Sequence record: OL964735.1
Direction: 5' to 3' (one strand)
From: Escherichia phage T4
DNA length: 64,000 nt
Part shown: piece by piece, positions 1 through 64,000 of the stretch
Position numbering within the stretch: the stretch's first letter is position 1
Layout of the letters: the number at the start of each line of letters is the position of its first letter
Position numbers and translations under genes: made by a program
The notes under the pieces: generated by a model
Seen by the model: the letters and a program-made list of their open reading frames with translations, nothing else
The model's database searches: none
What the model was told of the DNA's origin: nothing

Positions 1-204
1 TTAATTCATATTACGCTTAATAACTTCAGCAACTTCTAGTAGTTCATCTTTAGTTGCGGTGTCGGATTGAATTTTATCTCTAATATCTTTAAAGCGGGTT
101 TTAAATTCTTCGGCTTCTCCCATATCGAAAAAGCGTTGAATGATTCTATATTCTCGATGAACTGCTTTATCAAAAAGTTCTAAATTTACTTTATATGATT
201 TCAT
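1..204 (-). CDS. small early protein, positional equivalent of T4 rIIA.1 (67 aa)
   Basis: Complete ORF (ATG at 202-204, stop at window edge); early promoter 230-259 directly upstream; lies downstream of gene 60 as in T4. Confidence 0.6.
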   Translation of the reverse strand: MKSYKVNLELFDKAVHREYRIIQRFFDMGEAEEFKTRFKDIRDKIQSDTATKDELLEVAEVIKRNMN

Positions 205-229
205 TTCAATATCCTCATTTGCCCAATTA

Positions 230-259
230 ATTATACCACATCCTTGTGGTAAAGTAAAC
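230..259 (-). promoter_or_regulatory. T4-type early promoter (minus strand -35 GTTTAC at 254-259, 18-nt spacer, -10 TATAAT at 230-235)
   Basis: Exact match to recurring GTTTAC-18-TATAAT architecture; upstream of the 1-204 ORF. Confidence 0.7.
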
Positions 260-791
260 TACTGGCTCATCCATTCTTTACGAAGGTCAGCATTATCTCC
301 CATGAGCATTTCAAAAAGCTCTTTCCAGTTCTCAGGAAGTTTAACAACATCATATACTGGGTTTTGAATCATCTCACGATATTCAGATTTTTCCAAAGAG
401 CCAAGTCCCTTAATATAACGGATGCTATGTTTAGGTAGAGCATCTTTGGCACTCTCATATTCAGCGACTGTATAAAACCATTCTTGTTTTTTACCGACCT
501 GAGCGATGATTACAGGAGTTTTGACAAAGCGAATTCGTCCTTGCTCAAACAATTCTGGCCAATTACTAAAAAATCCGAGCAGAGAAGGATAAATAGAACC
601 TAATCCAATAATCTCTTAATTATGAGGTATTTCTATAGATAGCCCGAAGGCTATCCATCGTGATCTGCGTCTGTCATAATAGCGACATTCGCATAGTTCA
701 TTGAAGAGGATTTAATAGAACGACGAACATTGTTCTGCAATTTATATTTTTTCATATCAACGCTAGAAGAATCAATTTTTACAAATTTCAT
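259..791 (-). CDS. 60: DNA topoisomerase II subunit gp60, translated through a 50-nt ribosomal bypass (codons 1-46 at 654-791, coding gap 604-653, codons 47-160 at 259-603)
   Basis: N-terminal segment MKFVKIDSSSVDM...MTDADHDG ends in GGA followed by TAG (651-653); second segment LGSIYPSLLGFFSNWPELFEQGRIRF... resumes at UUA (601-603); both match recalled T4 gp60. Confidence 0.93.
604..653 (-). other. gene 60 translational bypass (hop) element: 50-nt untranslated coding gap with take-off GGA 654-656 and landing GGA 604-606
   Basis: Minus-strand sequence GGA UAG CCUUCGGGCUAUCUAUAGAAAUACCUCAUAAUUAAGAGAUUAUUGGA UUA read directly; contains the UUCG-loop hairpin right after the take-off codon. Confidence 0.93.
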
Positions 792-1590
792 TATACACCT
801 CATAGAACTTTTCATCAGGAATCCAACCGCGTTTAAATTCATTAAATGCTCGGCCGAATAATTTTGAATTCACAGTTATATTATTAACTGATTTCCATTT
901 AGCAACTCCCGTTCGTTTATAATGATCGGGGTCATATTTCGTGACGTACCATTCATATAAATTTGGTATTAATTTTACAGCCTCTGGATTTGTCGCTGAT
1001 TTATTATACCATGGTTTCGCTTTTTCAAGTTCAGCTGCTTTTGCAGTAGCAGCAACAGTATTTCCAATACCAACTAATTTTTCAGTTTTAATGCGTGGAT
1101 CATTAACATGAAGACGAAAAACTTCGCCCTTTTCATTTTTAAAGCATGTCATGCCTTTAATTCCAGGAAGCTTAACACCTTTATTAACACCGCACCATTC
1201 CTTTGGGTTAAATGATCCTTTAATTAATAAGGCGCATTTACCCGATTTAATACTTCTCATTAAAACTTTATCTTTCATAAAGTTTTTTGACCATTCAGAT
1301 ACTGCTCTTTGATGGTAAATTCTAGCAATTTCATATAATTTACTAGAACGTAAATATTTTTCAGTGTTTAACATTCTATTCATCGCATATGCCATTTCAC
1401 GATTACGATGAATTTTATATAGTAGAAAATGTGCTAAAAAGTGTTCACGAAAAGTCAGTTTCACCAAATTTTCTTTATCATCAGAACCTCCCATTGATCT
1501 TGGAAGGATATGATGAATTTCACCCTTAAATTTAGAAACGCGGGTTTTACCCCGCACTATTAAGTCATTATAGATTTTTTCGTAATTCAC
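772..1590 (-). CDS. mobA: HNH homing endonuclease MobA inserted between topoisomerase genes 39 and 60
   Basis: HNH motif EIHHILPRSMGGSDDKENLV; N-terminus MNYEKIYNDLI like other mob genes; first codon reads GTG; overlaps gene 39 end by 23 nt and gene 60 start by 20 nt. Confidence 0.8.
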   Translation of the reverse strand: MNYEKIYNDLIVRGKTRVSKFKGEIHHILPRSMGGSDDKENLVKLTFREHFLAHFLLYKIHRNREMAYAMNRMLNTEKYLRSSKLYEIARIYHQRAVSEWSKNFMKDKVLMRSIKSGKCALLIKGSFNPKEWCGVNKGVKLPGIKGMTCFKNEKGEVFRLHVNDPRIKTEKLVGIGNTVAATAKAAELEKAKPWYNKSATNPEAVKLIPNLYEWYVTKYDPDHYKRTGVAKWKSVNNITVNSKLFGRAFNEFKRGWIPDEKFYEVYNEICKN

Positions 1591-3118
1591 CTACTGTTAT
1601 CCATTTACCATTAATCTGTACTTCATCATTTTCATTTACGATAATTGTATCGCCATTTAGCTCGAAAGTAAACCACTCGCCATCTTCTTTTTCTTCAAAC
1701 GCTTTTTCACCGAGAACTAGACCAGTGATTGCGCAAATATCAAATAGTTCTTTGTTTTTAAGCATATCTGCATAAGACATACCCCAACTGTTGAGAACTT
1801 TACCACGCAATGGATAACCACCGTGAAGTTCTTTATCACGAACATCAATAAGATATCCGATAGCCGAATCACCCTCAGTCAAGAAAAGAGTAGTATCAGC
1901 ATCTTTACCGCAAAGATTCGCTTTGATATGTTTATGAACCTTAGCTTTAGAAGCCTTTTTAGCTGCTTTAGTTTCTGCTGCTTTTTCTGCCGCCAATTTA
2001 CGAGCCAAAGCAGCTTCAATAATCGGCATTAGAATTGCTTCATTATTTAGAATAGCACGTGAAATCTTTTTAGCATCAAGTTGAATATGACTACGAATTT
2101 CGCCAAATGGAGAAGTCAAACGCTCTTTAGTTTGAGAATCAAATCGCATGTTTTTCATATCACGAACAAACATAACGATAGTCAAACATTCTTTGACACG
2201 TGCTTTAGTCACATCAATTTTGAACTTACGTTTGATTTGTGGAATAAGGTCTTCACAAATATCATCCATAGCGCAGTCAATGTGATGGCCACCATTCTTA
2301 GTATGAATGTTATTGACGTATGTTAATTGACGAAAACCATCCGGTGAACGACCAACCGCAATAGAACAATTTTCTTGCTCTTGAACAATAGCATGTTCAT
2401 CATACTGCCGTGCATATTTCTTAAAATTGCCCTGAACCTTTTTACCATTAAAGGTAAATTGAATATCAGGATAAACTACAGCAAGTGTCTGGAGACGATC
2501 CAGTGTAATGTCAAGATAAACTTGGGACAGCTCATTAGTTTCAAATGACATAAAATCAGGAATGAAAGTAACACGAGTTCCTTTCCATTTTCCAGGAATA
2601 TCTTCCCATGATTTATTTTCCATGCCATTTGAACAACGAACTACAATATTATTTTGACCGTCGCCAGTTTCACCGACAAACATCACAGAAAAAATGTTTG
2701 TCAAACTAGAACCAACACCGTTCATACCGCCGGTGACGCGTTCTTTATCATCACCAAAGTTACCACCTGCTTTTGGAATAGTCCATGCGGCAACAGGACC
2801 AGGAATTTCTTCACCGGTAGGTGTTTTAACCATCGCTTGTGGAATACCGCGACCGTTATCTTCAACTGTTACTTGATTGTTTTTAATAGTAACATTAATT
2901 TTATTCGCGAATTTAAACTTAGTACGAATACCTTCATCTACTGAGTTATCGATAATTTCATCAATAAGCTTAACAAGACCAGGTACATACTGAACACTTT
3001 CCCATTTACCAAACATAAAGCGCTCATGCGTTTCATTAGCAGAAGAGCCAATGTACATGCCACTACGCTTTTTGATATGTTCAATATCGCTCAGAATTTT
3101 AATTTCATTCTTAATCAT
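1568..3118 (-). CDS. 39: DNA topoisomerase II large (ATPase, GyrB-like) subunit gp39, 516 aa
   Basis: Track ORF begins GTG-ATG; ATG at 3116-3118 gives MIKNEIKILSDIEHIKKRSGMYIGS, matching recalled T4 gp39 length and N-terminus. Confidence 0.92.
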   Translation of the reverse strand: MIKNEIKILSDIEHIKKRSGMYIGSSANETHERFMFGKWESVQYVPGLVKLIDEIIDNSVDEGIRTKFKFANKINVTIKNNQVTVEDNGRGIPQAMVKTPTGEEIPGPVAAWTIPKAGGNFGDDKERVTGGMNGVGSSLTNIFSVMFVGETGDGQNNIVVRCSNGMENKSWEDIPGKWKGTRVTFIPDFMSFETNELSQVYLDITLDRLQTLAVVYPDIQFTFNGKKVQGNFKKYARQYDEHAIVQEQENCSIAVGRSPDGFRQLTYVNNIHTKNGGHHIDCAMDDICEDLIPQIKRKFKIDVTKARVKECLTIVMFVRDMKNMRFDSQTKERLTSPFGEIRSHIQLDAKKISRAILNNEAILMPIIEAALARKLAAEKAAETKAAKKASKAKVHKHIKANLCGKDADTTLFLTEGDSAIGYLIDVRDKELHGGYPLRGKVLNSWGMSYADMLKNKELFDICAITGLVLGEKAFEEKEDGEWFTFELNGDTIIVNENDEVQINGKWITVGELRKNL

Positions 3119-3170
3119 CACTTATCCTCGTTTGGTTTCGGGAATATTATACTCCGGTAATCATAAAGCT

Positions 3171-3188
3171 AAAGGCCCGAAGGCCTTT
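3171..3188 (-). terminator. intercistronic GC hairpin (GGCC-UUCG-GGCC on transcript) between 39.1 and 39
   Basis: Plus-strand aaaGGCCcgaaGGCCttt; anchored to 39.1 stop at 3188-3190; weak U-run, likely RNA-stability element or attenuating terminator. Confidence 0.5.
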
Positions 3189-3448
3189 TATTTAAAACGA
3201 ATAGTTGAATCCTTAAAGAACAGCCCAGAACATACTGTTCCTTCTACTTTCTGCCCGGTAGGTCCAATAGCACGAAATCCAGTATGCTGGAAATCATTTT
3301 CAGAGCAACCGAACCAATTATATCCAGTGATTTCAATATTAGTAAAACCACTTGAAGACAAAACTTTGGTTGCATTATCAGCATCAGTACATCCTATTAA
3401 AGACACTGCTAATACTAATGCTGCAATAGAACGATTAATATATTTCAT
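3188..3448 (-). CDS. small lipoprotein-like protein (86 aa), positional equivalent of T4 39.1
   Basis: Signal peptide with lipobox (AVSLIGC); ATG at 3446-3448. Confidence 0.65.
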   Translation of the reverse strand: MKYINRSIAALVLAVSLIGCTDADNATKVLSSSGFTNIEITGYNWFGCSENDFQHTGFRAIGPTGQKVEGTVCSGLFFKDSTIRFK

Positions 3449-3450
3449 AA

Positions 3451-3627
3451 TTACCCTTTAAGCAAGTCGTAAAATCCACCATTCACATGCTTAGGAGCGG
3501 AAACTAACCGAACAGCCAGCCGATGACAATCAGGACATACATCAGTATCTCTTTCAGAAATTTTCTTGATTTTTTCGTATTCTTTTGCACAGTCTTTGGA
3601 TTGACATTTATAATCATAAAGCGGCAT
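3451..3627 (-). CDS. 58-aa zinc-ribbon protein (CxxC...CxxC), positional equivalent of T4 39.2
   Basis: Translated by hand: MPLYDYKCQSKDCAKEYEKIKKISERDTDVCPDCHRLAVRLVSAPKHVNGGFYDLLKG; below the 60-aa track cutoff; fills the gap between goF and 39.1 exactly. Confidence 0.6.
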   Translation of the reverse strand: MPLYDYKCQSKDCAKEYEKIKKISERDTDVCPDCHRLAVRLVSAPKHVNGGFYDLLKG

Positions 3628-3629
3628 AA

Positions 3630-4055
3630 TTATTCCTTAAAGTAAGCTTTCAACATCTGATATAAAGACCACGCCTGATCATTATTTTCAATAGTAACTT
3701 TCATGACTGGGAATTCTGTGAAATCTTCTATTTGTTCTTGCTCTTTCTCTTCCTGCTCTTGCTCTTCAACCGCCTGATATGGATTTTCCACTTCATCAAA
3801 GAACCCAGCTTCGTTAGTAGAGAGCCAGATAAAGTTTTCGTCAAGGATATCACCGCCGGCACAACGTTTGAGTACACCTATGGATGTCATAATTTTAGTA
3901 GGACGCCCAAGATAATCAGCATCTAAAATTTTAAAAGGCTCCATACCTAAACGTCGTGCATAGATTCCGTTATCAGTATGGTCTTTAATAAAATTTTCTT
4001 GAGCTTGTTTATTTTTAAATTGATACCATTTATTAACTTCAAATTTAATAGCCAT
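3630..4055 (-). CDS. goF: GoF (comC-alpha) early protein, 141 aa
   Basis: Length and position match T4 goF; acidic C-terminal region. Confidence 0.7.
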
Positions 4056-4270
4056 TAATAAATTTCCTTCCAGTAAGTTGTGCCGTCTTCAGTAATTTCA
4101 CGAAATACACCATAAATTGGCTGTTTATCACCGACTTTCTCATACACATAAACAGAAGTCAAGTGAGTAAACTTGCTAGTATGTTCCTTTTGAACTACTA
4201 CCAAATTTGGATCAAATAATACATCTTCAAATTCATCATTAGTGCAATTCTGAACAATTTTACGTTTCAT
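4055..4270 (-). CDS. cef: Cef-like small protein (71 aa)
   Basis: Length and position as in T4; 1-nt stop/start overlap with goF. Confidence 0.65.
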
Positions 4271-4440
4271 TACAATTTCCTCATTAATTGAACAGTGGAG
4301 CGATACGTTTCAGAAGAGTATCAACACCTTTAGCGAATTTTCCATTTTATTCTCCAAGTTGTTTTCTGTATCAGTAGTTGATATTGATATAGTACCATAA
4401 TCAACTACTGATGTATATAGTTTTATGAAAAATTTAAACT

Positions 4441-4929
4441 TTATGCATAGAGAGCATTGCTATAGTGTTTAATCCAACTTTCAGGAATGACTTTGTATGT
4501 TCCTAAAAATACCACGTTGTACAACTTAACACCATCTTCTACCCATTGATCGGTAATGTATCCACACATAGCGCGAGTATAAACAACCCTTCCATCATCT
4601 TTAATAAAGTTAAATTCACAAGGAGCAATGAACTTGATAGCCTGACCGAGTTTCCACTTAAAGTCTACACCTACATGCGAAGTATCAATCGTTTCAATTC
4701 CTTTAGCAGGAACAGCTTTTAAAAACGCAGACTCAAGAAATTTCGCACGAACATAGCCAAACTGGGGTTTAGACTTTCCATCTTTAGGAATGATACGCAC
4801 TTTTACTTCAGAATCTTCATCTTTAACACCATGCTTAAGCTGAATGCTTACAACTTCGACCAATTTTCCTGCTGCTTTAGAACGGGATTTATCAGATACA
4901 CGAGCTAATTCACCAATATTAATAATCAT
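4441..4929 (-). CDS. motB: MotB, 162 aa
   Basis: Length and position match T4 motB; paralogous to the next ORF upstream. Confidence 0.7.
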   Translation of the reverse strand: MIINIGELARVSDKSRSKAAGKLVEVVSIQLKHGVKDEDSEVKVRIIPKDGKSKPQFGYVRAKFLESAFLKAVPAKGIETIDTSHVGVDFKWKLGQAIKFIAPCEFNFIKDDGRVVYTRAMCGYITDQWVEDGVKLYNVVFLGTYKVIPESWIKHYSNALYA

Positions 4930-4973
4930 AGTTATCTCTCACTTGTTAAAAAGATTTTATACTCCACGGGACC

Positions 4974-5003
4974 ATTATACTCTGGTCCCAAGAGTTTGTA
5001 AAC
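4974..5003 (-). promoter_or_regulatory. T4-type early promoter (-35 GTTTAC 4998-5003, -10 TATAAT 4974-4979)
   Basis: GTTTAC-18-TATAAT on minus strand; an inverted repeat GGGACC/GGTCCC (4968-4989) overlaps the -10. Confidence 0.7.
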
Positions 5004-5005
5004 TA

Positions 5006-5437
5006 TTAATTCAAAATAGCTACCACTGCACTACGAGGAACTACGGAGTACTCTCCAGCATGAACTACGTTCAGAAGTTCAACGCCATCTTCAATCCATT
5101 GGTCAGTTACCCAACCACCAATCGGATTCGCAAATGGACGACGAATGTAAACTGCCTTACACAACAAATCAGTCGGGTCTTCAGGTTTTTCAATTTCTGT
5201 CAATAGATTAAAATCTTCTTCATAGATGATGAATGATGATACCCTTCCATAATAGTTTCTAATTTCCATGTACACTGTACCAATGAGAATTCCACTATTA
5301 ACACTAATGACAGTAAAAGGATATCCGCCAGTTGTACCAAGAAGTTCCCAAAATTTGCTATCAGTCGTATTCGACATTGTCTGAAAATCAATTTCAGATG
5401 GTTTTTTCATTTGATACGCAGTATTAATTTTAATCAT
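5006..5437 (-). CDS. hypothetical protein (143 aa), paralog of MotB C-terminal region (positional motB.1)
   Basis: Shares ...TDQWIEDGVELLNVV... with MotB ...TDQWVEDGVKLYNVV... Confidence 0.65.
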   Translation of the reverse strand: MIKINTAYQMKKPSEIDFQTMSNTTDSKFWELLGTTGGYPFTVISVNSGILIGTVYMEIRNYYGRVSSFIIYEEDFNLLTEIEKPEDPTDLLCKAVYIRRPFANPIGGWVTDQWIEDGVELLNVVHAGEYSVVPRSAVVAILN

Positions 5438-5447
5438 AATTTTCTCT

Positions 5448-5948
5448 TTAGTTTAAGGTAATAAAGCCTTTTAGTTCGGCATAGGATTTACGGAACATTA
5501 CTTGATGCCCGCCAATGATAACTTGGTCATCTGGTACTTCGTATACAGCAAGATAAAATCCTTTCGAAGCTAATTCTTCACGCTCTTCTCGTGTGAACCA
5601 TTTCATCATATCATATTCGCTAGCAAAAGCAAAATGATAAAGAGCTACAAACCATCCGGGAATATGATATTCTACTCCAACATAATCTTTCTTGAACTTA
5701 GTATTAATTACGATATTAGCATTTTTAACTAATAGTTTGTCTTCGTGCGGCACAGGAATTCTTTTATTATCATTACTATGATGCATAAAATTAGGTCTGT
5801 CATAACCTACATGTAATAACCACTCTTCACTCCATGAATCTATTATACTTCTATACGGCGTTATTTGAACACAAAGATCTCGGCGTATTGTTATAGCGTC
5901 TTCATAATTAAGAATACTAAACGATGATTCAACACGATAAATTTTCAT
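5448..5948 (-). CDS. hypothetical early protein (166 aa from ATG at 5948; positional motB.2)
   Basis: Track ORF starts at TTG inside promoter 5976-6005; first ATG (MKIYRVESS...) has SD GAGGA 7 nt upstream. Confidence 0.6.
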   Translation of the reverse strand: MKIYRVESSFSILNYEDAITIRRDLCVQITPYRSIIDSWSEEWLLHVGYDRPNFMHHSNDNKRIPVPHEDKLLVKNANIVINTKFKKDYVGVEYHIPGWFVALYHFAFASEYDMMKWFTREEREELASKGFYLAVYEVPDDQVIIGGHQVMFRKSYAELKGFITLN

Positions 5949-5975
5949 TTTATTATCCTCAGTAGCTATGGTGTT

Positions 5976-6005
5976 ATAGTACCACAACTAACCGAGGAAG
6001 TAAAC
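5976..6005 (-). promoter_or_regulatory. T4-type early promoter (-35 GTTTAC 6000-6005, -10 TACTAT 5976-5981)
   Basis: GTTTAC-18-TACTAT on minus strand, anchored to dexA stop at 6012. Confidence 0.7.
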
Positions 6006-6011
6006 AACTTT

Positions 6012-6695
6012 TTATCGTTTTGTTGGAAGAGATAGAGGATCGCATTCTTCCTCTGATGGAGCATCTTCAAGACCCATAGCATATCGCAAAGCATACTTCA
6101 TCATCAGGATGTCTTTCGCACAGTCATGAATAGAATCATGTGCAACGAATCCATCTAAAGTTCCCTTTGGAAGAGGACACGTTGTCATATCACGAACAAG
6201 CAGAAGTGCTTCAATTCTAGTACGAATATCACGCTGATTCCAAAATTTACAAGGTTCTAACTTAAATGTATCAAGCTCATTCTCGGAAACGCCGTTAAGA
6301 CGTTGAATATCGCGAATAAGATCGACTAAAATTGGAAAATCAAACGACATTCCACGGCACCAGCCTTGAGATTTCCAAGGATCGATATTATGTGCATTGA
6401 TGTAATCATTAAATTTTGCAATACCGTCGATAGTGCTTACATCTTCATCGGATGGTGCAATATTTTTTCGAGCTTCAGGAGATTGATTCTTCCACCATTC
6501 GATAGTACTTTTAGTAAAAAGACGGTGTCCTTTTTGGCTTTTTAAATCAAATTTGATTTTAATGCCACGTGAAACTAATTCATCGAATGTTTCAACTACT
6601 TCTGGATTAGGGTCAAAAGCAATTACAGCCAAATCAATAACCGCTGCTTTTTCACCACTTCCCATTGTTTCAAAATCTATAATAAAATCAAACAT
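6012..6695 (-). CDS. dexA: exonuclease A (DEDDh 3'-5' exonuclease), 227 aa
   Basis: Length and N-terminus MFDFIIDFETMGSGEKAAVIDLAV match T4 DexA; DEDD motifs. Confidence 0.88.
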   Translation of the reverse strand: MFDFIIDFETMGSGEKAAVIDLAVIAFDPNPEVVETFDELVSRGIKIKFDLKSQKGHRLFTKSTIEWWKNQSPEARKNIAPSDEDVSTIDGIAKFNDYINAHNIDPWKSQGWCRGMSFDFPILVDLIRDIQRLNGVSENELDTFKLEPCKFWNQRDIRTRIEALLLVRDMTTCPLPKGTLDGFVAHDSIHDCAKDILMMKYALRYAMGLEDAPSEEECDPLSLPTKR

Positions 6696-6952
6696 TAAAT
6701 TTTCCTCGCTAAATCACGAATTTGACCTACAGTATAGTCTTGAATATAAACTTTATTAATAGGCTCATCAATAAATTTTGCCATAGATTCAATATCTTTT
6801 TGTATTTCTTCAAGACTGTATACTATCTTTGAAGCTTTTTCGCGAATAGTGATATTTTCAGGACCCGGATTTTCTTGAATGACAACTTTAACATTTGTCA
6901 TAAGAGATTTAAACTGGTACCAACTTAATTCAATCATTAATAATCGCCTCAT
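6695..6952 (-). CDS. hypothetical small protein (85 aa; positional dexA.1)
   Basis: ORF in track; paralogous to adjacent 6930-7190 ORF (LEEIQKDI / LEEIERDL; DYTVGQI / DYVLGEI). Confidence 0.6.
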   Translation of the reverse strand: MRRLLMIELSWYQFKSLMTNVKVVIQENPGPENITIREKASKIVYSLEEIQKDIESMAKFIDEPINKVYIQDYTVGQIRDLARKI

Positions 6953-7190
6953 AAAGATAGCTAATTTCGCCTAAAACATAATCATTGATTGTAACAGTTT
7001 TAACTTCACCGCAAAAGAATTCTAACGCAATTAAATCTCGTTCAATTTCTTCTAATTGAAGCATCAACTTACTAGATTCAATTTTTACAGTTTCACGATT
7101 TTTGCTATAAGCTATTTCATAAATTTCGCTTACTTTATCTTGAAGAAGATAAAACTGATCTTTAGTTATTTCCACGAATAGCTTCCTCAA
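6930..7190 (-). CDS. hypothetical small protein (86 aa; positional dexA.2)
   Basis: ORF in track; tandem paralog of 6695-6952. Confidence 0.6.
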   Translation of the reverse strand: MRKLFVEITKDQFYLLQDKVSEIYEIAYSKNRETVKIESSKLMLQLEEIERDLIALEFFCGEVKTVTINDYVLGEISYLYEAIIND

Positions 7191-7196
7191 ATTTAA

Positions 7197-8516
7197 TCAT
7201 ACATAAAACACATCATAACGACCACGGGTGACACCAACATAAAGAAGTTGTTGAGCTAATTCAGCATCTGCATAATGAATACAAGGCGTATAAATGAAAG
7301 CACGGTCTACAGACATACCCTGCGCTTTATGGAATGTTGATGCAGGAAGTGCTTTCACTTTACTAAACTGTGATTTAGCATCCCAAAAATCACTCCACGG
7401 AGCTTTTCCGCCTTTGTTCCAATTTTTATAAGTTTCTGCTGTTTTACCTAAAAATAGGTTAAACTTATACAATTCTTCGTCAGATGAAATTATTTTAATC
7501 TTTTCACGATAATATTCATCATCGCCATAAGTTTCTACTGTTAAATCCCAATGACGAATTAGATATTCTCCAGGAACACCACGGGCTTTAACAAACGTTG
7601 ATGTATACTCTGCTTCTATAATACGAACTAATTGTCCGTTATTAAAAATAATTTCTGACACAGGCTTTCCATCAATTTTATATGTTTTAATTAATGGTTC
7701 CTGCATTACAATAATTTCACCGACAATAAAATCTTTATCAGTTTCAAAAATCTTTTTACGAATAATGCTATTTAACTTGTCAACAGATTTATTCGTAAAT
7801 GCCATTACGCGATTTTCAAACAAATCATCTAGTGATTTGACGATTGAAAAATAATTTACCATAAAATCGCGTAAAGCGGTATCACCAGTAAATCCACGTA
7901 CTCCATGCCCGTCAACAACTTTATCATAAATCCACTTACCGTTGCGAACGTCAGTAGCTACATCAATAATAGGAGCATTACTGCGTTTAACTTCAGTGAG
8001 TTCACACTGATAAAAATCTTTATGTGTAAAGAATGGACTGATATAAGCAGTATTTTCTCCTGGGTCAACAGGTCTGATTTGCTTATTATCCCCTATTCCA
8101 ATTATAGTACACCAAGGTGGAATAGTTGAAAGCAGAATTTTAAATAGCTTTCTATCATACATTGACACTTCGTCGCAGATTAATACTCTGCATTTGGCTA
8201 AATCAGGTACTTCTTTTTGTTCAAAAAGAACATTTTCTTCATATGTTACTGGGTTAATTTTAAGAATACTATGAATAGTACTCGCTTCTTTCCCTGATAG
8301 TTTTGAAAGAATCTTTTTAGCTGCATGTGTAGGAGCTGCTAAAATAATACCAGTTTCACCCGTAGATATTAAAGCTTCAATGATGAACTTAGTAAGAGTA
8401 GTCTTACCGGTACCAGCAGGTCCATTAATAGTTACATGATGTTTCTTTTCTTTAATAGCCTTCATAACAATGTTAAAGGCATTTTTCTGGCCTTCGGTCA
8501 AATCATCAAATGTCAT
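7197..8516 (-). CDS. dda: Dda DNA helicase (SF1B), 439 aa
   Basis: Walker A GPAGTGKTT; length and sequence match recalled T4 Dda. Confidence 0.92.
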   Translation of the reverse strand: MTFDDLTEGQKNAFNIVMKAIKEKKHHVTINGPAGTGKTTLTKFIIEALISTGETGIILAAPTHAAKKILSKLSGKEASTIHSILKINPVTYEENVLFEQKEVPDLAKCRVLICDEVSMYDRKLFKILLSTIPPWCTIIGIGDNKQIRPVDPGENTAYISPFFTHKDFYQCELTEVKRSNAPIIDVATDVRNGKWIYDKVVDGHGVRGFTGDTALRDFMVNYFSIVKSLDDLFENRVMAFTNKSVDKLNSIIRKKIFETDKDFIVGEIIVMQEPLIKTYKIDGKPVSEIIFNNGQLVRIIEAEYTSTFVKARGVPGEYLIRHWDLTVETYGDDEYYREKIKIISSDEELYKFNLFLGKTAETYKNWNKGGKAPWSDFWDAKSQFSKVKALPASTFHKAQGMSVDRAFIYTPCIHYADAELAQQLLYVGVTRGRYDVFYV

Positions 8517-8824
8517 CGTAAATTCCCTGCAATTGGTATACTAACAATACGCCCAGTATCTAAAATTCGCTGATATAATCTTTGCGTGTCTACGTCAGGC
8601 TTAACATGTTTAACTTCTATTTTATTAAACCAAAATTTACGTGGAGTCTCAACTAATCTTGGAATTCCCTTACCTAAAGCTAATCGATACTGCTCTTTAA
8701 GAGTGGTAAATACTTTATCAGCAATCTTCCATTCAAAAAATACAGCAGGACGATGTTCATCAAGCGGAACTGGCGCTGTAAATCCGTCTTTGTCTCGGTA
8801 AACTATCGCATATACATAAACCAT
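8513..8824 (-). CDS. hypothetical protein (103 aa; positional dda.1)
   Basis: ORF in track; ATGA overlap with dda. Confidence 0.6.
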   Translation of the reverse strand: MVYVYAIVYRDKDGFTAPVPLDEHRPAVFFEWKIADKVFTTLKEQYRLALGKGIPRLVETPRKFWFNKIEVKHVKPDVDTQRLYQRILDTGRIVSIPIAGNLR

Positions 8825-8825
8825 A

Positions 8826-9572
8826 TTATCCTCGGATAAGTTTAAAAATTGAACAATTTAGCGGATATCCTCTTTTCAGTTTAAGTTTATCAATAAAAGA
8901 CAAATTTTGATACCGCTCTACACCTTGAATAATTTTATCACACATATCATATTGCATTTCTGCTTCTGACAACTTTTTCACAATTTTCCAATCCGAGCCT
9001 TTAAGAAGAACGTTCAATTTAACAACTTCAGCGCCTTCTGCTATGCGAGAACCATCAATACGTGCTTTAAGTGCTATAATTCTCAGCTTAATGTCAGAGG
9101 TCTGTTTTGATTTAGAAAGCTGAGAAATGTGTTCAATTCGATTTTCACGTTTTTTCTGTATAGCTTTAATTTGATTATAAGTCTTTTTGATTTTAGCCCA
9201 TTTCTTTTCATCTAAATTTAGTTTATGAACTTTTTTCGCAGATGAACGACCAATTCGCAAAGCAAATAAATCACGCTTTTCAATCAACTCTTCTAAAGTA
9301 TAATCAGAACGAAATGTATTATACTTTTTCTTTACTGCAATAACATTCCCTTTAATGTATCCAACGTTATTATCAAAACGTTCTAATGATAATTTCTCTC
9401 CTTCAATACGATTATCAAAAGGTTCTCCCGAGTAAGCACAAACTTTTTGATCTAAAATGTTCTTAATGTAATTGAAGTCTAAGTTAAAATCTTTAGAACG
9501 TCTTTTTGCAGATGCCTGAGTATGCTCTAAACGACGTTTAATTTTACGAATTTGGTTATTAGACAGCTTCAT
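8826..9572 (-). CDS. srd: Srd-like protein, 248 aa
   Basis: Length and position match T4 srd; basic, helical. Confidence 0.65.
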   Translation of the reverse strand: MKLSNNQIRKIKRRLEHTQASAKRRSKDFNLDFNYIKNILDQKVCAYSGEPFDNRIEGEKLSLERFDNNVGYIKGNVIAVKKKYNTFRSDYTLEELIEKRDLFALRIGRSSAKKVHKLNLDEKKWAKIKKTYNQIKAIQKKRENRIEHISQLSKSKQTSDIKLRIIALKARIDGSRIAEGAEVVKLNVLLKGSDWKIVKKLSEAEMQYDMCDKIIQGVERYQNLSFIDKLKLKRGYPLNCSIFKLIRG

Positions 9573-9608
9573 ATTTTTCTCACATCTTACGGACGGTTAA
9601 CTACTTAT

Positions 9609-9638
9609 ACTATAACATTTTTACTTTAACTTGTAAAC
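9609..9638 (-). promoter_or_regulatory. T4-type early promoter (-35 GTTTAC 9633-9638, -10 TATAGT 9609-9614)
   Basis: GTTTAC-18-TATAGT on minus strand, anchored to srd start and modA stop. Confidence 0.7.
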
Positions 9639-9694
9639 AACTTTATGAAAAATGCTTTAAAACTTTCATGGTATAATGAATCTAAGTCCTTCCA

Positions 9695-10297
9695 TTATAG
9701 ATTAAATCCTTCAAAATCAAGAGTATAGATAGTGTATGTTGAACACTTTTTATACTCATATCTATCTGCAATTCTAAATACACTTCCAGCTGGTATCATT
9801 ACTTCTTGTTCATCTGAAACTAATTCCATATTACGATAACGATGACTATCCGGAAACTTAAAGTTTGGATTGTATTCTTTACAGCGTAGAGCTTTTATAG
9901 CATACTCCTGGAAATTGAATACCATAGGAGCTTTGAATTCAAAAATAACTTGTGTGTTATACTCTAAACCAGAAGCAAAATGTAGAGCTATATTTTTATC
10001 ATATGAAGCTGATACGACTTTATCAAATGTAATAATATCAATTCCTTGATTTAATACTTGTTTAGTCTCAGCTGGAACACCTCTCCAAAGAGGTTTATCG
10101 TTTGGAACCAAACGAGATTTGATTATTTCATTTAACCAAGAATGGTCATCTGGTTTATTAGTAATACAATGAATTAAAAGTTCAATTTCAGATAAATTAA
10201 ACCCTTCAGAAAGTAATTCTTCACGAATAGAAGCACGCACCGATGCATCCATTGATTTTATTTTAAAATCTTTTAGTTGCATTACTGAGTATTTCAT
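9695..10297 (-). CDS. modA: ModA ADP-ribosyltransferase, 200 aa
   Basis: Length and position match T4 ModA; paralog of adjacent ModB. Confidence 0.8.
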   Translation of the reverse strand: MKYSVMQLKDFKIKSMDASVRASIREELLSEGFNLSEIELLIHCITNKPDDHSWLNEIIKSRLVPNDKPLWRGVPAETKQVLNQGIDIITFDKVVSASYDKNIALHFASGLEYNTQVIFEFKAPMVFNFQEYAIKALRCKEYNPNFKFPDSHRYRNMELVSDEQEVMIPAGSVFRIADRYEYKKCSTYTIYTLDFEGFNL

Positions 10298-10917
10298 TCA
10301 ACTACCTCAATATCATAAACTTTAAATGTTCCAAATGAATCGTGTAATTTTTCTTTTGAAATAGAAGTTATTTTATACTTTCCAATTGGAATCATCCATT
10401 CTTGTTCACGCACAATCATCATTAAGTTATCAGTACGCTCTGAATCTAATCCATCAGTATCTTCATACGTGTACTTAAACTCAGTATTAGGAGAAGAAAG
10501 TATAATATCGCTGATATGGTCAGAATAATTAAAAGCTTTATCAGTTTTTAAACGAAGTATTGTTTCAGTGAAATATTCAGCATAAGAAAAAGAACACGCT
10601 GTATGCAAACTAGTAGTAAATGAATCTACCCTGTTCGTTGAAAACACTTCTCCAACTTGTAAATCTTTAATGAGTTCTTTTGTCGATTTTGATATACCAC
10701 GATATAATTGATAAGGCGATTTAGTTAAATGCTTTTTAATGATTTCATTTAAATGCTTATGAAGAGCTTCATTCTTTTTGGCTTCCATACATTGCCAAAG
10801 AACAGACTGCTCAAAGTCAGTAAATTTTTCACAGACCTTTTTATACATATCATATTGAAAATCAACGCTTTCAGCTTTTATAGATAACTGTTCAACATCT
10901 GCAAGATTAATAATCAT
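10294..10917 (-). CDS. modB: ModB ADP-ribosyltransferase, 207 aa
   Basis: Length and position match T4 ModB; ATGA overlap with modA. Confidence 0.8.
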   Translation of the reverse strand: MIINLADVEQLSIKAESVDFQYDMYKKVCEKFTDFEQSVLWQCMEAKKNEALHKHLNEIIKKHLTKSPYQLYRGISKSTKELIKDLQVGEVFSTNRVDSFTTSLHTACSFSYAEYFTETILRLKTDKAFNYSDHISDIILSSPNTEFKYTYEDTDGLDSERTDNLMMIVREQEWMIPIGKYKITSISKEKLHDSFGTFKVYDIEVVE

Positions 10918-10943
10918 GATAGCCTCCGTATACTTCAGAAGCT

Positions 10944-10973
10944 ATCATATCATCGTTAGAAAGGAAAGTAAAC
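10944..10973 (-). promoter_or_regulatory. T4-type early promoter (-35 GTTTAC 10968-10973, -10 TATGAT 10944-10949)
   Basis: Anchored between modB start and the stop of the 10985 ORF. Confidence 0.65.
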
Positions 10974-10984
10974 AACTTTTTGAA

Positions 10985-11167
10985 TTATTTTGCCCAGGGA
11001 GCCCAAGGCGGAGGGTCAAGATGGTATGAAGCTAGTTCTTCTAGAAGAGCATCTGGGGCTTCAATTCCATAATTCTGTAATACTATACGGTACTCTTTCT
11101 TATAATCACTAGAATCATTCTGGTTATTCGTAGAATGATTATCTTCTAACATCTCAAATAAATCCAT
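10985..11167 (-). CDS. hypothetical small acidic protein (60 aa)
   Basis: ORF in track. Confidence 0.5.
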   Translation of the reverse strand: MDLFEMLEDNHSTNNQNDSSDYKKEYRIVLQNYGIEAPDALLEELASYHLDPPPWAPWAK

Positions 11168-11175
11168 ATTAATTC

Positions 11176-11646
11176 CTAGCGATAAAAACCAAATTTACGA
11201 TTAGTTTCAATGATCTTTCTTTCTTCTTCGGACATTCTCCAGCGTAGTCCAACATCAAAATGAGCCCAGACCATCCTAACAAATGCATTTATATCTTTAA
11301 TATCTTCAATAATGAATGTTTTACTTTTAGAAGGTTGACTCGCTAATTTAACTTTATCGTCTTCAAACATGTCAAAAAGACCATATTCATGAGCTCTTTT
11401 ATAGCCTTTAATAGTTAAAGCTTCAGAAGAAGAAAATGGTGAATCTGTATTCTGCAAAATATCTTCAGTATGCTTTATAATTAGAATAATATTTTCTGGA
11501 TATTTTCTTTCTTTTATATCTTTAATTAAAAAATCCGGATTTTCTGCTAAAGGAATAATTAATGAGCAATTTTTATCAAGTGTATTTACTGATTTACCTT
11601 CTTTAGACATAAATTCTATTGAATATAATTTTGCTACTTCAATCAT
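11176..11646 (-). CDS. hypothetical early protein (156 aa; mrh region of T4)
   Basis: ORF in track; ATG at 11644-11646. Confidence 0.6.
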
Positions 11647-11803
11647 GTGATTTCCTTTTGCCTACTAATGGACCGTCAGGAATTTTATTTTCCTGGATAT
11701 ATTTCTCATTTTCTTCCATCATTTTACTGCCAATTTTAAGAAGCAAATCCATTGCTTCATTTGCTTTTGCTTTAGCTTCTTCTAACGTCATATCTTTGTT
11801 CAT
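11639..11803 (-). CDS. hypothetical small protein (54 aa)
   Basis: Hand translation [54 protein letters not shown]; ATGA overlap with upstream ORF and 8-nt overlap with downstream ORF. Confidence 0.45.
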
Positions 11804-12003
11804 GATTTATCACCATAGATGTCTCTCATCAATTTAAGCGCTGAGCGTTCTAGTTTCTTTTCTTTCTCAGCACTAATCATTGATTTCATCCATTCTTCTG
11901 ATTCATTCTGCATTTCTTTATTTGCTTGTTCAACCCAACCGTCATCAATATACATTGAGTTTGGTCTATTGAACCATTCAAGCATCTTCTTCAGAACTTT
12001 CAT
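11800..12003 (-). CDS. hypothetical small protein (67 aa)
   Basis: ORF in track. Confidence 0.5.
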
Positions 12004-12475
12004 TCGTTTTACCTAAAACAATAGTAGGAGCATCGTCAAATTTATGAATTTTTAGCAAATTTGGATTTAAATTATTCCATAAAGAGGTAATAAAATATGA
12101 TAGCGCACTTTCGTCCGTAATTATAAATTTATTTCCTTTATCTATTTTCCAATCATATATTGAATCATATGAATAGAAGGATAACGGTTTATTATTATAA
12201 TATGCTTCAGCAACATCAATATAGTTAGATTTAGTAAATGCTTGAATTGCCATAAATGGAGAATTTTGTACAGTTTCAATAATTCCGATCTTTTTAAGTT
12301 TTATTTCAACATCTTCTGGAATTGGCATTGAAATAAAATCTTCTACTAGATACATATTATTGTCATATCTTTTATCAATCATTACTGCTACAGTAATTGG
12401 AACATCCTTGACAAACGCCATACTAATACTATTGATAGACATTTCAAACAAAATTGCTTCCATAATTTTCCTCAA
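11978..12475 (-). CDS. hypothetical protein (165 aa)
   Basis: ORF in track. Confidence 0.55.
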
Positions 12476-12813
12476 TCACAAGATGTAGATGAACAACTAG
12501 AATCACAAGAACTTCCACATGAATCACCTGCCCATACATGAACAGGAACATTAGTATCATATGAATCAGAACTAGACTGTGTATTCTGTGTGTTAGATGA
12601 TGTAGTAGGTGTTGACCAGCGCCAAGGATTTTTATAATATTCTTGGGCTTCTTCATAAGTCATAGTAACTGCTTCTACTGTTCCATCTCCCATATAAACA
12701 TATTCAACTACAGTTAAAGGAAGGTAGTCATTTGAAATAGGAACTACACCTTCCCCAGGAGTTGTAGAGAAAAAATCCGTAAAGAAACTTTTAAACCAAT
12801 TAAAGATAAACAT
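12472..12813 (-). CDS. hypothetical protein (113 aa) with Ser/Cys-rich C-terminal tail
   Basis: ORF in track; C-terminus ...[18 protein letters not shown]. Confidence 0.5.
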
Positions 12814-13019
12814 TACAAAAAGCCTCTTTTGAATTCGACTTGCTTCTCACCATAATCATATCGAATCTCTGCATTAAATTCGACAGAACCATCTGCGTAC
12901 ATCATAAATGAATGCACAACAACTTCTGTAGACCATGGTTGTAGTTCATATTTCTTCATTACATGTCGTGAAATGATAATATCTAAATCTTCATTTGGTT
13001 TAATCCAACGATTTAACAT
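12813..13019 (-). CDS. hypothetical small protein (68 aa)
   Basis: ORF in track; ATG at 13017-13019. Confidence 0.55.
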   Translation of the reverse strand: MLNRWIKPNEDLDIIISRHVMKKYELQPWSTEVVVHSFMMYADGSVEFNAEIRYDYGEKQVEFKRGFL

Positions 13020-13045
13020 AGTACTCTCCTCTATAAGATAATTCT

Positions 13046-13075
13046 ATTATACCATACTCATTTTGGAAAGTAAAC
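13046..13075 (-). promoter_or_regulatory. T4-type early promoter (-35 GTTTAC 13070-13075, -10 TATAAT 13046-13051)
   Basis: Coordinates anchored to ORF start at 13019 and soc stop at 13118. Confidence 0.7.
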
Positions 13076-13091
13076 CATTTAAATGAAAAAA

Positions 13092-13109
13092 GGACTCCCG
13101 AAGGAGTCC
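13092..13109 (-). terminator. Rho-independent terminator downstream of soc
   Basis: Stem GGACTCC / GGAGTCC with CGAA loop, followed on the transcript by UUUUUU. Confidence 0.8.
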
Positions 13110-13117
13110 TTGAGTTA

Positions 13118-13360
13118 TTAACCAGTTACTTTCCACAAATCTTCATTTGCAGCAATCCATTCAGTACGTTGATTTTCTTCATATACTGTAGAATATGCTG
13201 CTTTTTCTGAAGGGAATGTCTGGTAATGAGCGCCAGAAATTTTGTGAACGTCAGAATAAAGAGGGAAAGCTACAGAAATTTCCTTTCCTTCAATTTTCTT
13301 ATTTCCATCTAATTTCTGCTCAAATGTTTTGATATTAACATAACCGCGAGTACTAGCCAT
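13118..13360 (-). CDS. soc: small outer capsid protein Soc, 80 aa
   Basis: Sequence MASTRGYVNIKTFEQKLDGNKK... matches recalled T4 Soc; late promoter upstream, terminator downstream. Confidence 0.92.
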   Translation of the reverse strand: MASTRGYVNIKTFEQKLDGNKKIEGKEISVAFPLYSDVHKISGAHYQTFPSEKAAYSTVYEENQRTEWIAANEDLWKVTG

Positions 13361-13389
13361 GTAATTCTCCTTTATTTAAATTACATGAT

Positions 13390-13397
13390 TATTTATA
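13390..13397 (-). promoter_or_regulatory. late promoter TATAAATA for soc
   Basis: Minus-strand TATAAATA 30 nt upstream of the soc ATG, overlapping the segF stop codon. Confidence 0.75.
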
Positions 13398-14067
13398 CAT
13401 CTTCTTTTCTGAATAAGTAAATTAAATTCTTAAGAGCCGAACTTGTTACATCATATTTTCCTTTAAGCGCCTTTACAACCGGGCCTGTTGCTGGTTTACC
13501 TAAAGAAACCCATAACTCGTGTATTTCGCTTTTAAGTGGTTCATGCCAATGCGGTGCTTTTCTTTGCGCCCTTGAAGTTCCTTCTGAAATCTTTTTATTT
13601 CCGCCATTCGAATAAAACTTTTTCATTACTTCAGATTGCCGAGCTTTTCTTTCTGCCCTATTTTGGGCTATACGTTGTGAATTCTTCATCCGAGTTTTTG
13701 TTTCAGGATTGTTTAATCTAAGTTTATGTTCTAATCGTTGTTGCTCAGTCCATTTTCTTCCTTCTCCACCCTGACCACCAGGAGAAATATTAATGCAAGT
13801 ATCTGGGTGTTTACGTTTTAATGCAGATATTAGCTCACGTTCAACTTCATATGATTTTTCTCTAGAACCATGGCATTTTGACCATCGTATTTTATAATTA
13901 AATCCATACTTACGATATATGTTCCATAGTATTTTACCTGAACCCGGATATTTATCATTATATGGATTTACAATAAATGATTCATGTTTCCCAGCGTACC
14001 AAAAGACGCCTTTCGGCGTCCTAACTTTTACTATATATGTTCTATAAAATTTTTGTTTAATATCCAT
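13393..14067 (-). CDS. segF: GIY-YIG homing endonuclease SegF, 224 aa from ATG at 14067
   Basis: GIY-YIG-like motifs (TYIV ... VFWYAGKH); between 56 and soc as in T4; track ORF starts at an upstream TTG. Confidence 0.8.
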   Translation of the reverse strand: MDIKQKFYRTYIVKVRTPKGVFWYAGKHESFIVNPYNDKYPGSGKILWNIYRKYGFNYKIRWSKCHGSREKSYEVERELISALKRKHPDTCINISPGGQGGEGRKWTEQQRLEHKLRLNNPETKTRMKNSQRIAQNRAERKARQSEVMKKFYSNGGNKKISEGTSRAQRKAPHWHEPLKSEIHELWVSLGKPATGPVVKALKGKYDVTSSALKNLIYLFRKEDV

Positions 14068-14572
14068 TATCTTGACGTTCAAAATTATGTTTGTTCTTCA
14101 GATAATAAAGTTTAAAGATTTCTTCCGCATTCATTCCAAGGCCAACAAACATATTTAATACGAAATGAAATATATCCACAAGCTCAAATTTAATTTCGAG
14201 CTGGTCTTCGGGGGACATTTCATCAATGCGTTTTTCTTGCGCTTCAATATAACGTGCTTTCCATTTTTTCCATACAGCAGAAGCTTCTTTTTCACCACGT
14301 GACATTTCACCAAGAGAAGTCAGAAGTTCGCGGAATTCATCATCAATACAGTCTTTTTGTTCACGCATCCAAGAAACAACATCACCGGCAGTTTCTAATT
14401 TATCTGGATGATAGCAGTATTCGCGGACATTAGCCAAACGAATCTGTAAAGACCGCTGCATATCAAGCATAACTTGCAGCGGATCTTTTTCATCACCGAG
14501 AATATCCCAGTATTCATTTTGAGCTTTATCAACACCTTCGATCAAATGAGCACATTCATTAAAGTGAGCCAT
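14057..14572 (-). CDS. 56: dCTP pyrophosphatase (dCTPase) gp56, 171 aa
   Basis: Track ORF begins at TTG; ATG at 14570-14572 gives MAHFNECAHLIEG..., 171 aa as recalled for T4 gp56. Confidence 0.85.
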   Translation of the reverse strand: MAHFNECAHLIEGVDKAQNEYWDILGDEKDPLQVMLDMQRSLQIRLANVREYCYHPDKLETAGDVVSWMREQKDCIDDEFRELLTSLGEMSRGEKEASAVWKKWKARYIEAQEKRIDEMSPEDQLEIKFELVDIFHFVLNMFVGLGMNAEEIFKLYYLKNKHNFERQDNGY

Positions 14573-14632
14573 TAGTTTTCCTTTCAATTCATTAATAAGT
14601 TAAATAATTATATCATTTGAGTATGTAAGCAA

Positions 14633-15421
<789 letters not shown>

Positions 15422-15524
15422 TCATTTATTGCAGCAAAAATGAATTATACAATTCTTCATCATATGTATTTGATAGTAATACTAACACGTTTTGCGATAA
15501 ATATTAATTTAAAGGAGGATATAT

Positions 15525-15725
15525 ATGGTACAAAAATTAATGGCACTTGTTAATGCCATAAAAGGTAATAAGAAACGTATAGCTTTTACTATTTCTGCTA
15601 TGGTAGGAATTTTACTCTGGAACTTTATTTTATCACCTGTTGCAATTGCACATGGTGTTAATATTCCAGTAGTTACTCTTGATACATTCGTAGATTTAGC
15701 ATTTGCTTTAGTTGGGTTAATTTAA
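15525..15725 (+). CDS. hypothetical small membrane protein (66 aa), the only plus-strand gene candidate in the window
   Basis: Strong SD AAAGGAGG 15511-15518, 6 nt before ATG 15525; two hydrophobic segments; sits in the 310-nt dam-61 gap; stop TAA 15723-15725 interlocks with the gene 61 stop in the palindrome TTTAAA. Confidence 0.55.
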   Translation: MVQKLMALVNAIKGNKKRIAFTISAMVGILLWNFILSPVAIAHGVNIPVVTLDTFVDLAFALVGLI

Positions 15726-16750
15726 ATCTTAGCATATTTAGATAGCCGCATTTTAGCCATTAACCCCTGGGCAATATTATTTTTCATATATTCCATAATT
15801 TGTTCAGGGGTTGCACCTTCCTTTCTAATCATATCATTAACATCTTTTGATTTCCAGGGAGATTTATCCCAAAACATAACCCTTTCTCCTGCATCAACTA
15901 ATTTAGTCATTCGTTTAATAGTGTCAGGGTGACGAGGTTCATTATCTAAGACCCACACACGTCTATCTTTAAATGGAACAACTTCTAGGTCTAATTGACC
16001 GCCCGTAATAGCTATACCATTTTCAATAAAAAGTGAATCTATAGGTCCTTCTAGAACATATACATCACCATCTTTAACTCGTTCGACTCCATAGATTTTT
16101 GTTGCCTCAGGATAAGCTTTGATGGTGATATATTTTTGAGGAGCATCTTTCTTTAATGCACGTCCTTGAAAAGACTCAGCTTTTCCATTAGCATTATAAA
16201 TTGGAATAACAAGACGAGGCTCAGAAATTTCCTTTTTGTATGTTCCCGGTGCTATGCTATTAACTAATTTAGGCCATTCGGTTGTAAACCAAAGATATTT
16301 CCATTTATCCTTTGGAATACAACGAGCTTTTACGTATTTTATAATTGGATGGTCTTCCGCCAGTTTATCTAATCTAACACATGACGGAAGAGATTTAATT
16401 ATTTTCTTCTCGGGTTGTTTAGGAAGTTCTTTAGGTTTTTCTATTGGACGACTTTTACCTTTTTCTTTTCTTATTTCAAAGATATACTCACGATATAAAT
16501 CGGGTTCAAACTCCTTTAAATATATTCCGATTGGTGCATGATAGTTACAGTTATAACAATGAATATTTCCTTCATTATTATCACCATAATACCATCCACG
16601 GGCTTTATTCTGGTCGGTTTTTGAATCTCCACAAACAGGGCATCTAAACCGTAATTTAAAAGTTGAACTATTATTTACTTGTGTGAATTTAGGTAAATGA
16701 GCTAATGCACGGTATGCAAACTCATTATCAATCCAAGGTATTGATGACAT
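15722..16750 (-). CDS. 61: DNA primase gp61, 342 aa
   Basis: Zinc-finger CPVCGDSK...C..C; length and sequence match recalled T4 gp61. Confidence 0.92.
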   Translation of the reverse strand: MSSIPWIDNEFAYRALAHLPKFTQVNNSSTFKLRFRCPVCGDSKTDQNKARGWYYGDNNEGNIHCYNCNYHAPIGIYLKEFEPDLYREYIFEIRKEKGKSRPIEKPKELPKQPEKKIIKSLPSCVRLDKLAEDHPIIKYVKARCIPKDKWKYLWFTTEWPKLVNSIAPGTYKKEISEPRLVIPIYNANGKAESFQGRALKKDAPQKYITIKAYPEATKIYGVERVKDGDVYVLEGPIDSLFIENGIAITGGQLDLEVVPFKDRRVWVLDNEPRHPDTIKRMTKLVDAGERVMFWDKSPWKSKDVNDMIRKEGATPEQIMEYMKNNIAQGLMAKMRLSKYAKI

Positions 16751-16752
16751 TT

Positions 16753-16917
16753 TTACTCTTCTTTTTCTTTAGATTCCTCTTTTTTCTTTTTAGGAATCTG
16801 TTCAGGACCTTTATTTACTACAGCGCCTGATGTTGTTCCAGTAGAGATATTTTCAGGATTACCACCTGAATCTCCAGCGACCATATCTTCTTTGATAAAT
16901 TCTTTAAATGTTTTCAT
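16753..16917 (-). CDS. hypothetical 54-aa protein (positional 61.1) with capsid-targeting-sequence-like N-terminus
   Basis: Hand translation MKTFKEFIKEDMVAGDSGGNPENISTGTTSGAVVNKGPEQIPKKKKEESKEKEE; coordinates anchored to gene 61 start and the stop of the 16919 ORF. Confidence 0.5.
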   Translation of the reverse strand: MKTFKEFIKEDMVAGDSGGNPENISTGTTSGAVVNKGPEQIPKKKKEESKEKEE

Positions 16918-16918
16918 A

Positions 16919-17545
16919 TTAACCTCTATTCATAAAAGCATTAAAAATTTGGTCATCAATAGAAACATTTACTTTAGGCTGTTTTTCAGATGGCAATTCA
17001 TATCCACATATTACAATTTTATGATCAATATCAAAATACACAGAAGCAATATGATTAATGATATTTTCAGTAAAGTCTAAATCAACATCAATATCTTTTT
17101 GACCAAAGCCCAAAGGATAAATAATGCGAGTAATTCGATTATCTTTAACAAAGATTCCACCGACATACTCTGTGCTGCGTTTAAAGTCTACACGCCGACG
17201 AAATGAAAAATATTCAGGCTCTTTATGAGCTCGGCTCATAGGACACAACGAATAACTAGAATAAGAGATGTCAAATCCTACGCCTTCAATATGAACTAAA
17301 TTGTCATGATTAAACCAATTATAATCATATGCCAAGTCCATTAGATTGTCATATGTGAAAGGCACCGGATTAACATCATTGGTCACAAGCATATAATTAG
17401 CAACTGCTATAATTTCATTATTTTTAACGAATACAAACCGTGATTGATGCGAATGGCCTGGACCTGCGTTTTCACGATTAATGATATAACACTGGGCACC
17501 TTTATATTTGTACGTGTCTTTACACTTGTGCATTTGATAAAGCAT
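16919..17545 (-). CDS. hypothetical protein (208 aa; positional 61.2)
   Basis: ORF in track; member of the 61.x small-gene cluster. Confidence 0.65.
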   Translation of the reverse strand: MLYQMHKCKDTYKYKGAQCYIINRENAGPGHSHQSRFVFVKNNEIIAVANYMLVTNDVNPVPFTYDNLMDLAYDYNWFNHDNLVHIEGVGFDISYSSYSLCPMSRAHKEPEYFSFRRRVDFKRSTEYVGGIFVKDNRITRIIYPLGFGQKDIDVDLDFTENIINHIASVYFDIDHKIVICGYELPSEKQPKVNVSIDDQIFNAFMNRG

Positions 17546-17838
17546 TATTCACCTACCACTTCAGCGATGATATTTTTGTTATTAAAGTTTTTATCGCAAT
17601 ACAGAACATAATTATACTGCATTACACCACCAGACTTAAGCTGTTTTTGCACTTCAGCTTTCATTTCAGGACGATCACGCTTAACGATATTCATAATATC
17701 TGCTTCAATTTGAGTTTCAACCTCAGTCTGATCCGCAGTCATAGACCATTCGCACAAATCTTTATCATAACCTGCCATAGCAGGCTGAGCAGCACAAGAA
17801 GCTAAAGCAAAAATTGTAGCAAAGATGAATTTTTTCAT
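17545..17838 (-). CDS. sp: Spackle periplasmic protein (97 aa)
   Basis: N-terminal signal peptide MKKFIFATIFALASCAAQPAMA; size and position match T4 sp. Confidence 0.8.
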   Translation of the reverse strand: MKKFIFATIFALASCAAQPAMAGYDKDLCEWSMTADQTEVETQIEADIMNIVKRDRPEMKAEVQKQLKSGGVMQYNYVLYCDKNFNNKNIIAEVVGE

Positions 17839-17898
17839 GATAATCTCCTCAGTAGTTTATGTTTATATAGTATCTCAATTTCCAACAAAAGTAAACAG

Positions 17899-18156
17899 TT
17901 ATTTTAAAATTTCTGCGTAATCACATGTTACAAACTGTTTCTCTAACTTGACGATTTTACGAAAGTATCTTTTGCATTGGCGAATCTGCCTCTTCGTAGG
18001 GCGAACAGCAAACTTAATAAATTCCACTCGACCAAATGGAGGGCTTTCTTCTGCTGGAATATCTAACACCAATTCCCACGTATCTGCAATAAGTGCTTTG
18101 AATTGCGTATTTTTCCTGACGTTATACGGAGTAGGTTTAAATAAAACAATATGCAT
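17899..18156 (-). CDS. hypothetical basic protein (85 aa; positional 61.4)
   Basis: Track ORF starts inside dmd; ATG at 18154-18156 (MHIVLFKP...) has SD GAGGA and sits 1 nt from the dmd stop. Confidence 0.6.
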   Translation of the reverse strand: MHIVLFKPTPYNVRKNTQFKALIADTWELVLDIPAEESPPFGRVEFIKFAVRPTKRQIRQCKRYFRKIVKLEKQFVTCDYAEILK

Positions 18157-18157
18157 A

Positions 18158-18340
18158 TTATCCTCGGCAATCCACTTCACATACTTTCTTGTCATCAATG
18201 AAAGCTTTAACTAATGCTTTATTAACTTCAGCATATTGAGTAGTAGCCCATTGAACGTCATCTTTCATCATTGTGATTTCTTTAGTAAACATGCTTTCAT
18301 TCTTAAACCACCCCATAAAAACTACCTTTACCAATTCCAT
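18158..18340 (-). CDS. dmd: Dmd (discriminator of mRNA degradation; antitoxin against host RnlA/LsoA), 60 aa
   Basis: 60-aa ORF MELVKVVFMGWFKNESMF... matching recalled T4 Dmd; directly downstream of gene 41. Confidence 0.8.
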   Translation of the reverse strand: MELVKVVFMGWFKNESMFTKEITMMKDDVQWATTQYAEVNKALVKAFIDDKKVCEVDCRG

Positions 18341-18369
18341 AACAATCTCCTCATTTAACCGACAAGACT

Positions 18370-18399
18370 ACTATACCATAGTCTTGTCAGCTTGTAAAC
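18370..18399 (-). promoter_or_regulatory. T4-type early promoter (-35 GTTTAC 18394-18399, -10 TATAGT 18370-18375)
   Basis: -35 overlaps the gene 41 stop codon; inverted repeat GACAAGACTA/TAGTCTTGTC flanks the -10. Confidence 0.7.
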
Positions 18400-19826
18400 T
18401 AAAATTTTAATTCATTCGCCAAAGCATCTAACTGAGCTCGAGTCGATTCATTTCTTTGATAGCGATTCTGCTCAGCCTGAATCTGTTGTGAACCTGCTAC
18501 TTCGTTCACTTCAGTTGGAGTAGAATCTTGTTCAATTTCTACCCATTTTTGATTTCCTTTTTGAACACCCATCAAAAACTTATTCCACTTATTCTTATCA
18601 CCATATCGTGATTTGATTTGCTTAATGAGTTGTTGTTCAGCAGCTGCTAGCTCCTCGGTTTCAATGACCGCAAGCATAAAATCGGCTGTTGCTGGAAGAC
18701 CGGCAGATTCTGCAATATCGCTCATGTTAACATCGGAAGAGTCCCAAGCTTGTTTACCAACCTGTGCTGCAGTCCAAAGAACAGTTTCGGTTTCAACAGC
18801 CAGAGCACGTAATTCCTCTGCAATAGCTTTAACAGTTGTGTAACTATTTTCTGAATAAACTCTAATGCGGCAAGATTTACAAATACCTAGATAGTCGACA
18901 ATAATGATTGTTGGAACAAAATTCTTCTTGAGCTTCAATTCGTTTAAAAGTGATCGAAATGTATTAGCGTCTGCTCCACCAGTAGGATACTGTTTAACGA
19001 TTAAACGACCAAGAGTAGATTTCTCACGCCATTTTTCCATTTTTCCTTTATACTCAGCGTAAGAAATATGCCCATCATCAATGTCATCAAGAGAAACATC
19101 AAGCATATTAGCGTCAATACGTTTAGCACAGACTTCTTCTGCCATTTCCATGGAAATGTAAAGAACATTATGTCCGAGCTGTAAATAATCTGCCGCTAAT
19201 GAACACAATCCTAATGATTTACCAACGTTAACGCCAGCCATTAAAACGTTCAGTGTTCCAGTTTCAGCTCCGCCTTTCGTAATTTTGTTCAGAATTCTGA
19301 GTTTAAATGGAACCTTACGAGCTTTATTCATATAAGATAGCCAACGTGCTTCGTAGTCATCCATCCAATCATGACCAACGTAACTATCAAATGAAATTGA
19401 TAATGCCTGGCGCATGATGTCAGGAATAGCACCAACATCCGGCATTTTCTTATTTCGTTTTTCCGGAGGAAGCTCAGCATTAGTTTGAATTTCGATTATT
19501 TTAGACGTAGCATTAAACATCGCCCTTTGCTGAACATATTTTTCTGTTTCTTTTACTAACCAGCTGTGGTCTTCCGGAGAATCAGCCAGTTTTGAAATAA
19601 GTGTTTTTACACCAGAATATTCTGTTTCAGTAAATGAACTATTTTCTAATGCAACATTTAACGCATTAATAGATGGAACGCTATGGTACTCATTAACATG
19701 AGATTTAATTAATTTGAATGTATTTTTAGCTGGACCACTTTCAAAATATTCTGAATCCATATATGGCCAAACTTTTGAAAAATAAGCTTGATCAAATATG
19801 AGATGAGAAAGAATAATTTCTACCAC
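18399..19826 (-). CDS. 41: replicative DNA helicase gp41 (DnaB-like), 475 aa
   Basis: Length and N-terminus MVEIILSHLIFDQAYF match T4 gp41; first codon reads GTG with SD AAGGAG 4 nt upstream. Confidence 0.9.
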   Translation of the reverse strand: MVEIILSHLIFDQAYFSKVWPYMDSEYFESGPAKNTFKLIKSHVNEYHSVPSINALNVALENSSFTETEYSGVKTLISKLADSPEDHSWLVKETEKYVQQRAMFNATSKIIEIQTNAELPPEKRNKKMPDVGAIPDIMRQALSISFDSYVGHDWMDDYEARWLSYMNKARKVPFKLRILNKITKGGAETGTLNVLMAGVNVGKSLGLCSLAADYLQLGHNVLYISMEMAEEVCAKRIDANMLDVSLDDIDDGHISYAEYKGKMEKWREKSTLGRLIVKQYPTGGADANTFRSLLNELKLKKNFVPTIIIVDYLGICKSCRIRVYSENSYTTVKAIAEELRALAVETETVLWTAAQVGKQAWDSSDVNMSDIAESAGLPATADFMLAVIETEELAAAEQQLIKQIKSRYGDKNKWNKFLMGVQKGNQKWVEIEQDSTPTEVNEVAGSQQIQAEQNRYQRNESTRAQLDALANELKF

Positions 19827-19835
19827 ACTTACTCC

Positions 19836-20198
19836 TTAAAAGAATTTAAATTTTTTCTTTGACCTTTTATTAAATGCATCTTGCAGTTGCATTGTAATAC
19901 ATTTTTCTACATGAGGAGCTAACTCAGCTTTTCTTTCTTGGTCAAGAACAGCAAAGTCCATTACAACCTTTCCATCAACCCAATCCAGTTTAGTTACATA
20001 CACTATATGCGTAGAACCATCTTCTAGTTTAATGACAATCTCCTGGATAACATTTTCCATAGCAGATTTAATTATCTTAAGAGACTCATTAAAAAGACGT
20101 TCTTTTCTTTCTTCTTCCCCCTCCGAAGAGGGGGATTCATCGATAATTTCTAGATCTAAATCTAAATCATCTTTATTCATTAAATTCTTCCATATCAC
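19836..20198 (-). CDS. 40: gp40 head vertex assembly protein (120 aa)
   Basis: Position between uvsX and 41 and size match T4 gene 40. Confidence 0.75.
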   Translation of the reverse strand: MIWKNLMNKDDLDLDLEIIDESPSSEGEEERKERLFNESLKIIKSAMENVIQEIVIKLEDGSTHIVYVTKLDWVDGKVVMDFAVLDQERKAELAPHVEKCITMQLQDAFNKRSKKKFKFF

Positions 20199-21348
20199 TT
20201 AGCTGTTCGAGGTCAGTTTCTAAATCAGCAGCTGATTTACTTTTACTTTCTGGAGATTTAAATTTTTCAACCTTTGAGTTAATCAATTCATCAACTTCAG
20301 CTTCAACAATTTCATTACTATCAATAGCACCTAACTGATAAGCACGTTTAATAGCATCTCGGAATGGTTGATGCTTAAATAAAGGACCCCAGAATGTAGT
20401 GCAGTTGGTATCTTTTGCACGCCAAGATTTTTCTTCGCGAATCATCTCGCCAGTTTCTTCGTCAAGAAATTCACGAGCATACCAGCCATTTTTAGGTTTT
20501 ACCACGAATCCTAATTCTAGAGCCATATCTAACAATCCAGAATAAGGATCGATACCACCGTCAAATTTAACATCAATAAAGAATTTACTTTTTTCTTTAA
20601 CGGTACGAGATTTTTCTACATTTAGAACAAATTGATACCCCTGAAGATCAGAACCATCTTTAATCTGGCGTTTACCGATAATGAATACGGTATCAGCCGA
20701 ATACATCGGTCCAGTACCACCTCCCATAACTGTTTTACTAAACATTTCTTGTGTTTCGTATGTATGGTTAATAGCAATACATGGAATATTTTTAGTACTA
20801 AAATAGGGAGTTACGATACGAAATAAGCTTTTCATTGTTTTAGCTCTAGTCATATCACTAACAACTTTTTCATTTAAAGCATCTTCAGTTTCTTTCTTAG
20901 AAGCTAAGTTACCAAGTGAATCGATAAAAACGACTACCTTTTCGCCGCGTTCAATTGCATCCAATTGATTAACCATGTCAATACGTAATTGCTCAAGTGA
21001 TTGAACCGGAGTATGAATTACTCGTTCTGGATCGACTCCCATAGACCGCAAATAAGCAGGAGTAATACCAAATTCACTATCATAAAACAAACATACTGCA
21101 TCAGGATATTGACGCATGTAAGATGACACCATTGTTAATCCAAAGTTTGATTTAAATGATTTTGATGGACCTGCCAAAATTAACAGACCAGATTGCATAC
21201 CACCAGTAATTTCACCAGAAAGTGCAATATTCATCATAGGAATTTTTGTTCGAACTACATCTTTTTCATTAAAGAATTTAGATGCTGTTAATTCTGCAGT
21301 CAATTTAGAAGTAGAAGCTTTAATCAAACGAGATTTTAAATCAGACAT
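20173..21348 (-). CDS. uvsX: UvsX recombinase (RecA-like), 391 aa
   Basis: Sequence MSDLKSRLIKASTSKLTAELTASKFFNEKDV... matches recalled T4 UvsX. Confidence 0.93.
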   Translation of the reverse strand: MSDLKSRLIKASTSKLTAELTASKFFNEKDVVRTKIPMMNIALSGEITGGMQSGLLILAGPSKSFKSNFGLTMVSSYMRQYPDAVCLFYDSEFGITPAYLRSMGVDPERVIHTPVQSLEQLRIDMVNQLDAIERGEKVVVFIDSLGNLASKKETEDALNEKVVSDMTRAKTMKSLFRIVTPYFSTKNIPCIAINHTYETQEMFSKTVMGGGTGPMYSADTVFIIGKRQIKDGSDLQGYQFVLNVEKSRTVKEKSKFFIDVKFDGGIDPYSGLLDMALELGFVVKPKNGWYAREFLDEETGEMIREEKSWRAKDTNCTTFWGPLFKHQPFRDAIKRAYQLGAIDSNEIVEAEVDELINSKVEKFKSPESKSKSAADLETDLEQLSDMEEFNE

Positions 21349-21356
21349 ATAATACC

Positions 21357-22022
21357 TTATAGTAGTGTTCTTGTTCCACGAAATACTTCGAGCATTCTTG
21401 CATAAGATTTATTTGGAAATCCAGCTTCAATTGCTAATTTTTTAAGCTTAATAGCACCGGGTTTTCCAGAGTTTTCCCATATTTCTTTAATCTTTTCAAT
21501 GTTATCCCACATTATTGGGTCACGTTTATGTGATGGTTTATTTCTATTATAACCATATGGATTATTAAGCAAAGCTTCTTTTCGTTTTGCTTTAGTTTCT
21601 TCTGACTGCTTTTTGCCTAGCTGGGCTTTCCGGCAAACATCACTAAATCCAAGATGTTTTGGTTTTCCTTTTTGAGCTTTTGAAATTTTTTCTTTGGTTT
21701 CTGATGAAACTCTATAACCAATTCTTCTACCACCCTCTCCACCAATTTTTAAATTATAAGTCATAGGATCATTTACCACATCTATTGTTACTAATTCTCT
21801 TTCAGCATCACGGGCTGATTTAAAATCTTTATAAAACCCAAGAATGCTTAAATTAAAATTTTTCTTACCATACTTTTTCTTGGCTTGTGCTAATAAAGTT
21901 CCTGATCCCATATAACCATCATTTAAATCATCGGTTGAATGAGTTCCATAGTAAATTTTATTATTAACTAAATTAGTTATAACATAAGTATAATTATATT
22001 TCTTTTCTTTATGTCTTTTCAT
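21357..22022 (-). CDS. segA: GIY-YIG homing endonuclease SegA, 221 aa from ATG at 22022
   Basis: GIY-YIG motifs (YTYVITN ... KIYYGTH); between uvsX and beta-gt as in T4; track ORF starts at TTG. Confidence 0.8.
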   Translation of the reverse strand: MKRHKEKKYNYTYVITNLVNNKIYYGTHSTDDLNDGYMGSGTLLAQAKKKYGKKNFNLSILGFYKDFKSARDAERELVTIDVVNDPMTYNLKIGGEGGRRIGYRVSSETKEKISKAQKGKPKHLGFSDVCRKAQLGKKQSEETKAKRKEALLNNPYGYNRNKPSHKRDPIMWDNIEKIKEIWENSGKPGAIKLKKLAIEAGFPNKSYARMLEVFRGTRTLL

Positions 22023-22186
22023 GTCATTAATCAACTGCTATTCGATGAACTTCTCTCTTTTCTAATCAATATAACAAAAGAAGTCCCAAAAAGCAAACAG
22101 ACCTAAACCGATAATAAGCAATAAAGGTCCTAACATTTATTCCACCGGTTAAAGATAAATAACTTTCTAATAATAGTTCATAATTT

Positions 22187-23242
22187 TTATAAATCAATAG
22201 CTTTTTTGAACGCATCTTGCCATTCGGCTTTCTTTGCACGGGTTTTATTTAAAATATCATGTTGAATAGAAAGCATCTCTTTACGCAAAACATCACTGTG
22301 TTTTAACTCATTGACTCTATCAATGAGTTCAGCACGATTATTTACATAAAAACGAGCATCATTAATAATTCGATGTTTGGTATCAAATTCTTCGTCAATT
22401 AGCATCACTGCATCAGATGCCATTGTTTCCCAGACGCGTAAGGTAATAAAGTTGTCATTATAATTCTTGTCACCAATAATTAATGCAGCAATAGCTTGAC
22501 TATTCTTTTCAGATACCATGTTCATAGGAATTTTTCCAGTGAACACCGGAGCTTTGGTCCAAGGATATTTAGGATTTTTAAACTGTTTTTCTCGTGCATT
22601 GCCAAAAAACTCAATATTTAAACCGGTGTCAAATAAGAATTCTACCATCTTGGATTCGCGTTGACCGGACCGAAATGAACCGCCATAAATAACATCCAAA
22701 GTTTTCTTGGTAGGCTTAGATAATTGAAAATCGTTCATATGAATTTTATATTGTTCAATAGGAAAATATTCAAATTCAATAACATTATCAACTTTCTTAT
22801 GCGCAGCCTTAGCAATGTCTAAATTTATACCTTGGGAAATCACTTTAATTGGTGATTTAATTAATAGCTCTTCTTCAGTGTACAAATATGCCCATGGTCT
22901 ATTTTTAACATTTGGCCAAGACTGCGAAAACGGCAAACGTATATCTGTAAATAAATAATAAATTTTACTTTTGTATTTTGCCATAAATTTTTGCGCAGAT
23001 AAAATTGCTAAATTAGGTTTACCGCCAAAAAAGTTAATAGAAGAATTAACAACTATCAAACGGTCATAATCATTAACATCTACTTCATCAAAAGATTTAG
23101 TGTAAACACCATTTTTAAGAGAAATAATGTCGACATTAAGACCCATTTCAGAAATAACTTTAAAAAGATAAATAGTTTCAGAAGATGGAACAGTTTTAAA
23201 ATTAATAACATTATTACCCATATTAATTATAGCAATTTTCAT
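22187..23242 (-). CDS. bgt: DNA beta-glucosyltransferase, 351 aa
   Basis: Length, position and N-terminus MKIAIINMGNNVINFKT match T4 beta-gt. Confidence 0.9.
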   Translation of the reverse strand: MKIAIINMGNNVINFKTVPSSETIYLFKVISEMGLNVDIISLKNGVYTKSFDEVDVNDYDRLIVVNSSINFFGGKPNLAILSAQKFMAKYKSKIYYLFTDIRLPFSQSWPNVKNRPWAYLYTEEELLIKSPIKVISQGINLDIAKAAHKKVDNVIEFEYFPIEQYKIHMNDFQLSKPTKKTLDVIYGGSFRSGQRESKMVEFLFDTGLNIEFFGNAREKQFKNPKYPWTKAPVFTGKIPMNMVSEKNSQAIAALIIGDKNYNDNFITLRVWETMASDAVMLIDEEFDTKHRIINDARFYVNNRAELIDRVNELKHSDVLRKEMLSIQHDILNKTRAKKAEWQDAFKKAIDL

Positions 23243-23265
23243 ATTATTCCTTTTATGTTAAACGA

Positions 23266-24006
23266 TTAAGCGTATTTTCCTACATAATCTTTTTTCGAAA
23301 TATGTGTTTCGCCAGTTTTCCACCAATGATCAACCAAATAAAAATGACGAGAATACACATGTAGGCTTCCAACATTCCATATAATGGAACCTGCTTTATA
23401 CTGGCGAGTTGAATCACCTGCATTCAAATCAGATACTAATTTATCTAATACGTATTTTTGCCATGCATAATCATTACGGAATCCGAAGACCACGTCATTT
23501 GAGCGCATGTTAACAACCGCATTGATTTTCTTGTCACGAATCAGGTATTGTACTGTATTCGTGCACATGAAATCTGACATACCATCTTTATTATAGTCAA
23601 ACTGCATAGATGGACGAGTATAAATCATGATACCACGTCGAGAATCAGGATTTTGACCAAGTTCAGCTAAACACATGTCATACTGAGCATAGTTATCTTC
23701 TGACCAGATAGCCCAACCATAATTCGAGTTAATTTCACCTTTAGAAGATGCTACTTGTTGCCAAATCTTCGGTGTTTCACCCGGAATATCTTTAACGAAC
23801 AAGCTTTTAGATTTATACCATTCAAGTTCACGCTGAATGTATTCATCATTAAGAGCGCCAAAAATAAACGGTTCATCTGCTACAAATGATGCGCCAATAA
23901 TTTCAATAGTTTTAACACCTGTTTTATCAACTACGAAATCTTTTTCTTTTAATGCAAGCCCCAAATGAAGACGGATTTCTTCAACTGTCATAGAGTCACT
24001 AATCAT
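23266..24006 (-). CDS. 42: dCMP hydroxymethylase gp42, 246 aa
   Basis: Thymidylate-synthase-like fold, 246 aa, T4 position. Confidence 0.9.
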   Translation of the reverse strand: MISDSMTVEEIRLHLGLALKEKDFVVDKTGVKTIEIIGASFVADEPFIFGALNDEYIQRELEWYKSKSLFVKDIPGETPKIWQQVASSKGEINSNYGWAIWSEDNYAQYDMCLAELGQNPDSRRGIMIYTRPSMQFDYNKDGMSDFMCTNTVQYLIRDKKINAVVNMRSNDVVFGFRNDYAWQKYVLDKLVSDLNAGDSTRQYKAGSIIWNVGSLHVYSRHFYLVDHWWKTGETHISKKDYVGKYA

Positions 24007-24159
24007 TTAAACCTCAATTGATACATTCATATTTAACTTGTAACAGTAATAAACTCCAACCTAAAATAATAGTTGGAATCATAAGAGGAACCGTTACACT
24101 ATAGTATATACTTATTATAATCATCAAGATTAAAAGCAATGCTGCTATAATTTTGCTTT

Positions 24160-24411
24160 TCATTCCTTCTCTCTGATGATAATTACCTGATTTGGCTGCG
24201 CAGACTTTTTAGTTTCACCTGCAATTGACCAAATAAATGTAATAAACCAACCAATAATTGACCAGTTAAACAGTAAAGATGCGAAAAAGATTCCTACTGT
24301 CGATTTTGACCCACGCATCAAGGCGATAAACCATGGAAGCATGTATATAATAATAGCCAACACGCCTGAAACTAAAACCATAAAAATTGAACCTGCTACT
24401 AAAGTTTCCAT
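24160..24411 (-). CDS. imm: Imm superinfection immunity membrane protein, 83 aa
   Basis: Two transmembrane segments; size and position match T4 imm. Confidence 0.85.
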   Translation of the reverse strand: METLVAGSIFMVLVSGVLAIIIYMLPWFIALMRGSKSTVGIFFASLLFNWSIIGWFITFIWSIAGETKKSAQPNQVIIIREKE

Positions 24412-24418
24412 GTTTTCC

Positions 24419-24799
24419 TCACTTAGTCAAATTTTTTACACATGAATTATAAGAATTCACTACATACTCCATCGGAGCGTTTTTACCTGTACGCCACTGG
24501 TAATTATTAGCCCAATTTGCCCAAAGCTCAGCGCAGTAGTTTTCAATTTTTTCTTCGCGTGTAATTACATCTGAATTACGATATGCTTGAGCAGATTCAT
24601 CTGGACGAATAGCTTCGTCAAAATTCGCCTGCATTTGTTCTACTGTCTGTTTTGGAGCTTCTTTATAACACTTGACATTAGGATTATAAAATTTGCTTGA
24701 ACAGTTTACAATTTTTCCTACATCAGACTGATTTACTACCGGTCCTTGAGCTACACAACCAGCAAGACCTAATGCAATAACCAAAATAGCGATTTTCAT
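24419..24799 (-). CDS. lipoprotein-like protein (126 aa; positional imm.1)
   Basis: ATG at 24797-24799 with SD GGAG; signal peptide with lipobox LAGC; track ORF starts at TTG. Confidence 0.65.
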   Translation of the reverse strand: MKIAILVIALGLAGCVAQGPVVNQSDVGKIVNCSSKFYNPNVKCYKEAPKQTVEQMQANFDEAIRPDESAQAYRNSDVITREEKIENYCAELWANWANNYQWRTGKNAPMEYVVNSYNSCVKNLTK

Positions 24800-24836
24800 T
24801 TCATTCTCCAAATCCGTATCAGTAGTTGATAGTTGT

Positions 24837-24866
24837 ATAGTACCATGGAAGAACAGTCTTGTAAAC
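24837..24866 (-). promoter_or_regulatory. T4-type early promoter (-35 GTTTAC 24861-24866, -10 TACTAT 24837-24842)
   Basis: Anchored between imm.1 start and gene 43 stop. Confidence 0.7.
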
Positions 24867-24954
24867 AGTTTTGTGAAAAAATTTTTAGGGAATCCAAAGG
24901 GTCCAGAATCATCTCTTTTTCATAAGTATAGATTTATATTACTTGTATGAAAAA

Positions 24955-24970
24955 GGGACCTGGAGGTCCC
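24955..24970 (-). terminator. Rho-independent terminator downstream of gene 43
   Basis: Stem GGGACC / GGTCCC followed on the transcript by UUUUU. Confidence 0.8.
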
Positions 24971-24983
24971 TAGATTTATTCTA

Positions 24984-27680
24984 TCAGCCAAACAGGAAGT
25001 CTAACGAAGCTTTTTCTTCATAGTCCATGCCAGCCGATTCACACATACCCGCAAGCGGTTTAACAAACGATTTTTGGAACAAAGTTGAGTGGTCAATCCA
25101 AGATAGCACATCAGAACGAATTTCTTTTGGAAGTTCTGTACCCGATGGCCAAGCAATGCACTTGTCACCAAATGGATTTCCTTCACGTAATGGAAGAACC
25201 ATTACTTTATTTCCATCCAAAATTGGAGCTACACCTAAACCGCTAACAGCTCGACGATAAGTTAGCACACCACGAATATGGAACGGGCATTTAAATCCTG
25301 GCCAACCTTTATCATCATATTTCGCTATATCGTTCGCAGTTTTTACTTCAGCAATAACTTTATAGTCAAGTTGACGATATTCTTTCTCGAAGTTCTTGTA
25401 GTATTCTTGGACAGACTCTTCACCTTCCTGAAGAATACGACGAATACTTTCTTCGAGAGCTTCTTGCACTGCTTTTGGTGTTGAACTCTGCTGAGTTTCC
25501 ATACCCATGATTTTTAGATGCGGTTCAGCAAATCGCTTATCTTCCATATCATAAACGTTCAGAGCATAACGCTTTTTCGCTTTCCAAAATCCACCAACGC
25601 CCTTTGAACCAAGCGGAGGGCAAGAAATAGCTTCACGGTCCATATGCATCAGATGCTCGCGGTTATTCATATAATCACATAACTCACGATATGCAACATC
25701 AATCATAGGTTCCATCTTTTTCTTACCGAACTGATTCATGAATTCAACCAAATCGTTCTGCTCTTTGAATCGGTCAAGACCAACTTTTTCAATAACTTTA
25801 TCTACGCAAACATATACCGAATCAGTATCACCTGCTGCAATGAAATCTTCATCATTAGTTCCGCATACTTTATTCAGATATTCATTAATTTTACGAGCAA
25901 TCCACTGAATACCGACTTGGCCGAAAATTGTGATAGCAGTAGCATTTCGCAAATCATAGTAACGGAAATGAATATTACCAAGAGCACCATAAAGACTGTT
26001 AATGAGAATTTTACGGTTCAGCTGATTTGTATTAGCAAGTGTAGCTGCTTTTTCACATTCTTCAATCAGACTATTGAGAACAGATTCGGTGTAATTCGAT
26101 AGTTCATTTAAGAAATCATCACTGAACTTAACATATCGTTCAACTTCTGGTTTAGTTGAACAAGACCCTGCGCCTTTCATAATAATCTTTTTAATAGCTT
26201 CGGCATTCATTTCTTCAGCGAACATTTTCTTTTTCCAGTCTTTACGCTGGAAAAATACTTTAGCGATTTCCTTTGGAATGATACCTTCTTGATGTTTATC
26301 ATACATCCATCCATTCGGAGAACAAGAATATTCATCACTCGGTTTAGGAGCTGTTCCTGCGATATATTCATGAATTGGATGAACTTTAAACTGACCACGA
26401 ATAGTTTCAGGACTAATGTTAACCTGGCGAATAATGCTCGGATACAGAGACGTCAAGTCAAAACTCATAATGTATCGACGTGCAATTGGTTTAGGTTCAA
26501 ACACAAATGCACCCGGAAAACTCTGTTTAACGTGCGAACCTTGTTGAGGAATAACCTTATGTTCACCTTTCAATGAGTTAAAAATAATAGCATCCCAAGT
26601 TTTAATAGGACTCATTACACCAGAAAAAGGCATTTTAGCGTAATAAGACATACTTAAAACTAGATCGATAAACCCACGAATTTTATCGATTGCTTGAACT
26701 GATTCTACGTCAATGATGTTATAACTAATGTATCGTTGATGATTAGTCTCACGAAGTTTATTAATAGGACCGTCGTATGGTAATTTACCTTTTTTGGTTT
26801 CATGTTGAGCAACTGATTCCAAAGAGAATGACGGCAAATTAGTAAAAGCGAATTTCTTGTACAAATCTAAATAATCAAGAATAGATACGCCATCAATAGA
26901 ATAAATTTCTTTGCTACCGTACATATTTTGAATTAGTTTAGATTTTACCCGACCGATTGGAGAGAAACGTTTCATACTACGTTCACCCAGAATCATTTTA
27001 ACACGATTCATGATATACGGAACGTCAAACCCCTCAATATTCCAACCAGTAAAAATAGCAGGTCGTTTCTGTTCCCAAAGATTGATATATTCCATGAGCA
27101 TATCACGCTCATTATCGAATGGCATATAAATTACTCGGTCAAGAATTTCTTGAGGAACTTCATCACCACCTTCACAGTCAAGCTTAGCAGCTAACTTTGC
27201 ATCCCATTTTGATACTGAACCGTACATTGAATTCAAAAGGTCGAAAACATAAAAACGATCGTCAATTGAATCGTAATGAGTGATAGCATCAATTTCATAT
27301 TCTGCTTTCATTGGGTCAGGAAATTTATCACCAGTAACCTCAATGTCACAGTTAGCTACACGAACAAATTTTCGGTCATAAACAATTTCTGAACCATATG
27401 TATCACTTATATAAGCGAGTTTAAAATCGTTCATACCGAGAGCTTCGAGACCGATGTCTTCCATTCGCTTCATCCAATCTCGAGCATCTTTCATTGATGG
27501 AAATTTTTGAGGAGCGCAGTTTTTACCATAGATGTCTTTGTATTTTGACTCTTCCTTACAATGCCTAAACATAGTTGGAAGATATTCTACTTCACGGGTA
27601 CGTTCCTTTCCATTTTCATCAATATAACGTTCAACAATGTTATTTCCGACTGTTTCAATAGAGATATAAAATTCTTTCAT
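24984..27680 (-). CDS. 43: DNA polymerase gp43 (family B), 898 aa
   Basis: N-terminus MKEFYISIETVGNNIVERYIDENGKERTREVEYLPTMFRH and length match recalled T4 gp43. Confidence 0.95.
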   Translation of the reverse strand: MKEFYISIETVGNNIVERYIDENGKERTREVEYLPTMFRHCKEESKYKDIYGKNCAPQKFPSMKDARDWMKRMEDIGLEALGMNDFKLAYISDTYGSEIVYDRKFVRVANCDIEVTGDKFPDPMKAEYEIDAITHYDSIDDRFYVFDLLNSMYGSVSKWDAKLAAKLDCEGGDEVPQEILDRVIYMPFDNERDMLMEYINLWEQKRPAIFTGWNIEGFDVPYIMNRVKMILGERSMKRFSPIGRVKSKLIQNMYGSKEIYSIDGVSILDYLDLYKKFAFTNLPSFSLESVAQHETKKGKLPYDGPINKLRETNHQRYISYNIIDVESVQAIDKIRGFIDLVLSMSYYAKMPFSGVMSPIKTWDAIIFNSLKGEHKVIPQQGSHVKQSFPGAFVFEPKPIARRYIMSFDLTSLYPSIIRQVNISPETIRGQFKVHPIHEYIAGTAPKPSDEYSCSPNGWMYDKHQEGIIPKEIAKVFFQRKDWKKKMFAEEMNAEAIKKIIMKGAGSCSTKPEVERYVKFSDDFLNELSNYTESVLNSLIEECEKAATLANTNQLNRKILINSLYGALGNIHFRYYDLRNATAITIFGQVGIQWIARKINEYLNKVCGTNDEDFIAAGDTDSVYVCVDKVIEKVGLDRFKEQNDLVEFMNQFGKKKMEPMIDVAYRELCDYMNNREHLMHMDREAISCPPLGSKGVGGFWKAKKRYALNVYDMEDKRFAEPHLKIMGMETQQSSTPKAVQEALEESIRRILQEGEESVQEYYKNFEKEYRQLDYKVIAEVKTANDIAKYDDKGWPGFKCPFHIRGVLTYRRAVSGLGVAPILDGNKVMVLPLREGNPFGDKCIAWPSGTELPKEIRSDVLSWIDHSTLFQKSFVKPLAGMCESAGMDYEEKASLDFLFG

Positions 27681-27683
27681 AGA

Positions 27684-27716
27684 TATTCCTTAGTTTATAG
27701 CCCGAGTTATTAGGCT
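27684..27716 (-). promoter_or_regulatory. gp43 translational operator: hairpin (5-bp stem, 8-nt loop) plus Shine-Dalgarno just 5' of the gene 43 ATG
   Basis: Transcript ...AGCCU AAUAACUC GGGCU AUAAACUAAGGAAUAUCU AUG; stem 27699-27716, SD 27687-27691. Confidence 0.7.
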
Positions 27717-27740
27717 CTTGATATATTATACTCCAAATAA

Positions 27741-27754
27741 GGGGCCGAAGCCCC
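27741..27754 (-). terminator. GC hairpin (GGGGC-UUCG-GCCCC) between regA and gene 43
   Basis: Plus-strand GGGGCcgaaGCCCC directly after the regA stop; U-rich 3' side. Confidence 0.6.
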
Positions 27755-27758
27755 TTGC

Positions 27759-28127
27759 TTAATTACCAATCGTATATTTAGGAACGAGCTTCCATTCATG
27801 TTTTTGTTTAAAAGAAATAACTCGGAAGTTATTAGTTAAATCTTTCATAAAAGTTCTTTGACCAGGAACGATTTCAATTAGTCCCCAATCTTCTAATAGC
27901 CATGCAATCGAATCACGACGAACTTCATCTTCTTCTGTCATTTCAACTTGACGACCATCCATACGAAGCATTTCTTTAAAATGAACGATATAGTATAGTC
28001 CTTTTTTCTGAAGAATATGACAGGACTGATATAGAACTTTATCTTTATTATTAGCAATTCCCATACGAGTCAAAGTTTCTTTTACTTTCAGAAAATCTTC
28101 AGGTTTTTTAAGAGTAATTTCAATCAT
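27759..28127 (-). CDS. regA: RegA translational repressor, 122 aa
   Basis: Length, position and sequence match recalled T4 RegA. Confidence 0.9.
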   Translation of the reverse strand: MIEITLKKPEDFLKVKETLTRMGIANNKDKVLYQSCHILQKKGLYYIVHFKEMLRMDGRQVEMTEEDEVRRDSIAWLLEDWGLIEIVPGQRTFMKDLTNNFRVISFKQKHEWKLVPKYTIGN

Positions 28128-28128
28128 T

Positions 28129-28692
28129 TTACCATTCCAATGCTAGTTTTTTGAGTTGTTTCTGTTCTTTTACGTTCTTAGTCACTTCTTTCAAAAAATC
28201 ATCCGTGACTAAACCTTTTAGTTCTTTTAATACTAAAGGAAGTTTTCCATTTTTAGTAAGAATTGATTTATAGTTAATTGCATCATTTGTATTAACTTGA
28301 TACCGCTTAGCAAGTAACTTAATAATCAATACTTCGGTGGAATCTTCAACCAGTTTTGCCCATTTACCATATCTTTTACCACGAGGAACTGCAGCCATTA
28401 GATAATTAAAATGAGCTTCATCACTTAAGCCTGATCCAATTAAATTCATAGCATATACAGCTGGCATACACTCTGGAAATTGTGATAATGCATTTTCAAC
28501 CATGAATTTTGAATAATCTTTTTGAGCAATAGAGCATTTAGTTTTATTATTAATAGCTCCAATTATTTCAAAAAATTCATTTTCTGCTTTTTCTTTAAAA
28601 GAATCAGCAGCGGATTGGACAGCTGTCCAATCTTTTGAATACCAAGCAACTTGATGCTCGTTTAATTGAATATCATCTTTAAATAAGCTCAT
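28129..28692 (-). CDS. 62: clamp-loader subunit gp62, 187 aa
   Basis: Length and position match T4 gp62. Confidence 0.9.
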
Positions 28693-28693
28693 A

Positions 28694-29653
28694 TCACTTC
28701 CACTGCATTTCGCATGCTAATTGAATGAAAAGATAAGCTAAATGCAATTCAGTATTAGCTGCAATACCATGATACTGATTATTTTCGCCGACAATTTCGT
28801 ACATACGAATAATACTTTGTGGAGTTACACGTGAATAGATTTCTTCGGCAAGTTTACCCACGAACCACGAATAATCAGCCGCATATTTTGGTGCTAAAGC
28901 TCTGAGTTGTTTAACATCTTTATTTTTGAGAGACTCAAGAACATCATCAATAGCACCACGATCGTTAGTAACCAGTGATAAAATACCAGCATCCAAAACA
29001 CCTTTAGACGAATAACTATCGAGCTCGCCAATAGTTTTACGAAAATCAGGAAAATTCTTTTTAACCAAAGCTGCTACAACTTTCATATCAGCTATAGCAA
29101 TTCCTTCATGCTTGCAGATTTCAGTCAATCGACGAATCATCTGCTTCATCATTTCAATTTTATCTTCATCAGTTGGTTGACCGAATGTAATAACTCGGCA
29201 GCGTGACTGAAGCGGTTTAATAATACCATCAATATTATTAGCAGTAATAATAATACTACAGTTTGAACTATAAGCTTCCATAAAGGAACGAAGATGTCGC
29301 TGAGACTCTGCTAACCCTGAACGGTCAAATTCATCAATAACGATTACTTTTTGACGACCATCAAATGAAGCGGCGCTGGCAAAATTAGTCAAAGGACCAC
29401 GAACGAAATCAATTTTACAATCTGACCCATTCACAAACATCATATCAGCATTTACATCATGACATAATGCTTTTGCTACAGTTGTTTTACCTGTTCCTGG
29501 AGAAGGAGAATGAAGAATAATATGTGGAATCTTACCTTTACTTGTAATAGATTTAAAGGTTTCTTTATCAAAGGCGGGAAGAATACATTCATCGATAGTA
29601 GATGGACGATATTTCTGTTCAAGAATGTGTTCTTTTTCATTTACAGTAATCAT
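28694..29653 (-). CDS. 44: clamp-loader ATPase gp44, 319 aa
   Basis: ATG at 29651-29653 gives [22 protein letters not shown]...; Walker A GTGKTT; track ORF starts 5 codons upstream at TTG. Confidence 0.92.
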
Positions 29654-29688
29654 AATTTCCTCATTCAAGTTTTAGTGTAAATTATAAA

Positions 29689-29700
29689 GGGCCGAAGCCC
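29689..29700 (-). terminator. intercistronic GC hairpin (GGGC-UUCG-GCCC) between genes 45 and 44
   Basis: Plus-strand GGGCcgaaGCCC; no strong U-run, likely RNA processing/stability element. Confidence 0.5.
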
Positions 29701-29704
29701 TCTA

Positions 29705-30391
29705 TTAAAAATCGTGGGTAGAATCAGCTTCAAGAGCTACCACATAATTCGCGTGTTCACCTTCAAATTTAGCAGCACCTTGTTTACCTTTTGCCCAAAG
29801 CAGAAGTTTATAATTTCCTGGTTGCATTTTCATATTTGCCATATTGATAATGAAATTAAATGTATTTTCACCATCATAATCACCAAGAGTCAAAGAATAT
29901 TTAACACGGGTCAGAGCAGAATCTTCTACTTTATTAAAACCGTTAATTACGATTTTACCTTCTTTTACCGTGATAGCAATTGTATCAATTTGCAGACCAC
30001 GAGATACACGCAACAGCTGTTGAAGGTCTTCAGCTTTAATTTCAGTAACAGCAGATGCTACCGGGAATGGAATTGGTTTATTAGGAGCAACTACTGTACT
30101 CGGATCGGCTGCTGGCCAAAAAATTGTTGAGCGGGCATCAGCAATTTTAATATTTCCATCTTCTGACTGGGAAATTTCTGCATCATCATTAACTAAAGAC
30201 AGAATACCGAGAAAACCGTTCAAATCGTAAATTGCTACATCAAAATCAATAACGTCAGAAATATTTGCTTCCGCATAAGTTGTACCATTAACTGCGCGAG
30301 TCATAATAAATTGACCGGATTTAAGCATAATACCAGAGTTAATAGTAGCGAAATTTTTAAGCAGAGCAGTAGTATCTTTAGACAGTTTCAT
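29705..30391 (-). CDS. 45: sliding clamp gp45, 228 aa
   Basis: Sequence MKLSKDTTALLKNFATINSGIMLKSGQFIM... matches recalled T4 gp45. Confidence 0.95.
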   Translation of the reverse strand: MKLSKDTTALLKNFATINSGIMLKSGQFIMTRAVNGTTYAEANISDVIDFDVAIYDLNGFLGILSLVNDDAEISQSEDGNIKIADARSTIFWPAADPSTVVAPNKPIPFPVASAVTEIKAEDLQQLLRVSRGLQIDTIAITVKEGKIVINGFNKVEDSALTRVKYSLTLGDYDGENTFNFIINMANMKMQPGNYKLLLWAKGKQGAAKFEGEHANYVVALEADSTHDF

Positions 30392-30422
30392 GTAATTTCC
30401 TTCAATTCAAATGAGATTTAAT

Positions 30423-30447
30423 TTTATAACTAATTTAATAAAGCAAT
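30423..30447 (-). promoter_or_regulatory. putative MotA-dependent middle promoter for gene 45 (MotA box ATTGCTTTA 30439-30447, -10 TATAAA 30423-30428)
   Basis: Minus-strand ATTGCTTTA 10 nt upstream of TATAAA; overlaps the rpbA stop codon. Confidence 0.5.
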
Positions 30448-30836
30448 TAACGATTAAAATCAGCCGCAATTGTTTCCGCAACAATTTGAGCAGCAACAAT
30501 TAGACGTTCATCTGCATTACCGCAATAATCATCTTCAAGGCGTTCACCACATGAAGTCATAATAAATTTAGCACCGGCGTTTAGGGATTCTGTAGTATGT
30601 TTGCGCATTAGTTCAATCCATTTATTACTTACTTCACGATCGATAGCTTCATAATACGCATGACGAGCAGGTGCAGATTTAATTTTGTTCTGAATAACTT
30701 CCATTGCGTTATCAGAAAGAGACAAAACCCATGCTCGACGAATTTTATTTTGGTTTTGTGGATTTGATTCAGAACGCACGTGTTTTGGCTGAATATCTTT
30801 TACATCAACAGTATAATTCACAGTAATTTTAGTCAT
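30447..30836 (-). CDS. rpbA: RpbA RNA-polymerase-binding protein, 129 aa
   Basis: Length and position match T4 rpbA. Confidence 0.8.
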
Positions 30837-30845
30837 AATACACCT

Positions 30846-31034
30846 TTAGTCATAATAATCAGTAACAGTCCAAGCTTCATTTCTATTGGACATTATTTTT
30901 GTATATTCTGCTTTAAATGCATTCCTAAGCATAGATTCAGTAACTATATGCTCTTCATTAGAAAAATTATTTCTCAGAATATATCGTTTTATTTCAGGAA
31001 TAGTTAATAGATGCTGTCCAGTTGAATATTCCAT
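30846..31034 (-). CDS. hypothetical small protein (62 aa; positional 45.2)
   Basis: ORF in track. Confidence 0.55.
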   Translation of the reverse strand: MEYSTGQHLLTIPEIKRYILRNNFSNEEHIVTESMLRNAFKAEYTKIMSNRNEAWTVTDYYD

Positions 31035-31089
31035 GTTTTTCCTCCATAGAGATTATACTCTAATAAATTAAAGCATAATCTCTTATAAA

Positions 31090-32772
31090 TTAAACCATTA
31101 CAGTAAATCGACCAACTTTCTTCATTTGAAGATGCTGACCATATTCTTGCGGGTCATGGTCTTTATGCGAAATTATAAAAACGTTAGTGTTTTTCATTGA
31201 ATTTATAATATTAGCTACACCTTTAATACCTTCGGCATCAAATGACCCATCAAACACTTCATCAAGAATTAATGTACTAATACTAACACCAGATACGATA
31301 GAAGCAATATCACGCCAAGTAAATAAAAGAGCAATATCGATTCGTGCCTTTTCACCTTCACTAAATGAAGCATAACTAAAATCTTCACGACCACGGGATT
31401 TAATTGTCTCATTAAATTCTTCATCTAATGTAAACACATAATCCGCTTCCATTATTTTAAGATAATGGTTAATCTGCTTATTAAATAATGGAATGTACTT
31501 TTTAATAATAGCACCTTTAATACCAGAATCTTTGAGCATATCAGTCAAAATTCCTCGGTGGTATTTTTCCATTACTAAATTAGTTTTTGTCTTAACAATT
31601 TTATCAAGTTCTTCTTGAAGCAGTGCTATTTCATCAGCATGGTCAATAAACTCAGAAGATGCTTTTTCTATAGCCGCTTTAACTTTTTTAGCTTTATCTA
31701 CTGCTGCGATCAGAGATTGCTTTTTATTGCGAATATCATTTGCCAACGACTGCTGGGTTTTAATATTATCTCGGTATTCATCAACAAGAACTTTTAAATT
31801 ATCACGATGTGTTGAAAGCTGTTCAAACGAATGTGTGCATTCAGAAACTTTATCTTTAATTTTAGAAACAACTTTATCACCGGAACTCAATTGTGACAAA
31901 CAGGTTGGACATAATCCACCTTCGTGATACATATTAATGACTTTATTATACGAGTCAATTTTTGATTTAATTAAAAATGCTTCTTGACCGATTTTATTAA
32001 ATGCATCAGTCGGGTCTTCGTCCAAAACAATATTAACTAATCTTTCGTTAGCTTCTTCTATTTCCGATTTTAGCGTTCTAGCTTCTTTTGCCAAATCATC
32101 ATACATATTTTGTAGACGAGTAAGGTTGTCACCCGTTAATTTTTTCTGGCGTTCAACATTATCATTATATATTTTAATTTGTTGGATAATACTATCTTTT
32201 TTAACATCAAGCACTTGGTTCTGCGAATTTAATTCACGTATTAGTGCTTTATTAAGCTTATCCATTTCAGCTAATGTTCCTACCTCAAGCAGGTCTTCCA
32301 CAAGCTTTCTTCGCGCAGGGGTCGACAAACCCATGAAAGGGGTATACCCTGCTGTACCAAGGACAACAATCTGCTTGAAACTGGCATATGACATTCCGAT
32401 AAGCTGTTCAAATTCTGCTTGGAAATCTTTACTGCTGGCAGATTCATTAAGACGTGTACCGTTAACGGTGATTTCGAAAACGTTTGGTTTTTGTCCTCTT
32501 TTGATATAGTACTTTTTCTCATCATATTCCATCCACAGTTCAACTAAAAGTTCTTTCTTATTTGTGCTGTTTATTAATTGACCTTTCTTTACATCGCGAA
32601 ATGGCTTACCAAAAAGCCCAAATGTGATGGCTTCTAGCATAGTAGACTTACCACCGCCATTTCGTCCAGTAATAAGAGTTTTTTGAACCTTATCTAATTG
32701 AATGTCAATCCCATTTTGACCAACTGACATTATATTTTTATATTTTACTCTATTAAGTTTAAAATTCTTCAC
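31090..32772 (-). CDS. 46: recombination nuclease subunit gp46 (Rad50/SbcC-like ATPase), 560 aa
   Basis: Walker A GRNGGGKST, coiled-coil middle, signature/Walker B at C-terminus; length matches T4 gp46. Confidence 0.92.
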   Translation of the reverse strand: MKNFKLNRVKYKNIMSVGQNGIDIQLDKVQKTLITGRNGGGKSTMLEAITFGLFGKPFRDVKKGQLINSTNKKELLVELWMEYDEKKYYIKRGQKPNVFEITVNGTRLNESASSKDFQAEFEQLIGMSYASFKQIVVLGTAGYTPFMGLSTPARRKLVEDLLEVGTLAEMDKLNKALIRELNSQNQVLDVKKDSIIQQIKIYNDNVERQKKLTGDNLTRLQNMYDDLAKEARTLKSEIEEANERLVNIVLDEDPTDAFNKIGQEAFLIKSKIDSYNKVINMYHEGGLCPTCLSQLSSGDKVVSKIKDKVSECTHSFEQLSTHRDNLKVLVDEYRDNIKTQQSLANDIRNKKQSLIAAVDKAKKVKAAIEKASSEFIDHADEIALLQEELDKIVKTKTNLVMEKYHRGILTDMLKDSGIKGAIIKKYIPLFNKQINHYLKIMEADYVFTLDEEFNETIKSRGREDFSYASFSEGEKARIDIALLFTWRDIASIVSGVSISTLILDEVFDGSFDAEGIKGVANIINSMKNTNVFIISHKDHDPQEYGQHLQMKKVGRFTVMV

Positions 32773-33032
32773 AAAAGATTCCTTTTAATGTATCTTTTAG
32801 ACCATTCTATCATATCATCATAATCTAAAAAGTATTCATCAAATTCAGCCATGCAAACAACGCCTTGTGCTGTTTTTGATGTGATATAAATTATTCCAAC
32901 ATATCTAGAATCTTCTTCGGTATAATCAATATTTGCTATGAATTCATCATTAATGTCAAATGTCGAAAACTTCACAGTATGCATCCTTAATACAAGATAC
33001 AGCCATATCTCGTAATGATTTAGGTGTGTCAT
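32769..33032 (-). CDS. hypothetical small protein (positional 46.1; start uncertain)
   Basis: ORF in track; overlaps the next ORF by 77 nt, so the real start is probably an internal ATG. Confidence 0.5.
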   Translation of the reverse strand: MTHLNHYEIWLYLVLRMHTVKFSTFDINDEFIANIDYTEEDSRYVGIIYITSKTAQGVVCMAEFDEYFLDYDDMIEWSKRYIKRNLL

Positions 33033-33219
33033 TATCTAAAATGTTGAAGTTAAAAGATACAGCCCAGTCAGTGCAGACAGTAACCTTTTTAATACAATTA
33101 TCTTCAACCTCTAACGGTTCAAACCAGTATTCAATAATTTCTTTATGACCAATATCATCTTTTACTTCACATTTAAAATGCTGACTCATCATAACATTTT
33201 TAAATTCATCAAAAGTCAT
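32956..33219 (-). CDS. hypothetical small protein (87 aa; positional 46.2)
   Basis: ORF in track; ATGA overlap with gene 47. Confidence 0.55.
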   Translation of the reverse strand: MTFDEFKNVMMSQHFKCEVKDDIGHKEIIEYWFEPLEVEDNCIKKVTVCTDWAVSFNFNILDNDTPKSLRDMAVSCIKDAYCEVFDI

Positions 33220-34235
33220 TGTGTTGCCTCTACATATAGCTGATTTGCATATTGAATAAGTGCTTCACGGTCAGAATCAGTGATGTCTGGAATTGCATTA
33301 ATATACTCTTCCATTAATGTCTGAAGCGATTGAACTTCAACTTCTTCACTGTCATCTGACTCGACAGAGTTATCAATCTTTGACACAACTCGTAATGAAT
33401 GCACAACTTTTTCTAGTTCAGATTCGAACTTCGTCAGATTTTTGTCTACTTCAGTTACTATAACACGTACTGATAGATTTGTAAAATCTTTATAGTCAAT
33501 TTTTCCTTTAAATGGATAATGAATTCTACGATGCCAGGTAGTATTGTTTGGAATAAATTCCGTTCGTTCTGTTTCTGTATCAAACATCCAGAACCCACGA
33601 GGGTCATTCTCGTCACCTGCGGTTAGTGTCCATGGTGTCCCAATATATCTGACGTTTGCAGCCTCAGAAATAGTATGGAAGTGACCAGACCACACTTCTT
33701 TATAAGTCTTAAGGAAATCGGGTTCAAGACCATGAGATTTCATTCCTTTATAAAAATAAAATCCATTCAGTTCCCAGTGACCAACACAAAAAGAAGCAGA
33801 TGAAGTTTTGATATGCTCAAGAATTTCACCAGTATTTTCTTCGCACATCCAAGGAATCAAATCAATCAAACACCCGTCAAAATCTACTGTAGTAGGCTTA
33901 TCATACACTTTAACATTAGGATATTTAGCCAAAAGCTCAGTAGAAGCATTTGGATGCATTACATTTTTATAGTGGAGATCGTGATTTCCTACAATAGTGT
34001 GTAATGTAATTCCAGCATCATCAAGCGTTTGAACTATTTCACGGGCAAACTCCATAGTTTTATGTGTGATCGCTTTTCGCACATCAAAAATATCACCGTA
34101 TTGAATCCAGGTAGTAATTCCATTTTTCTTAGAATATTCTATCGCTTGCTTAATTCCATCAATTTGAATACCGCGAATCCACTCATCATCAGCTTTAACG
34201 CCTAAATGCCAATCACCTAAATTTAAAATTTTCAT
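33216..34235 (-). CDS. 47: recombination nuclease subunit gp47 (Mre11/SbcD-like), 339 aa
   Basis: Calcineurin-like phosphoesterase motifs (GDWH..., GNHD); length matches T4 gp47. Confidence 0.92.
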   Translation of the reverse strand: MKILNLGDWHLGVKADDEWIRGIQIDGIKQAIEYSKKNGITTWIQYGDIFDVRKAITHKTMEFAREIVQTLDDAGITLHTIVGNHDLHYKNVMHPNASTELLAKYPNVKVYDKPTTVDFDGCLIDLIPWMCEENTGEILEHIKTSSASFCVGHWELNGFYFYKGMKSHGLEPDFLKTYKEVWSGHFHTISEAANVRYIGTPWTLTAGDENDPRGFWMFDTETERTEFIPNNTTWHRRIHYPFKGKIDYKDFTNLSVRVIVTEVDKNLTKFESELEKVVHSLRVVSKIDNSVESDDSEEVEVQSLQTLMEEYINAIPDITDSDREALIQYANQLYVEATQ

Positions 34236-34395
34236 ATATCAAGAACCGTCATTGAAATGCAAAATAAAATTATTGAAATAAATCCATCTGGAGTGCTAAA
34301 GAACCCAATCCAACATGCTCTAGTGAATAGATAAAATGCAAGAAAAAGTATCACATATCCAAGAAATATCATTATATCAAACTCCGTATAAAGCT

Positions 34396-34413
34396 AAAGG
34401 GCCGAAGCCCTTT
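34396..34413 (-). terminator. GC hairpin (GGGC-UUCG-GCCC) after the alpha-gt stop
   Basis: Plus-strand aaaGGGCcgaaGCCCttt overlapping the alpha-gt stop codon. Confidence 0.5.
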
Positions 34414-35614
34414 ATTTTGTAATAATGTCAAACTGTTCTTTAAAGCAGAAGCTTGAATCTTGATGCTGATACAAAAATTCATATGCTTTTTCTCGCTCAC
34501 GGTCATAAAGAGCTCGGTCAGATGACAGTTCTTTAATACGTTCAAATGTTGATTCCATATCATTTTCATCAAACCAAATGATACCGCTATCATGCGAGGT
34601 CAAAGGAGTATTATCAACACGGAATTTTAAATTTTCGCCAGTAGATTTCCAAAATACCGGAATTGTTCCACATGCACCAAGCTCGAGATGAGTATATTCG
34701 AGTGAGCGTTGTAAGTATTTCTGGTTAAGTTTACTCAACTGATATCCAAAGCCAGATTTACTCATTCGTTCAAGCATTTCACTATTAATATAACAATCTA
34801 GGATTTGTGCCGGTTGATTCGGCGCGAGATTCATTTTATCAATCTCACGATTACCGTAATATTCATACGGAATACCTTTTTCCTTAATTGCAATAAAAGC
34901 AGGGGAACGTTCCAGACCTTCCATTACAGTGGATTTACCAGCAGGTTTTAAGAATTTTTCATGAAAATCAAACATCTGGTAAAAACCTTTCCATGTAGTC
35001 GTACGACCAATCCAACGGTTGATATTCATGTTAATTTCAGAAACATCTTTCCAATAAGTTGACCGAACCTTCACAATATCCATAGGAGGCTGAAAATTAT
35101 ATACTGTCGGTGCTTCTTCAATATCATCAAACAGAGAAACAGTTTCTGGATACCATTCTTTCATCAGAACTTTATTAAAATCACCATTATCAGAATGGCT
35201 AAAAATAACATCAGCTCGACGAACAGTTTCTTCTAATCCCAAATTTCGACGCAAAGAAAGAACAGAATGATCATGCTGATAAACTACAACACGAATAGAA
35301 GGTTTAATATTATCTAAAAGTTTTTTATAGTTATTAATCGTAGCTTCTTGAACGGAAGTAGCAGGAACAGAATTAATAATTAGAATATCACAATCATTTA
35401 CTAGCTTAAGTGCTTTATCGTATTCTTTAGCTAAAATAACTGGAATTGAAAATGATTTGTGGTCATGAGAACTTGTACGAGTAAATGATTTATCTTTAGC
35501 ATAAACCAAAGTTACTTCATGACCATTTTTAATAAACCAATCACGTTGCTCGAGTGAGAATTTTGTTACACCACAACCTTCAAGACCTCGAGCCATAAAA
35601 ATGCAAATACGCAT
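34412..35614 (-). CDS. agt: DNA alpha-glucosyltransferase, 400 aa
   Basis: Length and position match T4 alpha-gt. Confidence 0.88.
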   Translation of the reverse strand: MRICIFMARGLEGCGVTKFSLEQRDWFIKNGHEVTLVYAKDKSFTRTSSHDHKSFSIPVILAKEYDKALKLVNDCDILIINSVPATSVQEATINNYKKLLDNIKPSIRVVVYQHDHSVLSLRRNLGLEETVRRADVIFSHSDNGDFNKVLMKEWYPETVSLFDDIEEAPTVYNFQPPMDIVKVRSTYWKDVSEINMNINRWIGRTTTWKGFYQMFDFHEKFLKPAGKSTVMEGLERSPAFIAIKEKGIPYEYYGNREIDKMNLAPNQPAQILDCYINSEMLERMSKSGFGYQLSKLNQKYLQRSLEYTHLELGACGTIPVFWKSTGENLKFRVDNTPLTSHDSGIIWFDENDMESTFERIKELSSDRALYDREREKAYEFLYQHQDSSFCFKEQFDIITK

Positions 35615-35672
35615 AGTTTTCCTCTTTTCATTTAATAAATCATGTAAATAATATTTTATTTTCTATAAAACG

Positions 35673-36467
35673 CTACGAATAGGCCCAAACATATCCATAA
35701 GCAATTTTGCTTTTTCCAGATATGCACTTTTTAATATTAGACATGCATCCTTTAACGGATACAGCTGCGTCTTTAATTCTAGGAAATACTCGTAATAATT
35801 TTCCAGTAGTATCATATTGAAATACTGGCACATTTCTTTTCTGAGTTATCCCACGTTTAGATTTAGACATTTTTTGTTTAGTTGCATTAGACATCCTAGA
35901 GGGCTTTCCTATGTTATCAGAATAATAATATTTCCATTGAAATCCTCCAGCGGTTTTCCTTTTACCATCTACACATTGTTTAATTGAAGTTGAACAGCTA
36001 TATGACATATCTTCTGCAGCATCTGTAATACATCTATATTTGCGAATAAAATTTCCATTTAAATCATATTGATAAATTGGTTTTCCAGCATTTCGTCTAG
36101 CGTTAGACATGTATTTTTTATTATCATCATCTTTCCAGAACTCTTTCATGCTTTCCGATATTGAAGAAGATACAGCTGTTTTAATCCATCCATACATTTT
36201 ATTATTTAGTCTTGTTCCGTCAGAACTATAACACATCATACGAATAGCTAAAGCCAATTTAGGAAGTCTATAAATTTTAAATAATAATAAATGCGCGGTA
36301 AAATGTTCTTCTGGTGTCAAAAGAACTAAATTAGTTTTATCATCTGTACCACCCATACATCTAGGAATTATATGATGTGTTTCAGTATAGTATGTCAAAA
36401 GACTTTTATCATTGCCTCTGTTTAGTCCTTTTTCGATCAGTAAATTATATATGTTTAAATAATTCAT
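35673..36467 (-). CDS. mobB: HNH homing endonuclease MobB, 264 aa
   Basis: N-terminus MNYLNIYNLLIEKG and HNH motif HHIIPRCMGGTDDKTNLV. Confidence 0.8.
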   Translation of the reverse strand: MNYLNIYNLLIEKGLNRGNDKSLLTYYTETHHIIPRCMGGTDDKTNLVLLTPEEHFTAHLLLFKIYRLPKLALAIRMMCYSSDGTRLNNKMYGWIKTAVSSSISESMKEFWKDDDNKKYMSNARRNAGKPIYQYDLNGNFIRKYRCITDAAEDMSYSCSTSIKQCVDGKRKTAGGFQWKYYYSDNIGKPSRMSNATKQKMSKSKRGITQKRNVPVFQYDTTGKLLRVFPRIKDAAVSVKGCMSNIKKCISGKSKIAYGYVWAYS

Positions 36468-36502
36468 TTTAGTTTATTTTACCAAAAAATTTATAAAGCA
36501 AT

Positions 36503-36522
36503 ATAGGAGCCGAAGCTCCTAT
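36503..36522 (-). terminator. GC hairpin (GGAGC-UUCG-GCUCC) downstream of the 36519 ORF
   Basis: Plus-strand ataGGAGCcgaaGCTCCtat. Confidence 0.5.
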
Positions 36523-36710
36523 CCACATAATACGCCATACAGAGGCTCGTTAGAACTTTTAAATTTTATGCGCTTATATGTTATAGTTCCTTCTGCTTTA
36601 GCTTTATCATGAGCCTCTTTAAAGCGTCTCATCATTTCCTCTCTAGAGGAACGAATTTTATTATAATCTATTTCAGAAGTCGGATGTTCATCTTTCACAG
36701 TTGCCACCAT
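36519..36710 (-). CDS. hypothetical small protein (63 aa)
   Basis: ORF in track. Confidence 0.5.
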   Translation of the reverse strand: MVATVKDEHPTSEIDYNKIRSSREEMMRRFKEAHDKAKAEGTITYKRIKFKSSNEPLYGVLCG

Positions 36711-36901
36711 TTTTTGACTTGATAAGAATCAACCCACACTTTCATATTAGGGTCTGCTCTTACAATAGGAGGATTAACTTCTTTGATTGAACTATCACGG
36801 TATTCTTTTTCAGAAATTTTCACGCAAAGATGACCATTCAAAGATTCAGTAAATCCTGCATTAATTTTAAGACGCTTGAATTTTACGTGTGTAAGCATCA
36901 A
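36695..36901 (-). CDS. hypothetical small protein (68 aa)
   Basis: ORF in track. Confidence 0.5.
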   Translation of the reverse strand: MMLTHVKFKRLKINAGFTESLNGHLCVKISEKEYRDSSIKEVNPPIVRADPNMKVWVDSYQVKKWWQL

Positions 36902-37184
36902 TCATATCCTCAATCTGCGATCTAGTAGTCTTCCAAAGAATACTGATGAGTTCATCGTTATATGGCTGTTTTAGAATATCCCGACTTTTCTTGATAGCAT
37001 ATTCGTATTGAGCAAAATTATTATTTTCAGCTGCGATCTGAGCGTGCTTATAAAGACGATTCAGTTCGCGTTTGTTTTTAGACAATAACTTATTTGCTTT
37101 TCTTTCTGCTTCAAGACGGTTCTTTTCTTCAATAGAAGAAATAAGCTTTTCCACTTCATCATTAATTTCGGGTTTATCAGTCAT
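36867..37184 (-). CDS. hypothetical protein (105 aa)
   Basis: ORF in track. Confidence 0.5.
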   Translation of the reverse strand: MTDKPEINDEVEKLISSIEEKNRLEAERKANKLLSKNKRELNRLYKHAQIAAENNNFAQYEYAIKKSRDILKQPYNDELISILWKTTRSQIEDMIDAYTRKIQAS

Positions 37185-37185
37185 A

Positions 37186-37431
37186 TTATTTCTCTAATAT
37201 AAAATAAAAATCATCATCTGTTAAATGATACCGATAGTTTAATTCTACACCATTAGATTTAAAAGCGGTATCATACGGATTTTCTGGATCAATATCAATG
37301 TCAAGAGCTAAAACTTCCCTGAGATACATTTTAAGTAAATAGGGAATAGCTTCAACTTCAGGTATTTCTTCCAAGAATCCGGAGAGGTTAATCGTTAGCC
37401 TCATATAAAAAATCCAAACTAGGAGAATCAT
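37186..37431 (-). CDS. hypothetical small protein (81 aa)
   Basis: ORF in track; overlaps the gene 55 end. Confidence 0.5.
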
Positions 37432-37945
37432 CTACAACACTTTTCTTTTCAGCCCCCGGTGTTCTATAGGTTGATTCTTCGTAATGCGTCATTTTATCAT
37501 AGATGTCTTGAATAAAAGTTTCATCTACTAACGCAACCATATCGTCGTCACGGCTGTCATAGACATTGTGAACGAAGTAACTATATTTCTTTGCAACTTC
37601 CTTACGTTCTTTTTTAATACGTTGGACGAATGCATTAAAACAAGCTTGAGTTATATACGCATGTGGGTTTTTATATTTCGTTTCATCAAAATTGTGAAGC
37701 CCCTTAATAGAAGCTTCTATACCATCTGCAATCATTTCTTGTTTCCAAGACTGGGTGTATCCTGAAAAGTTGAAACGTTTAGATAAGCCTTCTGCAATAA
37801 GCATAATGGCTAATCCGATAGTATCATTCTGACGAACTACTTTATTTGGGTCTTTATTATTTGCTAATTCTGTTTTCCAATCAATAATAGCTTGTAAAAG
37901 CTCTTTATTGTTTACGTAATTATATTTAGGCTTAGTTTCTGACAT
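37388..37945 (-). CDS. 55: late-transcription sigma factor gp55, 185 aa
   Basis: ATG at 37943-37945 gives [24 protein letters not shown]...; SD GAGGTG upstream; matches recalled T4 gp55. Confidence 0.9.
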
Positions 37946-38027
37946 TTTCACCTCTTAGCTCAATTCATAGATCTATTATATCATAATATTTGAAGACCTA
38001 TCTTAAAGCATAGAGGATGAATCAATT

Positions 38028-38243
38028 TCAAGCATTCATCAGATTAGCCGCTCCAAGAGCTGCATCTAGTGAATCAAATTGGTCAACATATTCAATTAAT
38101 TCGCCGTAATTAGCGTATAACCACCATTGGCTAAATTCATACTCAAGGATGAATCCATTTCCTTCAATTTGAGTTAAACCAATGCCATTTGTATTTACTT
38201 CATACCCAGCGAGACGTAAATCGTTAATAAGAGCTTCGTTCAT
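38028..38243 (-). CDS. hypothetical small protein (71 aa)
   Basis: ORF in track. Confidence 0.5.
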   Translation of the reverse strand: MNEALINDLRLAGYEVNTNGIGLTQIEGNGFILEYEFSQWWLYANYGELIEYVDQFDSLDAALGAANLMNA

Positions 38244-38245
38244 AA

Positions 38246-38572
38246 TTATACCTTAGTAATTTTCAGGTCTGCAAATTTTTTCTTGCGTTGATTTTTCATG
38301 CGACGAATAGTTTTATCGGAAATTTCATGCTTTTGATAAGCTTTAGATTCTACACCAAAAGCTTTAACATCAAATTCTGACAAGATATATTGAACCAACA
38401 ATTCACGGACAGTATTGCGTCCAATCTTCTGATCATTCTGTTTCATCGTTTGATGAAGCTCTTTTTCCCATTTATCCAAAATTTGAGGAGTTACAATATC
38501 GCCTTTTTCTAGCAAAGAAACTACTTTATCATATGCGTAAGAATTGATGGCGTTTTTAATTTGAATAGTCAT
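38246..38572 (-). CDS. hypothetical protein (108 aa)
   Basis: ORF in track. Confidence 0.5.
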   Translation of the reverse strand: MTIQIKNAINSYAYDKVVSLLEKGDIVTPQILDKWEKELHQTMKQNDQKIGRNTVRELLVQYILSEFDVKAFGVESKAYQKHEISDKTIRRMKNQRKKKFADLKITKV

Positions 38573-38610
38573 ACATTATCCTCAATTACGTTAAAATTTT
38601 ATTATCCAAA

Positions 38611-38626
38611 AAGGGCCGAAGCCCTT
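38611..38626 (-). terminator. GC hairpin (GGGC-UUCG-GCCC) after the 38625 ORF
   Basis: Plus-strand aaGGGCcgaaGCCCtt overlapping the ORF stop. Confidence 0.5.
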
Positions 38627-38825
38627 AGCTAAACTTTTTGGCACCCTTCCAGCCTTCGTACATCATTGCGACTGACAATGACAAAGCTCCTTCACATGCT
38701 GCATACTTATTATTCCAGAACCAATTTAGAAAAACTTCATCCTCAATACCGTTGTGTTTCATGTTCTGGAAAAATTTGGCGCGTTCTTCAGCAATTCGCT
38801 GCGATAATTTAGATTCAGGATTCAT
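38625..38825 (-). CDS. hypothetical small protein (66 aa)
   Basis: ORF in track. Confidence 0.5.
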   Translation of the reverse strand: MNPESKLSQRIAEERAKFFQNMKHNGIEDEVFLNWFWNNKYAACEGALSLSVAMMYEGWKGAKKFS

Positions 38826-38957
38826 TTAAATTTCCCAATTGCCATTTTCATCAATAAATTTAATCCAGTCATTTACTGACCACTTGGTCGTATCGCCTTT
38901 TGGAGTAACATTTAAAGTGTATAGCCCTTGCTTAAAAAGCATGCGTTTGATATTCAT
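38826..38957 (-). CDS. hypothetical 43-aa protein (start moved to ATG with SD GAGGA)
   Basis: Track ORF overlaps the upstream ORF by 77 nt; internal ATG at 38955-38957 removes the overlap. Confidence 0.4.
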   Translation of the reverse strand: MNIKRMLFKQGLYTLNVTPKGDTTKWSVNDWIKFIDENGNWEI

Positions 38958-38964
38958 ATTTTCC

Positions 38965-39303
38965 TCAGCTGTAACGATAACACTCGTTTGATTTACGTTT
39001 AGCAACTCGTTGAGAAGTATTATAATCAAAATCATCATCAATGTAAACTGATTTTTTCAACTTTCTTACTTCACCGCGTAATTGACGATTTAACTCATCT
39101 TTAACTTCTGAATCAATACCTTTCATTCTACGCCATTTATCTGAGCGAAAAATGTTTTCAACCATATCTTTATGACTTACCCCATCAGGAGCTTTACGCT
39201 TTCCGAAATAGTCATAATCACGCACTTTTAAGTCTTTACGACGATACGTTTTACCCATGGAGTTTAATTTCCTTAGCAACTGAACTAAATACAGCACGAT
39301 CAC
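38965..39303 (-). CDS. hypothetical basic protein (112 aa)
   Basis: ORF in track. Confidence 0.5.
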   Translation of the reverse strand: MIVLYLVQLLRKLNSMGKTYRRKDLKVRDYDYFGKRKAPDGVSHKDMVENIFRSDKWRRMKGIDSEVKDELNRQLRGEVRKLKKSVYIDDDFDYNTSQRVAKRKSNECYRYS

Positions 39304-39433
39304 AAATCATACGTTTATGTAACTTGAGTATAAGATAGTAAACATCAAAACCATTTACATAAGTAACACGAACAACATTACCATTCACGAGATAATACTG
39401 TCCCTTTTTAATCTCTTTATCAACCACAACCAT
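39251..39433 (-). CDS. hypothetical small protein (60 aa)
   Basis: ORF in track; ATG at 39431-39433. Confidence 0.5.
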   Translation of the reverse strand: MVVVDKEIKKGQYYLVNGNVVRVTYVNGFDVYYLILKLHKRMICDRAVFSSVAKEIKLHG

Positions 39434-39463
39434 ATCAATTCCTCAAAGGTAATTCATATGTTA

Positions 39464-39493
39464 ATAATACCACGGTTTGAACTTGTTGTAAAC
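39464..39493 (-). promoter_or_regulatory. T4-type early promoter (-35 GTTTAC 39488-39493, -10 TATTAT 39464-39469)
   Basis: Anchored between the 39433 start and the nrdH stop. Confidence 0.65.
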
Positions 39494-39574
39494 AACTTTG
39501 TGAAAAATATTTTAGGGAATGATAAGAAAGGAACGATAGCTTAGAATGGTAATATACAGAATGTGAGAAAGAAA

Positions 39575-39587
39575 GGCCCAGAGGGCC
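39575..39587 (-). terminator. short GC hairpin (GGCCC-AGA-GGGCC) after the nrdH stop
   Basis: Plus-strand GGCCCagaGGGCC 5 nt below the nrdH stop. Confidence 0.45.
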
Positions 39588-39591
39588 CGTC

Positions 39592-39900
39592 TTAATCTTC
39601 TATGATATCTCTATCATATCCAAGTGAAATGAGAGTTTCTTTGAAGTGTTTAATGTTCTTTTGTCTAGAATCATTAATGAAAATGACTGGATAACGAATG
39701 TTAAGAGATGTGAATCCAGCGCGTTTAGCAAGAGATACAATCAGCGGACGATCATACTCAATCTTACCATTATTTGTAAGAACTTTATAGAAAGTAAAAG
39801 GAGCATTGAGCTCCTTTAGAAGTTTTGTAACTGATTGACATCCAGGACAACGACCTACTTCATCTGGAATTCCATAGACTTCAATCTTATTTTGTTTCAC
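39592..39900 (-). CDS. nrdH: glutaredoxin-like protein NrdH, 102 aa
   Basis: CPGC redox motif near the N-terminus; upstream of nrdG. Confidence 0.75.
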   Translation of the reverse strand: MKQNKIEVYGIPDEVGRCPGCQSVTKLLKELNAPFTFYKVLTNNGKIEYDRPLIVSLAKRAGFTSLNIRYPVIFINDSRQKNIKHFKETLISLGYDRDIIED

Positions 39901-39902
39901 AA

Positions 39903-40115
39903 CTATTCCTTACTAAGAGCAGCATTCAGCTTGTTAGTAATTTTATCCAGACGCTCATTGAATTCACTAGAAGATAAGCCCTTTTCTGGAGAAATCAAAC
40001 TAATCACGAAAAATATAGCAATAAAAGGAATAAGGAAAATAGCTCCAACTGCCATAAACAGAAAGAATGTTACAGTTGTAAGAAAATCAGCTAAACCTTT
40101 ACGAAATTTATACAT
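39903..40115 (-). CDS. hypothetical small membrane protein (70 aa)
   Basis: ORF in track; one long hydrophobic segment. Confidence 0.5.
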   Translation of the reverse strand: MYKFRKGLADFLTTVTFFLFMAVGAIFLIPFIAIFFVISLISPEKGLSSSEFNERLDKITNKLNAALSKE

Positions 40116-40233
40116 TTACATTTACCTTTAATTGATTAACCAAGCATTGATAAGCACTAAACTATACTGCGAATAAAATTCTGGACCAAAATGAAAAATC
40201 ATATCATTTATAGTATCCATAATGTAATTCAAT

Positions 40234-40704
40234 TTAATCATGTTTCCACACCCCATCGGTATTTGACCAAAGTCGCTGATTATCTGATCCTCGCCACAGC
40301 TTTTTGGTCGGAAGATTTTTCTCATACTTCCCATCAATAATAACATCAACATATTTAAGCATTTCTAGTTGTTTAATATCTTCAAACTTATATCCTGTCC
40401 ACAACCAGATATCTTTCTCCGGAAATCTTGCTTTAACCCAAGAAACTAAATTTGAAATCTCTTCTCGGTTCTGTGGATAAAGTGGGTCACCGCCGGTTAA
40501 GGTAAGGCCTTGGATATACGATTTGCTTAAATGGGACGCAAGTTCTTTAACGGTATTCATAGTGAATAACTGTCCGTTACGAGCATTCCAAGTACTACGA
40601 TTATAACAACCTTCGCATTTATGCAAACATCCAGTGACGAAGAGAACGACCCTACATCCAGGGCCGTTAACGAAATCGCATGGATAAATTCTATCATAAT
40701 TCAT
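40234..40704 (-). CDS. nrdG: anaerobic ribonucleotide reductase activating protein NrdG (radical SAM), 156 aa
   Basis: ATG at 40702-40704 gives MNYDRIYPCDFVNGPGCRVVLFVTGCLHKCEGC...; track ORF extends upstream from TTG into mobC. Confidence 0.88.
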   Translation of the reverse strand: MNYDRIYPCDFVNGPGCRVVLFVTGCLHKCEGCYNRSTWNARNGQLFTMNTVKELASHLSKSYIQGLTLTGGDPLYPQNREEISNLVSWVKARFPEKDIWLWTGYKFEDIKQLEMLKYVDVIIDGKYEKNLPTKKLWRGSDNQRLWSNTDGVWKHD

Positions 40705-41326
40705 CTTTATATTTCCAAGTATATCCCTTATGAATAGATTGAATTCCTTTGCAACATTTATAAACAGCAGAATGAAAAAATCCTGCATTTCTTATTTCAG
40801 TTGCTCCAGTTAGTTCTATTGTATTTCCGTCTGGTGAATAGCCAATAACCGTTTTGGTGTTAAAGCGATTTCTAGAACTATTTTTGATATGCTCTTTATG
40901 ATTAGTAGACAAAGTTCTTCCTGTTAGCCCATCAGATATCCTTTTTCCAAAATCATCAGGAAGAGTTACTTTAGACCTAGCTATGCTCATTAGCTTCTTA
41001 GTTTTATCGCTTCTTTTTGCGCCACGCTGATTTTCAAATTTCTTAGCTTTTGCATACGCGTATTGTGAAGAAGTAACTTTTCTATGCTTACTATTACTCA
41101 TTATCCAATATGCATCATACATCTTTCCACCATATATTTTAGCCAATAAATGGTGAGCAGTATAGTGGGCCTTATAAGTTAAAAATACTAAGTTGTCTAA
41201 ATCATCTGAACCACCCATACTTCTTGGAATTATATGATGAAGTTCATACCCGGCTTTAGTTTGACGGGGCTTAGATGGGTGTTCAGCAGAATTAACTAGA
41301 TTTGAATAGATTCTGTCATAATTCAT
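40694..41326 (-). CDS. mobC: HNH homing endonuclease MobC, 210 aa
   Basis: N-terminus MNYDRIYSNLVNS and HNH motif HHIIPRSMGGSDDLDNLV; between nrdD and nrdG. Confidence 0.8.
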   Translation of the reverse strand: MNYDRIYSNLVNSAEHPSKPRQTKAGYELHHIIPRSMGGSDDLDNLVFLTYKAHYTAHHLLAKIYGGKMYDAYWIMSNSKHRKVTSSQYAYAKAKKFENQRGAKRSDKTKKLMSIARSKVTLPDDFGKRISDGLTGRTLSTNHKEHIKNSSRNRFNTKTVIGYSPDGNTIELTGATEIRNAGFFHSAVYKCCKGIQSIHKGYTWKYKDEL

Positions 41327-42602
41327 TGGTGCTTAACCCTATGCATGATTTCTTTATTTTTACCGAGATTAAATCCGCGTTCGTTCGGATTTCCCAAATA
41401 ACCACATGTTCTTCTTATGGTATTCATCTTTTTAGGATCAGTTTCTCCACAAATAGAACAAACAAATCCGTTTTCAGTAGGAGTCATTTCATGGGTACTT
41501 CCACATGTAAAACATTTATCTACTGGCATATTAACACCAAAATAATCTAAATGCTGTGCAGCATAATCCCACACGGCCTCAAGACCTTTTAAGTTATTTT
41601 TCATATCAGGAAGTTCAACATAAGAAATGTGACCACCTGTCGCAATGAAATGATATGGCGCTTCACGAGAAATCTTTTCAAACGGAGTAATATTTTCTTC
41701 TACTGAAACATGGAAACTGTTAGTGTACCAGCCTTTATCGGTAACATCTTTTACGCTTCCATATTTTTCTGTATCGAGTTTACAGAAGCGATAACACAGG
41801 TTTTCAGCAGGAGTCGAATATAAACTAAAAGCAAATCCGGTTCTTTCAGTCCACTGTTTAAGATGAGCATTCATTTTAGTTAAAATTTCTCGTCCAATAT
41901 CACGACCGACAAGAATATTCAATTCGTGAATACCAATGTATCCTAAAGACACTGAACTTCTACCGTTTTTAAATAACTCAATTATGTCGTCATCAGGTTT
42001 AAGACGAACCCCGAATGCACCTTCTTGGTAAAGAATAGGAGCAACAGTAGCTTTAACTCCTTTTAAGGAACTAATTCTACACATCAAAGCTTCAAAACAT
42101 AAATCCATTCGTTCATTAAATAGCTCAACAAATTTCTGTTCATTGAACTGTGTTCCAATATAAGAATCTAACGCGATGCGAGGAAGATTCAGTGTTACAA
42201 CACCAAGATTATTGCGTCCATCAAGAATTTCATTGCCAGTCGAATCTTTCCATACGCTCAAGAAACTACGGCAACCCATCGGAGAAACAGGAACAGATGA
42301 ACCAGTGATAGCTTTATTGTTCTTAGCTGAAATAATATCAGGATACATCCTTTTGCTTGCGCACTCTAGAGCAAGCTGTTTAATATCATAGTTCGGATCG
42401 TCTTTATAAAGATTAACACCTTCTTCAACGAACATAACAAGCTTAGGGAAAATAGGAGTTATCCCATCACGACCAAGACCTTTAATACGATTTTTCAGAA
42501 TTGCTTTCTGAATCATTCGTTCAGTCCAGTCAGTTCCCGTACCAAATGTAATTGTTACAAAAGGAGTCTGTCCGTTTGAACTGAATAACGTGTTCACTTC
42601 AT
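41323..42602 (-). CDS. nrdD: anaerobic ribonucleotide reductase NrdD, exon 2 (codons 181-605)
   Basis: Joining 43636 to 42602 gives ...AYE-Y-EVNTLFSSNGQ... and a 605-aa product; C-terminal glycyl-radical region. Confidence 0.85.
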
Positions 42603-43635
42603 CAATGTGTTCAGTAGAGTTCGCTACTTCTCTACCCGTTTATATGAAACAATGTAATTTGGATAATTGTCATCTAAACACAAATCTTTAATACGACTTG
42701 GGTGGAGTTTTAAATCTTTAGCAGCATCCACAAATGATTTATAGATATTGTCATTTATTTTAACATATTCTGGGACGGGATGAATTGTTATTTTTATATC
42801 TATAACATTTGGATGATTACTAACCTGTTCTTCAGAGCATTTAAGAAATTTTGCAGCTGATTTAAAACTTCTAAATTTATTTCCGGATTTTAAAGCTATA
42901 GAAACAGTCTTTTTAGCCGTTCTACTACCAATATTATTTTTAACATGAGCTTCACTTCTACTATTATTTTTATAATGCTCAATCAATTTCTCTCGTATCT
43001 TATCTTTATGTTTTAAAGATAAGATTTTACCTTTATGGGCATTACTAAGTTTTTGCTTATGTTCTTCTGAATCCGGATATTTGTTAAATTTATATCCACC
43101 TATAGATTTATTAAGAATAAATTCGTTATTAAAATATTTCCTAATAAGCATTTCTTCATGTTTAAGGGCCGATTCATAAGAATCAAAAACTTGAAGAATT
43201 ATCCACTTAGCTTTATAATCTTTAAGCTTTTCTTTAACAAGCTTAGATGACGAATTGTATTCTTTCCAATTTGTATCTTTACCATATATAGTTTTGAATT
43301 TTTTAAAACCTATATAAAAAGACTTATCAGGAAATCTTACCATATAGGTAAATGCTACAGAATTGGCAATTTTTAAGCTTTTTCTTAATTTCCATTTCAT
43401 CGTTTCACCTCGTATTCATATTTATACGAGGATAAACAGCTGCATGTCACCATGCAGTTCAGACTATATCTTCAACTCTTAGAGTTGTCTGCCGTTTCGG
43501 GTCGCTTGACCCTACTCCCTTACATTCATCAGGGATAGTCGTTGGGCATTTACAGCTACTGCTGATTTAGCAACGGATTGTCTCAGTGAGAGTTTCCCGT
43601 TTTAGGCAGATTTTACATGAGCTTGACTTACGTTA
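42603..43635 (-). mobile_element. group I self-splicing intron in nrdD (1033 nt) carrying the I-TevII ORF
   Basis: 5' exon ends in U (43636), intron ends in G (42603); the 1033-nt length and restored frame match the known T4 nrdD (sunY) intron. Confidence 0.85.
42624..43400 (-). CDS. I-TevII: intron-encoded GIY-YIG homing endonuclease I-TevII, 258 aa
   Basis: Entirely inside the nrdD intron; GIY-YIG-like motifs (FTYMVRF ... SFYIGF). Confidence 0.85.
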   Translation of the reverse strand: MKWKLRKSLKIANSVAFTYMVRFPDKSFYIGFKKFKTIYGKDTNWKEYNSSSKLVKEKLKDYKAKWIILQVFDSYESALKHEEMLIRKYFNNEFILNKSIGGYKFNKYPDSEEHKQKLSNAHKGKILSLKHKDKIREKLIEHYKNNSRSEAHVKNNIGSRTAKKTVSIALKSGNKFRSFKSAAKFLKCSEEQVSNHPNVIDIKITIHPVPEYVKINDNIYKSFVDAAKDLKLHPSRIKDLCLDDNYPNYIVSYKRVEK

Positions 43636-44173
43636 ACTCATAAGCTTGGAATGCATCGTATACGTCTTTTTCTGTTTTAGATTGAGCATAATTCAACGCA
43701 TCAGCGATTTGCCATTTTTCTGCATCCTCAATATGTTTTGCATAGGTGCGTTTAACATAAGGAGAAAGTACTTTATCTACATTCGCAAAAGTCGTTCCGC
43801 CGTATTGGTGAGAAGCAACTTGCGCAGTAATTTGTGCCATAATTGCAGTAGCAACTCCAATTGATTTAGGAGTTTCAATCTGCGCATTACCAAGCTTAAA
43901 TCCGTTTTCAAGCATTCCTTTTAAATATACTAAACAGCAATTAGTAAATGGAAGAGCAGGGGAATAATCAATATCATGCACGTGAATAATTCCGCTTTCA
44001 TGCGCTTTCATAATAAAAGACGGGACCATATTTTTGGCAATGTGTTTAGACACAATACCAGCCATAAGGTCCCGTTGAGTTGGAAAAACACGAGAATCTT
44101 TATTAGCATTCTCGTTTAAAAGGTCTTTATTAGTTTTATGAATTAATCCTTCAATTTCTTTTTCAATTGTCAT
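43636..44173 (-). CDS. nrdD: anaerobic ribonucleotide reductase NrdD, exon 1 (codons 1-179 plus first base of codon 180)
   Basis: N-terminus MTIEKEIEGLIHKTNKDLLNENANKD...; the ORF would hit a stop 2 codons into the intron. Confidence 0.85.
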
Positions 44174-44643
44174 TTTAAACTCTTTCTAAGCTGCTTCTTG
44201 AATGAAGCTATTAATTGTGTTTTGGTGTCAGATTCATTATATTCAAATCCTCTTTGAAGCATCTCGGCCATCATTTCCTCTTTTCCTAAACGAGAAAATT
44301 CCTTTGATTTATCTCCAACAAAGTTAGGGTGAATATTATTTTGGGTGTAATCGGATTTTAAATAAGTAAGTAAATTTTCTAACCATTCAAGATAATCAAC
44401 ACCTTGTCCCTTTAAGCCAGAACGATTAAATTTATGCTTCATTTGACCTTCTGCAGCATTGCATAGATTACAAAGCAATCCACGCACCTTTCCTGCTTTT
44501 GGTCCATTTAATTCATGGTCATGGTCGAGGTGATTAGCTTGAACATCAGGATTTAGTTCTCGTTGGCAAATTAAGCATTTACCGTTTTGTGCATCATAAA
44601 ATTTCTGTTTTTCTTCTTTGTATAATTTGCCAGTCAATAACAT
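44170..44643 (-). CDS. 49: endonuclease VII (Holliday junction resolvase) gp49, 157 aa
   Basis: Length and Zn-binding Cys cluster (CLICQ...C..C) match T4 gp49. Confidence 0.88.
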   Translation of the reverse strand: MLLTGKLYKEEKQKFYDAQNGKCLICQRELNPDVQANHLDHDHELNGPKAGKVRGLLCNLCNAAEGQMKHKFNRSGLKGQGVDYLEWLENLLTYLKSDYTQNNIHPNFVGDKSKEFSRLGKEEMMAEMLQRGFEYNESDTKTQLIASFKKQLRKSLK

Positions 44644-44684
44644 AATAAACCCTTACCTTAAATAGATAAGGGTATTTATTATTT

Positions 44685-45170
44685 TCAAGTATTGTAAAAC
44701 ATTTGATGCAATCGCTTATATTGCTGAATCATTCGGTCAGAAAAAGAAATTTGAGTTTCAAGCCATTCAATGTACTCTGCGGCAGCTTGCATTAAATTTC
44801 CTTCATAGCCATCGTTATTTTCTTGTGCAGCTAATTTAGCTAATGCGTATGAAATACGTTCACCTTGAAAATCGGCTTTAGGCTTCTGAACAACTTGATT
44901 AGTTCGCTCTACAACTTCTTCAATTTCGCCATTTTCTACTGATTCAGTATTCCACAAACACCAATACGTAATTGGCTTATCGTAGATGTTAATAATCTTT
45001 CCATCAGAAAGTTCAATTTCAATAATTCCAGTGTCAGGCTCTATATCATCTTCACATTCTTTTACAAGTTCACGAACTTTAAAGACAGTACCTGCACTAA
45101 GTTCCGGCCAGTAATTACACAGCCCTGTATCAGCACGATTAATTCTAAACCATTTATCTACTGTAATCAT
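44685..45170 (-). CDS. pin: Pin (Lon protease inhibitor), 161 aa from ATG at 45170
   Basis: Position next to gene 49 and size match T4 pin; track ORF extends 6 codons upstream from TTG. Confidence 0.65.
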   Translation of the reverse strand: MITVDKWFRINRADTGLCNYWPELSAGTVFKVRELVKECEDDIEPDTGIIEIELSDGKIINIYDKPITYWCLWNTESVENGEIEEVVERTNQVVQKPKADFQGERISYALAKLAAQENNDGYEGNLMQAAAEYIEWLETQISFSDRMIQQYKRLHQMFYNT

Positions 45171-45328
45171 GTCCCATCTCCATATCAATTAAGTCATTTA
45201 TCGTTGGTTCATTATACACCGTTTCTTCATCAGTGTAAACCGGTTCTTCCGGCTCTGGCTCTACAGTTTCCCATCTAGCCGCCCACCAAGGTTTTATAGC
45301 GTAATCCATTCTCGTACTGTCTGAGTTA

Positions 45329-45514
45329 CTACACGTTCTCGAAGCTCAACCAGTTCAACCGATATTGGCATTTACCATCTTGCACCCAGTCTTCTATTTC
45401 GATAGGTTTAAGATAGTCGGAAAAATCGAAATCATAGTTTTCCGAAAATGCATCATGGTCTTCAATGATTTCGCTCAGAACTGCATCAACATCTAATTTA
45501 TTTTCAATATTCAT
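45329..45514 (-). CDS. hypothetical small acidic protein (61 aa)
   Basis: ORF in track. Confidence 0.5.
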   Translation of the reverse strand: MNIENKLDVDAVLSEIIEDHDAFSENYDFDFSDYLKPIEIEDWVQDGKCQYRLNWLSFENV

Positions 45515-45717
45515 TTTTCACACCACCAACTGCTTACTTCAAAATCGGGTTCGCCATGTTCCCAGAACCAGGGGCCGATAGGAATCCACTTACCTTCATC
45601 GGTGACGTCATATTCTTCGGATTTAGCTAACCAAATCATGTATTCATAGAGTTTATATTCCAGGTCGCCTTCTGTTCCATCGCCTAGAAAAATAATTTGT
45701 TCATTTAATTCTATCAT
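45511..45717 (-). CDS. hypothetical small protein (68 aa)
   Basis: ORF in track; ATGA overlaps on both sides. Confidence 0.5.
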   Translation of the reverse strand: MIELNEQIIFLGDGTEGDLEYKLYEYMIWLAKSEEYDVTDEGKWIPIGPWFWEHGEPDFEVSSWWCEK

Positions 45718-45977
45718 TTAAAGTATTCCCGCAATTGGTCAAATCCACCAATATGACTTCCATCAGGAGCAAATACCTGAGGCATTGTTAAGCCGATTTG
45801 AGTATCACGACCTAGTTTAGTCAGAAGCTCAGCAATTTTCTCATCATCAAAAACACCTTTTTCCGGCATAATGTTGATAAATTCAAACGGCTGTTTCTTC
45901 ACAGTCAAAAGACGTTTTGCATTATCGCAATACACACATTTATGAATGTTGCTATCATAACCATATACTTTAAACAT
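45714..45977 (-). CDS. nrdC: glutaredoxin NrdC, 87 aa
   Basis: Sequence MFKVYGYDSNIHKCVYCDNAKRLL... with CVYC active site matches recalled T4 NrdC. Confidence 0.9.
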   Translation of the reverse strand: MFKVYGYDSNIHKCVYCDNAKRLLTVKKQPFEFINIMPEKGVFDDEKIAELLTKLGRDTQIGLTMPQVFAPDGSHIGGFDQLREYFK

Positions 45978-45978
45978 A

Positions 45979-46221
45979 TTATTCCTTAATTCCTAGTACT
46001 TGTTTAAAAGTCTCGTCGTAATCAAGACTTTGGCCCGTTTGTTCTTTATGCTTGTATATAATATCACTTACTTCTGATAGCATATTTTTATATGAACGAG
46101 TTAAAGCAGATTTAAGCACGCTGTATCTATCAGGAAATTTACCGTGTTCATTATAATAAGCTATTGCTAATTCACGGACTGCCTTTTCAGCAGTCTCCAT
46201 ATATTCTTTACGCTTTGTCAT
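45979..46221 (-). CDS. hypothetical protein (80 aa from ATG at 46221; nrdC-proximal cluster)
   Basis: Track ORF (127 aa) overlaps the next ORF; internal [18 protein letters not shown]... removes most of the overlap. Confidence 0.5.
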
Positions 46222-46522
46222 TTTCTTCTCGGTCAAATCGGTGTTTACAATGGCGACATTTATAACGAAGATTATTAGTCTGCCAATGGACCAATTGCAC
46301 CTGTTCAGTTCCACATTCAGGGCAATTAGGAACGTTTTTAGAAGCCCTTTCGCGACGTTCAACCATGACCATTACAGAATCCCAATTAACAGGAGGGCTA
46401 TAATCATCACAACCATAAATCTTTCCACGCATTTCCAGATCGTCTTCTTCACCAGCCATAATAATTTTAATTAGACTAGAATTACTTGAAGCTGCAATGT
46501 CTTCTAATAGACGCTTTTTCAT
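46208..46522 (-). CDS. hypothetical zinc-ribbon protein (104 aa)
   Basis: CPECGTEQ ... CRHCKHRF double CxxC pair. Confidence 0.55.
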
Positions 46523-47445
46523 TTCAATACCTCAATAGCATTACGTAAACCATTTGCTTTGGCGGTTAAATCCTTAAGAACTTTAGTATGCTCTTCAATC
46601 TGTTTTTCAACTTCAATCAAACGGGTACTGAGATATTCGCGTTCTTCTTTCATAGTATCATTCCCATGATTGGGCTTTGGCGTAGGTTTAAATTTATTAG
46701 GGTCCTTTAACTTAATAACAACTTTAGTTTCAAACAGTGAAAGACCATAATTCGTATTATCATCAAAGGATTCAACTACGTCCATTTTAGACAATAACGT
46801 ACGAAGATTATAAGTCAAAGAACGAATCGTTTTATTATGTTTATTAGCTTCACATGGTTTCATATATGGAAGATTTTTATATATTTCATGCGGAGCACAA
46901 ACAATAATTAACAATTCAAATGGTCCATTCTGTGATGATGGAATGAATTTAGCCGTAACCCAATCTTTTACATTTACATTAATAGTACGATCATCGCCAT
47001 GACAAAACAGTCTACGAGAATGCTTAAAAAGCATATTCACATTATTATTAAATTCGTGTGAAAACTCACTGGCAAATTTTTCTTTACTATCTTTAGAAAA
47101 CCATTCTTCTAAATAAGTTCTTTTCACGTCGTTAATAATATTAAATGTAACAACATTATCATTTGATACATTAGTCTCAATGTAGCTTGGATACATAAAT
47201 TTTTTAACATTATTAACAGCTATCACAGAAGATAGTAATCGGGAACGTTTGAACCACTCGAGCAAAGAACCAAGAGAATGTGAATACGCATTTTGTGTAT
47301 CTTTACAAATATGGTTTTCCCATCCAATATAGTCTAAAAAATCACGAAGAATATTATTGATTACTTCTCTATGTCCTTTCTGATAATCACGATGTTTAGT
47401 AATAAGACTGTCAAAATAATCAATATAATGTTTACGAGTTTTCAT
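46519..47445 (-). CDS. hypothetical protein (308 aa), member of a 4-gene tandem paralog family with C-terminal coiled coil
   Basis: ORF in track; C-terminal heptad-like region ...[31 protein letters not shown]. Confidence 0.6.
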   Translation of the reverse strand: MKTRKHYIDYFDSLITKHRDYQKGHREVINNILRDFLDYIGWENHICKDTQNAYSHSLGSLLEWFKRSRLLSSVIAVNNVKKFMYPSYIETNVSNDNVVTFNIINDVKRTYLEEWFSKDSKEKFASEFSHEFNNNVNMLFKHSRRLFCHGDDRTINVNVKDWVTAKFIPSSQNGPFELLIIVCAPHEIYKNLPYMKPCEANKHNKTIRSLTYNLRTLLSKMDVVESFDDNTNYGLSLFETKVVIKLKDPNKFKPTPKPNHGNDTMKEEREYLSTRLIEVEKQIEEHTKVLKDLTAKANGLRNAIEVLK

Positions 47446-47499
47446 GTTCTTCTCACTTGGTTAATGATTTATACTCCGAGCCATCCTTGGCTTTAAATT

Positions 47500-48501
47500 T
47501 TACTTAATTAACTGCAAAGCTTGTTCTAGACGATCAAGACGATTAACGGATTCTTCCCAAATCTTTTTAGCCTGCTCATATTCTTTCTGCGCTTTATTAG
47601 AAATTTCTAGAACTTCTTTATAAGCTTTTTCTAGTGCAATAACTTCTGGACGAATTTCTATCGGTTCAGGTGAATCATCAAGACATTCCATTAGTTCCTC
47701 AAGGGTAGTTTCTTCTTTAGGAGTATTCACAATTTCATCACATTTTTGTTGGTAAATTTCTTTACTAGTAGGTGAATAAGCACATTTCACTTCACGAAGG
47801 CTAATTACGAGTTTATATCCTTCCCAACCGCATATATTCTTAAAAGGATATGTATGAATATTTTCTACTGTTTCCATACAAAGTAATGCGGTCTCTAATT
47901 GACGAGTTATAGTGCTAGCAATTGAGAAAAATTTATTAATATTCTTTTGGTTAGTTTCTGGTGTAAAAAATCCATAATTCACAAAAATAGATACTTTATT
48001 TTTATCAAGTTCATATTCTTTTATGATAATCATATCAGAAGCCAAAGGATGAATTTGACGATAATCGCCATAACATAATTTAGAAGCTGATTTTAGAATT
48101 TGCTTCTTGAAAAGTCTGAAATTACTAATCCAACGACGAGTAAAAATATTCTCAGGGTCTTCTTTATTATTGAGATGATAAGAATTAACATCACCGAACC
48201 AATTATATCCTACTACATCTTTAGTTCGTTTAATTTCTTTCCCAAAATTACCAAGAATATCCCGATTAACCAAATATGAAAGAAGACGAGACTCTTTAAA
48301 GGTTTTCTTGATAACATCTTTATCTACACGGCTAGAAATTTTACGAATTTCATGAATAAATTTAGTAGAAGAAACAATACTTGCATCAACACTATTGAGC
48401 CACTGATTGATAATAGAAAGAACGCTATTTTGGCCAAACATCGGTATAGCTTTATCATCAATAACGCTATTGAATGATTTGATATATTCGTTACGAGTCA
48501 T
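47500..48501 (-). CDS. hypothetical protein (333 aa), paralog family member
   Basis: ATG at 48499-48501 (MTRNEYIKSF...) with SD GAGGAG; shared motif RRWISNFRLFKKQILKSASKL; track start TTG lies inside promoter 48530-48559. Confidence 0.6.
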   Translation of the reverse strand: MTRNEYIKSFNSVIDDKAIPMFGQNSVLSIINQWLNSVDASIVSSTKFIHEIRKISSRVDKDVIKKTFKESRLLSYLVNRDILGNFGKEIKRTKDVVGYNWFGDVNSYHLNNKEDPENIFTRRWISNFRLFKKQILKSASKLCYGDYRQIHPLASDMIIIKEYELDKNKVSIFVNYGFFTPETNQKNINKFFSIASTITRQLETALLCMETVENIHTYPFKNICGWEGYKLVISLREVKCAYSPTSKEIYQQKCDEIVNTPKEETTLEELMECLDDSPEPIEIRPEVIALEKAYKEVLEISNKAQKEYEQAKKIWEESVNRLDRLEQALQLIK

Positions 48502-48529
48502 ATTAATCTCCTCAGTAGAAAGTAAGAAC

Positions 48530-48559
48530 ATTATACCACATCCTTGTGGCAAAGTAAAC
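48530..48559 (-). promoter_or_regulatory. T4-type early promoter (-35 GTTTAC 48554-48559, -10 TATAAT 48530-48535)
   Basis: Anchored between the ATG at 48501 and the stop at 48559; near-identical to the promoter at 230-259. Confidence 0.7.
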
Positions 48560-49581
48560 TAGTTCAGTGCATTTAGTGCATTGTTCAGTTTAGAACGTTG
48601 CTTTGTCAGATTTTGAACCCTTGACTGAGCTTGTTCTAACGCCTTTTCAGCTTCTAGCACTTCATTGGTCGCTTTAACTAATTCAGCATCTACTGCCTTA
48701 AGAGACTTCTCAATCGCATCCGCGTGCCATTTTTCAACAGGTTTAAGACTTGGATTTTCAACAGGAAGAAAATTCACTTTATTGAATTTCCATGCATCTT
48801 TATTACCTGAGCTATACATCCAAAATTTAGGATCGTTTGATAAGTAATTAGATAAATTTAAGTTATCTTGCACTTCTTGCTTTTTCTCTTGTGTGACTTC
48901 GTCCTTTCTCAAAAATTCATATTTAAATGAAACGATCATATCAAGTTCATATGATGTTGTATCTAACTTAAATCGTTCAAAACGAGGTAAAATCTTAGAT
49001 TGAACAGCAGCAACAACATCCATATACTTAAATGCTTCTGTCAACTGCGATTTAAGGCATTCGCAAATTGAAAGAGAATTTTTTGTATTAGGTTTAAAGC
49101 TAATTCGTGCAGTTCTATTATTTTCTTTTAACGGTCTTACTTCCATCTGAAGAGTATAACCATCAAATTTCAGATTCTTTAAGTTAATGTCAGAGCCTTT
49201 TAATCGACTAGCAGTAGACAAAATTTGCTTTAATTGTCTACGGAACAGAGCAATAAATCTCCATTCAATACGATAATGATTTGGATTGAAAAATCCAGAT
49301 GATAAATCGACCTTACTTTGACCAACGCCTTGAACAAATAGAGGATTTTTATAATCAATAGTTTTACAGAAATCGGTGAGCTGTTCACGAGCAGTCATTT
49401 GAGTAATATACCCTGCTTTACTAAAATTACGCACCCATTCACTGCTATTCGTATACTTAAAGTGATGAATAACACGATTAACTTTATCAGGGTCTAAATT
49501 ATTTTCACACAAAAATGTCATAACATCACGAGTATAGCTGGCATTACGAACCATATCTTCAATTTGAGAACGAGTTTTCAT
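48559..49581 (-). CDS. hypothetical protein (340 aa), paralog family member
   Basis: Shared motif EWRFIALFRRQLKQILSTASRLKG; C-terminal coiled coil. Confidence 0.6.
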   Translation of the reverse strand: MKTRSQIEDMVRNASYTRDVMTFLCENNLDPDKVNRVIHHFKYTNSSEWVRNFSKAGYITQMTAREQLTDFCKTIDYKNPLFVQGVGQSKVDLSSGFFNPNHYRIEWRFIALFRRQLKQILSTASRLKGSDINLKNLKFDGYTLQMEVRPLKENNRTARISFKPNTKNSLSICECLKSQLTEAFKYMDVVAAVQSKILPRFERFKLDTTSYELDMIVSFKYEFLRKDEVTQEKKQEVQDNLNLSNYLSNDPKFWMYSSGNKDAWKFNKVNFLPVENPSLKPVEKWHADAIEKSLKAVDAELVKATNEVLEAEKALEQAQSRVQNLTKQRSKLNNALNALN

Positions 49582-49589
49582 GGTGTTCC

Positions 49590-50504
49590 TTAAGATTTAA
49601 GTAAATCAACAATTTTAATTAACTTTTCACGCTCAGATTTAGCTTTACTACTCAATCCAGATAGTCTGAAAATTTCATCATCATATTGTTGAATAGAAAT
49701 ATTCAGCTCTTCAATTTGCTTATTAAAATAATCAATTTGTTCAGAATGTTTTTCGTTACTACGAACTGGTACAGGTTTTGTAGGCAATTTAGTTGAACTG
49801 GATTCATTCGGGCGATAAATTAAAATGCAATTTGAACCAATCGGGCATTTAGCACCAGATGAATATTCTAACGTTCCAGCTTCTTTTAAAACTTCAAAAG
49901 CTAAACAGAGATGATGCCCCATATTAACATAATCAGTAGAGCGAGCTCTGATGTAATAATCATCTCCACGAGTGCTAAATTTAAAGCATTTAAGGTCTTC
50001 TGTATTATTAGTTTTAAAAATCATTTGTTTATCTAGACCTTTAGCCAATCGAGCACCTAATGCTAATAATCGTCGTTGATTTTCCCACAAATCTGCGATC
50101 ATTTGGTCAAATGATAATTTCGGCATTAGCCGACCATAAAGGTCATATCCTTTATTATAATTGCGAAGGATTTCACTCGCATTAATACGAGACAACGCTC
50201 CAATTTTATTAAGGGCTTTCATAATACGATTAGATAAACTCATTCCAGACCCGTTTGTTCGCTGTAAATGTTTTTCTAATCCAAATCCAATATCAACTTT
50301 AAATTTATCTAAAATTTCAGCATGAACATCTCTGTCAATAACATTCAAATCCAAAGTTGGGTTAAATCTATGAAAAAATTTATCTGGCTCTCCACGACGT
50401 AAAACAGTCCATTCATTCATCATTTTTTTATTAACTAAAGATTTAATTACTGCGTTGACATTATTAATTACTACTGACATATTTTCCTCACTCAATTTTA
50501 CCAA
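49590..50504 (-). CDS. hypothetical protein (304 aa), paralog family member
   Basis: Shared motif LWENQRRLLALGARLAKG; C-terminal coiled coil. Confidence 0.6.
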   Translation of the reverse strand: MVKLSEENMSVVINNVNAVIKSLVNKKMMNEWTVLRRGEPDKFFHRFNPTLDLNVIDRDVHAEILDKFKVDIGFGLEKHLQRTNGSGMSLSNRIMKALNKIGALSRINASEILRNYNKGYDLYGRLMPKLSFDQMIADLWENQRRLLALGARLAKGLDKQMIFKTNNTEDLKCFKFSTRGDDYYIRARSTDYVNMGHHLCLAFEVLKEAGTLEYSSGAKCPIGSNCILIYRPNESSSTKLPTKPVPVRSNEKHSEQIDYFNKQIEELNISIQQYDDEIFRLSGLSSKAKSEREKLIKIVDLLKS

Positions 50505-50889
50505 TTACGCGGAATAAGATTGAACAGACTATATAAGTACCACATATAGATTGAACTAATGCCATTCCAAAGAACCAAACAATATTATCAAACCATGTCT
50601 GTTTTACGTCGAAAGGACGTAAACTTACAGTAATATTATCACCTTTTTCTATTGAAGAATACATCTCTGGGGAAATATATTCACTAAATCTATAACCGTC
50701 TTTGAGTTCATATACAGCAATAAACGATAAACTAGACCCCTTTCCTTGAGTTCCTGTAAGGGTATTAACTACAGTAACATCATAATCTTTATAATGCATA
50801 TAATCATTAATTGCGTAATAACCATATGCAATTACTATACATAAACAACATATCAATAAATTCAATCTTTTAATTATCAACTGTTTCAT
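50488..50889 (-). CDS. hypothetical membrane protein (133 aa)
   Basis: N- and C-terminal hydrophobic segments. Confidence 0.55.
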   Translation of the reverse strand: MKQLIIKRLNLLICCLCIVIAYGYYAINDYMHYKDYDVTVVNTLTGTQGKGSSLSFIAVYELKDGYRFSEYISPEMYSSIEKGDNITVSLRPFDVKQTWFDNIVWFFGMALVQSICGTYIVCSILFRVIGKIE

Positions 50890-50944
50890 AATAATCTCAA
50901 TTAAAAGGGCTTAGAACCATTATACCATCCTTGGTATAAAGCGG

Positions 50945-51472
50945 TTATGCGAGTACCGTATTTAACCGTTCTTCAAACTTCCGAAGAGTGTTCTGGCGTT
51001 CAGCTCTTTGCTTTTTGTAAGTTTCAATACGCTCTGAAATGAGAGTGTATCGTTCATTTACTGATTCTTTCATAAAATCAGGAATTTCACGAGAAGCTTT
51101 AATCTCGTCAAATTTATCAATAACAGCTTGCTCTTCAGCAATTAAGTTATCATACATCAAAATATCTTTCTTGATGAACTCAATATCTTCTTGAGTTACA
51201 CGAGATAATTTAGATGCTTTATCCTTTTTGTACTGTTCGTTAGTATCACGAGACCAGTGTAATGTACGATTTTTATTCGTATTCTTGTAAATTTCTACAA
51301 TACCAATCTCATCGATAATAACGATCCAATTCCAACGGGATTTGTAAATTTGTCCTCCATTAACAGTGATTTCACCTCCGATTGAGATGTCATTAAAGAA
51401 CTTGCTTTGTGCTTCTGATTTAAATTTACCATCGTTGTAATTTACCAGGTTGAAAATATCTTTAGCGTTCAT
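50945..51472 (-). CDS. hypothetical protein (175 aa from ATG at 51472)
   Basis: ATG MNAKDIFNLV... with SD GGAGG; track start lies inside promoter 51501-51530. Confidence 0.55.
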   Translation of the reverse strand: MNAKDIFNLVNYNDGKFKSEAQSKFFNDISIGGEITVNGGQIYKSRWNWIVIIDEIGIVEIYKNTNKNRTLHWSRDTNEQYKKDKASKLSRVTQEDIEFIKKDILMYDNLIAEEQAVIDKFDEIKASREIPDFMKESVNERYTLISERIETYKKQRAERQNTLRKFEERLNTVLA

Positions 51473-51500
51473 TTTGTGTTCCTCCGTAGTTGATAGTTGT

Positions 51501-51530
51501 ATAGTACCACAGAGGAACGGTCTTGTAAAC
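51501..51530 (-). promoter_or_regulatory. T4-type early promoter (-35 GTTTAC 51525-51530, -10 TACTAT 51501-51506)
   Basis: Anchored between the ATG at 51472 and the stop at 51533. Confidence 0.7.
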
Positions 51531-51532
51531 AA

Positions 51533-51847
51533 CTAAAAGAAACTTCTTTCACAATTTTTTCCACTGAACCAAGCGCTCACTGCTTTCTTAGTTTCAGGAG
51601 CAGTGTTATCCATAAACCATTCAAAGGCAGCCTTTTTATGATTCTGGAGGGCTTCTCGGGCTTTAATCTGCTCACGGTCTATTAACACTAACATATGAGC
51701 CTTTCTTGTCACCAGGGGCTTCTTATGATTTTTTGAATACTCCCAATCATTTGTCCATCGCATCGTTGTTGCGAATTGAAATACAGCTTCTTTAATCTTA
51801 GTTTCGTAAATTTCACGAGCCTTTGAGTATAACATCATTACCTCCAT
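51533..51847 (-). CDS. hypothetical protein (104 aa)
   Basis: ORF in track. Confidence 0.5.
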   Translation of the reverse strand: MEVMMLYSKAREIYETKIKEAVFQFATTMRWTNDWEYSKNHKKPLVTRKAHMLVLIDREQIKAREALQNHKKAAFEWFMDNTAPETKKAVSAWFSGKNCERSFF

Positions 51848-51937
51848 TTACCAGTTTAATTCTAGTCATCTTTTTGATGGCAGTCCATATAATCTATTTC
51901 TGAACTGCCTTTTTGTCTTAGAAGGCCTCTTATGAAT

Positions 51938-52906
51938 TTATTTCAGAAGAGTAACCGTAGCGATTTCTTCCCAACCGTTTTTGTCGGTCATAATAAAGTC
52001 AGCAAGATAAAGTGCAGTACGCAGTGAAACATTACGTAAACGGTTAACATTGACTTTCATCCATGATAATGCTTTATAAGTTTCTTCATCAGAAAGACCA
52101 CGCTTTTGCATCATGTCGGTTGAAAGAATAACATCTTCAACCCTGACCATAATTTCTTCATTAGTGTGAACACCCAAATCCAAATAAACTGAGCGGGACA
52201 CTAATGCTTGTAAATGTGGAGCAAGTTTAGTACCACGGTCTAATTCGCGGTCAATGTCAACGTTTGTGATAAAAACAATTGTTCCTTTAAATTCAAACTC
52301 ACGCTCAATGCCTTTTTCTTCTAAGTAAGAAGATGCAGTGCTCCAGCAGACTTTACGGGTCTCTCCAGTGTCCAGAGCAGCTTTCAGAAGATTAAGAATG
52401 TCCATATCAGAGAAAACATCCACATCATCAATCAAAAGGACAGAATTCTCTTCACGATTATTCCAAAGCTGTTCATAAAGACCGATACCAGAGATTTTAC
52501 CGTTAATGCTTTTATACTCAATGTATCCAATATCATTTGCTTTATTCAAAGCTTTATCTAAAGAATATGTTTTACCAATACCCGCCGCACCAGAGATAAT
52601 TAATGAACGAATATTTCCGTTAATAATACCATTCGTCATCATTCCCATAACATTAAATCTTTTATTAATGCGGGTTTTCATATCTTCATATGATTCTTTA
52701 ACTTCTTCAACTTTTACACCATCATATGAAATGTCTGATTTGTAAACCCAAACACCGCGACGTTTACCGTCAATTTCAACAAAAACTTTACCATCTCCTT
52801 GTGCATCTACCGGAGCATTATCAGGGAACCATTCACCTAAGAGCTCAAAAGTTCCAGAGATTTCTTTACCGAAGTAGATACCCTTATTGATAGTTACAGT
52901 TTTCAT
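51938..52906 (-). CDS. P-loop NTPase of unknown function (322 aa from ATG at 52906)
   Basis: Walker A GAAGIGKTYS and Walker B LLIDDVD; ATG MKTVTINKG... with SD GGAG; track start is TTG. Confidence 0.65.
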   Translation of the reverse strand: MKTVTINKGIYFGKEISGTFELLGEWFPDNAPVDAQGDGKVFVEIDGKRRGVWVYKSDISYDGVKVEEVKESYEDMKTRINKRFNVMGMMTNGIINGNIRSLIISGAAGIGKTYSLDKALNKANDIGYIEYKSINGKISGIGLYEQLWNNREENSVLLIDDVDVFSDMDILNLLKAALDTGETRKVCWSTASSYLEEKGIEREFEFKGTIVFITNVDIDRELDRGTKLAPHLQALVSRSVYLDLGVHTNEEIMVRVEDVILSTDMMQKRGLSDEETYKALSWMKVNVNRLRNVSLRTALYLADFIMTDKNGWEEIATVTLLK

Positions 52907-52940
52907 TTTATTCTCCAAATCCGTATCAGTTGATAGTTGT

Positions 52941-52970
52941 ATAGTACCATAAAGCTTTATGCTTGTAAAC
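52941..52970 (-). promoter_or_regulatory. T4-type early promoter (-35 GTTTAC 52965-52970, -10 TACTAT 52941-52946)
   Basis: Anchored between the ATG at 52906 and the stop at 53021. Confidence 0.7.
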
Positions 52971-53000
52971 CGTTTTGTGAAAAAATTTTGAAATAAAAAA

Positions 53001-53018
53001 GGGAGCCCGAAGGCTCCC
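53001..53018 (-). terminator. Rho-independent terminator after the 53021 ORF
   Basis: Stem GGGAGCC / GGCTCCC with CGAA loop, followed on the transcript by UUUUUUAUUU. Confidence 0.8.
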
Positions 53019-53020
53019 TA

Positions 53021-54067
53021 TCATTTATAATAACTTCGATGGTTTTCAAGATAAACCCTCTCAAGGAAGTCATCCCAGAAACTCATGTCTACTTTTTGCT
53101 GCATACCGTTCTTAGAAGCTTCAGTAGATGCTGCTTCTACTTGATCGACCACATCTTCCAAAAACTCTTGAACGGTTTTAAATGGATGCTTACCCAACTT
53201 CACGTCGAGAATAAATGGAGCATCTTGGAGTGGATAAACCAAGTCACCAGTTTTGTAAATTTCCAATAGTTGAAGTCCACCACGACAAGCATGGCTCAGA
53301 GCTTTCCAGTCAATGCCTTCATTGGCTTCGGCCTTACGAGCACGTTCGCCGTATTCAGCATCTAATTTGTTCAGTGACTGCTTAAGCTCAATAAGAGAAA
53401 GCGTTGTCTGATATTTACGACCCAACACTGTGTAAAACGTTTGTGGGCCTGTTTTCTCATGATTATGGAACACCCATTCACAGAATTCGTTTTCTGGAAG
53501 ACGATGCTTAATATCTTCAACTTTAGTACGACGCTGCTTAATGGAACCATCTTCTTGGTAATCAACCCATTGCTCAGGGATTTGATTAACTACTTTCAAT
53601 ACATCGCGTAATGCAGCCAAACGAGAACCCTTGACGCCGTATTTAGAAGCTTGCTTGCGGACATATCCTAAATATGATTTCATGTTAGTCGTATAAAAAC
53701 GAGAACGGTTGTCTTGAATAAACTTCCACACATCAGGCAAATCGGATTTAACCACTAGTTCAGGTGGAGTGTGGAGCATATCCAATGCTACAGTTTCACC
53801 ATCTGCTGCTAATTTAAAGAAATACTTAAGACTATACAATTCGTGGTCAATATCATCTTTAGTGTTTTTAGATGATGTGTTGTTGGTATTTTTACTCATG
53901 TGCTCTTTGACGTTTCCAATAAGAATATCGCGAGCAGGAGGAACAAAGATTTCTTTAAAATCTACATCAGATTCTGGAGTAGAAGTTCCATAAAGATGAC
54001 TACCAAAATAAGACTTAACTACAGTTTTCATTATTAGACCTTTCATAATCTTCATTAAATTGTACAA
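53021..54067 (-). CDS. nucleotidyltransferase-fold protein of unknown function (up to 348 aa; probable ATG start at 54031)
   Basis: N-terminal motif GSHLYGTSTPESDVDF fits the Pol-beta-type NTase signature G[GS]x9-13DxD. Confidence 0.6.
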   Translation of the reverse strand: MYNLMKIMKGLIMKTVVKSYFGSHLYGTSTPESDVDFKEIFVPPARDILIGNVKEHMSKNTNNTSSKNTKDDIDHELYSLKYFFKLAADGETVALDMLHTPPELVVKSDLPDVWKFIQDNRSRFYTTNMKSYLGYVRKQASKYGVKGSRLAALRDVLKVVNQIPEQWVDYQEDGSIKQRRTKVEDIKHRLPENEFCEWVFHNHEKTGPQTFYTVLGRKYQTTLSLIELKQSLNKLDAEYGERARKAEANEGIDWKALSHACRGGLQLLEIYKTGDLVYPLQDAPFILDVKLGKHPFKTVQEFLEDVVDQVEAASTEASKNGMQQKVDMSFWDDFLERVYLENHRSYYK

Positions 54068-54794
54068 TCAATCGATGATAATTAGATTTTGGATATCCTA
54101 ATTTACTTATATAAGTTCCGAATGACCCACGTTTAGGTCTATTTAATTTAATCCATAACTTATAAAGTAAGTCATAGTCTTGCCAATGTTTACCAGTTCT
54201 TTGTCTAATTTTAGATGAATTTGATTGTTTCTTTTTAGTTTCAAAATTATTCAAAGATTTTTTGACTGCAGCAGAGTGTTTTTCTTTAACTCCCGGTCGT
54301 TTAAAAGCAGCTTTCACCCCTTTAGATATTTTTTCTTTAACTTCCGGTTTGTTTTGTGCTTCTAACTGGGATTCTGAAATTTTAGCCCTTATTTCAGGAA
54401 GACTTAATGTTATCGAACGTTTTTCTCTGTATTCATTAGACTTCCACATTTCTTTCATTGTATTAGAATGTATTTTTGAAAATTTTTCTCTAACTAACTG
54501 ATATCCTCTTGAAGTTAATTTGAGATTTCTTCCTAAAGAATCTTCTCCAAAATTATAAAATGACCACCATGCATAAATTAATCCAGGCGAATTGTAATGA
54601 ATTTTAGCTAAAAGCCAATGGGCTATAAAATGCTCTCTAGCTGTTAATAAAACTAGATTATCAGAATCATCATTACCACCAATACAAGATGGAATAATAT
54701 GATGCTTTTCCGTATAAAAATTTAATTTAGATTTATCTAATTTTCTGAGTTTTCCTTTCTTAATTAAATTATTATATACTTTAGTATAATTCAT
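54015..54794 (-). CDS. mobD: HNH homing endonuclease MobD, 259 aa
   Basis: N-terminus MNYTKVYNNLIKKGK and HNH motif HHIIPSCIGGNDDSDNLV. Confidence 0.8.
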   Translation of the reverse strand: MNYTKVYNNLIKKGKLRKLDKSKLNFYTEKHHIIPSCIGGNDDSDNLVLLTAREHFIAHWLLAKIHYNSPGLIYAWWSFYNFGEDSLGRNLKLTSRGYQLVREKFSKIHSNTMKEMWKSNEYREKRSITLSLPEIRAKISESQLEAQNKPEVKEKISKGVKAAFKRPGVKEKHSAAVKKSLNNFETKKKQSNSSKIRQRTGKHWQDYDLLYKLWIKLNRPKRGSFGTYISKLGYPKSNYHRLIVQFNEDYERSNNENCS

Positions 54795-54868
54795 TGGTTC
54801 TTCGTCTCATTTAATTTTGCTTTGCATTTATAACACATGTCTGTTCCACTTGAAATAAACATATTTCC

Positions 54869-55414
54869 TCACTTTGAAATCATAGTTGGAATAACAGAAT
54901 CAAGATAAGTCTTTAGTGCAATAGCTTCGTCTTTGTTTAATGTAATGATATGTGATCGAAAATCATCAATTTGACGAATAGATACTACATCTCCCTCTTC
55001 ATAGCATTTTGAAACATTTAAAATAGTTTCATCATTCTGATTACAGGAGTTAGTAATAATAGCATTACATTTTTTAAACCATTTTAAATTATGTTTTCTT
55101 TTAGTAGAATCATAAAAATATTTAATGTTAGTTATAAAATTATCCCAATTATTAATTGATAAGCACATTGACTCGCTTTTAATATTAAATCCTGGGCATG
55201 AAGAATAAAAATGAATTTTATGCTCATCATTAATGCTTACAATTTTATCAGTGTAAGCATATTCAATTTGGGTTAAACGAACAATTTCGCTAGGCGTAAA
55301 ATATAACATGTCATCTTCTTGCGTCAAACGATACATGTTATTTACTTTTTCTATAGCCAATTCACCAAAAAGTGGACTAACTTCTAATACTAGTCGTTTC
55401 GCCTCGCTCATCAT
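54869..55414 (-). CDS. hypothetical protein (181 aa; positional mobD.1)
   Basis: ORF in track; ATG at 55412-55414. Confidence 0.55.
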   Translation of the reverse strand: MMSEAKRLVLEVSPLFGELAIEKVNNMYRLTQEDDMLYFTPSEIVRLTQIEYAYTDKIVSINDEHKIHFYSSCPGFNIKSESMCLSINNWDNFITNIKYFYDSTKRKHNLKWFKKCNAIITNSCNQNDETILNVSKCYEEGDVVSIRQIDDFRSHIITLNKDEAIALKTYLDSVIPTMISK

Positions 55415-55518
55415 TACATACTCCTCTGAATCATATTAATAATGTTATTCACCAGATTATAAGTAAACATTGGGTAATTATATTGAATCATCACATATAT
55501 AACAAACAAAACTTTCAT
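55414..55518 (-). CDS. hypothetical 34-aa hydrophobic peptide, first ORF of the early transcript from promoter 55547-55576
   Basis: Hand translation MKVLFVIYVMIQYNYPMFTYNLVNNIINMIQRSM; SD AAGGAG 6 nt upstream; TAATG overlap with the next ORF. Confidence 0.4.
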   Translation of the reverse strand: MKVLFVIYVMIQYNYPMFTYNLVNNIINMIQRSM

Positions 55519-55546
55519 TCTCTTCTCCTTGGCAGTTGACAAGATT

Positions 55547-55576
55547 ACTATACCATAATCTTGTCAACTTGTAAAC
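55547..55576 (-). promoter_or_regulatory. T4-type early promoter (-35 GTTTAC 55571-55576, -10 TATAGT 55547-55552)
   Basis: Inverted repeat TTGACAAGATT/AATCTTGTCAA flanks the -10. Confidence 0.7.
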
Positions 55577-55578
55577 CA

Positions 55579-55752
55579 TTAAATGACGTTTTCGATAAAA
55601 TTTTGAAGCTTTGTATGAGCATCAACCATGATTTTCATTTCTTCCTTGGCAAAAGCTGTGCCTCTTTCCCGAGAAGAACATTCATAGTCAGAAACTGCAT
55701 TAGCATATTCTTCAATTAGCTTCATTAAAAACATCTGTTTTTCAGTTTTCAT
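55579..55752 (-). CDS. hypothetical 57-aa protein, member of small helical paralog family
   Basis: Hand translation MKTEKQMFLMKLIEEYANAVSDYECSSRERGTAFAKEEMKIMVDAHTKLQNFIENVI; SD AGGTGGA. Confidence 0.5.
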   Translation of the reverse strand: MKTEKQMFLMKLIEEYANAVSDYECSSRERGTAFAKEEMKIMVDAHTKLQNFIENVI

Positions 55753-55936
55753 TATTCCACCTAATCATTTCAAGATATTGAACTAACTTAGCTTTGGATT
55801 TATCCAAATCCCTTTTAGCTGCTTCTATACCGTCGTATGAATATCCTTCACAATGCTCAACTGCTAATTGATATGAATCTATTTCAATATCATGCGCTAA
55901 TTTAATGATTTTTTCAAACTGTTCGCGTGTTAGCAT
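55742..55936 (-). CDS. hypothetical 64-aa protein, member of small helical paralog family
   Basis: ORF in track; MLTREQFEKIIKLAHDIE... Confidence 0.55.
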   Translation of the reverse strand: MLTREQFEKIIKLAHDIEIDSYQLAVEHCEGYSYDGIEAAKRDLDKSKAKLVQYLEMIRWNNEN

Positions 55937-55938
55937 AC

Positions 55939-56121
55939 TTAAACTCTCGTATTATGATCGATAATTTCATCAAGAAACATATCTAACGCTTCTACAGCAT
56001 TATTAACTTTAGCTTCAAATTCTTCAATACCTGATAAGGCAAAGTTAATGCGTTCCTCATCTGCTTTACGAATTAAAGCTACCAATTCCTTAATTTTATC
56101 CGCTTGTTCGATACTAATCAT
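55939..56121 (-). CDS. hypothetical 60-aa protein, member of small helical paralog family
   Basis: [19 protein letters not shown]... chosen over the upstream track start. Confidence 0.5.
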   Translation of the reverse strand: MISIEQADKIKELVALIRKADEERINFALSGIEEFEAKVNNAVEALDMFLDEIIDHNTRV

Positions 56122-56309
56122 TATTCCACCACATATGAAAGAGAGAATATTGCACACGCCATGTGAGTTGCAACTTCATCACACATATTATAACGTTTCT
56201 TAAGAAGTTCTACAAGTTCTTCACTAGTAACTTCATCCATGTCGACGAAAAAATCACCATTAATGATGACGTAGATATTTCCTTCTTGATTGAGTGCTTC
56301 AATTTTCAT
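56121..56309 (-). CDS. hypothetical 62-aa acidic protein
   Basis: Track ORF starts at TTG inside promoter 56338-56367; first ATG ([10 protein letters not shown]...) has SD GAGGAG 6 nt upstream. Confidence 0.5.
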
Positions 56310-56337
56310 GATGTTCTCCTCTTTATCCGATGGTTGT

Positions 56338-56367
56338 ATAGTACCACAGCTCAAACGGAAAGTAAAC
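56338..56367 (-). promoter_or_regulatory. T4-type early promoter (-35 GTTTAC 56362-56367, -10 TACTAT 56338-56343)
   Basis: Anchored between the ATG at 56309 and the stop at 56406. Confidence 0.7.
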
Positions 56368-56384
56368 CGGTAAAATGAAAAAAA

Positions 56385-56400
56385 GTCTCCCGAAGGAGAC
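56385..56400 (-). terminator. Rho-independent terminator after the 56406 ORF
   Basis: Stem GTCTCC / GGAGAC with CGAA loop, followed on the transcript by UUUUUUU. Confidence 0.8.
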
Positions 56401-56405
56401 TAATG

Positions 56406-56792
56406 TTATTCGAGGGAAAGAAGATACTTACTCTGGTAAAACATTCCAGTAATATCATCTATCGTGCTTTGGATGGCTGGAGGCATTTCTTTATAAATGC
56501 TGTTAGATTGGTCTAGTATGCGATCAATCATTTTAATTGTGTCGGTAGGAAGTTTACTGGCATCTGGAATTGAAGGCGTGTATTTTCGACCAGAATACCC
56601 CAAATATTGCTCACCAAATTTATCAATCAAATCTGGCAACTCGGAAAAAATAAAATCGTATGCTTTGTGTCTAGCATAACTTTTAGTTTCAAAATGTGCA
56701 GAATGAAAATAAGCTTGTGCAGCCATTAATAAACCTAAGTATTCATCTGCCTTTGAAGGTTTTCCACTTTGTGAAAAGTCGCTGAATTTCAT
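56406..56792 (-). CDS. hypothetical protein (128 aa)
   Basis: ORF in track; ATGA overlap with rI. Confidence 0.55.
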   Translation of the reverse strand: MKFSDFSQSGKPSKADEYLGLLMAAQAYFHSAHFETKSYARHKAYDFIFSELPDLIDKFGEQYLGYSGRKYTPSIPDASKLPTDTIKMIDRILDQSNSIYKEMPPAIQSTIDDITGMFYQSKYLLSLE

Positions 56793-57082
56793 TCAGTCTC
56801 CAATTTAATGTTCATAATTCTAGCGTATGATTGTGCCATCTCCGCGCCTCGCTCTATACATTCAAAATCAGAAGAGCACGGGTCATTTTTATAGGTCGTT
56901 CTCATAAAACTATAGAATTGTTCAGACGATTCTACGCTTTTATTTTCAAAAAGCATATAAACGTGCCTAATACCAGATTCCATAAATTTATCAAAATGAG
57001 GATCGACATTCGCTTCAATCGATGGAGATAAAACAAATGACAATCCTAGCATGGCAAAAAGTGCTGTTGCTTTTAAGGCCAT
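56789..57082 (-). CDS. rI: RI lysis-inhibition antiholin, 97 aa
   Basis: Sequence MALKATALFAMLGLSFVLSPSIEANVDPHFDKF... with signal-anchor matches recalled T4 RI. Confidence 0.9.
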   Translation of the reverse strand: MALKATALFAMLGLSFVLSPSIEANVDPHFDKFMESGIRHVYMLFENKSVESSEQFYSFMRTTYKNDPCSSDFECIERGAEMAQSYARIMNIKLETE

Positions 57083-57094
57083 AAAGGCCTCCTA

Positions 57095-57307
57095 TCATTT
57101 TTGTCCTGTATTTACTTTGTGCCGATGCACGGCCTTAACTTTATCAAGGTATTTTTCAAAATTTCGCAATCTAGTATAGTCTGCCGGAGATTGGTTGAGT
57201 GATACTTCTCGACGCAAAGCTGAAATGATATTTCCAACTTCCCTACGAATTTCATCTAATTGAAGAACAGTAAGATTGCGAAGTTGCTTTTCAGTTAATT
57301 GTAGCAT
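57095..57307 (-). CDS. hypothetical small protein (70 aa; positional rI.1)
   Basis: ORF in track. Confidence 0.5.
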
Positions 57308-57349
57308 ATATACCCCTTTAGTTAGATAAACCTATTTATAACTTTTGCA

Positions 57350-57931
57350 CTAACCGAGCTTTTTAGTTAATTCATTCCAATGTTTTCTACACAAAGAAAC
57401 ATAAATTTCATCACCAATACAAATTTGATTACCTTCTTTAACTGGTGTTCCATCTTCCATTAATCGAGCTGTCATAATCGCTTTTTTACCACAATGACAA
57501 ACTGCTTTTAGTTCAATAAGTTTATCTGCAATCGCTAAAAGTTCTTTAGAACCTTCAAATAATTTTCCAGCGAAATCAGTCCTTAGCCCATAAGCCATAA
57601 CAGGAACATTATATGTATCAACAATTCGGCTCAATTGATGCACCTGTTCAGTTTTTAAAAACTGAGCTTCATCTACAAATACGCAATGAATATCTTTTTG
57701 TGCTTCAGCCCATTTATAGAACTCGAAAATATCCATATCATCTGTAATAATATTCGCTTCCTGCTTAATTCCAATGCGAGAAACGACTTCACAGACAGAA
57801 TCGCGAGTATCAATAGCAGGCTTAAGAACTAATACACTCATTCCACGTTCTTTATAATTATGTGCAGCAGTCAAAAGAGAAGCAGATTTTCCAGCATTCA
57901 TTGCTGCATAAGTAAAAATTAAACTCGCCAT
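57350..57931 (-). CDS. tk: thymidine kinase, 193 aa
   Basis: P-loop AAMNAGKSASLL and Zn-ribbon CxxC...CxxH at the C-terminus; matches T4 Tk. Confidence 0.92.
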   Translation of the reverse strand: MASLIFTYAAMNAGKSASLLTAAHNYKERGMSVLVLKPAIDTRDSVCEVVSRIGIKQEANIITDDMDIFEFYKWAEAQKDIHCVFVDEAQFLKTEQVHQLSRIVDTYNVPVMAYGLRTDFAGKLFEGSKELLAIADKLIELKAVCHCGKKAIMTARLMEDGTPVKEGNQICIGDEIYVSLCRKHWNELTKKLG

Positions 57932-57932
57932 C

Positions 57933-58121
57933 TTAGTCCTTAGTTAAATTTTCTAAATATGTTTCTAAATCATTTTCAGCTTTATCGATAGATTTTACTA
58001 ATTCGTAATATGTTTCGGCATCTCCATATTCAGAAGATATTTCAAAAGACAAATCCTTTTCTAAACTAATAATTTCACCAACTAAAAATAATATTTCGTT
58101 CTTTTGTTCGCGAGTAATCAT
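57933..58121 (-). CDS. hypothetical 62-aa protein, member of small helical paralog family
   Basis: MITREQKNEILFLVGEI... Confidence 0.55.
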   Translation of the reverse strand: MITREQKNEILFLVGEIISLEKDLSFEISSEYGDAETYYELVKSIDKAENDLETYLENLTKD

Positions 58122-58309
58122 AAGGAATTTATATAATCAATGAGTTCTTGTTCTTTATTATCGAATTCTTTAGAAAGTTCTTCGTACTCGTTTGCGCTAA
58201 AAGGACCGCATTCATTACAAACTTTTTCCAATTCACTATTTTTATCCATAACTTCGTGGATAAGAGAAAAGAGTGTGTCTTTTTGTTCTTTGCTTAAACT
58301 CATAACCAT
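58118..58309 (-). CDS. hypothetical 63-aa protein, member of small helical paralog family
   Basis: M..SLSKEQKDTLFSLIHEV...; ATGA overlap with the previous ORF. Confidence 0.55.
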   Translation of the reverse strand: MVMSLSKEQKDTLFSLIHEVMDKNSELEKVCNECGPFSANEYEELSKEFDNKEQELIDYINSL

Positions 58310-58527
58310 GTCACCTTTAAGCAGTATTCTTCTACATGCTGTTTACGACCTTTCTTATCAATAAAGGTATATTCAACGAATGTTCCAATGTAGTCTTTAT
58401 CTACATCATGTGGACTATTAATTGGACATTTAGTGCGACAAATGCGTTCCCATTGACGAATAATTACTGCCTTATTCTTTGGGTCATATGGATGTGGATA
58501 ATGTATATTCATAATAATGGTTCCCAA
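58300..58527 (-). CDS. hypothetical small protein (75 aa)
   Basis: ORF in track. Confidence 0.5.
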   Translation of the reverse strand: MGTIIMNIHYPHPYDPKNKAVIIRQWERICRTKCPINSPHDVDKDYIGTFVEYTFIDKKGRKQHVEEYCLKVTWL

Positions 58528-58976
58528 TCAACAATCACAATTTCTAATTTAGAGGAATATGTATCTAAAATCCCCTCAATAATATCCCAGTTCCCTTTAC
58601 CTATGCCTGCACCAATCCTAGGCATATAGATTGTAGGTTTAATCAGTTTATTTTCACCAAACTCATTTAATTCTAACATACAATTCATTAAAGCGGAATA
58701 CTCAAAATTTGGCCCTGGTTGAAATTGAGTATAAAGATTGAAGCAGTAAGCTTTATGAGTCCTAAAGTATTTTTCATAGACTGAGTAAGAACCGAGTTTA
58801 GTTACATCACCCCATTCAGTCTGTAATTTATCAGCTTCCAAAATTTTAGGGAAAGCTTTGGTTAATTGACCCGCTACGCCTGAACCCATAGTATGAAAAC
58901 AATTACATCCATGTGCAATATTTTTACCTTCAGCGAAAAGGGCGACAATATCGCCCTTGATATATTTTACAATCAT
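58509..58976 (-). CDS. macro-domain-like protein (155 aa), putative ADP-ribose binding/hydrolase
   Basis: N-terminal KGDIVALFAEGKNIAHGCNCFHTMGSGVAGQL resembles the macro-domain GDI...AAN...GGGV.GAI signature. Confidence 0.55.
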   Translation of the reverse strand: MIVKYIKGDIVALFAEGKNIAHGCNCFHTMGSGVAGQLTKAFPKILEADKLQTEWGDVTKLGSYSVYEKYFRTHKAYCFNLYTQFQPGPNFEYSALMNCMLELNEFGENKLIKPTIYMPRIGAGIGKGNWDIIEGILDTYSSKLEIVIVDWEPLL

Positions 58977-59320
58977 CTAGTACTCAATCCTCGATTATAA
59001 GAATCTACCAAACGGTCAACCATTGAATGACAAGCGGCTTTATCTTTCTCCTCCGCAACTGAACATTCTAAGGTATTCCACTTTTTAGCATATCGTTTTA
59101 ACAATGTATCGTTTTTGTATCTGCTTGATTTATCTCTTTCTCCGTCTTTATATGCATATATTAATTTCTGTGCAAATTCAGCTTGGCATGCCTTATTTTT
59201 CCCACAATAATCTGCCGCAGTGCGGTTTACATATTCTCTAATTTCAGTATATGATGTATCTGCTGACGCAGAAGCAGAAAATGAAATTAATCCTATACAT
59301 AAAACCAAAATTTTAGTCAT
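58973..59320 (-). CDS. secreted small protein (115 aa) with signal peptide and 4 Cys
   Basis: Signal peptide MTKILVLCIGLISFSASASA; ATGA overlap with neighbours. Confidence 0.55.
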   Translation of the reverse strand: MTKILVLCIGLISFSASASADTSYTEIREYVNRTAADYCGKNKACQAEFAQKLIYAYKDGERDKSSRYKNDTLLKRYAKKWNTLECSVAEEKDKAACHSMVDRLVDSYNRGLSTR

Positions 59321-59858
59321 TTACTATTTCCAAAAGTTTATTATTTTTAAGGTAATTAGCCTTTTCTAGGACTTCAGAAGCATATTTAGAACCTGCTTTA
59401 ACATTCCATCCCGAATTATAAGAGGATATTGCTTTTCTTATATCGCCCTTATGTATATTTAACCAATAAGAAAGTTCAATGTACGCCCAGGAAGCTGAAT
59501 TGGATCGTTTATTCAACATTCTTTTTATTTCAGCATCGGTCATATTATAACCAAGTTCCTTAACTCTTGCTCGCATAGTAGGCAAATAATTTTGGAACAT
59601 TCCGTAGGCGTGATGCTTTGGTTTAGATTTTAAATTAACTCCGCCAGAGCTTTCTTGCCATAAAATGGCAGCCATTATATGACCTAATCCGCTCTTGTGG
59701 ATATTTTTGTGTGTTTTATATTTTCCATCCTTAGAAAATTGTTCCCCGAATTGATACGCGTAACGCATGTTATCGAGTTGGACATTACTGAAAGTATGCT
59801 CGGAGCTATGTGCCATCATTGAAATGGCCAATAGACCAGCGAGTAGTGCTTTTCTCAT
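59313..59858 (-). CDS. periplasmic soluble lytic transglycosylase (SLT)-like protein, 181 aa
   Basis: Signal peptide MRKALLAGLLAISMMAHS; SLT motifs ES (LWQESSG), GMFQ, SYNSG. Confidence 0.7.
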   Translation of the reverse strand: MRKALLAGLLAISMMAHSSEHTFSNVQLDNMRYAYQFGEQFSKDGKYKTHKNIHKSGLGHIMAAILWQESSGGVNLKSKPKHHAYGMFQNYLPTMRARVKELGYNMTDAEIKRMLNKRSNSASWAYIELSYWLNIHKGDIRKAISSYNSGWNVKAGSKYASEVLEKANYLKNNKLLEIVND

Positions 59859-59865
59859 GCTTACC

Positions 59866-60327
59866 TCATTGAGTTTTAATTACTGCTTTAGAAGCCTTTC
59901 CTGGTAAACGACGACTGTTGATAATTGCCATCCTACATTGAAGTGACGGGTCTTTGAACTTCTCGTTAGGTTTACAAACTGTAAATCCAAGCCAAAGATT
60001 TCCATCTGTGATTTCTAAACGTCCAGGACGATATTCAACCCCATCAATAAAATCCTCGTCAATGTCAGGACGCGGAGGCATACTCAGGAATTCATTAACT
60101 TCTAAAACATGGTCTTTTATTTTATGGAATAATTCAAAAACGTATGTCTCATCAATCTCCCGTTGAATTGCGCGATCAAGAAGATGTTGAGAATATTTTA
60201 GATGAAACGATGAGACTCCTGCTGCTTTTGATGCCTCACGAATCTCATTGTTAATTTGACGAAACTCCGACTCAAAGTGACGACGAAGCTTATTTCGACG
60301 GATAAAAACTTCTGTATTGATAGTCAT
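59866..60327 (-). CDS. regB: RegB sequence-specific endoribonuclease, 153 aa
   Basis: Length, position and N-terminus MTINTEVFIRRNKLRRHF match recalled T4 RegB. Confidence 0.88.
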   Translation of the reverse strand: MTINTEVFIRRNKLRRHFESEFRQINNEIREASKAAGVSSFHLKYSQHLLDRAIQREIDETYVFELFHKIKDHVLEVNEFLSMPPRPDIDEDFIDGVEYRPGRLEITDGNLWLGFTVCKPNEKFKDPSLQCRMAIINSRRLPGKASKAVIKTQ

Positions 60328-60354
60328 GTTATTCTCCTCTTAACTGATAGAAAA

Positions 60355-60384
60355 ATTATACCACAGTCAAGAGGAAAAGTAAAC
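60355..60384 (-). promoter_or_regulatory. T4-type early promoter for regB (-35 GTTTAC 60379-60384, -10 TATAAT 60355-60360)
   Basis: Anchored between the regB ATG and the stop at 60387. Confidence 0.75.
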
Positions 60385-60386
60385 AG

Positions 60387-60665
60387 TTATTCTTTAAATC
60401 TAATCAATTTATTCATAGACTTTGAAACTTCGGCACGAACCTCATGTAGATTTTTGAGCTGTTCAAGACGCTGCGTATAGTAAGCAATTTCATCTTCTTC
60501 GAGACAGTCCTGCGAATCTTCTTTAAGATAACGTGCATAGTCCTGGAAAGCGTTACGGACTACTTCCTGGAAGTCATCAAGACTTTGAATTTTCTTAGGA
60601 GCAACAGATACACGACGAGGGGCAGTATAATACTCATAACCAAACCCTGCGCTTAATTGAGCCAT
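60387..60665 (-). CDS. hypothetical 92-aa protein (positional vs.3)
   Basis: [16 protein letters not shown]... forms a TAATG overlap with the upstream ORF stop. Confidence 0.55.
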
Positions 60666-60931
60666 TAGTATTTTTCCTCTGGTTGGAACACTGCACGACA
60701 AGCCCACATACTGGCTTCTTTGAGTTTCGTTTTAGCAATAGTTAACTGATCGAGACTTTCAGCATAATTCTTCGCGAATTCACAGTCTTCGCAATTATCT
60801 AGTGCTTCCCAGAATTCATCATATAAAGCATCAAAGATAAGTCCTAAACGAACTTCAGCGTCTTTAATAGCATTTACTTTACCGATTTTCTCTTCAGTAT
60901 GTGGTTTATAACCCTTAATATCTTCAATCAT
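60665..60931 (-). CDS. hypothetical 88-aa helical protein (positional vs.4)
   Basis: [18 protein letters not shown]... with SD GAGGAAG. Confidence 0.55.
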
Positions 60932-61145
60932 ATTTGACTTCCTCACCAGTACATAAATCGTATTCAACTAAACGAATAGGTTCATGAATGCCATAGCCTT
61001 GAACAGAAATTTCTGTCGTAGGATAAATTCCATCAATATCACCCATATTCCACGCTTCATTAAATTGCTGTTCGCCTGAGTTACTAAACCACTCGGCGAA
61101 AGCATTTAGCACATCTTCAGAACCTTCAATAATTATCTTTGCCAT
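60924..61145 (-). CDS. hypothetical small acidic protein (73 aa; positional vs.5)
   Basis: ORF in track. Confidence 0.5.
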   Translation of the reverse strand: MAKIIIEGSEDVLNAFAEWFSNSGEQQFNEAWNMGDIDGIYPTTEISVQGYGIHEPIRLVEYDLCTGEEVKYD

Positions 61146-61507
61146 TACAAACTTTCAGTAAAGGTACGAGCGATAACGTCGCGCTGCTGTTCCGGAGTCA
61201 GAGAGTTAAAGCGAACTGCATAACCGGATACACGGATGGTCAGCTGCGGATATTTTTCCGGATGCTTAACTGCATCTTCCAGAGTTTCACGACGCAGAAC
61301 GTTAACGTTCAGGTGTTGACCACCTTCAATTTTAACTGTAGGTTGTGGCTCAATTTCAATTTCACGGGCATGCAAACCATAGAAAATTTCTGGGTCTACA
61401 AAAGAGTCCTCTTTAAAGGTTTTAGAGACAATAATTCGTGCTTGAATACCATCTTCAAAATAAATAGTACCTTTATGTGTGCCTTCAAGAATTTGATATG
61501 CTTTCAT
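61145..61507 (-). CDS. autonomous glycyl-radical cofactor (GrcA/YfiD-like) protein, 120 aa (positional vs.6, T4 Y06I-like)
   Basis: C-terminal [29 protein letters not shown] glycyl-radical motif; the 3' half is GC-rich with host-like codon usage. Confidence 0.8.
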
Positions 61508-61514
61508 ATAAACC

Positions 61515-61844
61515 TCAATTAGAAAATAAATTTATCCAAGATTGTTCTTTAATTAAAAATGGCTCAGAATCATATGCCATTAAACTTTGCGTAATTAATC
61601 CTTTAAAAGGTCCATCAATAAATTCCATGGTAAAATATGGAATTTTATTCATTAGCCGTGCATTAGGAGCAGTGCACAAAACTCTGCATCCTTTGAATAC
61701 GCCTTTTTGTAATTTGTATTGCTTGGGATAAAATTCGCTCAAAATGTTATTTTTTGCCAAAATTTCAAAATGATTCACCAATTTATTTTTAATAGTTTTT
61801 GGCGAAAAATAAAGATATTCGAAAAGCTGAGTGTCTGTCATCAT
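61515..61844 (-). CDS. hypothetical protein (109 aa from ATG at 61844; positional vs.7)
   Basis: [13 protein letters not shown]... forms an ATGA overlap with the upstream ORF stop. Confidence 0.5.
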
Positions 61845-62491
61845 TGCATTCCGATTACGAAAAACTGTGGACGAGTAATACCACCAATGCAACATTTACT
61901 ATTACAGCAGTAGTGTACGGTGTCAATATGGACACTATAAATCTTATCCATATCAGGAGATTTGACAGGCTCATCAATTATATACAAAATTCGCGAAAGC
62001 TTTAAACCTCTGAACTTGCTTCCTTTATTACCAATAAAACTGCGTACAGAATCAGTAAATAAACGAAAACGTATATCATCATTAGAATAACGCGAAAATT
62101 CCTTTTTGATGTTATTTGCAGAAATTTTAGCATAAGCTGAAGTATTAGAAAGAACAATAACTGTTCCGCCATCATACAACCAATTAGCAGCAAAGTTAGT
62201 CACAGCAATTGATTTACCGGATTGACGTCCACCATCTAGTCGAAGTGTACAATACTGTTTAAGTAAGTCTTCAAATGGCGGGATATATTCGTTTTTACAA
62301 ATTTCTTCTACTCTAGCATCAGAATGGTGTGTAAAAGCATTCATCAGGGATAGATAAGGACCAGTTAAAAATGTTCTCATTTCTTCTCTATAAGTTTGGG
62401 CCATTCCGTGGCGCATGAATTGTCCATTTCTGTATTTACCCATTACCGCGCTTGGGCTCGACCTTATTACAGGTTGGCGGGAATCCCTCAT
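61841..62491 (-). CDS. P-loop NTPase-like protein (up to 216 aa; start uncertain; positional vs.8)
   Basis: Walker A LDGGRQSGKS and Walker B-like ILYIIDEP; several candidate ATG starts. Confidence 0.55.
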   Translation of the reverse strand: MRDSRQPVIRSSPSAVMGKYRNGQFMRHGMAQTYREEMRTFLTGPYLSLMNAFTHHSDARVEEICKNEYIPPFEDLLKQYCTLRLDGGRQSGKSIAVTNFAANWLYDGGTVIVLSNTSAYAKISANNIKKEFSRYSNDDIRFRLFTDSVRSFIGNKGSKFRGLKLSRILYIIDEPVKSPDMDKIYSVHIDTVHYCCNSKCCIGGITRPQFFVIGMQ

Positions 62492-62517
62492 ATAATCATG
62501 AGGTCCAGGTTGTTCCC

Positions 62518-62883
62518 TTATGCATAAATCGCCTTACCGTAGTATTTGTACCAAGTAGGACGTTGTGCAATTTTTTCATCTAAACGAGCTTGTGATATAG
62601 CAATAGAAGCTTCATGGGGAATATAATCACCACGGAATTCCTGAGGAATATCACTAATATCCTGGACTGTAGTATCCTTGATATTAAAACCACGTTTTAA
62701 ACATTCAGCTATAAGCTCAATTTGACGTTTACGTAAGAACTCGAGCTTATCGTAAAAGAATGTAACATGACCTGCGCCAAGGATAAAAGTAGGACTGATT
62801 TTAAAATCACGAACACGTTTACCGTTAGCAACATGCTTACGAACTGCACCAAAAACACGCGGCAATTCACGATATTCAGCCAT
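62518..62883 (-). CDS. denV: endonuclease V (pyrimidine-dimer DNA glycosylase) DenV, 5'-truncated: 121-aa ORF equal to residues 18-138 of canonical T4 DenV
   Basis: [30 protein letters not shown]...YGKAIYA is identical to recalled T4 endo V from Met18 on; in-frame upstream codons read stop-T-D-Q-H-L; ATG overlaps the ipII stop (TAATG). Confidence 0.8.
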
Positions 62884-63197
62884 TAAGTGTTGGTCAGTTT
62901 ATCTTTAATTGCTTTAGCTGCTTCGATAGCCGCTTGCTGAAGGTCATCCATAGACATGCCGAACTTAGAAGCAAAGTTATCAATTTTCTTTTCGACGGCA
63001 TTCAAAGGCTTGGCCTGTTTACCTTCATTAGCGCCAGGAAGAGCGAGAATACGCTCTCTGTCAATATAAAGGCTTACAAGTTTCTTACGGTCTTTATCGG
63101 GCAAATCATGAAATGAATGGGCCTTTTTATTTACAGCGGCTTCTAATTTACCTGCGCCCACTCGCGCTTCGGCAATAAATTCTTGATATGTTTTCAT
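62883..63197 (-). CDS. ipII: internal protein II (IPII), 104 aa, with capsid-targeting N-terminus
   Basis: N-terminus [11 protein letters not shown] shared with IPIII; position upstream of denV. Confidence 0.85.
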
Positions 63198-63248
63198 ATG
63201 TTTCCTTTAAATGTAAATATTTTTATTATTCTATCCTAGAATTGTGAT

Positions 63249-63278
63249 AATATATTCACAATTCTAGGAGTTGTAAAC
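63249..63278 (-). promoter_or_regulatory. T4-type early promoter for ipII (-35 GTTTAC 63273-63278, -10 TATATT 63249-63254)
   Basis: Perfect 13-bp inverted repeat CCTAGAATTGTGA / TCACAATTCTAGG (63235-63268) brackets the -10. Confidence 0.65.
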
Positions 63279-63312
63279 TGCTTTTATTTAAGCGTCCCAA
63301 GTATAAGCTTTA

Positions 63313-63894
63313 TTAAGAATTACCACGGGCTGCATTAGCAACGGCGTAAGCGTACTGAATATTAGCGTCTTTAAACTTACCTTTAGAGGTATCTATTTCT
63401 GCCTTAAAGCCGCCTTTAGTCATAACATCGGCAAATTCTTTACGGAAAGCCATTGCATCAAGACCTTTCCATGATGATTTATGCTTGGCAAATTCAAGAC
63501 CTGCGAAGTTGACAGCTTTAGCCAATTTATTATCAATGACCCATTTACCGGCTTTAGGCACAAACTTCGGGCCTTTCTGTTTAGAGAACAGTTTTAAATT
63601 CCAGCGGCGAAGGTCTGCATCAGCTTTAACAAATTCTGAGTCTAAGTTACTAGCAACAACATCTTCAATATGAGCAAATTTAAGTCCGTCAACTTCAATA
63701 TTTAAATCGGTACGCCAGCGAAGTCCTTCCCAAGCGAAGGCTTTAAAGTCGGAAGCCTTTGTAGCTAAGTACCGTTCAATAGGAGCTGTTTTAGGGTCAA
63801 AGCCGTTTCCTGATCGGTAGGTCCACTCATCTTTGTTAATGCCTTTGGCCTTTACTACAGAAGCTTCGGCAATAAATTCTTGATATGTTTTCAT
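63313..63894 (-). CDS. ipIII: internal protein III (IPIII), 193 aa, with capsid-targeting N-terminus
   Basis: N-terminus [18 protein letters not shown]; length matches T4 IPIII. Confidence 0.88.
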   Translation of the reverse strand: MKTYQEFIAEASVVKAKGINKDEWTYRSGNGFDPKTAPIERYLATKASDFKAFAWEGLRWRTDLNIEVDGLKFAHIEDVVASNLDSEFVKADADLRRWNLKLFSKQKGPKFVPKAGKWVIDNKLAKAVNFAGLEFAKHKSSWKGLDAMAFRKEFADVMTKGGFKAEIDTSKGKFKDANIQYAYAVANAARGNS

Positions 63895-63948
63895 ATGTTT
63901 CCTTTAAATTATTTTAATTAGTAATTGTCTATTCAAGTAATTGTGAAT

Positions 63949-63978
63949 ATACTATCACAATTCCAAGAGAAAGTAAAC
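63949..63978 (-). promoter_or_regulatory. T4-type early promoter for ipIII (-35 GTTTAC 63973-63978, -10 TAGTAT 63949-63954)
   Basis: Inverted repeat ATTGTGA/TCACAAT flanks the -10, mirroring the ipII promoter. Confidence 0.6.
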
Positions 63979-64000
63979 AGCTTTATAGATTTTTATACGC

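Follow-up and report, generated by a model that had tools for sequence, protein, structure and literature searches.

The 1033-nt interval 42603..43635 on the minus strand is almost certainly the group I self-splicing intron of the phage T4 nrdD (sunY) gene, which carries a homing endonuclease gene. The intron runs from its first base, U at 43635, to a terminal omega-G at 42603, and lies in a window of 64,000 nt, the whole stretch of DNA that was analysed. When the 64 kb were compared with the 4227 families of Rfam, each at its gathering threshold, as in the covariance-model check suggested in the first-pass annotation, RF00028 (group I catalytic intron) was the sole match, at 43671..43440 on the minus strand. 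This match covered the full model (positions 1-253 of 253) and reached 105.3 bits, where the gathering score is 50 (E 2.8e-26), which is far above chance. The 1033-nt interval is 100% identical to NC_000866.4 44815..45847, which lies inside the nrdD join, and the region around it matches phage T4 records at 100% identity; the surrounding genes nrdG, mobC, nrdD, gene 49 (endonuclease VII), pin and nrdC are those of T4. In both NC_000866.4 and AF158101.6, nrdD is annotated in two joined pieces over 43535..46385 (2851 nt), and with an offset of 2212 between the window and NC_000866.4 this span corresponds to 41323..44173. RefSeq describes the intron as a 'group 1A intron' and places I-TevII at 44836..45612, which is 42624..43400 in the window, with the note 'DNA endonuclease encoded by group 1A intron in nrdD; GIY-YIG family'. 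The element has the same sequence, host gene, insertion site and ORF as the T4 nrdD (sunY) intron with I-TevII (NP_049691), and the intron itself shows no differences; a single base of exon 1 differs from RefSeq (43927 is T here and G in RefSeq), which changes NrdD by D83Y. The sunY intron was described in the 1980s and became a model system for minimal ribozymes, for intron homing and for the choice of the 3′ splice site (P9.0). The element is already known in full detail and nothing in the window itself is new; its value is one of calibration, in that the exact boundaries, the product length and the endonuclease ORF were recovered from the raw sequence alone. This reading is the best explanation, and no contradicting evidence was found. 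The coordinates of the exons, the ORF and the ribozyme helices are collected in Table 1.

Table 1. Features of the nrdD intron and its exons in window coordinates; all pairs of the core helices are canonical.
Feature	Position	Strand	Sequence or remark
nrdD exon 1	43636..44173	-	538 nt: codons 1-179 plus base 1 of codon 180; Pfam NRDD 1.6e-39
nrdD exon 2	41323..42602	-	1280 nt with stop; Pfam NRDD 2.7e-122, Gly_radical 9e-26
I-TevII ORF	42624..43400	-	258 aa: N-terminal GIY-YIG-type nuclease domain plus NUMOD-type DNA-binding region
Catalytic core	43440..43610	-	P3-P9 helices including P7.1, P7.2 and J7/9 AA; Rfam alignment and helix table
P1	43642..43636 / 43622..43616	-	exon UAUGAGU / guide GCUCAUG, 7/7 pairs
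P3	43610..43605 / 43493..43488	-	UCUGCC / GGCAGA
P4	43601..43596 / 43577..43572	-	AACGGG / UCCGUU
P5	43591..43588 / 43584..43581	-	UCUC / GAGA
P6	43571..43570 / 43547..43546	-	GC / GC
P6a	43564..43561 / 43556..43553	-	CAGC / GCUG
P7 (G-binding helix)	43540..43536 / 43466..43462	-	GACUA / UAGUC
P7.1	43535..43531 / 43520..43516	-	UCCCU / AGGGA
P7.2	43512..43508 / 43503..43499	-	GGGUC / GACCC
P8	43486..43482 / 43478..43474	-	AACUC / GAGUU
P9	43457..43451 / 43446..43440	-	CUGCAUG / CAUGCAG
P9.1 hairpin (43408..43431)	43431..43424 / 43415..43408	-	CCUCGUAU / AUACGAGG
P9.2 hairpin (42614..42635)	42635..42630 / 42619..42614	-	GUAGAG / CUCUAC
P9.0	43459..43458 / 42605..42604	-	J7/9 AA / UU
Omega-G	42603	-	terminal intron G
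P10	43626..43624 / 42601..42599	-	L1 loop UCA / exon-2 UGA, 3 bp

The I-TevII gene and its control

The first-pass annotation had placed a GIY-YIG ORF inside the intron, and its position and length agree with RefSeq I-TevII at identical coordinates. At the level of sequence, GIY-YIG is the weakest part of the identification. The Pfam scores of I-TevII all fell below the cut-offs, with PF19835 (SegE_GIY-YIG) at 21.6 bits against 25 (E 2.8e-4), NUMOD1 at 22.5 against 22.8 and NUMOD3 at 18.8 against 20.4, and no match was found to PF01541, to NCBIfam, or to PDB chain sequences using either the single sequence or a 4-sequence profile. The protein matched PHROG 314, 'homing endonuclease' (8e-29), and a search of 5.8 billion proteins returned three clusters, namely a 99% variant, the 56% identical protein of a sister intron lineage described below, and one 31% relative; precomputed matches to both PF07453 and PF19835 are available for the sister-lineage protein (P0002). 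Since this search gave three clusters only, the alignment used for structure prediction was shallow, and the AlphaFold model built from 4 sequences had a mean pLDDT of 65.5, with about 63-85 over residues 14-100. In this model the N-terminal domain takes up a predicted GIY-YIG alpha/beta fold, and of 48,164 PDB chains the one that matched the predicted fold best was the catalytic domain of I-TevI, with other GIY-YIG nucleases ranking next; Foldseek E-values for the model were not significant. In the primary sequence, FTY (17-19) is followed after nine residues by YIG (29-31), and Y19, Y29-I30-G31, E82 and N97 are invariant in a 4-sequence alignment; between YIG and E82 this alignment contains no invariant Arg, the invariant residues there being Y48, S51, S52 and K53. 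This pattern fits an FTY...YIG motif together with the catalytic Glu and Asn, and any equivalence to R27, E75 and N90 of I-TevI is putative. The motif residues and the predicted fold therefore support the GIY-YIG label at the motif and fold level, and not through a curated profile. The earlier label stands in these two respects and agrees with the RefSeq note and with a review (PMC2988022), but it found no backing from Pfam, where PF19835 stayed below its cut-off and PF01541 gave no match.

It is very improbable that the intron still splices while its ORF is a decayed, inactive endonuclease, leaving an element that is no longer mobile. Such a state is known from the T4 nrdB intron with I-TevIII, and it would agree with the sub-threshold Pfam GIY-YIG scores of I-TevII and with the existence of frameshifted copies, of which that in U5 has a 2-nt deletion leaving a 39-aa ORF and that in F1 has one additional A leaving 189 aa. 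However, the T4 ORF is intact at 258 aa, its 56% identity to the sister protein extends along the whole length, and the motif residues named above are invariant among the homologues. Moreover, activity of I-TevII and high mobility of the nrdD intron are both documented in reviews (PMC2988022, PMC1865063), with I-TevII listed as an intron-encoded, active GIY-YIG endonuclease whose target is nrdD (PMC2988022, Table 1) and the nrdD intron described as homing at high efficiency (PMC1865063).

The td intron of T4, which carries I-TevI, resides in the same phage and is likewise a group IA intron with P7.1 and P7.2 and a GIY-YIG endonuclease, whereas its host gene is that of thymidylate synthase. The cut made by I-TevI lies 23-25 nt upstream of the point where its intron is inserted. 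The td intron ORF is looped out of P6a, while that of I-TevII instead lies downstream of P9.1. I-TevII cleaves downstream of the insertion site, reportedly at 13-15 nt from it, as Bell-Pedersen et al. are said to have found in 1990. By phmmer, no significant sequence similarity was detected between I-TevI and I-TevII, and in the T4 record three places matched the nrdD intron query.

The I-TevII Shine-Dalgarno sequence GAGG (43411..43408) is located 7 nt upstream of the AUG and inside the P9.1 hairpin, which has a predicted stability of -15.5 kcal/mol (z -5.3) that none of 200 shuffled sequences reached. By string search, the intron has a single copy of TATAAATA, the late-promoter consensus of T4, at 43426..43419 within the 5′ arm and loop of P9.1, and the motif is conserved in the sister lineage. 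The sigma-70 promoter scan, which does not cover T4 late promoters, returned 7 sites against 7.9 expected. The sole 'terminator' predicted on the minus strand proved to be the P9 helix. For all three T4 intron endonucleases the ribosome-binding site is reported to be hidden when early or middle transcription reads through the intron, and to become accessible on late transcripts, whose start lies within the hairpin; td/I-TevI shares the control by a late promoter and a hairpin at the ribosome-binding site (PMC2988022). By the same arrangement, P9.1 would keep the I-TevII ribosome-binding site closed on read-through RNA of the early and middle periods, and late transcripts starting from TATAAATA would lack the 5′ arm of this hairpin, so that the endonuclease would be made late.

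Spliced nrdD product, ribozyme helices and splice sites

The I-TevII ORF is flanked on the minus strand by ORFs of 181 aa (43628..44173) and 424 aa (41323..42597). Successive parts of the NRDD profile fall on the two sides, with positions 1-141 on exon 1 and positions 146-562 on exon 2, which also carries the Gly_radical match, and the outer ORFs together form the two halves of one anaerobic ribonucleotide reductase gene. Exon 1 ends in ...GCTTATGAGT with T at 43636; the intervening sequence starts with TAACGTAAG at 43635 and ends in ...ACACATTG with G at 42603; and exon 2 begins with ATGAAGTGAAC at 42602. The spliced junction expected from these boundaries is ...GCUUAUGAGU joined to AUGAAGUGAAC, or GAGU joined to AUGAAG in the RNA. 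Removal of the 1033 nt leaves a single open frame of 605 aa, uninterrupted by stops, which reads ...QAYE-Y-EVNTLFSS at the junction, and the annotated span gives the same length, 2851 minus 1033 being 1818 nt, or 605 codons plus stop. In this single polypeptide the NRDD domain is combined with a C-terminal glycyl-radical domain, as in a class III ribonucleotide reductase NrdD. Furthermore, residues 1-293 of the spliced product align over their full length, through AYEYEVNT, with the 605-aa chain of PDB 1H78, the sole exception being D83Y; the exon 1 part (residues 1-179) equals that chain apart from this substitution, and the T4 NrdD chain was aligned in PDB entries 1H78, 1H79, 1H7A, 1H7B and 1HK8. 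In teqhad, nrdD is uninterrupted, encodes 605 aa and has AYEYEVNT at the junction (DNA TATGAAT directly followed by ATGAAGT), and 1749 of its 1818 nt are identical to the spliced T4 gene with no gap, so that nrdD is collinear with its uninterrupted homologue after precise excision. The host gene nrdD, the 605-aa product with its AYE-Y-EVNTLFSS junction and the exact boundaries 42603/43636, all claimed in the first-pass annotation, were thus reproduced, the first by the Pfam matches on both fragments and the PDB 1H78 alignment across the junction, the second on removing the 1033 nt, and the third by the RefSeq join, the collinearity with teqhad and PDB 1H78.

The P3, P4, P5, P6, P7 and P8 strands expected of a group I core were all located and are fully paired, and the intron also has the two additional helices of the IA-type subgroup, P7.1 and P7.2, which follow P7 and precede the 3′ strand of P3. 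P1 and P3 are just 5 nt apart, and hence there is no P2. At the 5′ splice site, P1 is formed with an internal guide and ends in a U·G wobble between the last exon U (43636) and G14 (43622), right after which the splice site lies, while the 3′ end of the intron is an omega-G accompanied by P9.0 and P10. The catalytic core lies within 43400-43635, where the first-pass annotation had placed it, but the ribozyme as a whole exceeds this region: P1 uses exon positions 43642..43636, and P9.2, the 3′ strand of P9.0 and the terminal G make up the last 33 nt (42635..42603), downstream of the ORF. P9.2 spans the ORF end, with the UAG stop codon inside its loop, and the stability of this hairpin alone was not above that of shuffled sequence (z -1.0).

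That the same intron is spliced at other boundaries, using a different in-frame U...G pair, is less probable still than a decayed endonuclease. The reading frame alone leaves room for it, since of 3803 stop-free in-frame U...G joins counted, 25 yield products of 600-610 aa, and four of these, the proposed join included, remove exactly 1033 nt; the earlier claim of a unique in-frame join was overstated. However, only the 43636/42603 join matches the intron-less teqhad NrdD and the crystallised T4 NrdD, and only this join follows the U·G of a 7-bp P1 and the G after the P9.0 strand. In the sister lineage these P1 and P9.0 pairings are retained, either unchanged or through compensation, and the insertion boundary in the DNA cannot slide, because intron base 1 is T and exon-2 base 1 is A, and the last intron base is G and the last exon-1 base is T. 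The alternative junctions were rejected, as they fail the collinearity and pairing tests; what singles out the junction is its collinearity with the intron-less homologue together with P1, P9.0 and P10, whereas the reading frame alone does not. Least probable of all is a gene in pieces, in which nrdD, interrupted by a homing-endonuclease cassette, would be translated separately as two polypeptides that come together with no splicing of the RNA, the arrangement reported for nrdA of Aeromonas phage Aeh1 (cited in PMC3653736), and for which automatic annotations of T4 and its relatives listing two NrdD fragments and a homing endonuclease might speak: the ORF is enclosed by a complete group I ribozyme, no start codon or ribosome-binding site in exon 2 is positioned for initiation at residue 180 (its longest ORF starts from a GTG three codons downstream of the junction), the crystallised NrdD is a single 605-aa chain through the junction, and curated records give nrdD as a join.

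For the self-splicing nrdD intron, the structural prerequisites were all observed, comprising the core match, the helices, the boundaries, the spliced product, the collinearity, the hairpin and promoter motifs and the predicted endonuclease fold. Guanosine-dependent self-splicing is reported for the three T4 introns and treated as established, and the splicing chemistry and homing outlined here are taken from the same literature (PMC2988022, PMC1865063), catalysis, expression timing, cleavage and homing being drawn from published work or by inference. Splicing would start with the pairing of exon UAUGAGU with the guide GCUCAUG in P1. In the first of two transesterifications, a free guanosine bound in P7 would attack after U 43636 of the terminal U·G pair. 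The terminal G 42603 would then take the same P7 site, placed there by P9.0 (AA/UU) and P10 (UCA/UGA), and in the second step the freed exon 1 would attack after G 42603, joining GAG-U to AU-GAA. Codon 180 (UAU, Tyr) would thereby be restored, giving the 605-aa glycyl-radical reductase. The I-TevII ORF sits peripherally between P9.1 and P9.2, outside the catalytic core.

A sister intron at the same nrdD site

A distant blastn search with the intron identified the T4-type intron, at 99% identity or more, in 24 records, and in about 44 further records a sister intron whose identity is about 66% across 96% of the length. Carriers of the T4-type intron include T4 stocks, RB55, RB59, PST, fPS-2, U5, EC128 and G8; those of the sister intron include the Tequatroviruses GRNsp7, HY03, JK45 and F1, as well as SHSML-52-1. 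By alignment to teqhad, the GRNsp7 insert is 1045 nt long and lies after nrdD nucleotide 538 as in T4, with U as the last exon-1 base, U...G as the ends of the insert, and A as the first exon-2 base. The sister intron (1045-1046 nt) resembles that of T4 in insertion site, P1 guide, helix set, the hairpin holding TATAAATA and the Shine-Dalgarno sequence, and ORF position. It differs in its endonuclease, which is 56% identical, in longer P7.2 and L9.1, and in many compensated helix changes. The exon-2 allele beside the sister intron is ATGAAGTAAATACAC..., whereas that of the T4 type is ATGAAGTGAACACG....

Helix compensation was judged pair by pair, between two distinct lineages only (T4-type and sister), and in this comparison 15 of 15 helices were fully paired in both T4 and the 1045-nt sister intron. 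P1, P7 and P9 are identical in the sister lineage, and compensatory double changes were found in P3, P4, P6a, P7.1, P7.2, P8, P9.0 and P9.2. P3 is UCUGCC/GGCAGA in T4 and CCGGUC/GGCCGG in the sister, P6a is CAGC/GCUG in T4 and GUUC/GAAC in the sister, and the sister P7.1 and P7.2 are ACCGU/GCGGU and GAAUAG/CUAUUC. In P9.2 (GUAGAG/CUCUAC in T4, GCAUGA/UCAUGC in the sister), four of the six pairs differ with the pairing kept. P9.0 is AA/UU in T4 and AU/AU in the sister, the pair 43458:42605 having changed from A-U to U-A, a compensation of direct relevance to the 3′ splice site and consistent with the part that P9.0 plays there in the sunY intron, as reportedly described by Michel et al. in 1990.

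Among 695 phage records with matches to the flanking exons, only 24 had the T4-type insert, and this patchy distribution fits that expected of a mobile element. I-TevII would make a double-strand break in intron-less nrdD near the insertion site, and repair from the intron copy would spread the intron. No description of competing homing lineages at the nrdD site was found in the literature searched. The T4-type and sister introns occupy the same nrdD site beside different exon-2 alleles and carry endonucleases only 56% identical; on this basis one might tentatively suggest, though we consider it rather unlikely, that they represent two homing lineages in competition, in which the specificity of the endonuclease has diverged together with the target sequence.

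A sister lineage of the nrdD intron and its endonuclease

A sister nrdD intron of 1045-1046 nt, about 66% identical to the T4-type intron, was found in about 44 phage records, and no account of this lineage was found in the searchable literature. It is inserted at exactly the T4 nrdD intron site and encodes an endonuclease with 56% identity to I-TevII, and the exon-2 allele beside it differs from that of T4 (ATGAAGTAAATACAC... vs. T4 ATGAAGTGAACACG...).

Decayed natural copies of the endonuclease gene are present in phages U5 and F1. In U5 (L009), the I-TevII ORF carries a 2-nt deletion at the position equivalent to window 43290..43289 and stops after 39 aa, and in F1 a 1-nt insertion follows position 785 of the GRNsp7-type intron and cuts the ORF short at 189 aa. 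Both phages retain intact ribozyme parts. In a terminator scan, the P9 helix of the T4 intron together with the downstream CUGUUUAUCC was flagged as intrinsic-terminator-like, and this site is a structural ribozyme helix.

Coordinates of features in and around the nrdD introns
Feature	Location	Strand	Evidence or remark
Sister nrdD intron (GRNsp7)	L003 1766..2810		also in L006 (HY03) and L007 (F1)
P9 terminator-like site	window 43440..43457	-	terminator scan
T4 intron tail, 3′ of I-TevII ORF	window 42603..42623		
T4 exon 2 start	window 42573..42602		
teqhad exon 2 start	L002 1766..1795		intron-less nrdD
210-aa HNH endonuclease ORF (mobC)	window 40694..41326	-	Pfam HNH 3e-6; PHROG 655 4e-43; RefSeq annotation

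Stock variation and the neighboring mobC gene

At window position 43927 (nrdD exon 1, codon 83) the base is T, whereas NC_000866, OZ209023, Y00122 and other T4 records carry G; the T changes NrdD Asp83 to Tyr, a few positions C-terminal of the Cys-Cys pair in FTNCCLVDL, and Asp occupies this position in PDB 1H78, teqhad and GRNsp7 alike. Since this T was otherwise present only in OL964745.1 among 588 matching phage records, the window and that record, titled 'Mutant Escherichia phage T4 clone T4_7t1', seem to derive from related laboratory stock. The match of T4_7t1 to the nrdD intron ends at intron position 1001, and its annotation joins a homing endonuclease directly to a truncated nrdG, which together indicate a deletion that took out the intron 3′ end, all of mobC, nrdD exon 2 and a portion of nrdG. 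This deletion is absent from the window (compared at about 40700..42635 with 3591..4711 of L010, OL964745.1).

The 210-aa HNH ORF, flanked by nrdD and nrdG and overlapping the end of each, is the T4 free-standing homing endonuclease mobC, whose activity and target are entered as not determined in PMC2988022.

The exon 2 start and the flanks of the I-TevII ORF

Compared with the intron-less teqhad allele, T4 nrdD shows silent differences that are clustered within the initial ~20 nt of exon 2 (T4 ATGAAGTGAACACGTTATTCAGT vs. teqhad ATGAAGTAAATACTCTCTTTAGT), and the last exon-1 codon holds a further one, GAG in T4 vs. GAA in teqhad. I-TevII is reported to bind and cut in this region, and the cluster may be due to co-conversion tracts or to variation of the target site. 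The intron tail (CGAACTCTACTGAACACATTG) is like the exon 2 start (…GTGAACACGTTATT), with 11 of 17 bases identical at the best offset. This resemblance agrees with the observation of Loizos et al., cited in PMC3984707, that the sequences on either side of the I-TevII ORF are similar to the homing site of the enzyme, a likeness taken as evidence of invasion of the intron by the endonuclease gene.

Follow-up and report, generated by a model that had tools for sequence, protein, structure and literature searches.

Bacteriophage T4 is the best-studied virulent phage, and about half of its genes have no known function. One of the few that have been linked to a particular defence system, Dsr1, is nrdC.5, which lies in a run of four consecutive open reading frames, nrdC.3, nrdC.4, nrdC.5 and nrdC.6. 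This locus raises the question of whether the four genes share a common ancestor and, if they do, whether the neighbours of nrdC.5 act against host defences as well. An earlier note, made from the sequence alone, had described the four as tandem, diversifying paralogs with C-terminal coiled coils, and had suggested a role in host interaction or counter-defence. Here we analyse the window, that is, the whole stretch of 64,000 nucleotides of T4 DNA (record OL964735.1) to which all coordinates below refer. We conclude, with moderate confidence, that the four genes are old, strongly diverged paralogs forming one family confined to T4-like phages, and that counter-defence is their most likely role.

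The window matches phage T4 at 100% identity. The four reading frames are present on the minus strand where the earlier note placed them, and they are the annotated genes nrdC.3 (46519..47445, 308 aa), nrdC.4 (47500..48501, 333 aa), nrdC.5 (48559..49581, 340 aa) and nrdC.6 (49590..50480, 296 aa). The boundaries first given for nrdC.3, nrdC.4 and nrdC.5 are retained, but that of nrdC.6 had been extended to a TTG at 50504; its start is most likely the ATG at 50480, which has a GAGG just upstream and yields the 296-residue protein, and the TTG is less likely.

Existing databases distribute these proteins among three or four separate families, whereas the analysis below points to a single superfamily. 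nrdC.3 and nrdC.4 fall in the same PHROG, phrog_1435 (E 7.7e-101 and 5.6e-168, respectively, both end to end), and nrdC.4 has a precomputed assignment to Pfam PF26897. nrdC.5 belongs to DUF7235 (PF23882; residues 1-340, E 5.3e-126, with 420.6 bits where the curated cut-off is 30) and to phrog_2351 (E 1e-168). nrdC.6, a divergent member of the family, matches phrog_2257 over its full length (E 3.8e-152, residues 1-296), and PF26899 is precomputed on all of its homologs. Our local Pfam scan returned DUF7235 for nrdC.5 and otherwise chance-level coil matches; PF26897 and PF26899 were not returned. The function of all of these families, and of phrog_26858 discussed below, is listed as unknown, and one or another of them covers each T4 protein over its full length. 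The family as a whole is tiny and restricted to phages: a set of 1.84 billion proteins contains 18 representatives, and profile searches against PDB sequences returned no solved relative.

Are the four proteins related to each other at all? The identity between paralogs is below 25%, and pairwise BLASTP among the four reports only the pair nrdC.3-nrdC.4 (24% over 271 aa, E 0.002), so that single sequences are insufficient for this purpose. Indeed, single-sequence comparisons with nrdC.6 are no better than shuffles, as would be expected if there were no family, but only early proteins of comparable length, unrelated to one another, each of which had independently acquired a C-terminal amphipathic helix, their similarity being compositional. 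The same explanation gains from nrdC.8, which is adjacent, unrelated and likewise ends in a heptad coil; such tails are therefore common in the region.

The comparison of family profiles, however, argues strongly against it. HHalign matches nrdC.3 to nrdC.4 at 96-97%, and nrdC.4 to nrdC.5 in a collinear alignment of 146-251 columns, whose score of 49% with the initial family alignments rose to 76% once these were enlarged. An independent link between these families is provided by P0237/phrog_26858, which bridges nrdC.4 (96%) and nrdC.5 (88%). When nrdC.6 is compared with the combined nrdC.3/4/5 profile, HHalign gives 87% (E 3.9e-6), outside the coil; homology is further supported by the nrdC.6 homolog of phage JS09 and by gp94 of fHe-Yen9-01, which match both profiles. 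Reversed and shuffled controls for these profile comparisons reach 13-24, against 44-73 for the real proteins. Moreover, nrdC.3, nrdC.4, nrdC.5 and their distant members have an N-terminal M(K)TR..Y/I motif in common, and nrdC.5 and nrdC.6 agree in their predicted topology (see below). Matches that are collinear, lie outside the coil and stand far above their controls, together with intermediates that bridge the families, make a purely compositional origin very improbable, and for nrdC.3-5 that explanation is already largely refuted. Judged from these alignments, the homology among the four is remote, yet it exceeds what composition would produce, and the paralogy proposed in the earlier note is upheld. 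The outlier is nrdC.6, whose place in the family is the weakest link, suggested by the one 87% profile match and by predicted topology. An HMM scan of the whole window found no further paralogs; nrdC.8 was considered as a fifth member on account of its heptad coil, yet proved unrelated when tested.

A central motif had also been reported as common to three of the proteins. Its strict form is found only in nrdC.4 and nrdC.5 (z=5.7, p=0.001): in nrdC.4 it is the helix TRRWISNFRLFKKQILKSASKLCYGD (48064..48141, minus strand, residues 121-146), which in the profile alignments is aligned to the motif of nrdC.5, ...WRFIALFRRQLKQILSTASRLKG (49198..49269, minus strand, residues 105-128, with AlphaFold2 helices at 105-115 and 117-128). 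In nrdC.3 and nrdC.6 the motif is degenerate and can be aligned at the profile level only. The statement that three proteins share it was therefore slightly overstated.

The C-terminal coiled coil is found in all four proteins as one uninterrupted heptad register over the final 49 residues, at an identical position relative to the C-terminus. Since a crude whole-protein heptad score failed to discriminate, we assessed the heptads by shuffling within the same segment: hydrophobic occupancy of the a and d positions is 0.79-0.93 over the 49 residues (p<=0.005). On the minus strand, the coil occupies 46522..46668 in nrdC.3 (residues 260-308; a/d 0.79, p=0.0005) and 47503..47649 in nrdC.4 (residues 285-333; a/d 0.79, p=0.0045). 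In nrdC.5, the corresponding region at 48562..48741 (residues 281-340; a/d 0.93, p=0.0005) is predicted by AlphaFold2 to form a single 59-residue helix (281-339), and in nrdC.6, at 49593..49754 (residues 243-296; a/d 0.86, p<0.0005), two helices (243-272 and 278-295). The coil ends in a conserved L-x2-A-(I/L)-x2-L-(K/N) tail. In the nrdC.4 family it is the best conserved part of the protein, with a majority-residue frequency of 0.80, whereas the N-terminal and beta domains reach 0.59-0.65. The coil also appears to be modular: in P0235 it is fused to an unrelated N-terminus. P0235 sits on a contig of 803 bp, too short to show neighbouring genes.

Structure prediction had been proposed as a check on the family. 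The AlphaFold2 models of nrdC.5 and nrdC.6 do show the same topology, in that their elements follow the same order (a helical N-terminal domain, a ββαββ domain, a disordered linker and a long C-terminal helix), but the comparison is one of element order between models of moderate confidence (pLDDT 72 and 78, pTM 0.59 and 0.65, respectively). In Foldseek searches of BFVD, both models match the same fHe-Yen9-01 protein; these searches returned only uncharacterised proteins from other T4-like genera and not the T4 paralogs. The low TM-scores are attributable to the flexible linker and helix. By extension, each of the four proteins would consist, in order, of an N-terminal helical domain, a two-layer α/β domain of ββαββ form, a disordered linker and the C-terminal heptad coiled coil.

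We turn to function. The nrdC.5 gene studied by Srikant, Guegler & Laub (eLife 2022; PMC9391042) is 100% identical to one of the four reading frames. nrdC.5 is an early, non-essential gene that is lost in compensatory deletions, and when it is expressed a T4 deletion clone can again plate on E. coli with the dsr1 gene of ECOR17; Dsr1, a host NADase with a SIR2 domain, is thus neutralised by NrdC.5, the evidence being genetic (PMC9391042). For nrdC.5, given this published anti-Dsr1 phenotype, the remark that no function is evident was out of date, and the counter-defence reading is borne out by experiment for this one member (PMC9391042); its extension to nrdC.3, nrdC.4 and nrdC.6 is suggested by their paralogy. 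Since nrdC.5 disarms Dsr1, these three are good candidate anti-defence genes. The passages of PMC9391042 consulted present nrdC.5 as a lone uncharacterised gene, with no mention of its architecture, its mechanism or a paralogous relation to nrdC.3, nrdC.4 and nrdC.6; the literature we searched likewise contained no description of nrdC.5 paralogy, domain architecture or mechanism, no follow-up on that mechanism, and no work on the other three genes.

An extension of function from one paralog to three others should be weighed against how the genes evolve. All four are real genes, and purifying selection acts on them (dN/dS 0.02-0.33). In part, the term ‘diversifying’ is apt: gene-wide dN/dS is 0.15-0.33 for nrdC.3-5, faster than for the neighbouring genes 49, nrdC, nrdC.1, nrdC.9 and nrdC.10 (<=0.06), although pin, nrdC.2 and nrdC.7 are also less constrained than those neighbours. 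But gene-wide dN/dS never exceeds 1 among nrdC.3-6, and nrdC.6 is conserved (0.02-0.08). Such high conservation is unlike that of typical arms-race genes, and counts against counter-defence. Variation in nrdC.3 arises chiefly by the swapping of old alleles, which within Tequatrovirus form deep classes at >90%, 60-80% and <60% amino acid identity. Each of the four genes is found in about 460-500 of ~500 Tequatrovirus genomes. Natural phages such as ACG-C40 lack most of nrdC.3-5, so that the genes are dispensable, as nrdC.3-6 are on laboratory hosts; this gives no indication of their targets.

These patterns bear on the possibility that nrdC.5 is the sole anti-defence gene, the other three having taken on unrelated roles as they diverged, or persisting through linkage as functionally redundant remnants. 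The functional data are confined to nrdC.5, nrdC.6 evolves like a housekeeping gene, and the paralogs are, as noted, highly divergent in sequence. Against this, all three remain under purifying selection, are near-universal in about 500 Tequatrovirus genomes and appear to keep the full domain architecture down to the coil register; and the deep allelic replacement seen in nrdC.3 is typical of host-interaction loci. We therefore regard a role restricted to nrdC.5 as doubtful, though the most serious of the competing explanations.

How might a family of anti-defence proteins work? We infer that NrdC.5 binds Dsr1 directly, that the coil has a part in this, and that nrdC.3, nrdC.4 and nrdC.6 have related functions. 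NrdC.5 would act against Dsr1 as a non-enzymatic binding protein, in which the variable N-terminal and ββαββ domains would recognise the defence protein or its activator, while the conserved coil would oligomerise the inhibitor or attach it to a shared partner. On this model the other three paralogs would differ from NrdC.5 in specificity, each being directed against other defence proteins or other alleles of Dsr1. The model is borrowed from DSAD1, which, according to published abstracts, is likewise a phage protein against a defence-associated sirtuin: it inhibits the SIR2 NADase DSR2 by binding its sensor region, in competition with the tail-tube activator. When the nrdC.3-6 family was tested for homology to DSAD1, in sequence or in fold, none was found.

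An indirect effect of nrdC.5, for example on an activator of Dsr1, is equally compatible with the genetic data. Among the known systems with which nrdC.3-6 were compared is the RBP11-like dimerisation domain of the RNA polymerase α N-terminus. The four proteins might act on transcription in the host or the phage, or on some other housekeeping function; they could, for instance, bind RNA polymerase by way of an α-NTD/Rpb11-like domain. The anti-Dsr1 effect of nrdC.5 would then be an indirect result of removing or masking the activating signal; we consider this reading unlikely. The ββαββ domain may resemble phage neck and tail-terminator (gpU-like) proteins. By analogy with DSR2 and the tail tube, it could serve as a decoy for sensors of phage structural proteins, with the coil assembling homo- or hetero-oligomers or docking a common partner, and each head directed against a different immune sensor. 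This modular platform is slightly more speculative still; if it were true, T4 would possess a set of four related decoys, and so far only the member against Dsr1 has been noticed.

Under the broader counter-defence reading, the recognition of three nrdC.5 neighbours as paralogs with the same architecture turns anonymous reading frames into specific, testable anti-defence candidates. The family hints that the variable heads and the conserved coil have different tasks, and its alignment offers a basis for mutagenesis and for structural studies of the way in which a phage shuts off a SIR2 NADase.

Finally, nrdC.3-nrdC.6 are early-expressed genes, and nrdC.4 has a candidate early-type promoter of its own. 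nrdC.7, nrdC.6 and nrdC.5 are closely packed. In the gap between nrdC.5 and nrdC.4 lies a candidate early-type sigma-70 promoter (48530..48558, minus strand; GTTTAC-17-TGgTATAAT), identified as a consensus match only, followed by a GAGGAG Shine-Dalgarno sequence and the ATG of nrdC.4. The start given for nrdC.4 at 48501, with these signals upstream, is correct, and a longer reading frame from a TTG was rejected as spurious. A generic promoter scan is close to background (38 sites versus 33 expected), and by eye its sole convincing site is the one upstream of nrdC.4.

The window belongs to phage T4: several T4 records are 100% identical to the 4.2-kb query, and NC_000866 is 99.9% identical. The four open reading frames that the earlier note took for tandem paralogs exist, and they correspond to the annotated minus-strand genes nrdC.3 (46519-47445, 308 aa), nrdC.4 (47500-48501, 333 aa), nrdC.5 (48559-49581, 340 aa) and nrdC.6 (296 aa), flanked by nrdC (glutaredoxin) on one side and nrdC.7-nrdC.11 on the other. 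The start proposed for nrdC.4, ATG 48501, is right: GTTTAC-17 nt-TGgTATAAT and GAGGAG precede it, so that a longer ORF beginning with TTG would span the gene's own promoter. For nrdC.6, we replace the proposed TTG at 50504 by the ATG at 50480, which lies behind a GAGG and agrees better with the full-length PHROG match and with other annotation. Since the gap between nrdC.6 and nrdC.5 is only 8 nt, these two genes are probably co-transcribed.

Pairwise BLASTP finds a single match among the four proteins, between nrdC.3 and nrdC.4 (24% over 271 residues, E 0.002). In PHROGs these two belong to phrog_1435, nrdC.6 belongs to phrog_2257, and nrdC.5 belongs to phrog_2351, with a Pfam match to DUF7235 (E 5e-126). 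We compared, by HHalign, family alignments built from homolog searches and an exhaustive profile search. The nrdC.3 and nrdC.4 families match at 96%, and nrdC.4 matches nrdC.5 at 49%, rising to 76% once more diverse members are added. The latter alignment is collinear and spans a second helix (QL..A..yMd.V) together with the helix bearing the motif R(R/W)xIxxFR(R/L)xLKQIL(K/S)(S/T)AS(K/R)L; the claim that three of the proteins share this motif is best softened. A 315-aa metagenomic protein of phrog_26858 (P0237) bridges the families, at 96% to nrdC.4 and 88% to nrdC.5, and directly matches both phrog_1435 and phrog_2351. The nrdC.6 profile matches none of the single families. Against the combined nrdC.3/4/5 profile it reaches 87% (E 3.9e-6) over 152 columns, none of them in the coil; the aligned pairs are ALSRINA/SRLLS, RRLLALGARLAKG/KKQILKSASKLCYG and HLCLAFEVL/QLETALLCM. 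This is the weakest of the links. A Mosigvirus nrdC.6 homolog and gp94 of fHe-Yen9-01 each match both the nrdC.6 and the nrdC.3/4/5 profiles. Real comparisons scored 44-73, versus 13-24 for reversed and column-shuffled controls. Because of the profile matches, the bridging protein, the controls and the double-matching homologs, the similarity, as judged from sequence profiles, is more than compositional.

The AlphaFold2 models of nrdC.5 (pLDDT 72, pTM 0.59) and nrdC.6 (pLDDT 78, pTM 0.65) have their secondary-structure elements in identical order: a helical N-domain closing with the motif-bearing helix-kink-helix, a β-hairpin followed by a helix and a second β-hairpin, a disordered linker, and a long C-terminal helix, predicted as 59 unbroken residues in nrdC.5 and as two helices in nrdC.6. 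The C-terminal coils proposed earlier are borne out in all four proteins, each with one heptad register over the last 49 residues (a/d hydrophobic occupancy 0.79-0.93, p<=0.005), identical relative to the L..A(I/L)..L(K/N) tail. Within the nrdC.4 family, no other region is as well conserved as the coil. An 803-bp ENA contig encodes a 173-aa metagenomic protein (P0235, at 120-641 of the contig) with an nrdC.5-type coil (87% identity over 53 residues) on an unrelated N-terminus, which suggests that the coil is a portable, transferable module. The neighboring nrdC.8 (50945-51472, 175 aa) also has a significant C-terminal heptad coil, with no detectable homology to nrdC.3-nrdC.6. A 175-aa KPV15 protein is a weak Foldseek match for both models.

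The suggestion of a counter-defence role is better supported than the earlier note knew, since experiments have already established one member as a counter-defence gene. According to Srikant, Guegler and Laub (eLife 2022, PMC9391042), who identify nrdC.5 as that gene, a T4 clone with compensatory deletions lost plating on ECOR17 and regained it once dsr1 was deleted; cloned dsr1 protected MG1655 against the same clone. Dsr1 carries a SIR2 domain and presumably depletes NAD+. What is new here is that nrdC.5 is one of four family copies in T4, with a modular architecture common to all. Our literature searches returned no later work on the nrdC.5 mechanism and no study of nrdC.3, nrdC.4 or nrdC.6. 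Because the proteins combine interaction domains and a coil with no detectable enzyme family, we propose that NrdC.5 would act by stoichiometric binding, either to Dsr1 or to what activates it, and that its paralogs nrdC.3, nrdC.4 and nrdC.6 may be specificity variants. The logic would be that of DSAD1, which blocks DSR2, although DSAD1 is not homologous to NrdC.5. The main rival to direct binding is that NrdC.5 acts indirectly, for example on transcription via an α-NTD-like domain, which would be compatible with the published genetics.

Comparing T4 with JE01, PinkRuby and T2, we find dN/dS of 0.22-0.33 for nrdC.3, 0.16-0.22 for nrdC.4, 0.15-0.23 for nrdC.5 and 0.02-0.08 for nrdC.6. Thus, all four are real genes under purifying selection, and nrdC.3, nrdC.4 and nrdC.5 evolve faster than their conserved neighbors 49, nrdC, nrdC.1, nrdC.9 and nrdC.10 (dN/dS <=0.06). 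Variation in nrdC.3 comes largely from exchange of old alleles, with dS about 1. The AAA-like nrdC.10 (51938-52906) occurs in 1311 records, reaching Vibrio, Acinetobacter and jumbo phages, with >=99% identity in 440 phage records; against nrdC.3, which drops to ~60% identity within one genus, this makes a sharp contrast in rate over 5 kb.

High-identity copies of nrdC.4, nrdC.5 and nrdC.6 are found in about 460-500 records of the phage collection, approximately the number of Tequatrovirus genomes (gauged from 501 records with nrdC.10 at >=95%); nrdC.3 exceeds 90% identity in 135 records, lies at 60-80% in 272 and below 60% in 242. Searching 1.84 billion proteins with the nrdC.3/4/5 profile yields only 18 representatives. 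The same region in other genera holds one to three members: three in JS09, and one or two in Merlin, PKO111, fHe-Yen9-01 and Acj61. The Klebsiella phage PKO111 member, a 324-aa ORF at 13145-14119, matches the superfamily profile at 97%; the RefSeq record annotates no gene there. The array also undergoes recombination and natural rearrangement: all that ACG-C40 (6802-7213 of its locus) retains is a stub of the nrdC.5 N-terminus and one of the nrdC.3 C-terminus, a chimeric protein (P0120) has nrdC.5(147-270) fused in frame to nrdC.3 with the junction ...FNKVN|MLFKH, and nrdC.6 of Shigella phage Sf25 (P0121) reaches 378 aa by internal tandem duplication.

Relative to NC_000866/AF158101, the window carries a single additional base within nrdC.6 (at 49702-49703), and that reference consequently annotates a 276-aa protein with its coil frameshifted and truncated. 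The common form is 296 aa (a cluster, P0122, of 940 member sequences), and the old reference form is probably an error or a strain-specific frameshift. Two single-base differences in nrdC.3, at 46807 and 46933, are the sole substitutions relative to NC_000866 across the 4.2-kb stretch. GenBank records widely mislabel all genes of the region, including nrdC.3-nrdC.10, as 'thioredoxin' (database hits H4, H14 and H20-H23, and locus L003), a label that apparently spread from the locus-tag prefix nrdC; in one record, a MobD.1 homolog is named molybdopterin biosynthesis protein.

What the first reader, a model, noticed from the sequence alone, without database searches (positions are those of the whole stretch)
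58509..58976. Macro-domain-like ORF in a genome that also encodes ADP-ribosyltransferases
The 155-aa ORF begins MIVKYIKGDIVALFAEGKNIAHGCNCFHTMGSGVAGQL, resembling the macro-domain signature (GDI...AAN...GGGV.GAI) of ADP-ribose-binding/hydrolysing enzymes. The same window encodes ModA and ModB ADP-ribosyltransferases. A phage macro domain could reverse ADP-ribosylation of phage or host targets, including DNA ADP-ribosylation by DarT-type defenses.
Basis: inference. Interest (0 to 1): 0.5.

Follow-up and report, generated by a model that had tools for sequence, protein, structure and literature searches.

The report
T4 Tk.4 (AdfM) macrodomain, anti-DarTG2
The ORF is phage T4 gene tk.4, a genuine ADP-ribose-handling macrodomain already reported (as AdfM) to protect T4 from the DNA-ADP-ribosylating defence DarTG2, so the finding is correct but not new.

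Summary

It is already known. A November 2025 preprint (HIDEN-SEQ) found tk.4 as the only T4 gene needed on a DarTG2 host. A clean knockout sensitised T4, and the gene was renamed adfM. No biochemistry on the T4 protein was found.

What I add:
- Tk.4 is not a DarG-type macrodomain. An invariant Gln84 replaces the catalytic lysine, and there is no DarT-binding domain.
- It shares His, Asn and Gln with SCO6735, a Gln-dependent thymidine-ADP-ribose DNA hydrolase.
- Its closest biochemically tested relative (35% identity) is phage Adpp, an ADP-ribose-1''-phosphate phosphatase. The functional His and Asn are conserved.

The suggested link to ModA/ModB is not supported. They lie 48 kb away, and Tk.4-like genes are far more widespread than ModB-like genes.

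Most likely mechanism, inferred: hydrolysis at ribose C1'' removes ADP-ribose from thymidine in phage DNA. A phosphatase activity is possible as well.

The parts
58509..58976 (-). tk.4 / adfM coding sequence, 155 aa, a stand-alone macrodomain
58950..58958 (-). K7-G8-D9, N-terminal 'GD' motif. Its Asp is conserved across TARG1, DarG, SCO6735 and Adpp. By analogy it probably contacts adenine (inferred).
   Evidence: Translation. Conservation tables.
58902..58913 (-). H22-G23-C24-N25. His and Asn are equivalent to SCO6735 H24/N27 and Adpp H24/N27.
   Evidence: Translation. N25 is invariant in 151/151 homologues and H22 is present in 147/151. hhalign to SCO6735. SCO6735 N27S nearly abolishes activity (PMC9411070). 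The Adpp H24A and N27A constructs are listed, and mutations in Adpp abolish anti-aRES function.
58869..58886 (-). G31-S-G-V-A-G36, the glycine-rich loop after strand 2 (the 'GGG' loop of macrodomains) that lines the ADP-ribose cleft
   Evidence: Translation. G33 and A35 are invariant. Pfam Macro alignment covers residues 22-132.
58830..58832 (-). D49, invariant in the Tk.4/Adpp clade. It is Asp in yeast Poa1p but Tyr in DarG, SCO6735, BT1257 and PhiKZ gp104. Its role is unknown.
58725..58739 (-). N80-L-Y82-T83-Q84. Gln84 occupies the position of the catalytic Lys of TARG1 (K84) and DarG (K80), and of Gln85 of SCO6735.
   Evidence: Profile alignment to TARG1. MAFFT alignments. hhalign to SCO6735. 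Q84 invariant in 71/71 and 80/80 homologues. SCO6735 Q85A is inactive.
58587..58622 (-). P119-R-I-G122-A-G124-I-G-K-G-N-W130, the phosphate-binding loop (GxG...GG.W)
   Evidence: Translation. G122, G124 and W130 are invariant or nearly so. It aligns with SCO6735 G126/G128.
58973..58976 (-). ATGA overlap of the vs stop and the tk.4 start, a tight operon-like junction
   Evidence: annotation.
58509..58512 (-). ATGA overlap of the tk.4 stop and the tk.3 start
   Evidence: annotation.

Best explanation
The ORF is phage T4 gene tk.4, recently renamed adfM. It encodes a stand-alone 155-aa macrodomain of the TARG1/ALC1-like class. It is made from the tightly packed vs-tk.4-tk.3-tk.2-tk.1-tk gene run. 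Its demonstrated biological role (published genetics) is to make T4 resistant to the host toxin-antitoxin defence DarTG2, whose toxin DarT2 ADP-ribosylates thymidine in single-stranded DNA. The most likely mechanism is inferred, not shown for this protein. Tk.4 binds the ADP-ribose moiety in the canonical cleft formed by D9, the G31-G36 loop and the G122-W130 loop. It then hydrolyses the bond at C1'' of the distal ribose, releasing ADP-ribose and restoring thymidine, so that phage DNA can be replicated. The chemistry would not be the lysine-based chemistry of DarG or TARG1. The catalytic Lys position is an invariant Gln (Q84), held next to invariant N25 and H22. The same arrangement is seen in SCO6735, where Gln85 and Asn27 are required for thymidine-ADP-ribose hydrolysis and a water-mediated mechanism was proposed. 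The nearest biochemically tested relative, phage Adpp, cleaves the 1''-phosphate of ADPR-1''-phosphate. Tk.4 probably therefore acts on 1''-substituted ADP-ribose more generally and may also have that phosphatase activity.
Against: No enzymatic assay of T4 Tk.4 was found. The preprint itself only says DNA de-ADP-ribosylation 'seems likely'. Tk.4 is only a weak match to DarG models: NCBIfam DarG 30.3 bits against cut-off 250, and PADLOC DarG 36 bits against 133 bits for PhiKZ gp104. It lacks the catalytic Lys and the two DNA-contacting lysines of SCO6735; K34 and K89 correspond to S32 and to about G88. Its clade-specific residues (C26-F27, D49, Y82) are shared with a small-molecule phosphatase (Adpp), not with the known DNA hydrolases. 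The genetic evidence comes from a preprint using plasmid-borne DarTG2 at 30 C in minimal medium.
Confidence: 0.68

Rival explanations
1. Tk.4 is primarily an ADP-ribose-1''-phosphate phosphatase acting on a small molecule, like phage Adpp and yeast Poa1p. Its effect on DarTG2 would then be secondary or would run through a route other than direct DNA repair.
Against: T4 tk.4 is not in a NARP1 operon. Its neighbours are vs and tk.3, and no Escherichia phage appears in the table of NARP1-linked macro genes. Without NARP1, dephosphorylating ADPR-1P does not rebuild NAD+. DarT2 is not known to make ADPR-1P. The only phenotype found for tk.4 is DarTG2-specific. Many macrodomains carry both activities, so this rival is not exclusive of the best explanation.
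Confidence: 0.15
2. Tk.4 protects by binding rather than by catalysis. It would either inhibit DarT2 directly or shield or sequester the modified DNA or NAD+-derived ligand.
For: Catalytically dead SCO6735 (Q85A), DarG (K80A) and TARG1 (K84A) still inhibit DarT in vitro, with SCO6735 the strongest (PMC9411070). T4 AdfA-type factors act by binding the toxin (PMC11825919).
Against: Active-site residues are strictly invariant in 151 homologues, including at least 80 bacterial stand-alone genes with no DarT2 nearby. That pattern argues for a conserved enzymatic function. Tk.4 lacks the C-terminal DarT-binding domain of DarG; the match covers only profile positions 2-146 of 338.
Confidence: 0.1
3. 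Tk.4 reverses or tunes the phage's own ADP-ribosylation by Alt, ModA or ModB on host proteins or RNA-linked targets.
For: ModA and ModB are in the same genome and window. Macrodomains are general ADP-ribose erasers.
Against: There is no genomic linkage; the genes are 48 kb apart. Tk.4-like genes occur in 2750 phage records against 1010 with ModB-like genes. They include Pseudomonas, Vibrio, Acinetobacter and Aeromonas phages, which are absent from the ten commonest organism names among ModB hits. They also occur in at least 520 bacterial species. Alt and Mod enzymes modify arginine (annotation; review text), and from general knowledge TARG1-class macrodomains are not known to cleave arginine-ADP-ribose. 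tk.4 was not reported as required outside the DarTG2 condition.
Confidence: 0.04

Closest known systems
T4 Tk.4 = AdfM (anti-DarT factor Macrodomain), HIDEN-SEQ preprint, bioRxiv 10.1101/2025.11.20.689424
   Same: It is the same gene and protein: 155/155 identity to T4 tk.4. Its role against DarTG2 was shown by a transposon screen and a clean knockout.
   Different: Nothing differs in sequence. The preprint infers a DarG-like mechanism from fold similarity. It does not report biochemistry, the Gln-for-Lys substitution, or the relationship to Adpp.
Adpp, the NARP1-associated ADPR-1''-phosphate phosphatase of Vibrio phage Gary (bioRxiv 10.64898/2026.01.28.702374), and yeast Poa1p
   Different: Adpp sits between Adps and Namat and works with them against the NADase aRES, whereas tk.4 has no such neighbours. 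The reported phenotype of Tk.4 is against DarTG2, not aRES. Residue 83 is Thr in Tk.4 and Gly in Adpp. By a one-residue shift of the printed ungapped alignment (my reading), Poa1p appears to have Ser rather than Gln at position 84.
SCO6735 (Streptomyces coelicolor) and BT1257, stand-alone Gln-type TARG1-like macrodomains
   Different: Only about 22-29% identity. Tk.4 lacks the DNA-contacting K34 and K89. It has Asp49 and Tyr82 where SCO6735 has Tyr and Ile.
DarG antitoxin macrodomain (M. tuberculosis, T. aquaticus) and the DarG-like PhiKZ gp104, also named AdfM
   Different: The catalytic Lys (FPTK motif) is replaced by Gln. There is no C-terminal DarT-binding domain and no adjacent darT. NCBIfam DarG scores 30 bits against cut-off 250, and PADLOC DarG 36 bits against 133 for gp104. 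Pairwise BLASTP to gp104 aligns only 23 residues. gp104 matches Mtb DarG at E 9e-25, whereas Tk.4 matches it at 6e-3.
Human TARG1/OARD1
   Same: Top Foldseek hit and same class. TARG1 also cleaves thymidine-ADP-ribose (PMC12879935).
   Different: The TARG1 catalytic dyad K84/D125 corresponds to Q84/G126 in Tk.4, and TARG1 has Ser where Tk.4 has N25.

Membership tests
Macro domain superfamily (Pfam PF01661) | Profile score above the curated gathering threshold | tested here: met
   27.7 bits against 22, E 2.9e-6, covering residues 22-132 and profile positions 2-113 of 118.
Macro domain superfamily (Pfam PF01661) | Three-layer alpha/beta/alpha macro fold | tested here: met
Macro domain superfamily (Pfam PF01661) | ADP-ribose-binding loops: a Gly-rich loop after strand 2 and a GxG phosphate loop | tested here: met
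   G31-S-G-V-A-G36 and G122-A-G124...G128 are present. G33, G122 and G124 are invariant.
Macro domain superfamily (Pfam PF01661) | Binding of ADP-ribose | not testable with these tools
   Needs ITC or a co-crystal structure.
DarG antitoxin (NCBIfam NF048014 / PADLOC DarG) | Equivalog score above cut-off | tested here: not met
   30.3 bits against cut-off 250. PADLOC DarG gives 36 bits, against 132.9 for PhiKZ gp104.
DarG antitoxin (NCBIfam NF048014 / PADLOC DarG) | Catalytic lysine (K80 of T. aquaticus DarG) in the FPTK motif | tested here: not met
   Gln84 sits at that position and is invariant in the family.
DarG antitoxin (NCBIfam NF048014 / PADLOC DarG) | C-terminal DarT-binding domain and an adjacent darT gene | tested here: not met
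   The protein ends after the macrodomain, and the match covers only profile positions 2-146 of 338. The neighbours are vs and tk.3. No DarT2-like gene was found near 80 bacterial homologues.
SCO6735/BT1257-type Gln macrodomains (thymidine-ADP-ribose DNA hydrolases) | Gln at the catalytic-Lys position, with the supporting Asn and His | tested here: met
   Q84, N25 and H22 align with Q85, N27 and H24.
SCO6735/BT1257-type Gln macrodomains (thymidine-ADP-ribose DNA hydrolases) | DNA-positioning lysines K34 and K89 | tested here: not met
   Tk.4 has S32 and about G88 at those positions.
SCO6735/BT1257-type Gln macrodomains (thymidine-ADP-ribose DNA hydrolases) | Hydrolysis of thymidine-linked ADP-ribose on ssDNA | not testable with these tools
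   Needs the purified protein and a DarT2-modified oligonucleotide.
Adpp / PHROG 335 (phage Poa1p-like ADPR-1''-P phosphatases) | Sequence membership | tested here: met
   PHROG 335 E 1.3e-65. 35% identity and 77 bits to Gary Adpp, and 84 bits to the phiAbaA1 homologue.
Adpp / PHROG 335 (phage Poa1p-like ADPR-1''-P phosphatases) | Functionally required His24 and Asn27 | tested here: met
   H22 and N25 align with them. The mutant constructs are listed, and loss of function is reported.
Adpp / PHROG 335 (phage Poa1p-like ADPR-1''-P phosphatases) | Location inside a NARP1 operon (Adps-Adpp-Namat) | tested here: not met
   tk.4 is flanked by vs, vs.1, tk.3, tk.2, tk.1 and tk. No Escherichia phage appears in the NARP1-macro table.
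Adpp / PHROG 335 (phage Poa1p-like ADPR-1''-P phosphatases) | ADPR-1''-P phosphatase activity | not testable with these tools
   Needs an LC-MS assay on the purified protein.
T4 AdfM (tk.4) as defined in the HIDEN-SEQ preprint | Being the T4 tk.4 gene product | tested here: met
   155/155 identity and the same genomic position.

The most novel reading that the evidence does not exclude
T4 AdfM and the phage phosphatase Adpp belong to one Gln-type macrodomain family (signature HxCNCF...AD...NxY[TG]Q). This family would be a general eraser of 1''-substituted ADP-ribose. The same active site would both strip ADP-ribose from thymidine in DNA (anti-DarTG2) and dephosphorylate ADPR-1''-phosphate (anti-aRES). 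One small protein family, present in about 5% of sequenced phage genomes and in hundreds of bacterial species, would then counter two mechanistically unrelated NAD+-based defences. It would derive from a stand-alone bacterial housekeeping macrodomain rather than from a captured DarG antitoxin. Neither of the two preprints appears to connect the two proteins.
Probability: 0.3. Interest if true: 0.5.

Novelty: already known. Interest (0 to 1): 0.25.

Why it matters
As posed, the finding re-discovers a gene whose macro-domain nature is already in database annotation. Its anti-DarTG2 role was published in late 2025, so it adds little by itself. The remaining value is mechanistic. The T4 protein is not a DarG look-alike. 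It carries Gln instead of the catalytic Lys, and its nearest tested relative is a phosphatase for a small NAD+ breakdown product. Two questions follow. Can one phage macrodomain family defeat two different NAD+-dependent defences? And how is a base-ribose bond cleaved without the lysine? Both are directly testable with existing substrates.

Tried and rejected
1. Single-sequence AF2 gave a useless model (pLDDT 38.6). I repeated it with a 71-sequence alignment.
2. The sigma-70 promoter and terminator scan around the gene found no more sites than shuffled sequence (15 against 14.8 expected), so it says nothing about expression.
3. I looked for DarT2 next to 80 bacterial homologues by tblastn with a P. 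aeruginosa DarT2 and found nothing below E 2.6. One query has limited sensitivity.
4. Clustering of neighbouring ORFs in those loci found only lineage-specific housekeeping synteny and no recurrent partner.
5. Net charge and pI as a proxy for DNA binding were uninformative. Tk.4 has pI 5.9, but the validated DNA hydrolase PhiKZ gp104 is also acidic.
6. A C-terminal fragment query to the PDB recovered only part of SCO6735. The full SCO6735 sequence came from querying with BT1257.
7. MAFFT on a small set misaligned BT1257 around the NMIGQ motif. The profile, hhalign and larger alignments agree on Q-to-Q. hhalign against PhiKZ gp104 is off by one residue in a low-confidence stretch, so I relied on the MAFFT and HMM alignments there.
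8. The NJ distance tree was used only for nearest-neighbour distances. The topology of such short, divergent sequences was not interpreted.
9. I considered and rejected two ideas: that adjacency to thymidine kinase is functionally meaningful (no evidence), and that Tk.4 is a DarG-derived orphan antitoxin (its defining features were not met).

Full report
OBSERVATION. The window is phage T4. A 3.1-kb stretch around the finding is 100% identical to several T4 records. The ORF at 58509-58976 on the minus strand (155 aa) is annotated there as tk.4, 'conserved hypothetical protein' AAD42667.1. It sits in the co-oriented gene run regB - vs.1 - vs - tk.4 - tk.3 - tk.2 - tk.1 - tk, and the protein is 155/155 identical to the reference. 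Its start overlaps the stop of vs, and its stop overlaps the start of tk.3, each as ATGA, so it is part of a tightly packed, probably co-translated block.

IS IT A MACRODOMAIN? Yes.
- Pfam Macro PF01661 is matched above the curated threshold: 27.7 bits against 22, E 2.9e-6, across nearly the whole profile.
- PHROG 335 ('phosphatase') is matched at E 1.3e-65.
- The sequence alone finds solved macrodomains: BT1257 at 1.3e-9, yeast Poa1p, SCO6735, DarG and TARG1. A profile of 71 homologues raises these to E 9e-19 through 8e-12.
- A single-sequence AlphaFold run failed (pLDDT 38.6). With the alignment, the model has pLDDT 95.1 and pTM 0.91.
- Foldseek against the PDB ranks TARG1, Poa1p, BT1257 and DarG first.

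WHAT IS ALREADY KNOWN. A bioRxiv preprint of November 2025 (10.1101/2025.11.20.689424) screened a T4 transposon library on E. coli expressing DarTG2. [quoted passage not shown] The gene was renamed adfM, anti-DarT factor Macrodomain. From fold similarity to M. tuberculosis DarG, the authors state that removal of ADP-ribose from DNA 'seems likely'. An earlier paper had shown that T4 lacking adfA (61.2) and adfN (30.3) remains DarTG2-resistant, and predicted another factor (PMC11825919). I found no biochemical study of the T4 protein.

WHAT KIND OF MACRODOMAIN? IT IS NOT A DarG.
- The curated DarG equivalog model scores 30.3 bits against a cut-off of 250, and covers only the macro part (profile positions 2-146 of 338).
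- PADLOC's DarG model gives 36 bits for Tk.4 but 132.9 bits for PhiKZ gp104.
- gp104 is a different phage macrodomain that was independently also named AdfM. It was shown biochemically to remove DarT2-made ADP-ribose from DNA (PMC13309987).
- gp104 matches M. tuberculosis DarG at E 9e-25 and carries the FPTK catalytic-lysine motif. Tk.4 and gp104 align over only 23 residues by BLASTP.
- In three independent alignments, the catalytic lysine of TARG1 (K84) and DarG (K80) corresponds to Gln84 of Tk.4, and TARG1 D125 corresponds to G126.
- Gln84 is invariant in 71 phage/metagenome homologues and in 80 of 80 bacterial genomic homologues, together with N25, D49, Y82, G122 and G124; H22 is present in 147 of the 151.

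A PRECEDENT FOR Gln CHEMISTRY. SCO6735 of Streptomyces coelicolor is a stand-alone TARG1-like macrodomain that cleaves thymidine-linked ADP-ribose from DNA and protects against DarT. It has Gln85 at the lysine position. Q85A or Q85E abolishes activity and N27S nearly does, and a water-mediated mechanism was proposed (PMC9411070). I recovered its sequence from the PDB through its close homologue BT1257. hhalign of the Tk.4 family against it gives 98.6% probability. Tk.4 AHGCN aligns with SCO6735 AHVCN, NLYTQ with NMIGQ, and IGAG with IGCG. Tk.4 therefore has the His-Asn-Gln arrangement of a proven thymidine-ADP-ribose hydrolase. It lacks the two lysines (K34, K89) that position DNA in SCO6735.

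AN UNEXPECTED CLOSER RELATIVE. A January 2026 preprint (10.64898/2026.01.28.702374) describes Adpp, a Macro protein encoded inside NARP1 NAD+-reconstitution operons of some phages. Purified Adpp of Vibrio phage Gary converts ADPR-1''-phosphate to ADPR. ADPR-1''-phosphate is the product of the RES-domain defence aRES. Mutations in Adpp abolish the counter-defence, and the H24A and N27A constructs are listed in the supplement. The sequences are in the supplementary table.
- Tk.4 is 35% identical to Gary Adpp (77 bits) and to the NARP1-linked macro of Acinetobacter phage phiAbaA1 (84 bits). This is clearly closer than to BT1257, SCO6735, TARG1 or DarG (distances).
- A residue table shows that Tk.4 and Adpp share H22, N25 and Q84. 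They also share the clade-specific C26-F27, D49 and Y82.
- DarG, gp104, SCO6735 and BT1257 have Tyr at the D49 position, while Poa1p has Asp.
One sequence family (PHROG 335) therefore holds a member with a genetic anti-DarTG2 phenotype (T4) and a member with a biochemical ADPR-1''-P phosphatase activity (Gary). Neither preprint mentions the other protein.

CONTEXT AND DISTRIBUTION. tk.4 has no ADP-ribose-related neighbour. vs.1 has an SLT domain, tk.3 is DUF7202, tk.1 and tk.2 are DUF7438 paralogues, and tk is thymidine kinase. There are no Adps or Namat genes nearby, and no Escherichia phage is listed among the NARP1-macro operons.
- Homologues occur in 2750 of 50,697 phage records across many genera.
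- Homologues occur in at least 520 bacterial or archaeal species genomes, mostly as stand-alone ORFs with a median length of 155 aa.
- No DarT2-like gene was detected near the 80 best loci, and they have no recurrent neighbour.
- ModB-like genes occur in only 1010 phage records, and the ten commonest organism names among them are all enterobacterial phages. The macrodomain is therefore not coupled to Mod-type transferases.

MECHANISM.
- Shown here: the macro fold and the conserved active-site residues.
- Shown in the literature: tk.4 is required for T4 growth on DarTG2 hosts.
- Inferred: Tk.4 binds the ADP-ribose on N3 of thymidine in phage single-stranded DNA and hydrolyses the C1'' bond. It would use the Gln84/Asn25/His22 site as in SCO6735, restoring replicable DNA. 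The phosphatase reaction of Adpp also removes a substituent from C1'' of ADP-ribose, so a shared active site acting on both substrates is plausible but untested.
- Rivals: a primary small-molecule phosphatase role (0.15), non-catalytic inhibition of DarT2 as seen for dead SCO6735 and DarG in vitro (0.10), and reversal of ModA/ModB/Alt marks (0.04).

VERDICT. The ModA/ModB link is not supported. Novelty: already known. The residual interest lies in the Gln-type active site and in the family link between AdfM(T4) and Adpp. These suggest a testable dual-substrate eraser, and they show that two unrelated macrodomain lineages now share the name AdfM.

Noticed in passing
window 16919-17545 (-): Gene 61.2 matches Pfam PF23813 'Anti-DarT factor A' (AdfA) at E 4e-137. 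The same window therefore carries a second, unrelated anti-DarT gene. The third, adfN (30.3), lies outside the window.
   Followed up: partly
window 58830-58832, 58731-58733, 58896-58901 (-), inside tk.4: D49, Y82 and C26-F27 are invariant in the Tk.4/Adpp clade. At the D49 position DarG, PhiKZ gp104, SCO6735 and BT1257 have Tyr, while yeast Poa1p also has Asp. At the Y82 position they have Pro or Ile. The role of these residues, for example as a mark of phosphatase specificity, is unexplained. I could not inspect their 3D position relative to C1''.
   Followed up: partly
literature, not a window feature: The name AdfM has been given independently to two remote macrodomains. One is T4 Tk.4 (Gln-type, closest to Adpp, then SCO6735/BT1257). 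The other is PhiKZ gp104 (Lys-type, DarG-like). BLASTP between them aligns only 23 residues.
   Followed up: yes
window 57933-58121 and 58118-58309 (-): tk.1 and tk.2 are adjacent paralogues. Both match DUF7438 and overlap by 4 nt, so they look like a small tandem duplication of unknown function.
   Followed up: no
window 59313-59858 (-): vs.1 has an SLT lytic transglycosylase domain (E 1.4e-5) and a hydrophobic, signal-peptide-like N-terminus. The neighbouring Vs protein (58973-59320) also starts with a signal-like hydrophobic segment.
   Followed up: no
window about 19787-55800: The offset between window and AF158101 coordinates is 2213 at window 9287-19787 but 2413 at 55800-61901. The window therefore lacks about 200 bp relative to that reference somewhere in between. 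There are also 11 mismatches per 10.5 kb. The source is a T4 stock or variant, not AF158101 itself.
   Followed up: partly
window 58869-58871 (-), codon 36 of tk.4: A study of T4 laboratory sublines lists a tk.4 missense polymorphism Ser36Gly (PMC8573959). The window and AF158101 both have Gly36, the family consensus, in the Gly-rich ADP-ribose loop.
   Followed up: partly
literature on T2 tk.4: A 2026 preprint reports the host sRNA ArcZ contacting the T2 tk.4 transcript in RIL-seq, with no change in protein level. It describes tk.4 as a 'putative thymidine kinase', which is a mis-annotation.
   Followed up: no
window 58938-58958 (+): A terminator-like hairpin followed by a T-run lies on the plus strand, antisense inside tk.4. 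The number of such sites in the region does not exceed the shuffled expectation, so it is probably chance.
   Followed up: no

Follow-up and report, generated by a model that had tools for sequence, protein, structure and literature searches.

The vs.3-vs.8 block of bacteriophage T4: two neighbouring immune-signal sponges, a terminase-like P-loop protein and, possibly, a new structured RNA

The interval between regB and denV in the 64,000-nucleotide stretch of Escherichia phage T4 DNA analysed here (OL964735.1; the whole stretch is called the window) is the vs.3-vs.8 block of bacteriophage T4, with functions as assigned below gene by gene. We put the probability of this reading at about 0.9. 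The content of the genes is already known: Acb2 was described in 2023, TadIV-1 in 2026, Y06I in 2001, and the terminase likeness of Vs.8 together with its effect on Avs2 in 2026. The only possibly new item of the block is an RNA element located between denV and vs.8. As the preliminary description had proposed, six ORFs fill the interval; all are on the minus strand, and they coincide with the vs.3-vs.8 CDS features of the annotated T4/T4T records, whose DNA is 100% identical here. Every ORF matches a PHROGs phage protein family (E ≤ 1e-32), which excludes a chance ORF for all six. The window DNA is 100% identical to that of T4T, with the sole exception of one 100-bp gap outside vs.3-vs.8, at 62897/62898, which, if real, would leave denV without its N-terminal catalytic residues and the phage presumably UV-sensitive. 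The genes and a promoter-like site beside them are as follows:

60355..60383, minus strand: promoter-like site of sigma-70 type (TTTACT-17-TATAAT, with TG) in the gap that separates vs.3 from regB, ahead of regB, from a consensus scan only
60387..60665, minus strand: vs.3 (TadIV-1), 92 aa, identical to the T4T vs.3 CDS
60665..60931, minus strand: vs.4 (Acb2), 88 aa, from Pfam PF24729 and identity to PDB 7UQ2
60924..61145, minus strand: vs.5, 73 aa, acidic; phrog_1986, E 1e-43
61145..61507, minus strand: vs.6 (Y06I), 120 aa, GrcA/YfiD-type autonomous glycyl-radical cofactor, from Pfam, NCBIfam and PDB matches
61515..61844, minus strand: vs.7, 109 aa; phrog_2049, E 3.6e-54
61841..62491, minus strand: vs.8 as annotated in the T4/T4T CDS, 216 aa

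The stop/start junctions claimed for the block were all recovered: TAATG at 60663-60667 (vs.4/vs.3) and at 61143-61147 (vs.6/vs.5), and ATGA at 61841-61844 (vs.8/vs.7), where the start of vs.7 overlaps the stop of vs.8. The vs.5/vs.4 overlap is 8 nt long, and a 7-nt spacer separates vs.7 from vs.6. Judged from the sequence, the overlaps suggest translational coupling. The block is a run of small, closely packed accessory genes flanked by the conserved anchors denV and regB. Gene content was surveyed in 40 T4-like loci selected for having vs.8, with small genes detected by tblastn. In this sample, regB and vs.1 were kept in all loci but one, which ends just past vs.8. The vs.4 gene was detected in 36/40 loci, vs.5 in 35/40, vs.7 in 28/40, vs.3 in 21/40 and vs.6 in 12/40. 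This uneven presence of vs.3-vs.7, next to the steady presence of regB and vs.1, is the behaviour of an accessory island.

Two neighbouring genes of the block encode sponges of immune signals. The product of vs.3 matches PDB 9WIW, the TadIV-1 homolog of UPEC07, over residues 1-92 (E 2.6e-37). With 92 aa, it belongs to the long form of TadIV-1 (>80 aa) carrying an N-terminal extension; inhibition of type IV Thoeris is confined to the long homologs, and the N-terminal loop of the long form makes the binding pocket (Chen et al. 2026, PMC13243611). The same work reported that the TadIV-1 proteins of T4 and UPEC07 bind N7-cADPR, the type IV Thoeris signal, that the Vs.3/TadIV-1 dimer sequesters it so that the caspase-like effector stays inactive, and that type IV Thoeris was inhibited by Vs.3 alone, with no inhibition by Vs.4 to Vs.8. 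In the case of vs.4, the Pfam family PF24729 (Acb2_Tad1_hairpin) was matched with 71.4 bits (cut-off 27, E 7.1e-20), and the sequence is identical in 88/88 residues to chain A of PDB 7UQ2, named "Vs.4". Vs.4/Acb2 is a hexamer that binds the CBASS signal 3',3'-cGAMP, starving the effector and relieving CBASS (PMC10449767, PMC12657218). The preliminary description had named the ORF in the vs.4 position as Acb2 and proposed its alignment to the Acb2 family; the Pfam match, the identity to 7UQ2 and the literature equating Vs.4 with Acb2 bear this out. It had overlooked the sponge identity of vs.3 and had left out the nature of vs.6, which is given below. With two neighbouring immune-signal sponges, vs.3-vs.8 is a counter-defence island, and this makes vs.5, vs.7 and vs.8 natural candidates for further counter-defence screens.

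The vs.6 product, of ~14 kDa, is the GrcA-like protein Y06I. Its C-terminal domain matches Pfam Gly_radical (66.8 bits, cut-off 22.2, E 2.8e-18), and the RVSGYAV motif lies at residues 92-98 of 120, with the radical glycine being G95 of RVSGY (codon 61223-61225). The match to the GrcA equivalog of NCBIfam, TIGR04365, has an E value of 3.7e-45; its 153.3 bits stay below the cut-off of 170 because the N-terminal part is divergent. Experiments have nevertheless shown the function of Vs.6/Y06I (2001): the PFL activase of the host places a glycyl radical on it, and it rescues pyruvate formate-lyase by standing in for the C-terminus that oxygen has cleaved. The searches of Pfam, NCBIfam and PDB sequences gave no match for vs.5 and no meaningful match for vs.7. 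Homologs of vs.7 carry PF26834 (Phage_T4_Y06J), and the homolog search yielded 9 proteins, several of them fragments. The AF2 model of vs.7 has a pLDDT of 44 and is unusable.

The vs.8 gene codes for a small protein with P-loop motifs, for which the following features were located:

61841..62380, minus strand: conserved coding region, 179 aa from Met38, predicted stand-alone ASCE P-loop ATPase domain resembling the ATPase of the large terminase subunit
62210..62233, minus strand: Walker A, GGRQSGKS, aligning with SRQLGKT of gp17
61970..61987, minus strand: Walker B, LYIIDE, aligning with RG...MIYIDE of gp17

A terminase-like Walker A and a DE-type Walker B had been claimed for this small protein, and both are present. 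In 29 homologs, down to 35% identity, the Walker A residues G88, R89, Q90, G92 and K93 and the Walker B residues L169, I171, I172, E174 and P175 are invariant, so the P-loop passed the conservation check proposed for it. The family forms of the motifs are DGGRQSGK[ST] and IIDEP. Invariant as well are R161-G162, just upstream of Walker B, and the C-terminal Gln. The predicted fold is RecA-like alpha/beta of the ASCE type. Profiles and fold link vs.8 to RecA-like ATPase domains of terminases and helicases: PHROG 2 (terminase) was matched with an E value of 1.7e-5, and Terminase_6N, AAA_14 and AAA_30 were matched by 17-26 of the 29 family members. T4 vs.8 itself scored 12.3 bits against Pfam Terminase_6N, under the cut-off of 22, and the best family member reached an E value of 5.4e-5. 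An hhalign comparison with gp17 residues 160-274 aligned Walker A, RG and Walker B at a probability of 50%. The sequence link between vs.8 and terminase is thereby a weak one. In a 2026 paper, vs.8 was described as a terminase-ATPase homolog that is toxic/activating with the Avs2 sensor EcAvs2 upon co-expression. The preliminary description was right about the P-loop and missed this published likeness and the Avs2 activation.

Vs.8 is a single RecA-like (ASCE) ATPase domain, whose likeness to the large-terminase ATPase subdomain is due either to descent or to convergence. From the invariant Walker A Lys, Walker B Asp-Glu, Arg-Gly and C-terminal Gln, we infer binding and, probably, hydrolysis of ATP. 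A lone RecA-like domain usually requires a partner or an oligomer for ATP hydrolysis. By its position, vs.8 would be a prereplicative gene. Triggering of Avs2 is harmful to the phage and therefore cannot be the purpose of Vs.8. As its native role we tentatively propose counter-defence or interference with a host factor by mimicry of a terminase-like surface, rather than DNA packaging; this is a possibility to which we give less than even odds. It is doubtful that Vs.8 is instead a nucleic-acid-dependent ATPase, i.e., a loader or a minimal enzyme of the helicase or translocase kind, acting in T4 repair/replication beside denV, with the terminase likeness reflecting shared ASCE motor ancestry. 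Such an enzyme is hard to reconcile with a lone RecA-like domain, beside which neither a second motor domain nor one for binding nucleic acid can be recognised, and it is specifically gp17 with which the R-Q signature of Walker A, the RG motif and the Walker B of Vs.8 line up. The published EcAvs2 model (2026), which puts Vs.8 into the terminase pocket, argues in the same direction, as do the neighbours on the other side of vs.8, which are counter-defence proteins.

The annotated vs.8 of 216 aa is probably 37 codons too long, with the true start at Met38 (62380) and a product of 179 aa. The ORF 61841-62491 described earlier is present; its start at 62491 was not kept, the conserved start being at 62380, and its first 37 codons, taken before as coding, are assigned here to a structured RNA. 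Homologs of vs.8 have lengths of 173-196 aa and align to about 83% of the 216-aa query, and in many relatives, some as close to T4 as 97-98% identity, an in-frame stop precedes the conserved Met by 0-4 codons. That the 216-aa annotation is right, and that the conservation before Met38 belongs to a coding N-terminal extension, is in our view highly improbable. T4 and the GenBank annotations do have an open frame from 62491 on, and some distant homologs have been called with short extensions starting with MRHG or MCQG. Against this reading, besides the in-frame stops, the conservation ahead of Met38 lacks three-periodicity, and the frame of the conserved bases with respect to vs.8 varies from phage to phage. 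The upstream element shows compensatory base-pair changes, and the same core is found in the non-coding DNA of tRNA clusters of unrelated phages. In the AF2 model, residues 1-39 have a pLDDT below 50. Vs.8 as modelled in the reference records of T4 would need shortening by 37 codons.

The 137 nt upstream of the conserved start are noncoding and are predicted to fold as a conserved RNA built around a three-way junction. The predicted parts are:

62381..62517, minus strand: denV-vs.8 spacer, 137 nt, candidate conserved structured RNA element (P0 hairpin, three-way junction, variable linker, P5)
62517-62479 and 62412-62400, minus strand: P0 hairpin and P5 hairpin of the element, respectively, the latter ahead of the vs.8 ribosome-binding site
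62434..62483, minus strand: three-way-junction core with closing stem Pc, P2 (ACCU/AGGU, loop GUAAUA) and P3 (GC/GC), from covariance model R1

Nucleotide conservation in the spacer is above that of the flanking coding sequence. Covariance model R1 found one copy in the window (64.7 bits, E 7e-21). Three pairs of the closing stem are paired in 43/43 sequences, with 3-5 pair types each. The proposed class is characterised by a core of ~45 nt with the consensus A-CCUGURANAAGGU-CDA-GC...GC-GRUAA, a covarying closing stem and a hairpin 5' of the core. The three-way junction was found only once other phage lineages had been added and the register had been fixed by hand; RNAalifold on the automatic alignment of the element gave only small hairpins, and the single-sequence fold of the T4 element is thermodynamically ordinary (z = -0.24). 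Whereas T4-like phages have the core in the leader of vs.8, it also occurs beside tRNA genes and on their strand in contigs of Pseudomonas and Vibrio phages, of Vequintaviruses, of a jumbo phage and of others; in the Vequintavirus HdK5, for example, no vs.8 gene follows the element. A search of 62250-62650 with Rfam 15 (4227 models, E ≤ 10) returned two chance-level matches only, and at the Vequintavirus, Vibrio and Pseudomonas phage loci with the core Rfam recognised only tRNAs. We found no quotation of the core sequence in the literature. The loop of P0 and the 3' flank contain complementary segments that change by lineage (GGGUA/UACCC vs GGGAG/CUCCC; CCAG/CUGG vs GAGG/CCUC; CGGA/UCCG). A pseudoknot between them is tentative: the per-sequence shuffle test was not significant, and T4 offered no convincing partner.

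Two other identities were considered for the element. ARAGORN found no tRNA in it, and a bacterial or prophage origin of the core was dismissed after a search of 185,579 species genomes gave no match.

We consider it close to an even chance, and slightly below, that a widespread and undescribed class of structured phage RNA has a member in these 137 nt, which annotations have for decades given to the N-terminus of Vs.8. This RNA could serve as a stable trans-acting RNA (e.g., a decoy or a protein-binding RNA) or as a cis-regulator of vs.8. It is quite unlikely that the element acts as DNA instead of as a folded RNA, be it as a promoter or as a recombination cassette such as has been proposed for module shuffling in T4-type genomes. 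A GTTTACA box, which we take to resemble the -35 box of T4 early promoters, is present in many relatives; it is absent from T4, and the consensus promoter scan showed no sigma-70-like site in 62381-62520. In favour of action as DNA, an internal-protein-like gene separates the element from vs.8 in one of the loci (L026) and is flanked on either side by a copy of the 3' block GTGCCAAGGAAYGGCCC, and the expression construct of Chen et al. used what the authors called the promoter of vs.8 (PMC13243611). The pairing of the closing stem in all 43 sequences speaks for folding instead, with G-U pairs that work on the transcribed strand only, and so does the fact that, in the other phages, the core is embedded in tRNA clusters and shares the strand of the tRNAs. 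A new RNA class, should this prove to be one, would be a real if modest discovery in the best-studied phage.

The proteins of the block are readily compared with known systems. The type member of Acb2 is the window vs.4 itself, with no difference to the crystallised protein, whereas the TadIV-1 structure 9WIW is that of the UPEC07 homolog, which has a 9-residue insertion near the N-terminus, unlike T4 vs.3. Vs.6 matches E. coli GrcA (PDB 6OWR) with an E value of 8.6e-42; the final ~60 residues, RVSGYAV included, are identical, and the N-terminal ~55 residues differ. Vs.8 and gp17 (PDB 2O0H) share R-Q ahead of G-K-[ST] in Walker A, the RG motif and a Walker B of the form hhhIDE. Unlike the large terminase, vs.8 has 179 aa and no ATPase subdomain II, nuclease domain or portal- or small-terminase-binding regions. 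The C-terminal RNase-H-like nuclease and two-subdomain ATPase of TerL were not found, as vs.8 stops right past the post-Walker B strand. Vs.8 acts or looks like the ATPase core of TerL, yet it is no terminase. Ksap1 and Ksap2 are likewise non-terminase activators of Avs2, as Vs.8 is reported to be for EcAvs2 upon co-expression. The putative denV-vs.8 RNA is unlike tRNA or any Rfam 15 family. Its nearest kinds are the stable phage RNAs associated with tRNA clusters and the thousands (8,495) of uncharacterised candidate structured RNAs obtained from IMG/VR by Fremin et al. 2023, which it resembles in being small, phage-restricted, supported by covariation and often located amid tRNA genes on the tRNA strand.

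The locus was identified by megablast. Window positions 59800-63000 were 100% identical to the T4T record (HM137666), several T4 isolates and RB59, and 99.6% identical to the older T4 reference, NC_000866/AF158101. The vs.3, vs.4, vs.5, vs.6, vs.7 and vs.8 coding sequences of NC_000866 and T4T matched the ORFs of the window one-to-one, with regB and denV on the flanks. All six ORFs that the preliminary description had placed at 60387-62491 are present on the minus strand, and the three overlapping junctions it had listed were read in the sequence itself. The gene boundaries are as follows.

60663-60667, minus strand: TAATG, vs.4 stop and vs.3 start
61143-61147, minus strand: TAATG, vs.6/vs.5 junction
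61841-61844, minus strand: ATGA, vs.8/vs.7 junction
vs.5-vs.4, minus strand: 8-nt overlap
vs.7-vs.6, minus strand: 7-nt spacer

Every ORF matched a PHROGs family, with E-values between 1e-32 and 1e-78, so none of the six is a chance ORF. Small indels in vs.5 and vs.8 distinguish NC_000866 (comparison locus L001) from the window and T4T (comparison locus L002): vs.5 codes for 58 aa in the former and 73 aa in the latter two, and vs.8 for 219 aa and 216 aa, respectively.

A blastn comparison of window 59300-63500 with the T4T locus gave two perfect blocks, between which exactly 100 bases are missing from the window. The gap falls outside the vs.3-vs.8 interval, at the denV-ipII junction (62897/62898), and the 100 bp are present in every matching T4 record (L002 3599-3698 in T4T). 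The loss covers the first 37 nt of denV, 60 nt of spacer and the stop codon of ipII, and therefore denV begins at Met18 (121 aa) and ipII extends to 104 aa. The N-terminus that denV lacks is catalytic. No microhomology was found at the junction, and the round length of the gap suggests either an artefact of window preparation or an engineered deletion. On the other side of the block, downstream of vs, lies a 155-aa ORF (58509-58976, minus strand) in the position of tk.4; judged by its sequence (…GCNCFHTMGSGVAGQL…), it reads like a macro-domain-like protein.

The vs.3-vs.8 finding is in itself ordinary, and the only item that merits follow-up is an unannotated RNA within the interval coordinates. 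It occupies the 137 nt from denV to the conserved vs.8 start (62381-62517, minus strand), and its core falls inside the annotated vs.8 ORF. In aligned upstream regions, nucleotide conservation of the denV-vs.8 spacer was higher than that of the coding sequence and showed no three-base periodicity. A 120-nt spacer query matched 1,079 phage records, and the central 40-45 nt gave matches of ~90% identity in unrelated phages as well. The core was present in Vibrio phage F88; in the Vequintavirus HdK5 it occupies an unannotated 250-nt gap ~450 nt upstream of a tRNA cluster, and in Pseudomonas phage PsgM04F its neighbours are tRNA-Thr on one side and tRNA-Gly on the other, both on its strand. A degenerate pattern scan of IMG/VR yielded 63 core-like stretches on contigs of 5.7 to 360 kb. 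Among the non-T4-like loci examined, 11 of 20 had same-strand tRNA genes within ~1.5 kb of the core. The element is not itself a tRNA, as a tRNA search ruled this out. The core was absent from the 185,579 bacterial and archaeal species genomes searched, no Rfam 15 family matched the element in the T4, Vequintavirus, Vibrio or Pseudomonas phage loci, and a literature text search found no paper quoting the core sequence. The list of >10,000 unnamed candidates published by Fremin et al. 2023 may already contain the element.

The structure was modelled with 43 distinct 50-nt cores. These fit a three-way junction: its closing stem, Pc, has a single bulged purine; P2 (ACCU/AGGU) carries the loop G-U-R-A-N-A, with an invariant U-G-U where stem and loop meet; and P3 is short. 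Standard pairs filled 90.1% of cells, compared with 73.3 ± 1.4% in shuffled alignments, and none of 500 shuffles reached the observed value. When the partners were slid by 1-3 columns, pairing dropped to 28-40% of cells. The covariation score was 0.42, against 0.11 in shuffles. Three Pc pairs were paired in 43/43 sequences with 3-5 pair types each (e.g., CG 28, GC 11, AU 4), and one P3 pair varied between CG, UA and GC. The G-U pairs assign the fold to the transcribed strand. The alignment was turned into a covariance model, which detected a single copy in the window (64.7 bits, E 7e-21). In T4, the element runs from P0 through the junction, a linker and a small hairpin to the vs.8 ribosome-binding site.

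62517-62479, minus strand: P0 hairpin, beginning directly after the denV stop codon
62434-62483, minus strand: core found by the covariance model
62412-62400, minus strand: small hairpin GCCA/UGGC, with one compensatory variant

The annotated vs.8 ATG (62491) sits in the inner stem of P0, and the linker after the junction differs in length among phages. Three other lineages suggest that the P0 loop pairs with the 3' flank as a pseudoknot; this pairing lacked statistical support and was not evident in T4.

Our preferred reading is that the RNA, either a stable species or a leader, binds a protein or a small ligand. The same conservation could come from a cassette acting at the DNA level in place of a folded RNA, and one locus speaks for this: in L026, a T4-like IMG/VR contig (3300045988_040361), the 3' block is duplicated around an inserted internal-protein gene. 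There (3394-5010), as in loci L024, L027 and L040, denV is followed by an ipIII-like gene, then by the RNA element, an ipII-like gene, a second 3' block (GTGCCAAGGAAYGGCCC) and vs.8; this layout would fit insertion of an internal-protein cassette via recombination between repeated leader blocks. Both the covariation and the tRNA-cluster contexts make the DNA-level explanation less likely.

The start of vs.8 bears on the extent of this spacer. In many vs.8 relatives, two of them 97-98% identical to T4, the frame is closed by a stop 0-4 codons 5' of the Met matching T4 Met38, and in our own reading of start contexts this Met has the best ribosome-binding context of the candidate starts (GAGAAGAA-ATG). 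This puts the start of the conserved product at 62380 and its length at 179 aa. In agreement, the 34 relatives retrieved from 5.8 billion proteins are nearly all 173-196 aa long and cover ~83% of the 216-aa query, and the AF2 model has a confident core (pLDDT mostly 80-95) with residues before 40 disordered.

The terminase-like Walker A and DE Walker B noticed earlier in this ORF are conserved in homologs as low as 35% identity. Within LDGGRQSGK[ST], residues D86, G88, R89, Q90, G92 and K93 are invariant; within R-I-L-Y-I-I-D-E-P, L169, I171, I172, E174 and P175 are, the Walker B Asp being Glu in a few homologs. R150, R161-G162 and C-terminal F210, G214 and Q216 are likewise invariant. When 1.84 billion representatives were searched exhaustively with a profile, only 71 vs.8-like proteins reached E <=0.001, all of 66-259 aa; the family is a small one of stand-alone domains. 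BFVD shows the fold also in uncharacterised 140-180-aa proteins from Proteus, Vibrio, Aeromonas, Acinetobacter, Dickeya, Klebsiella and Pseudomonas jumbo phages. The most distant members have histidine for the Walker A lysine and a degenerate Walker B. Eight such proteins (P0065, P0073, P0075, P0082, P0083, P0092, P0095 and P0098; E 1e-4 to 1e-8) carry G-H-[ST] for G-K-[ST] and D-C-A or D-V-A for D-E; this branch may be catalytically dead. Sequence searches point to terminases weakly but consistently: PHROG 2 'terminase large subunit' matched at E 1.7e-5, Terminase_6N matched 24/29 family members (best 5e-5), and hhalign against the T4 large terminase gp17 gave E 1.7e-4 and a probability of 50%, pairing GRQSGKS with SRQLGKT and FRGLKLSRILYIIDEP with VRGNSFAMIYIDEC. 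In public records, homologs of vs.3 (PDB 9WIW molecule name), vs.7 and vs.8 (P0005, P0006, P0102) are named 'endoribonuclease'. The label most likely spread from neighbouring regB; being an annotation error, it does not speak for nuclease activity.

The function of vs.6 had been missed in the preliminary description. Pfam finds a Gly_radical domain, and the NCBIfam GrcA model matches at E 3.7e-45, yet under its equivalog cut-off. Over the last ~60 residues, the RVSGYAV radical site among them, the sequence is the same as that of E. coli GrcA (6OWR); vs.6 is Y06I. A distant 171-aa vs.8 homolog in phage PP397179.1 (163 kb; locus L003, 4840-6516) lies directly 3' of a 217-aa Gly_radical protein and an HNH-like ORF, so the pairing of vs.8-like and glycyl-radical genes is not confined to close relatives of T4; this locus gave no hit for the RNA core. 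For vs.5 and vs.7, Pfam, NCBIfam and PDB sequence searches gave nothing beyond PHROGs family membership, and the predicted structure of vs.7 had a pLDDT of 44.

Forty T4-like loci, selected for the presence of vs.8, were surveyed by tblastn. All contained regB and vs.1 except one that was cut off just past vs.8, and most had denV upstream. Detection was 36/40 for vs.4, 35/40 for vs.5, 28/40 for vs.7, 21/40 for vs.3 and 12/40 for vs.6, which is how a variable accessory island flanked by conserved anchors behaves.

The interval contains two adjacent, structurally unrelated immune-signal sponges. The earlier assignment of the vs.4-position ORF (60665-60931) to Acb2 was correct: Pfam Acb2_Tad1_hairpin matched at E 7.1e-20, all 88 residues are identical to PDB 7UQ2 (molecule name 'Vs.4'), and the window vs.4 is the type member of the family. 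The second sponge, vs.3, whose function had gone unnoticed, matched PDB 9WIW (E 2.6e-37, PDB sequence search), an accession leading to Chen et al. (Nat Commun 2026, PMC13243611); the 92-aa window protein is the original T4 one.

The observation is confirmed and its first interpretation supported; the literature already contains all of the proposals, and it also assigns functions to two more genes of the block. According to the commentary on Jenson et al. (PMC10449767), Vs.4 is a cGAMP sponge whose hexamer binds three cGAMP, and the name Acb2 comes from a second study; a 2025 Nature paper (PMC12657218) writes 'acb2/vs.4' and describes T4 mutating this gene to escape the Panoptes system. Chen et al. 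mapped type IV Thoeris resistance to a ~3-kb T4 segment by a T4 x T6 mating; of Vs.3 to Vs.8 assayed singly, only Vs.3 inhibited the system, and its deletion sensitised T4. Renamed TadIV-1, it is a dimer sequestering N7-cADPR in a pocket formed from a flexible N-terminal loop, and activity is limited to long homologs (>80 aa). Y06I was shown to serve, as YfiD does, as a replacement part for pyruvate formate-lyase that oxygen has cleaved (Wagner et al. 2001, as cited in PMC8683613). Our terminase/ATPase reading of vs.8 is in line with an earlier publication, Evans et al. (Nat Commun, August 2026), whose AlphaFold 3 screen of T4 proteins against the terminase sensor EcAvs2 picked vs.8 as 'an uncharacterized ATPase-like protein', a terminase ATPase domain homolog with conserved Walker motifs, who report that co-expressed vs.8 activates EcAvs2, and who suggest a possible anti-defence protein that Avs2 learned to recognise.
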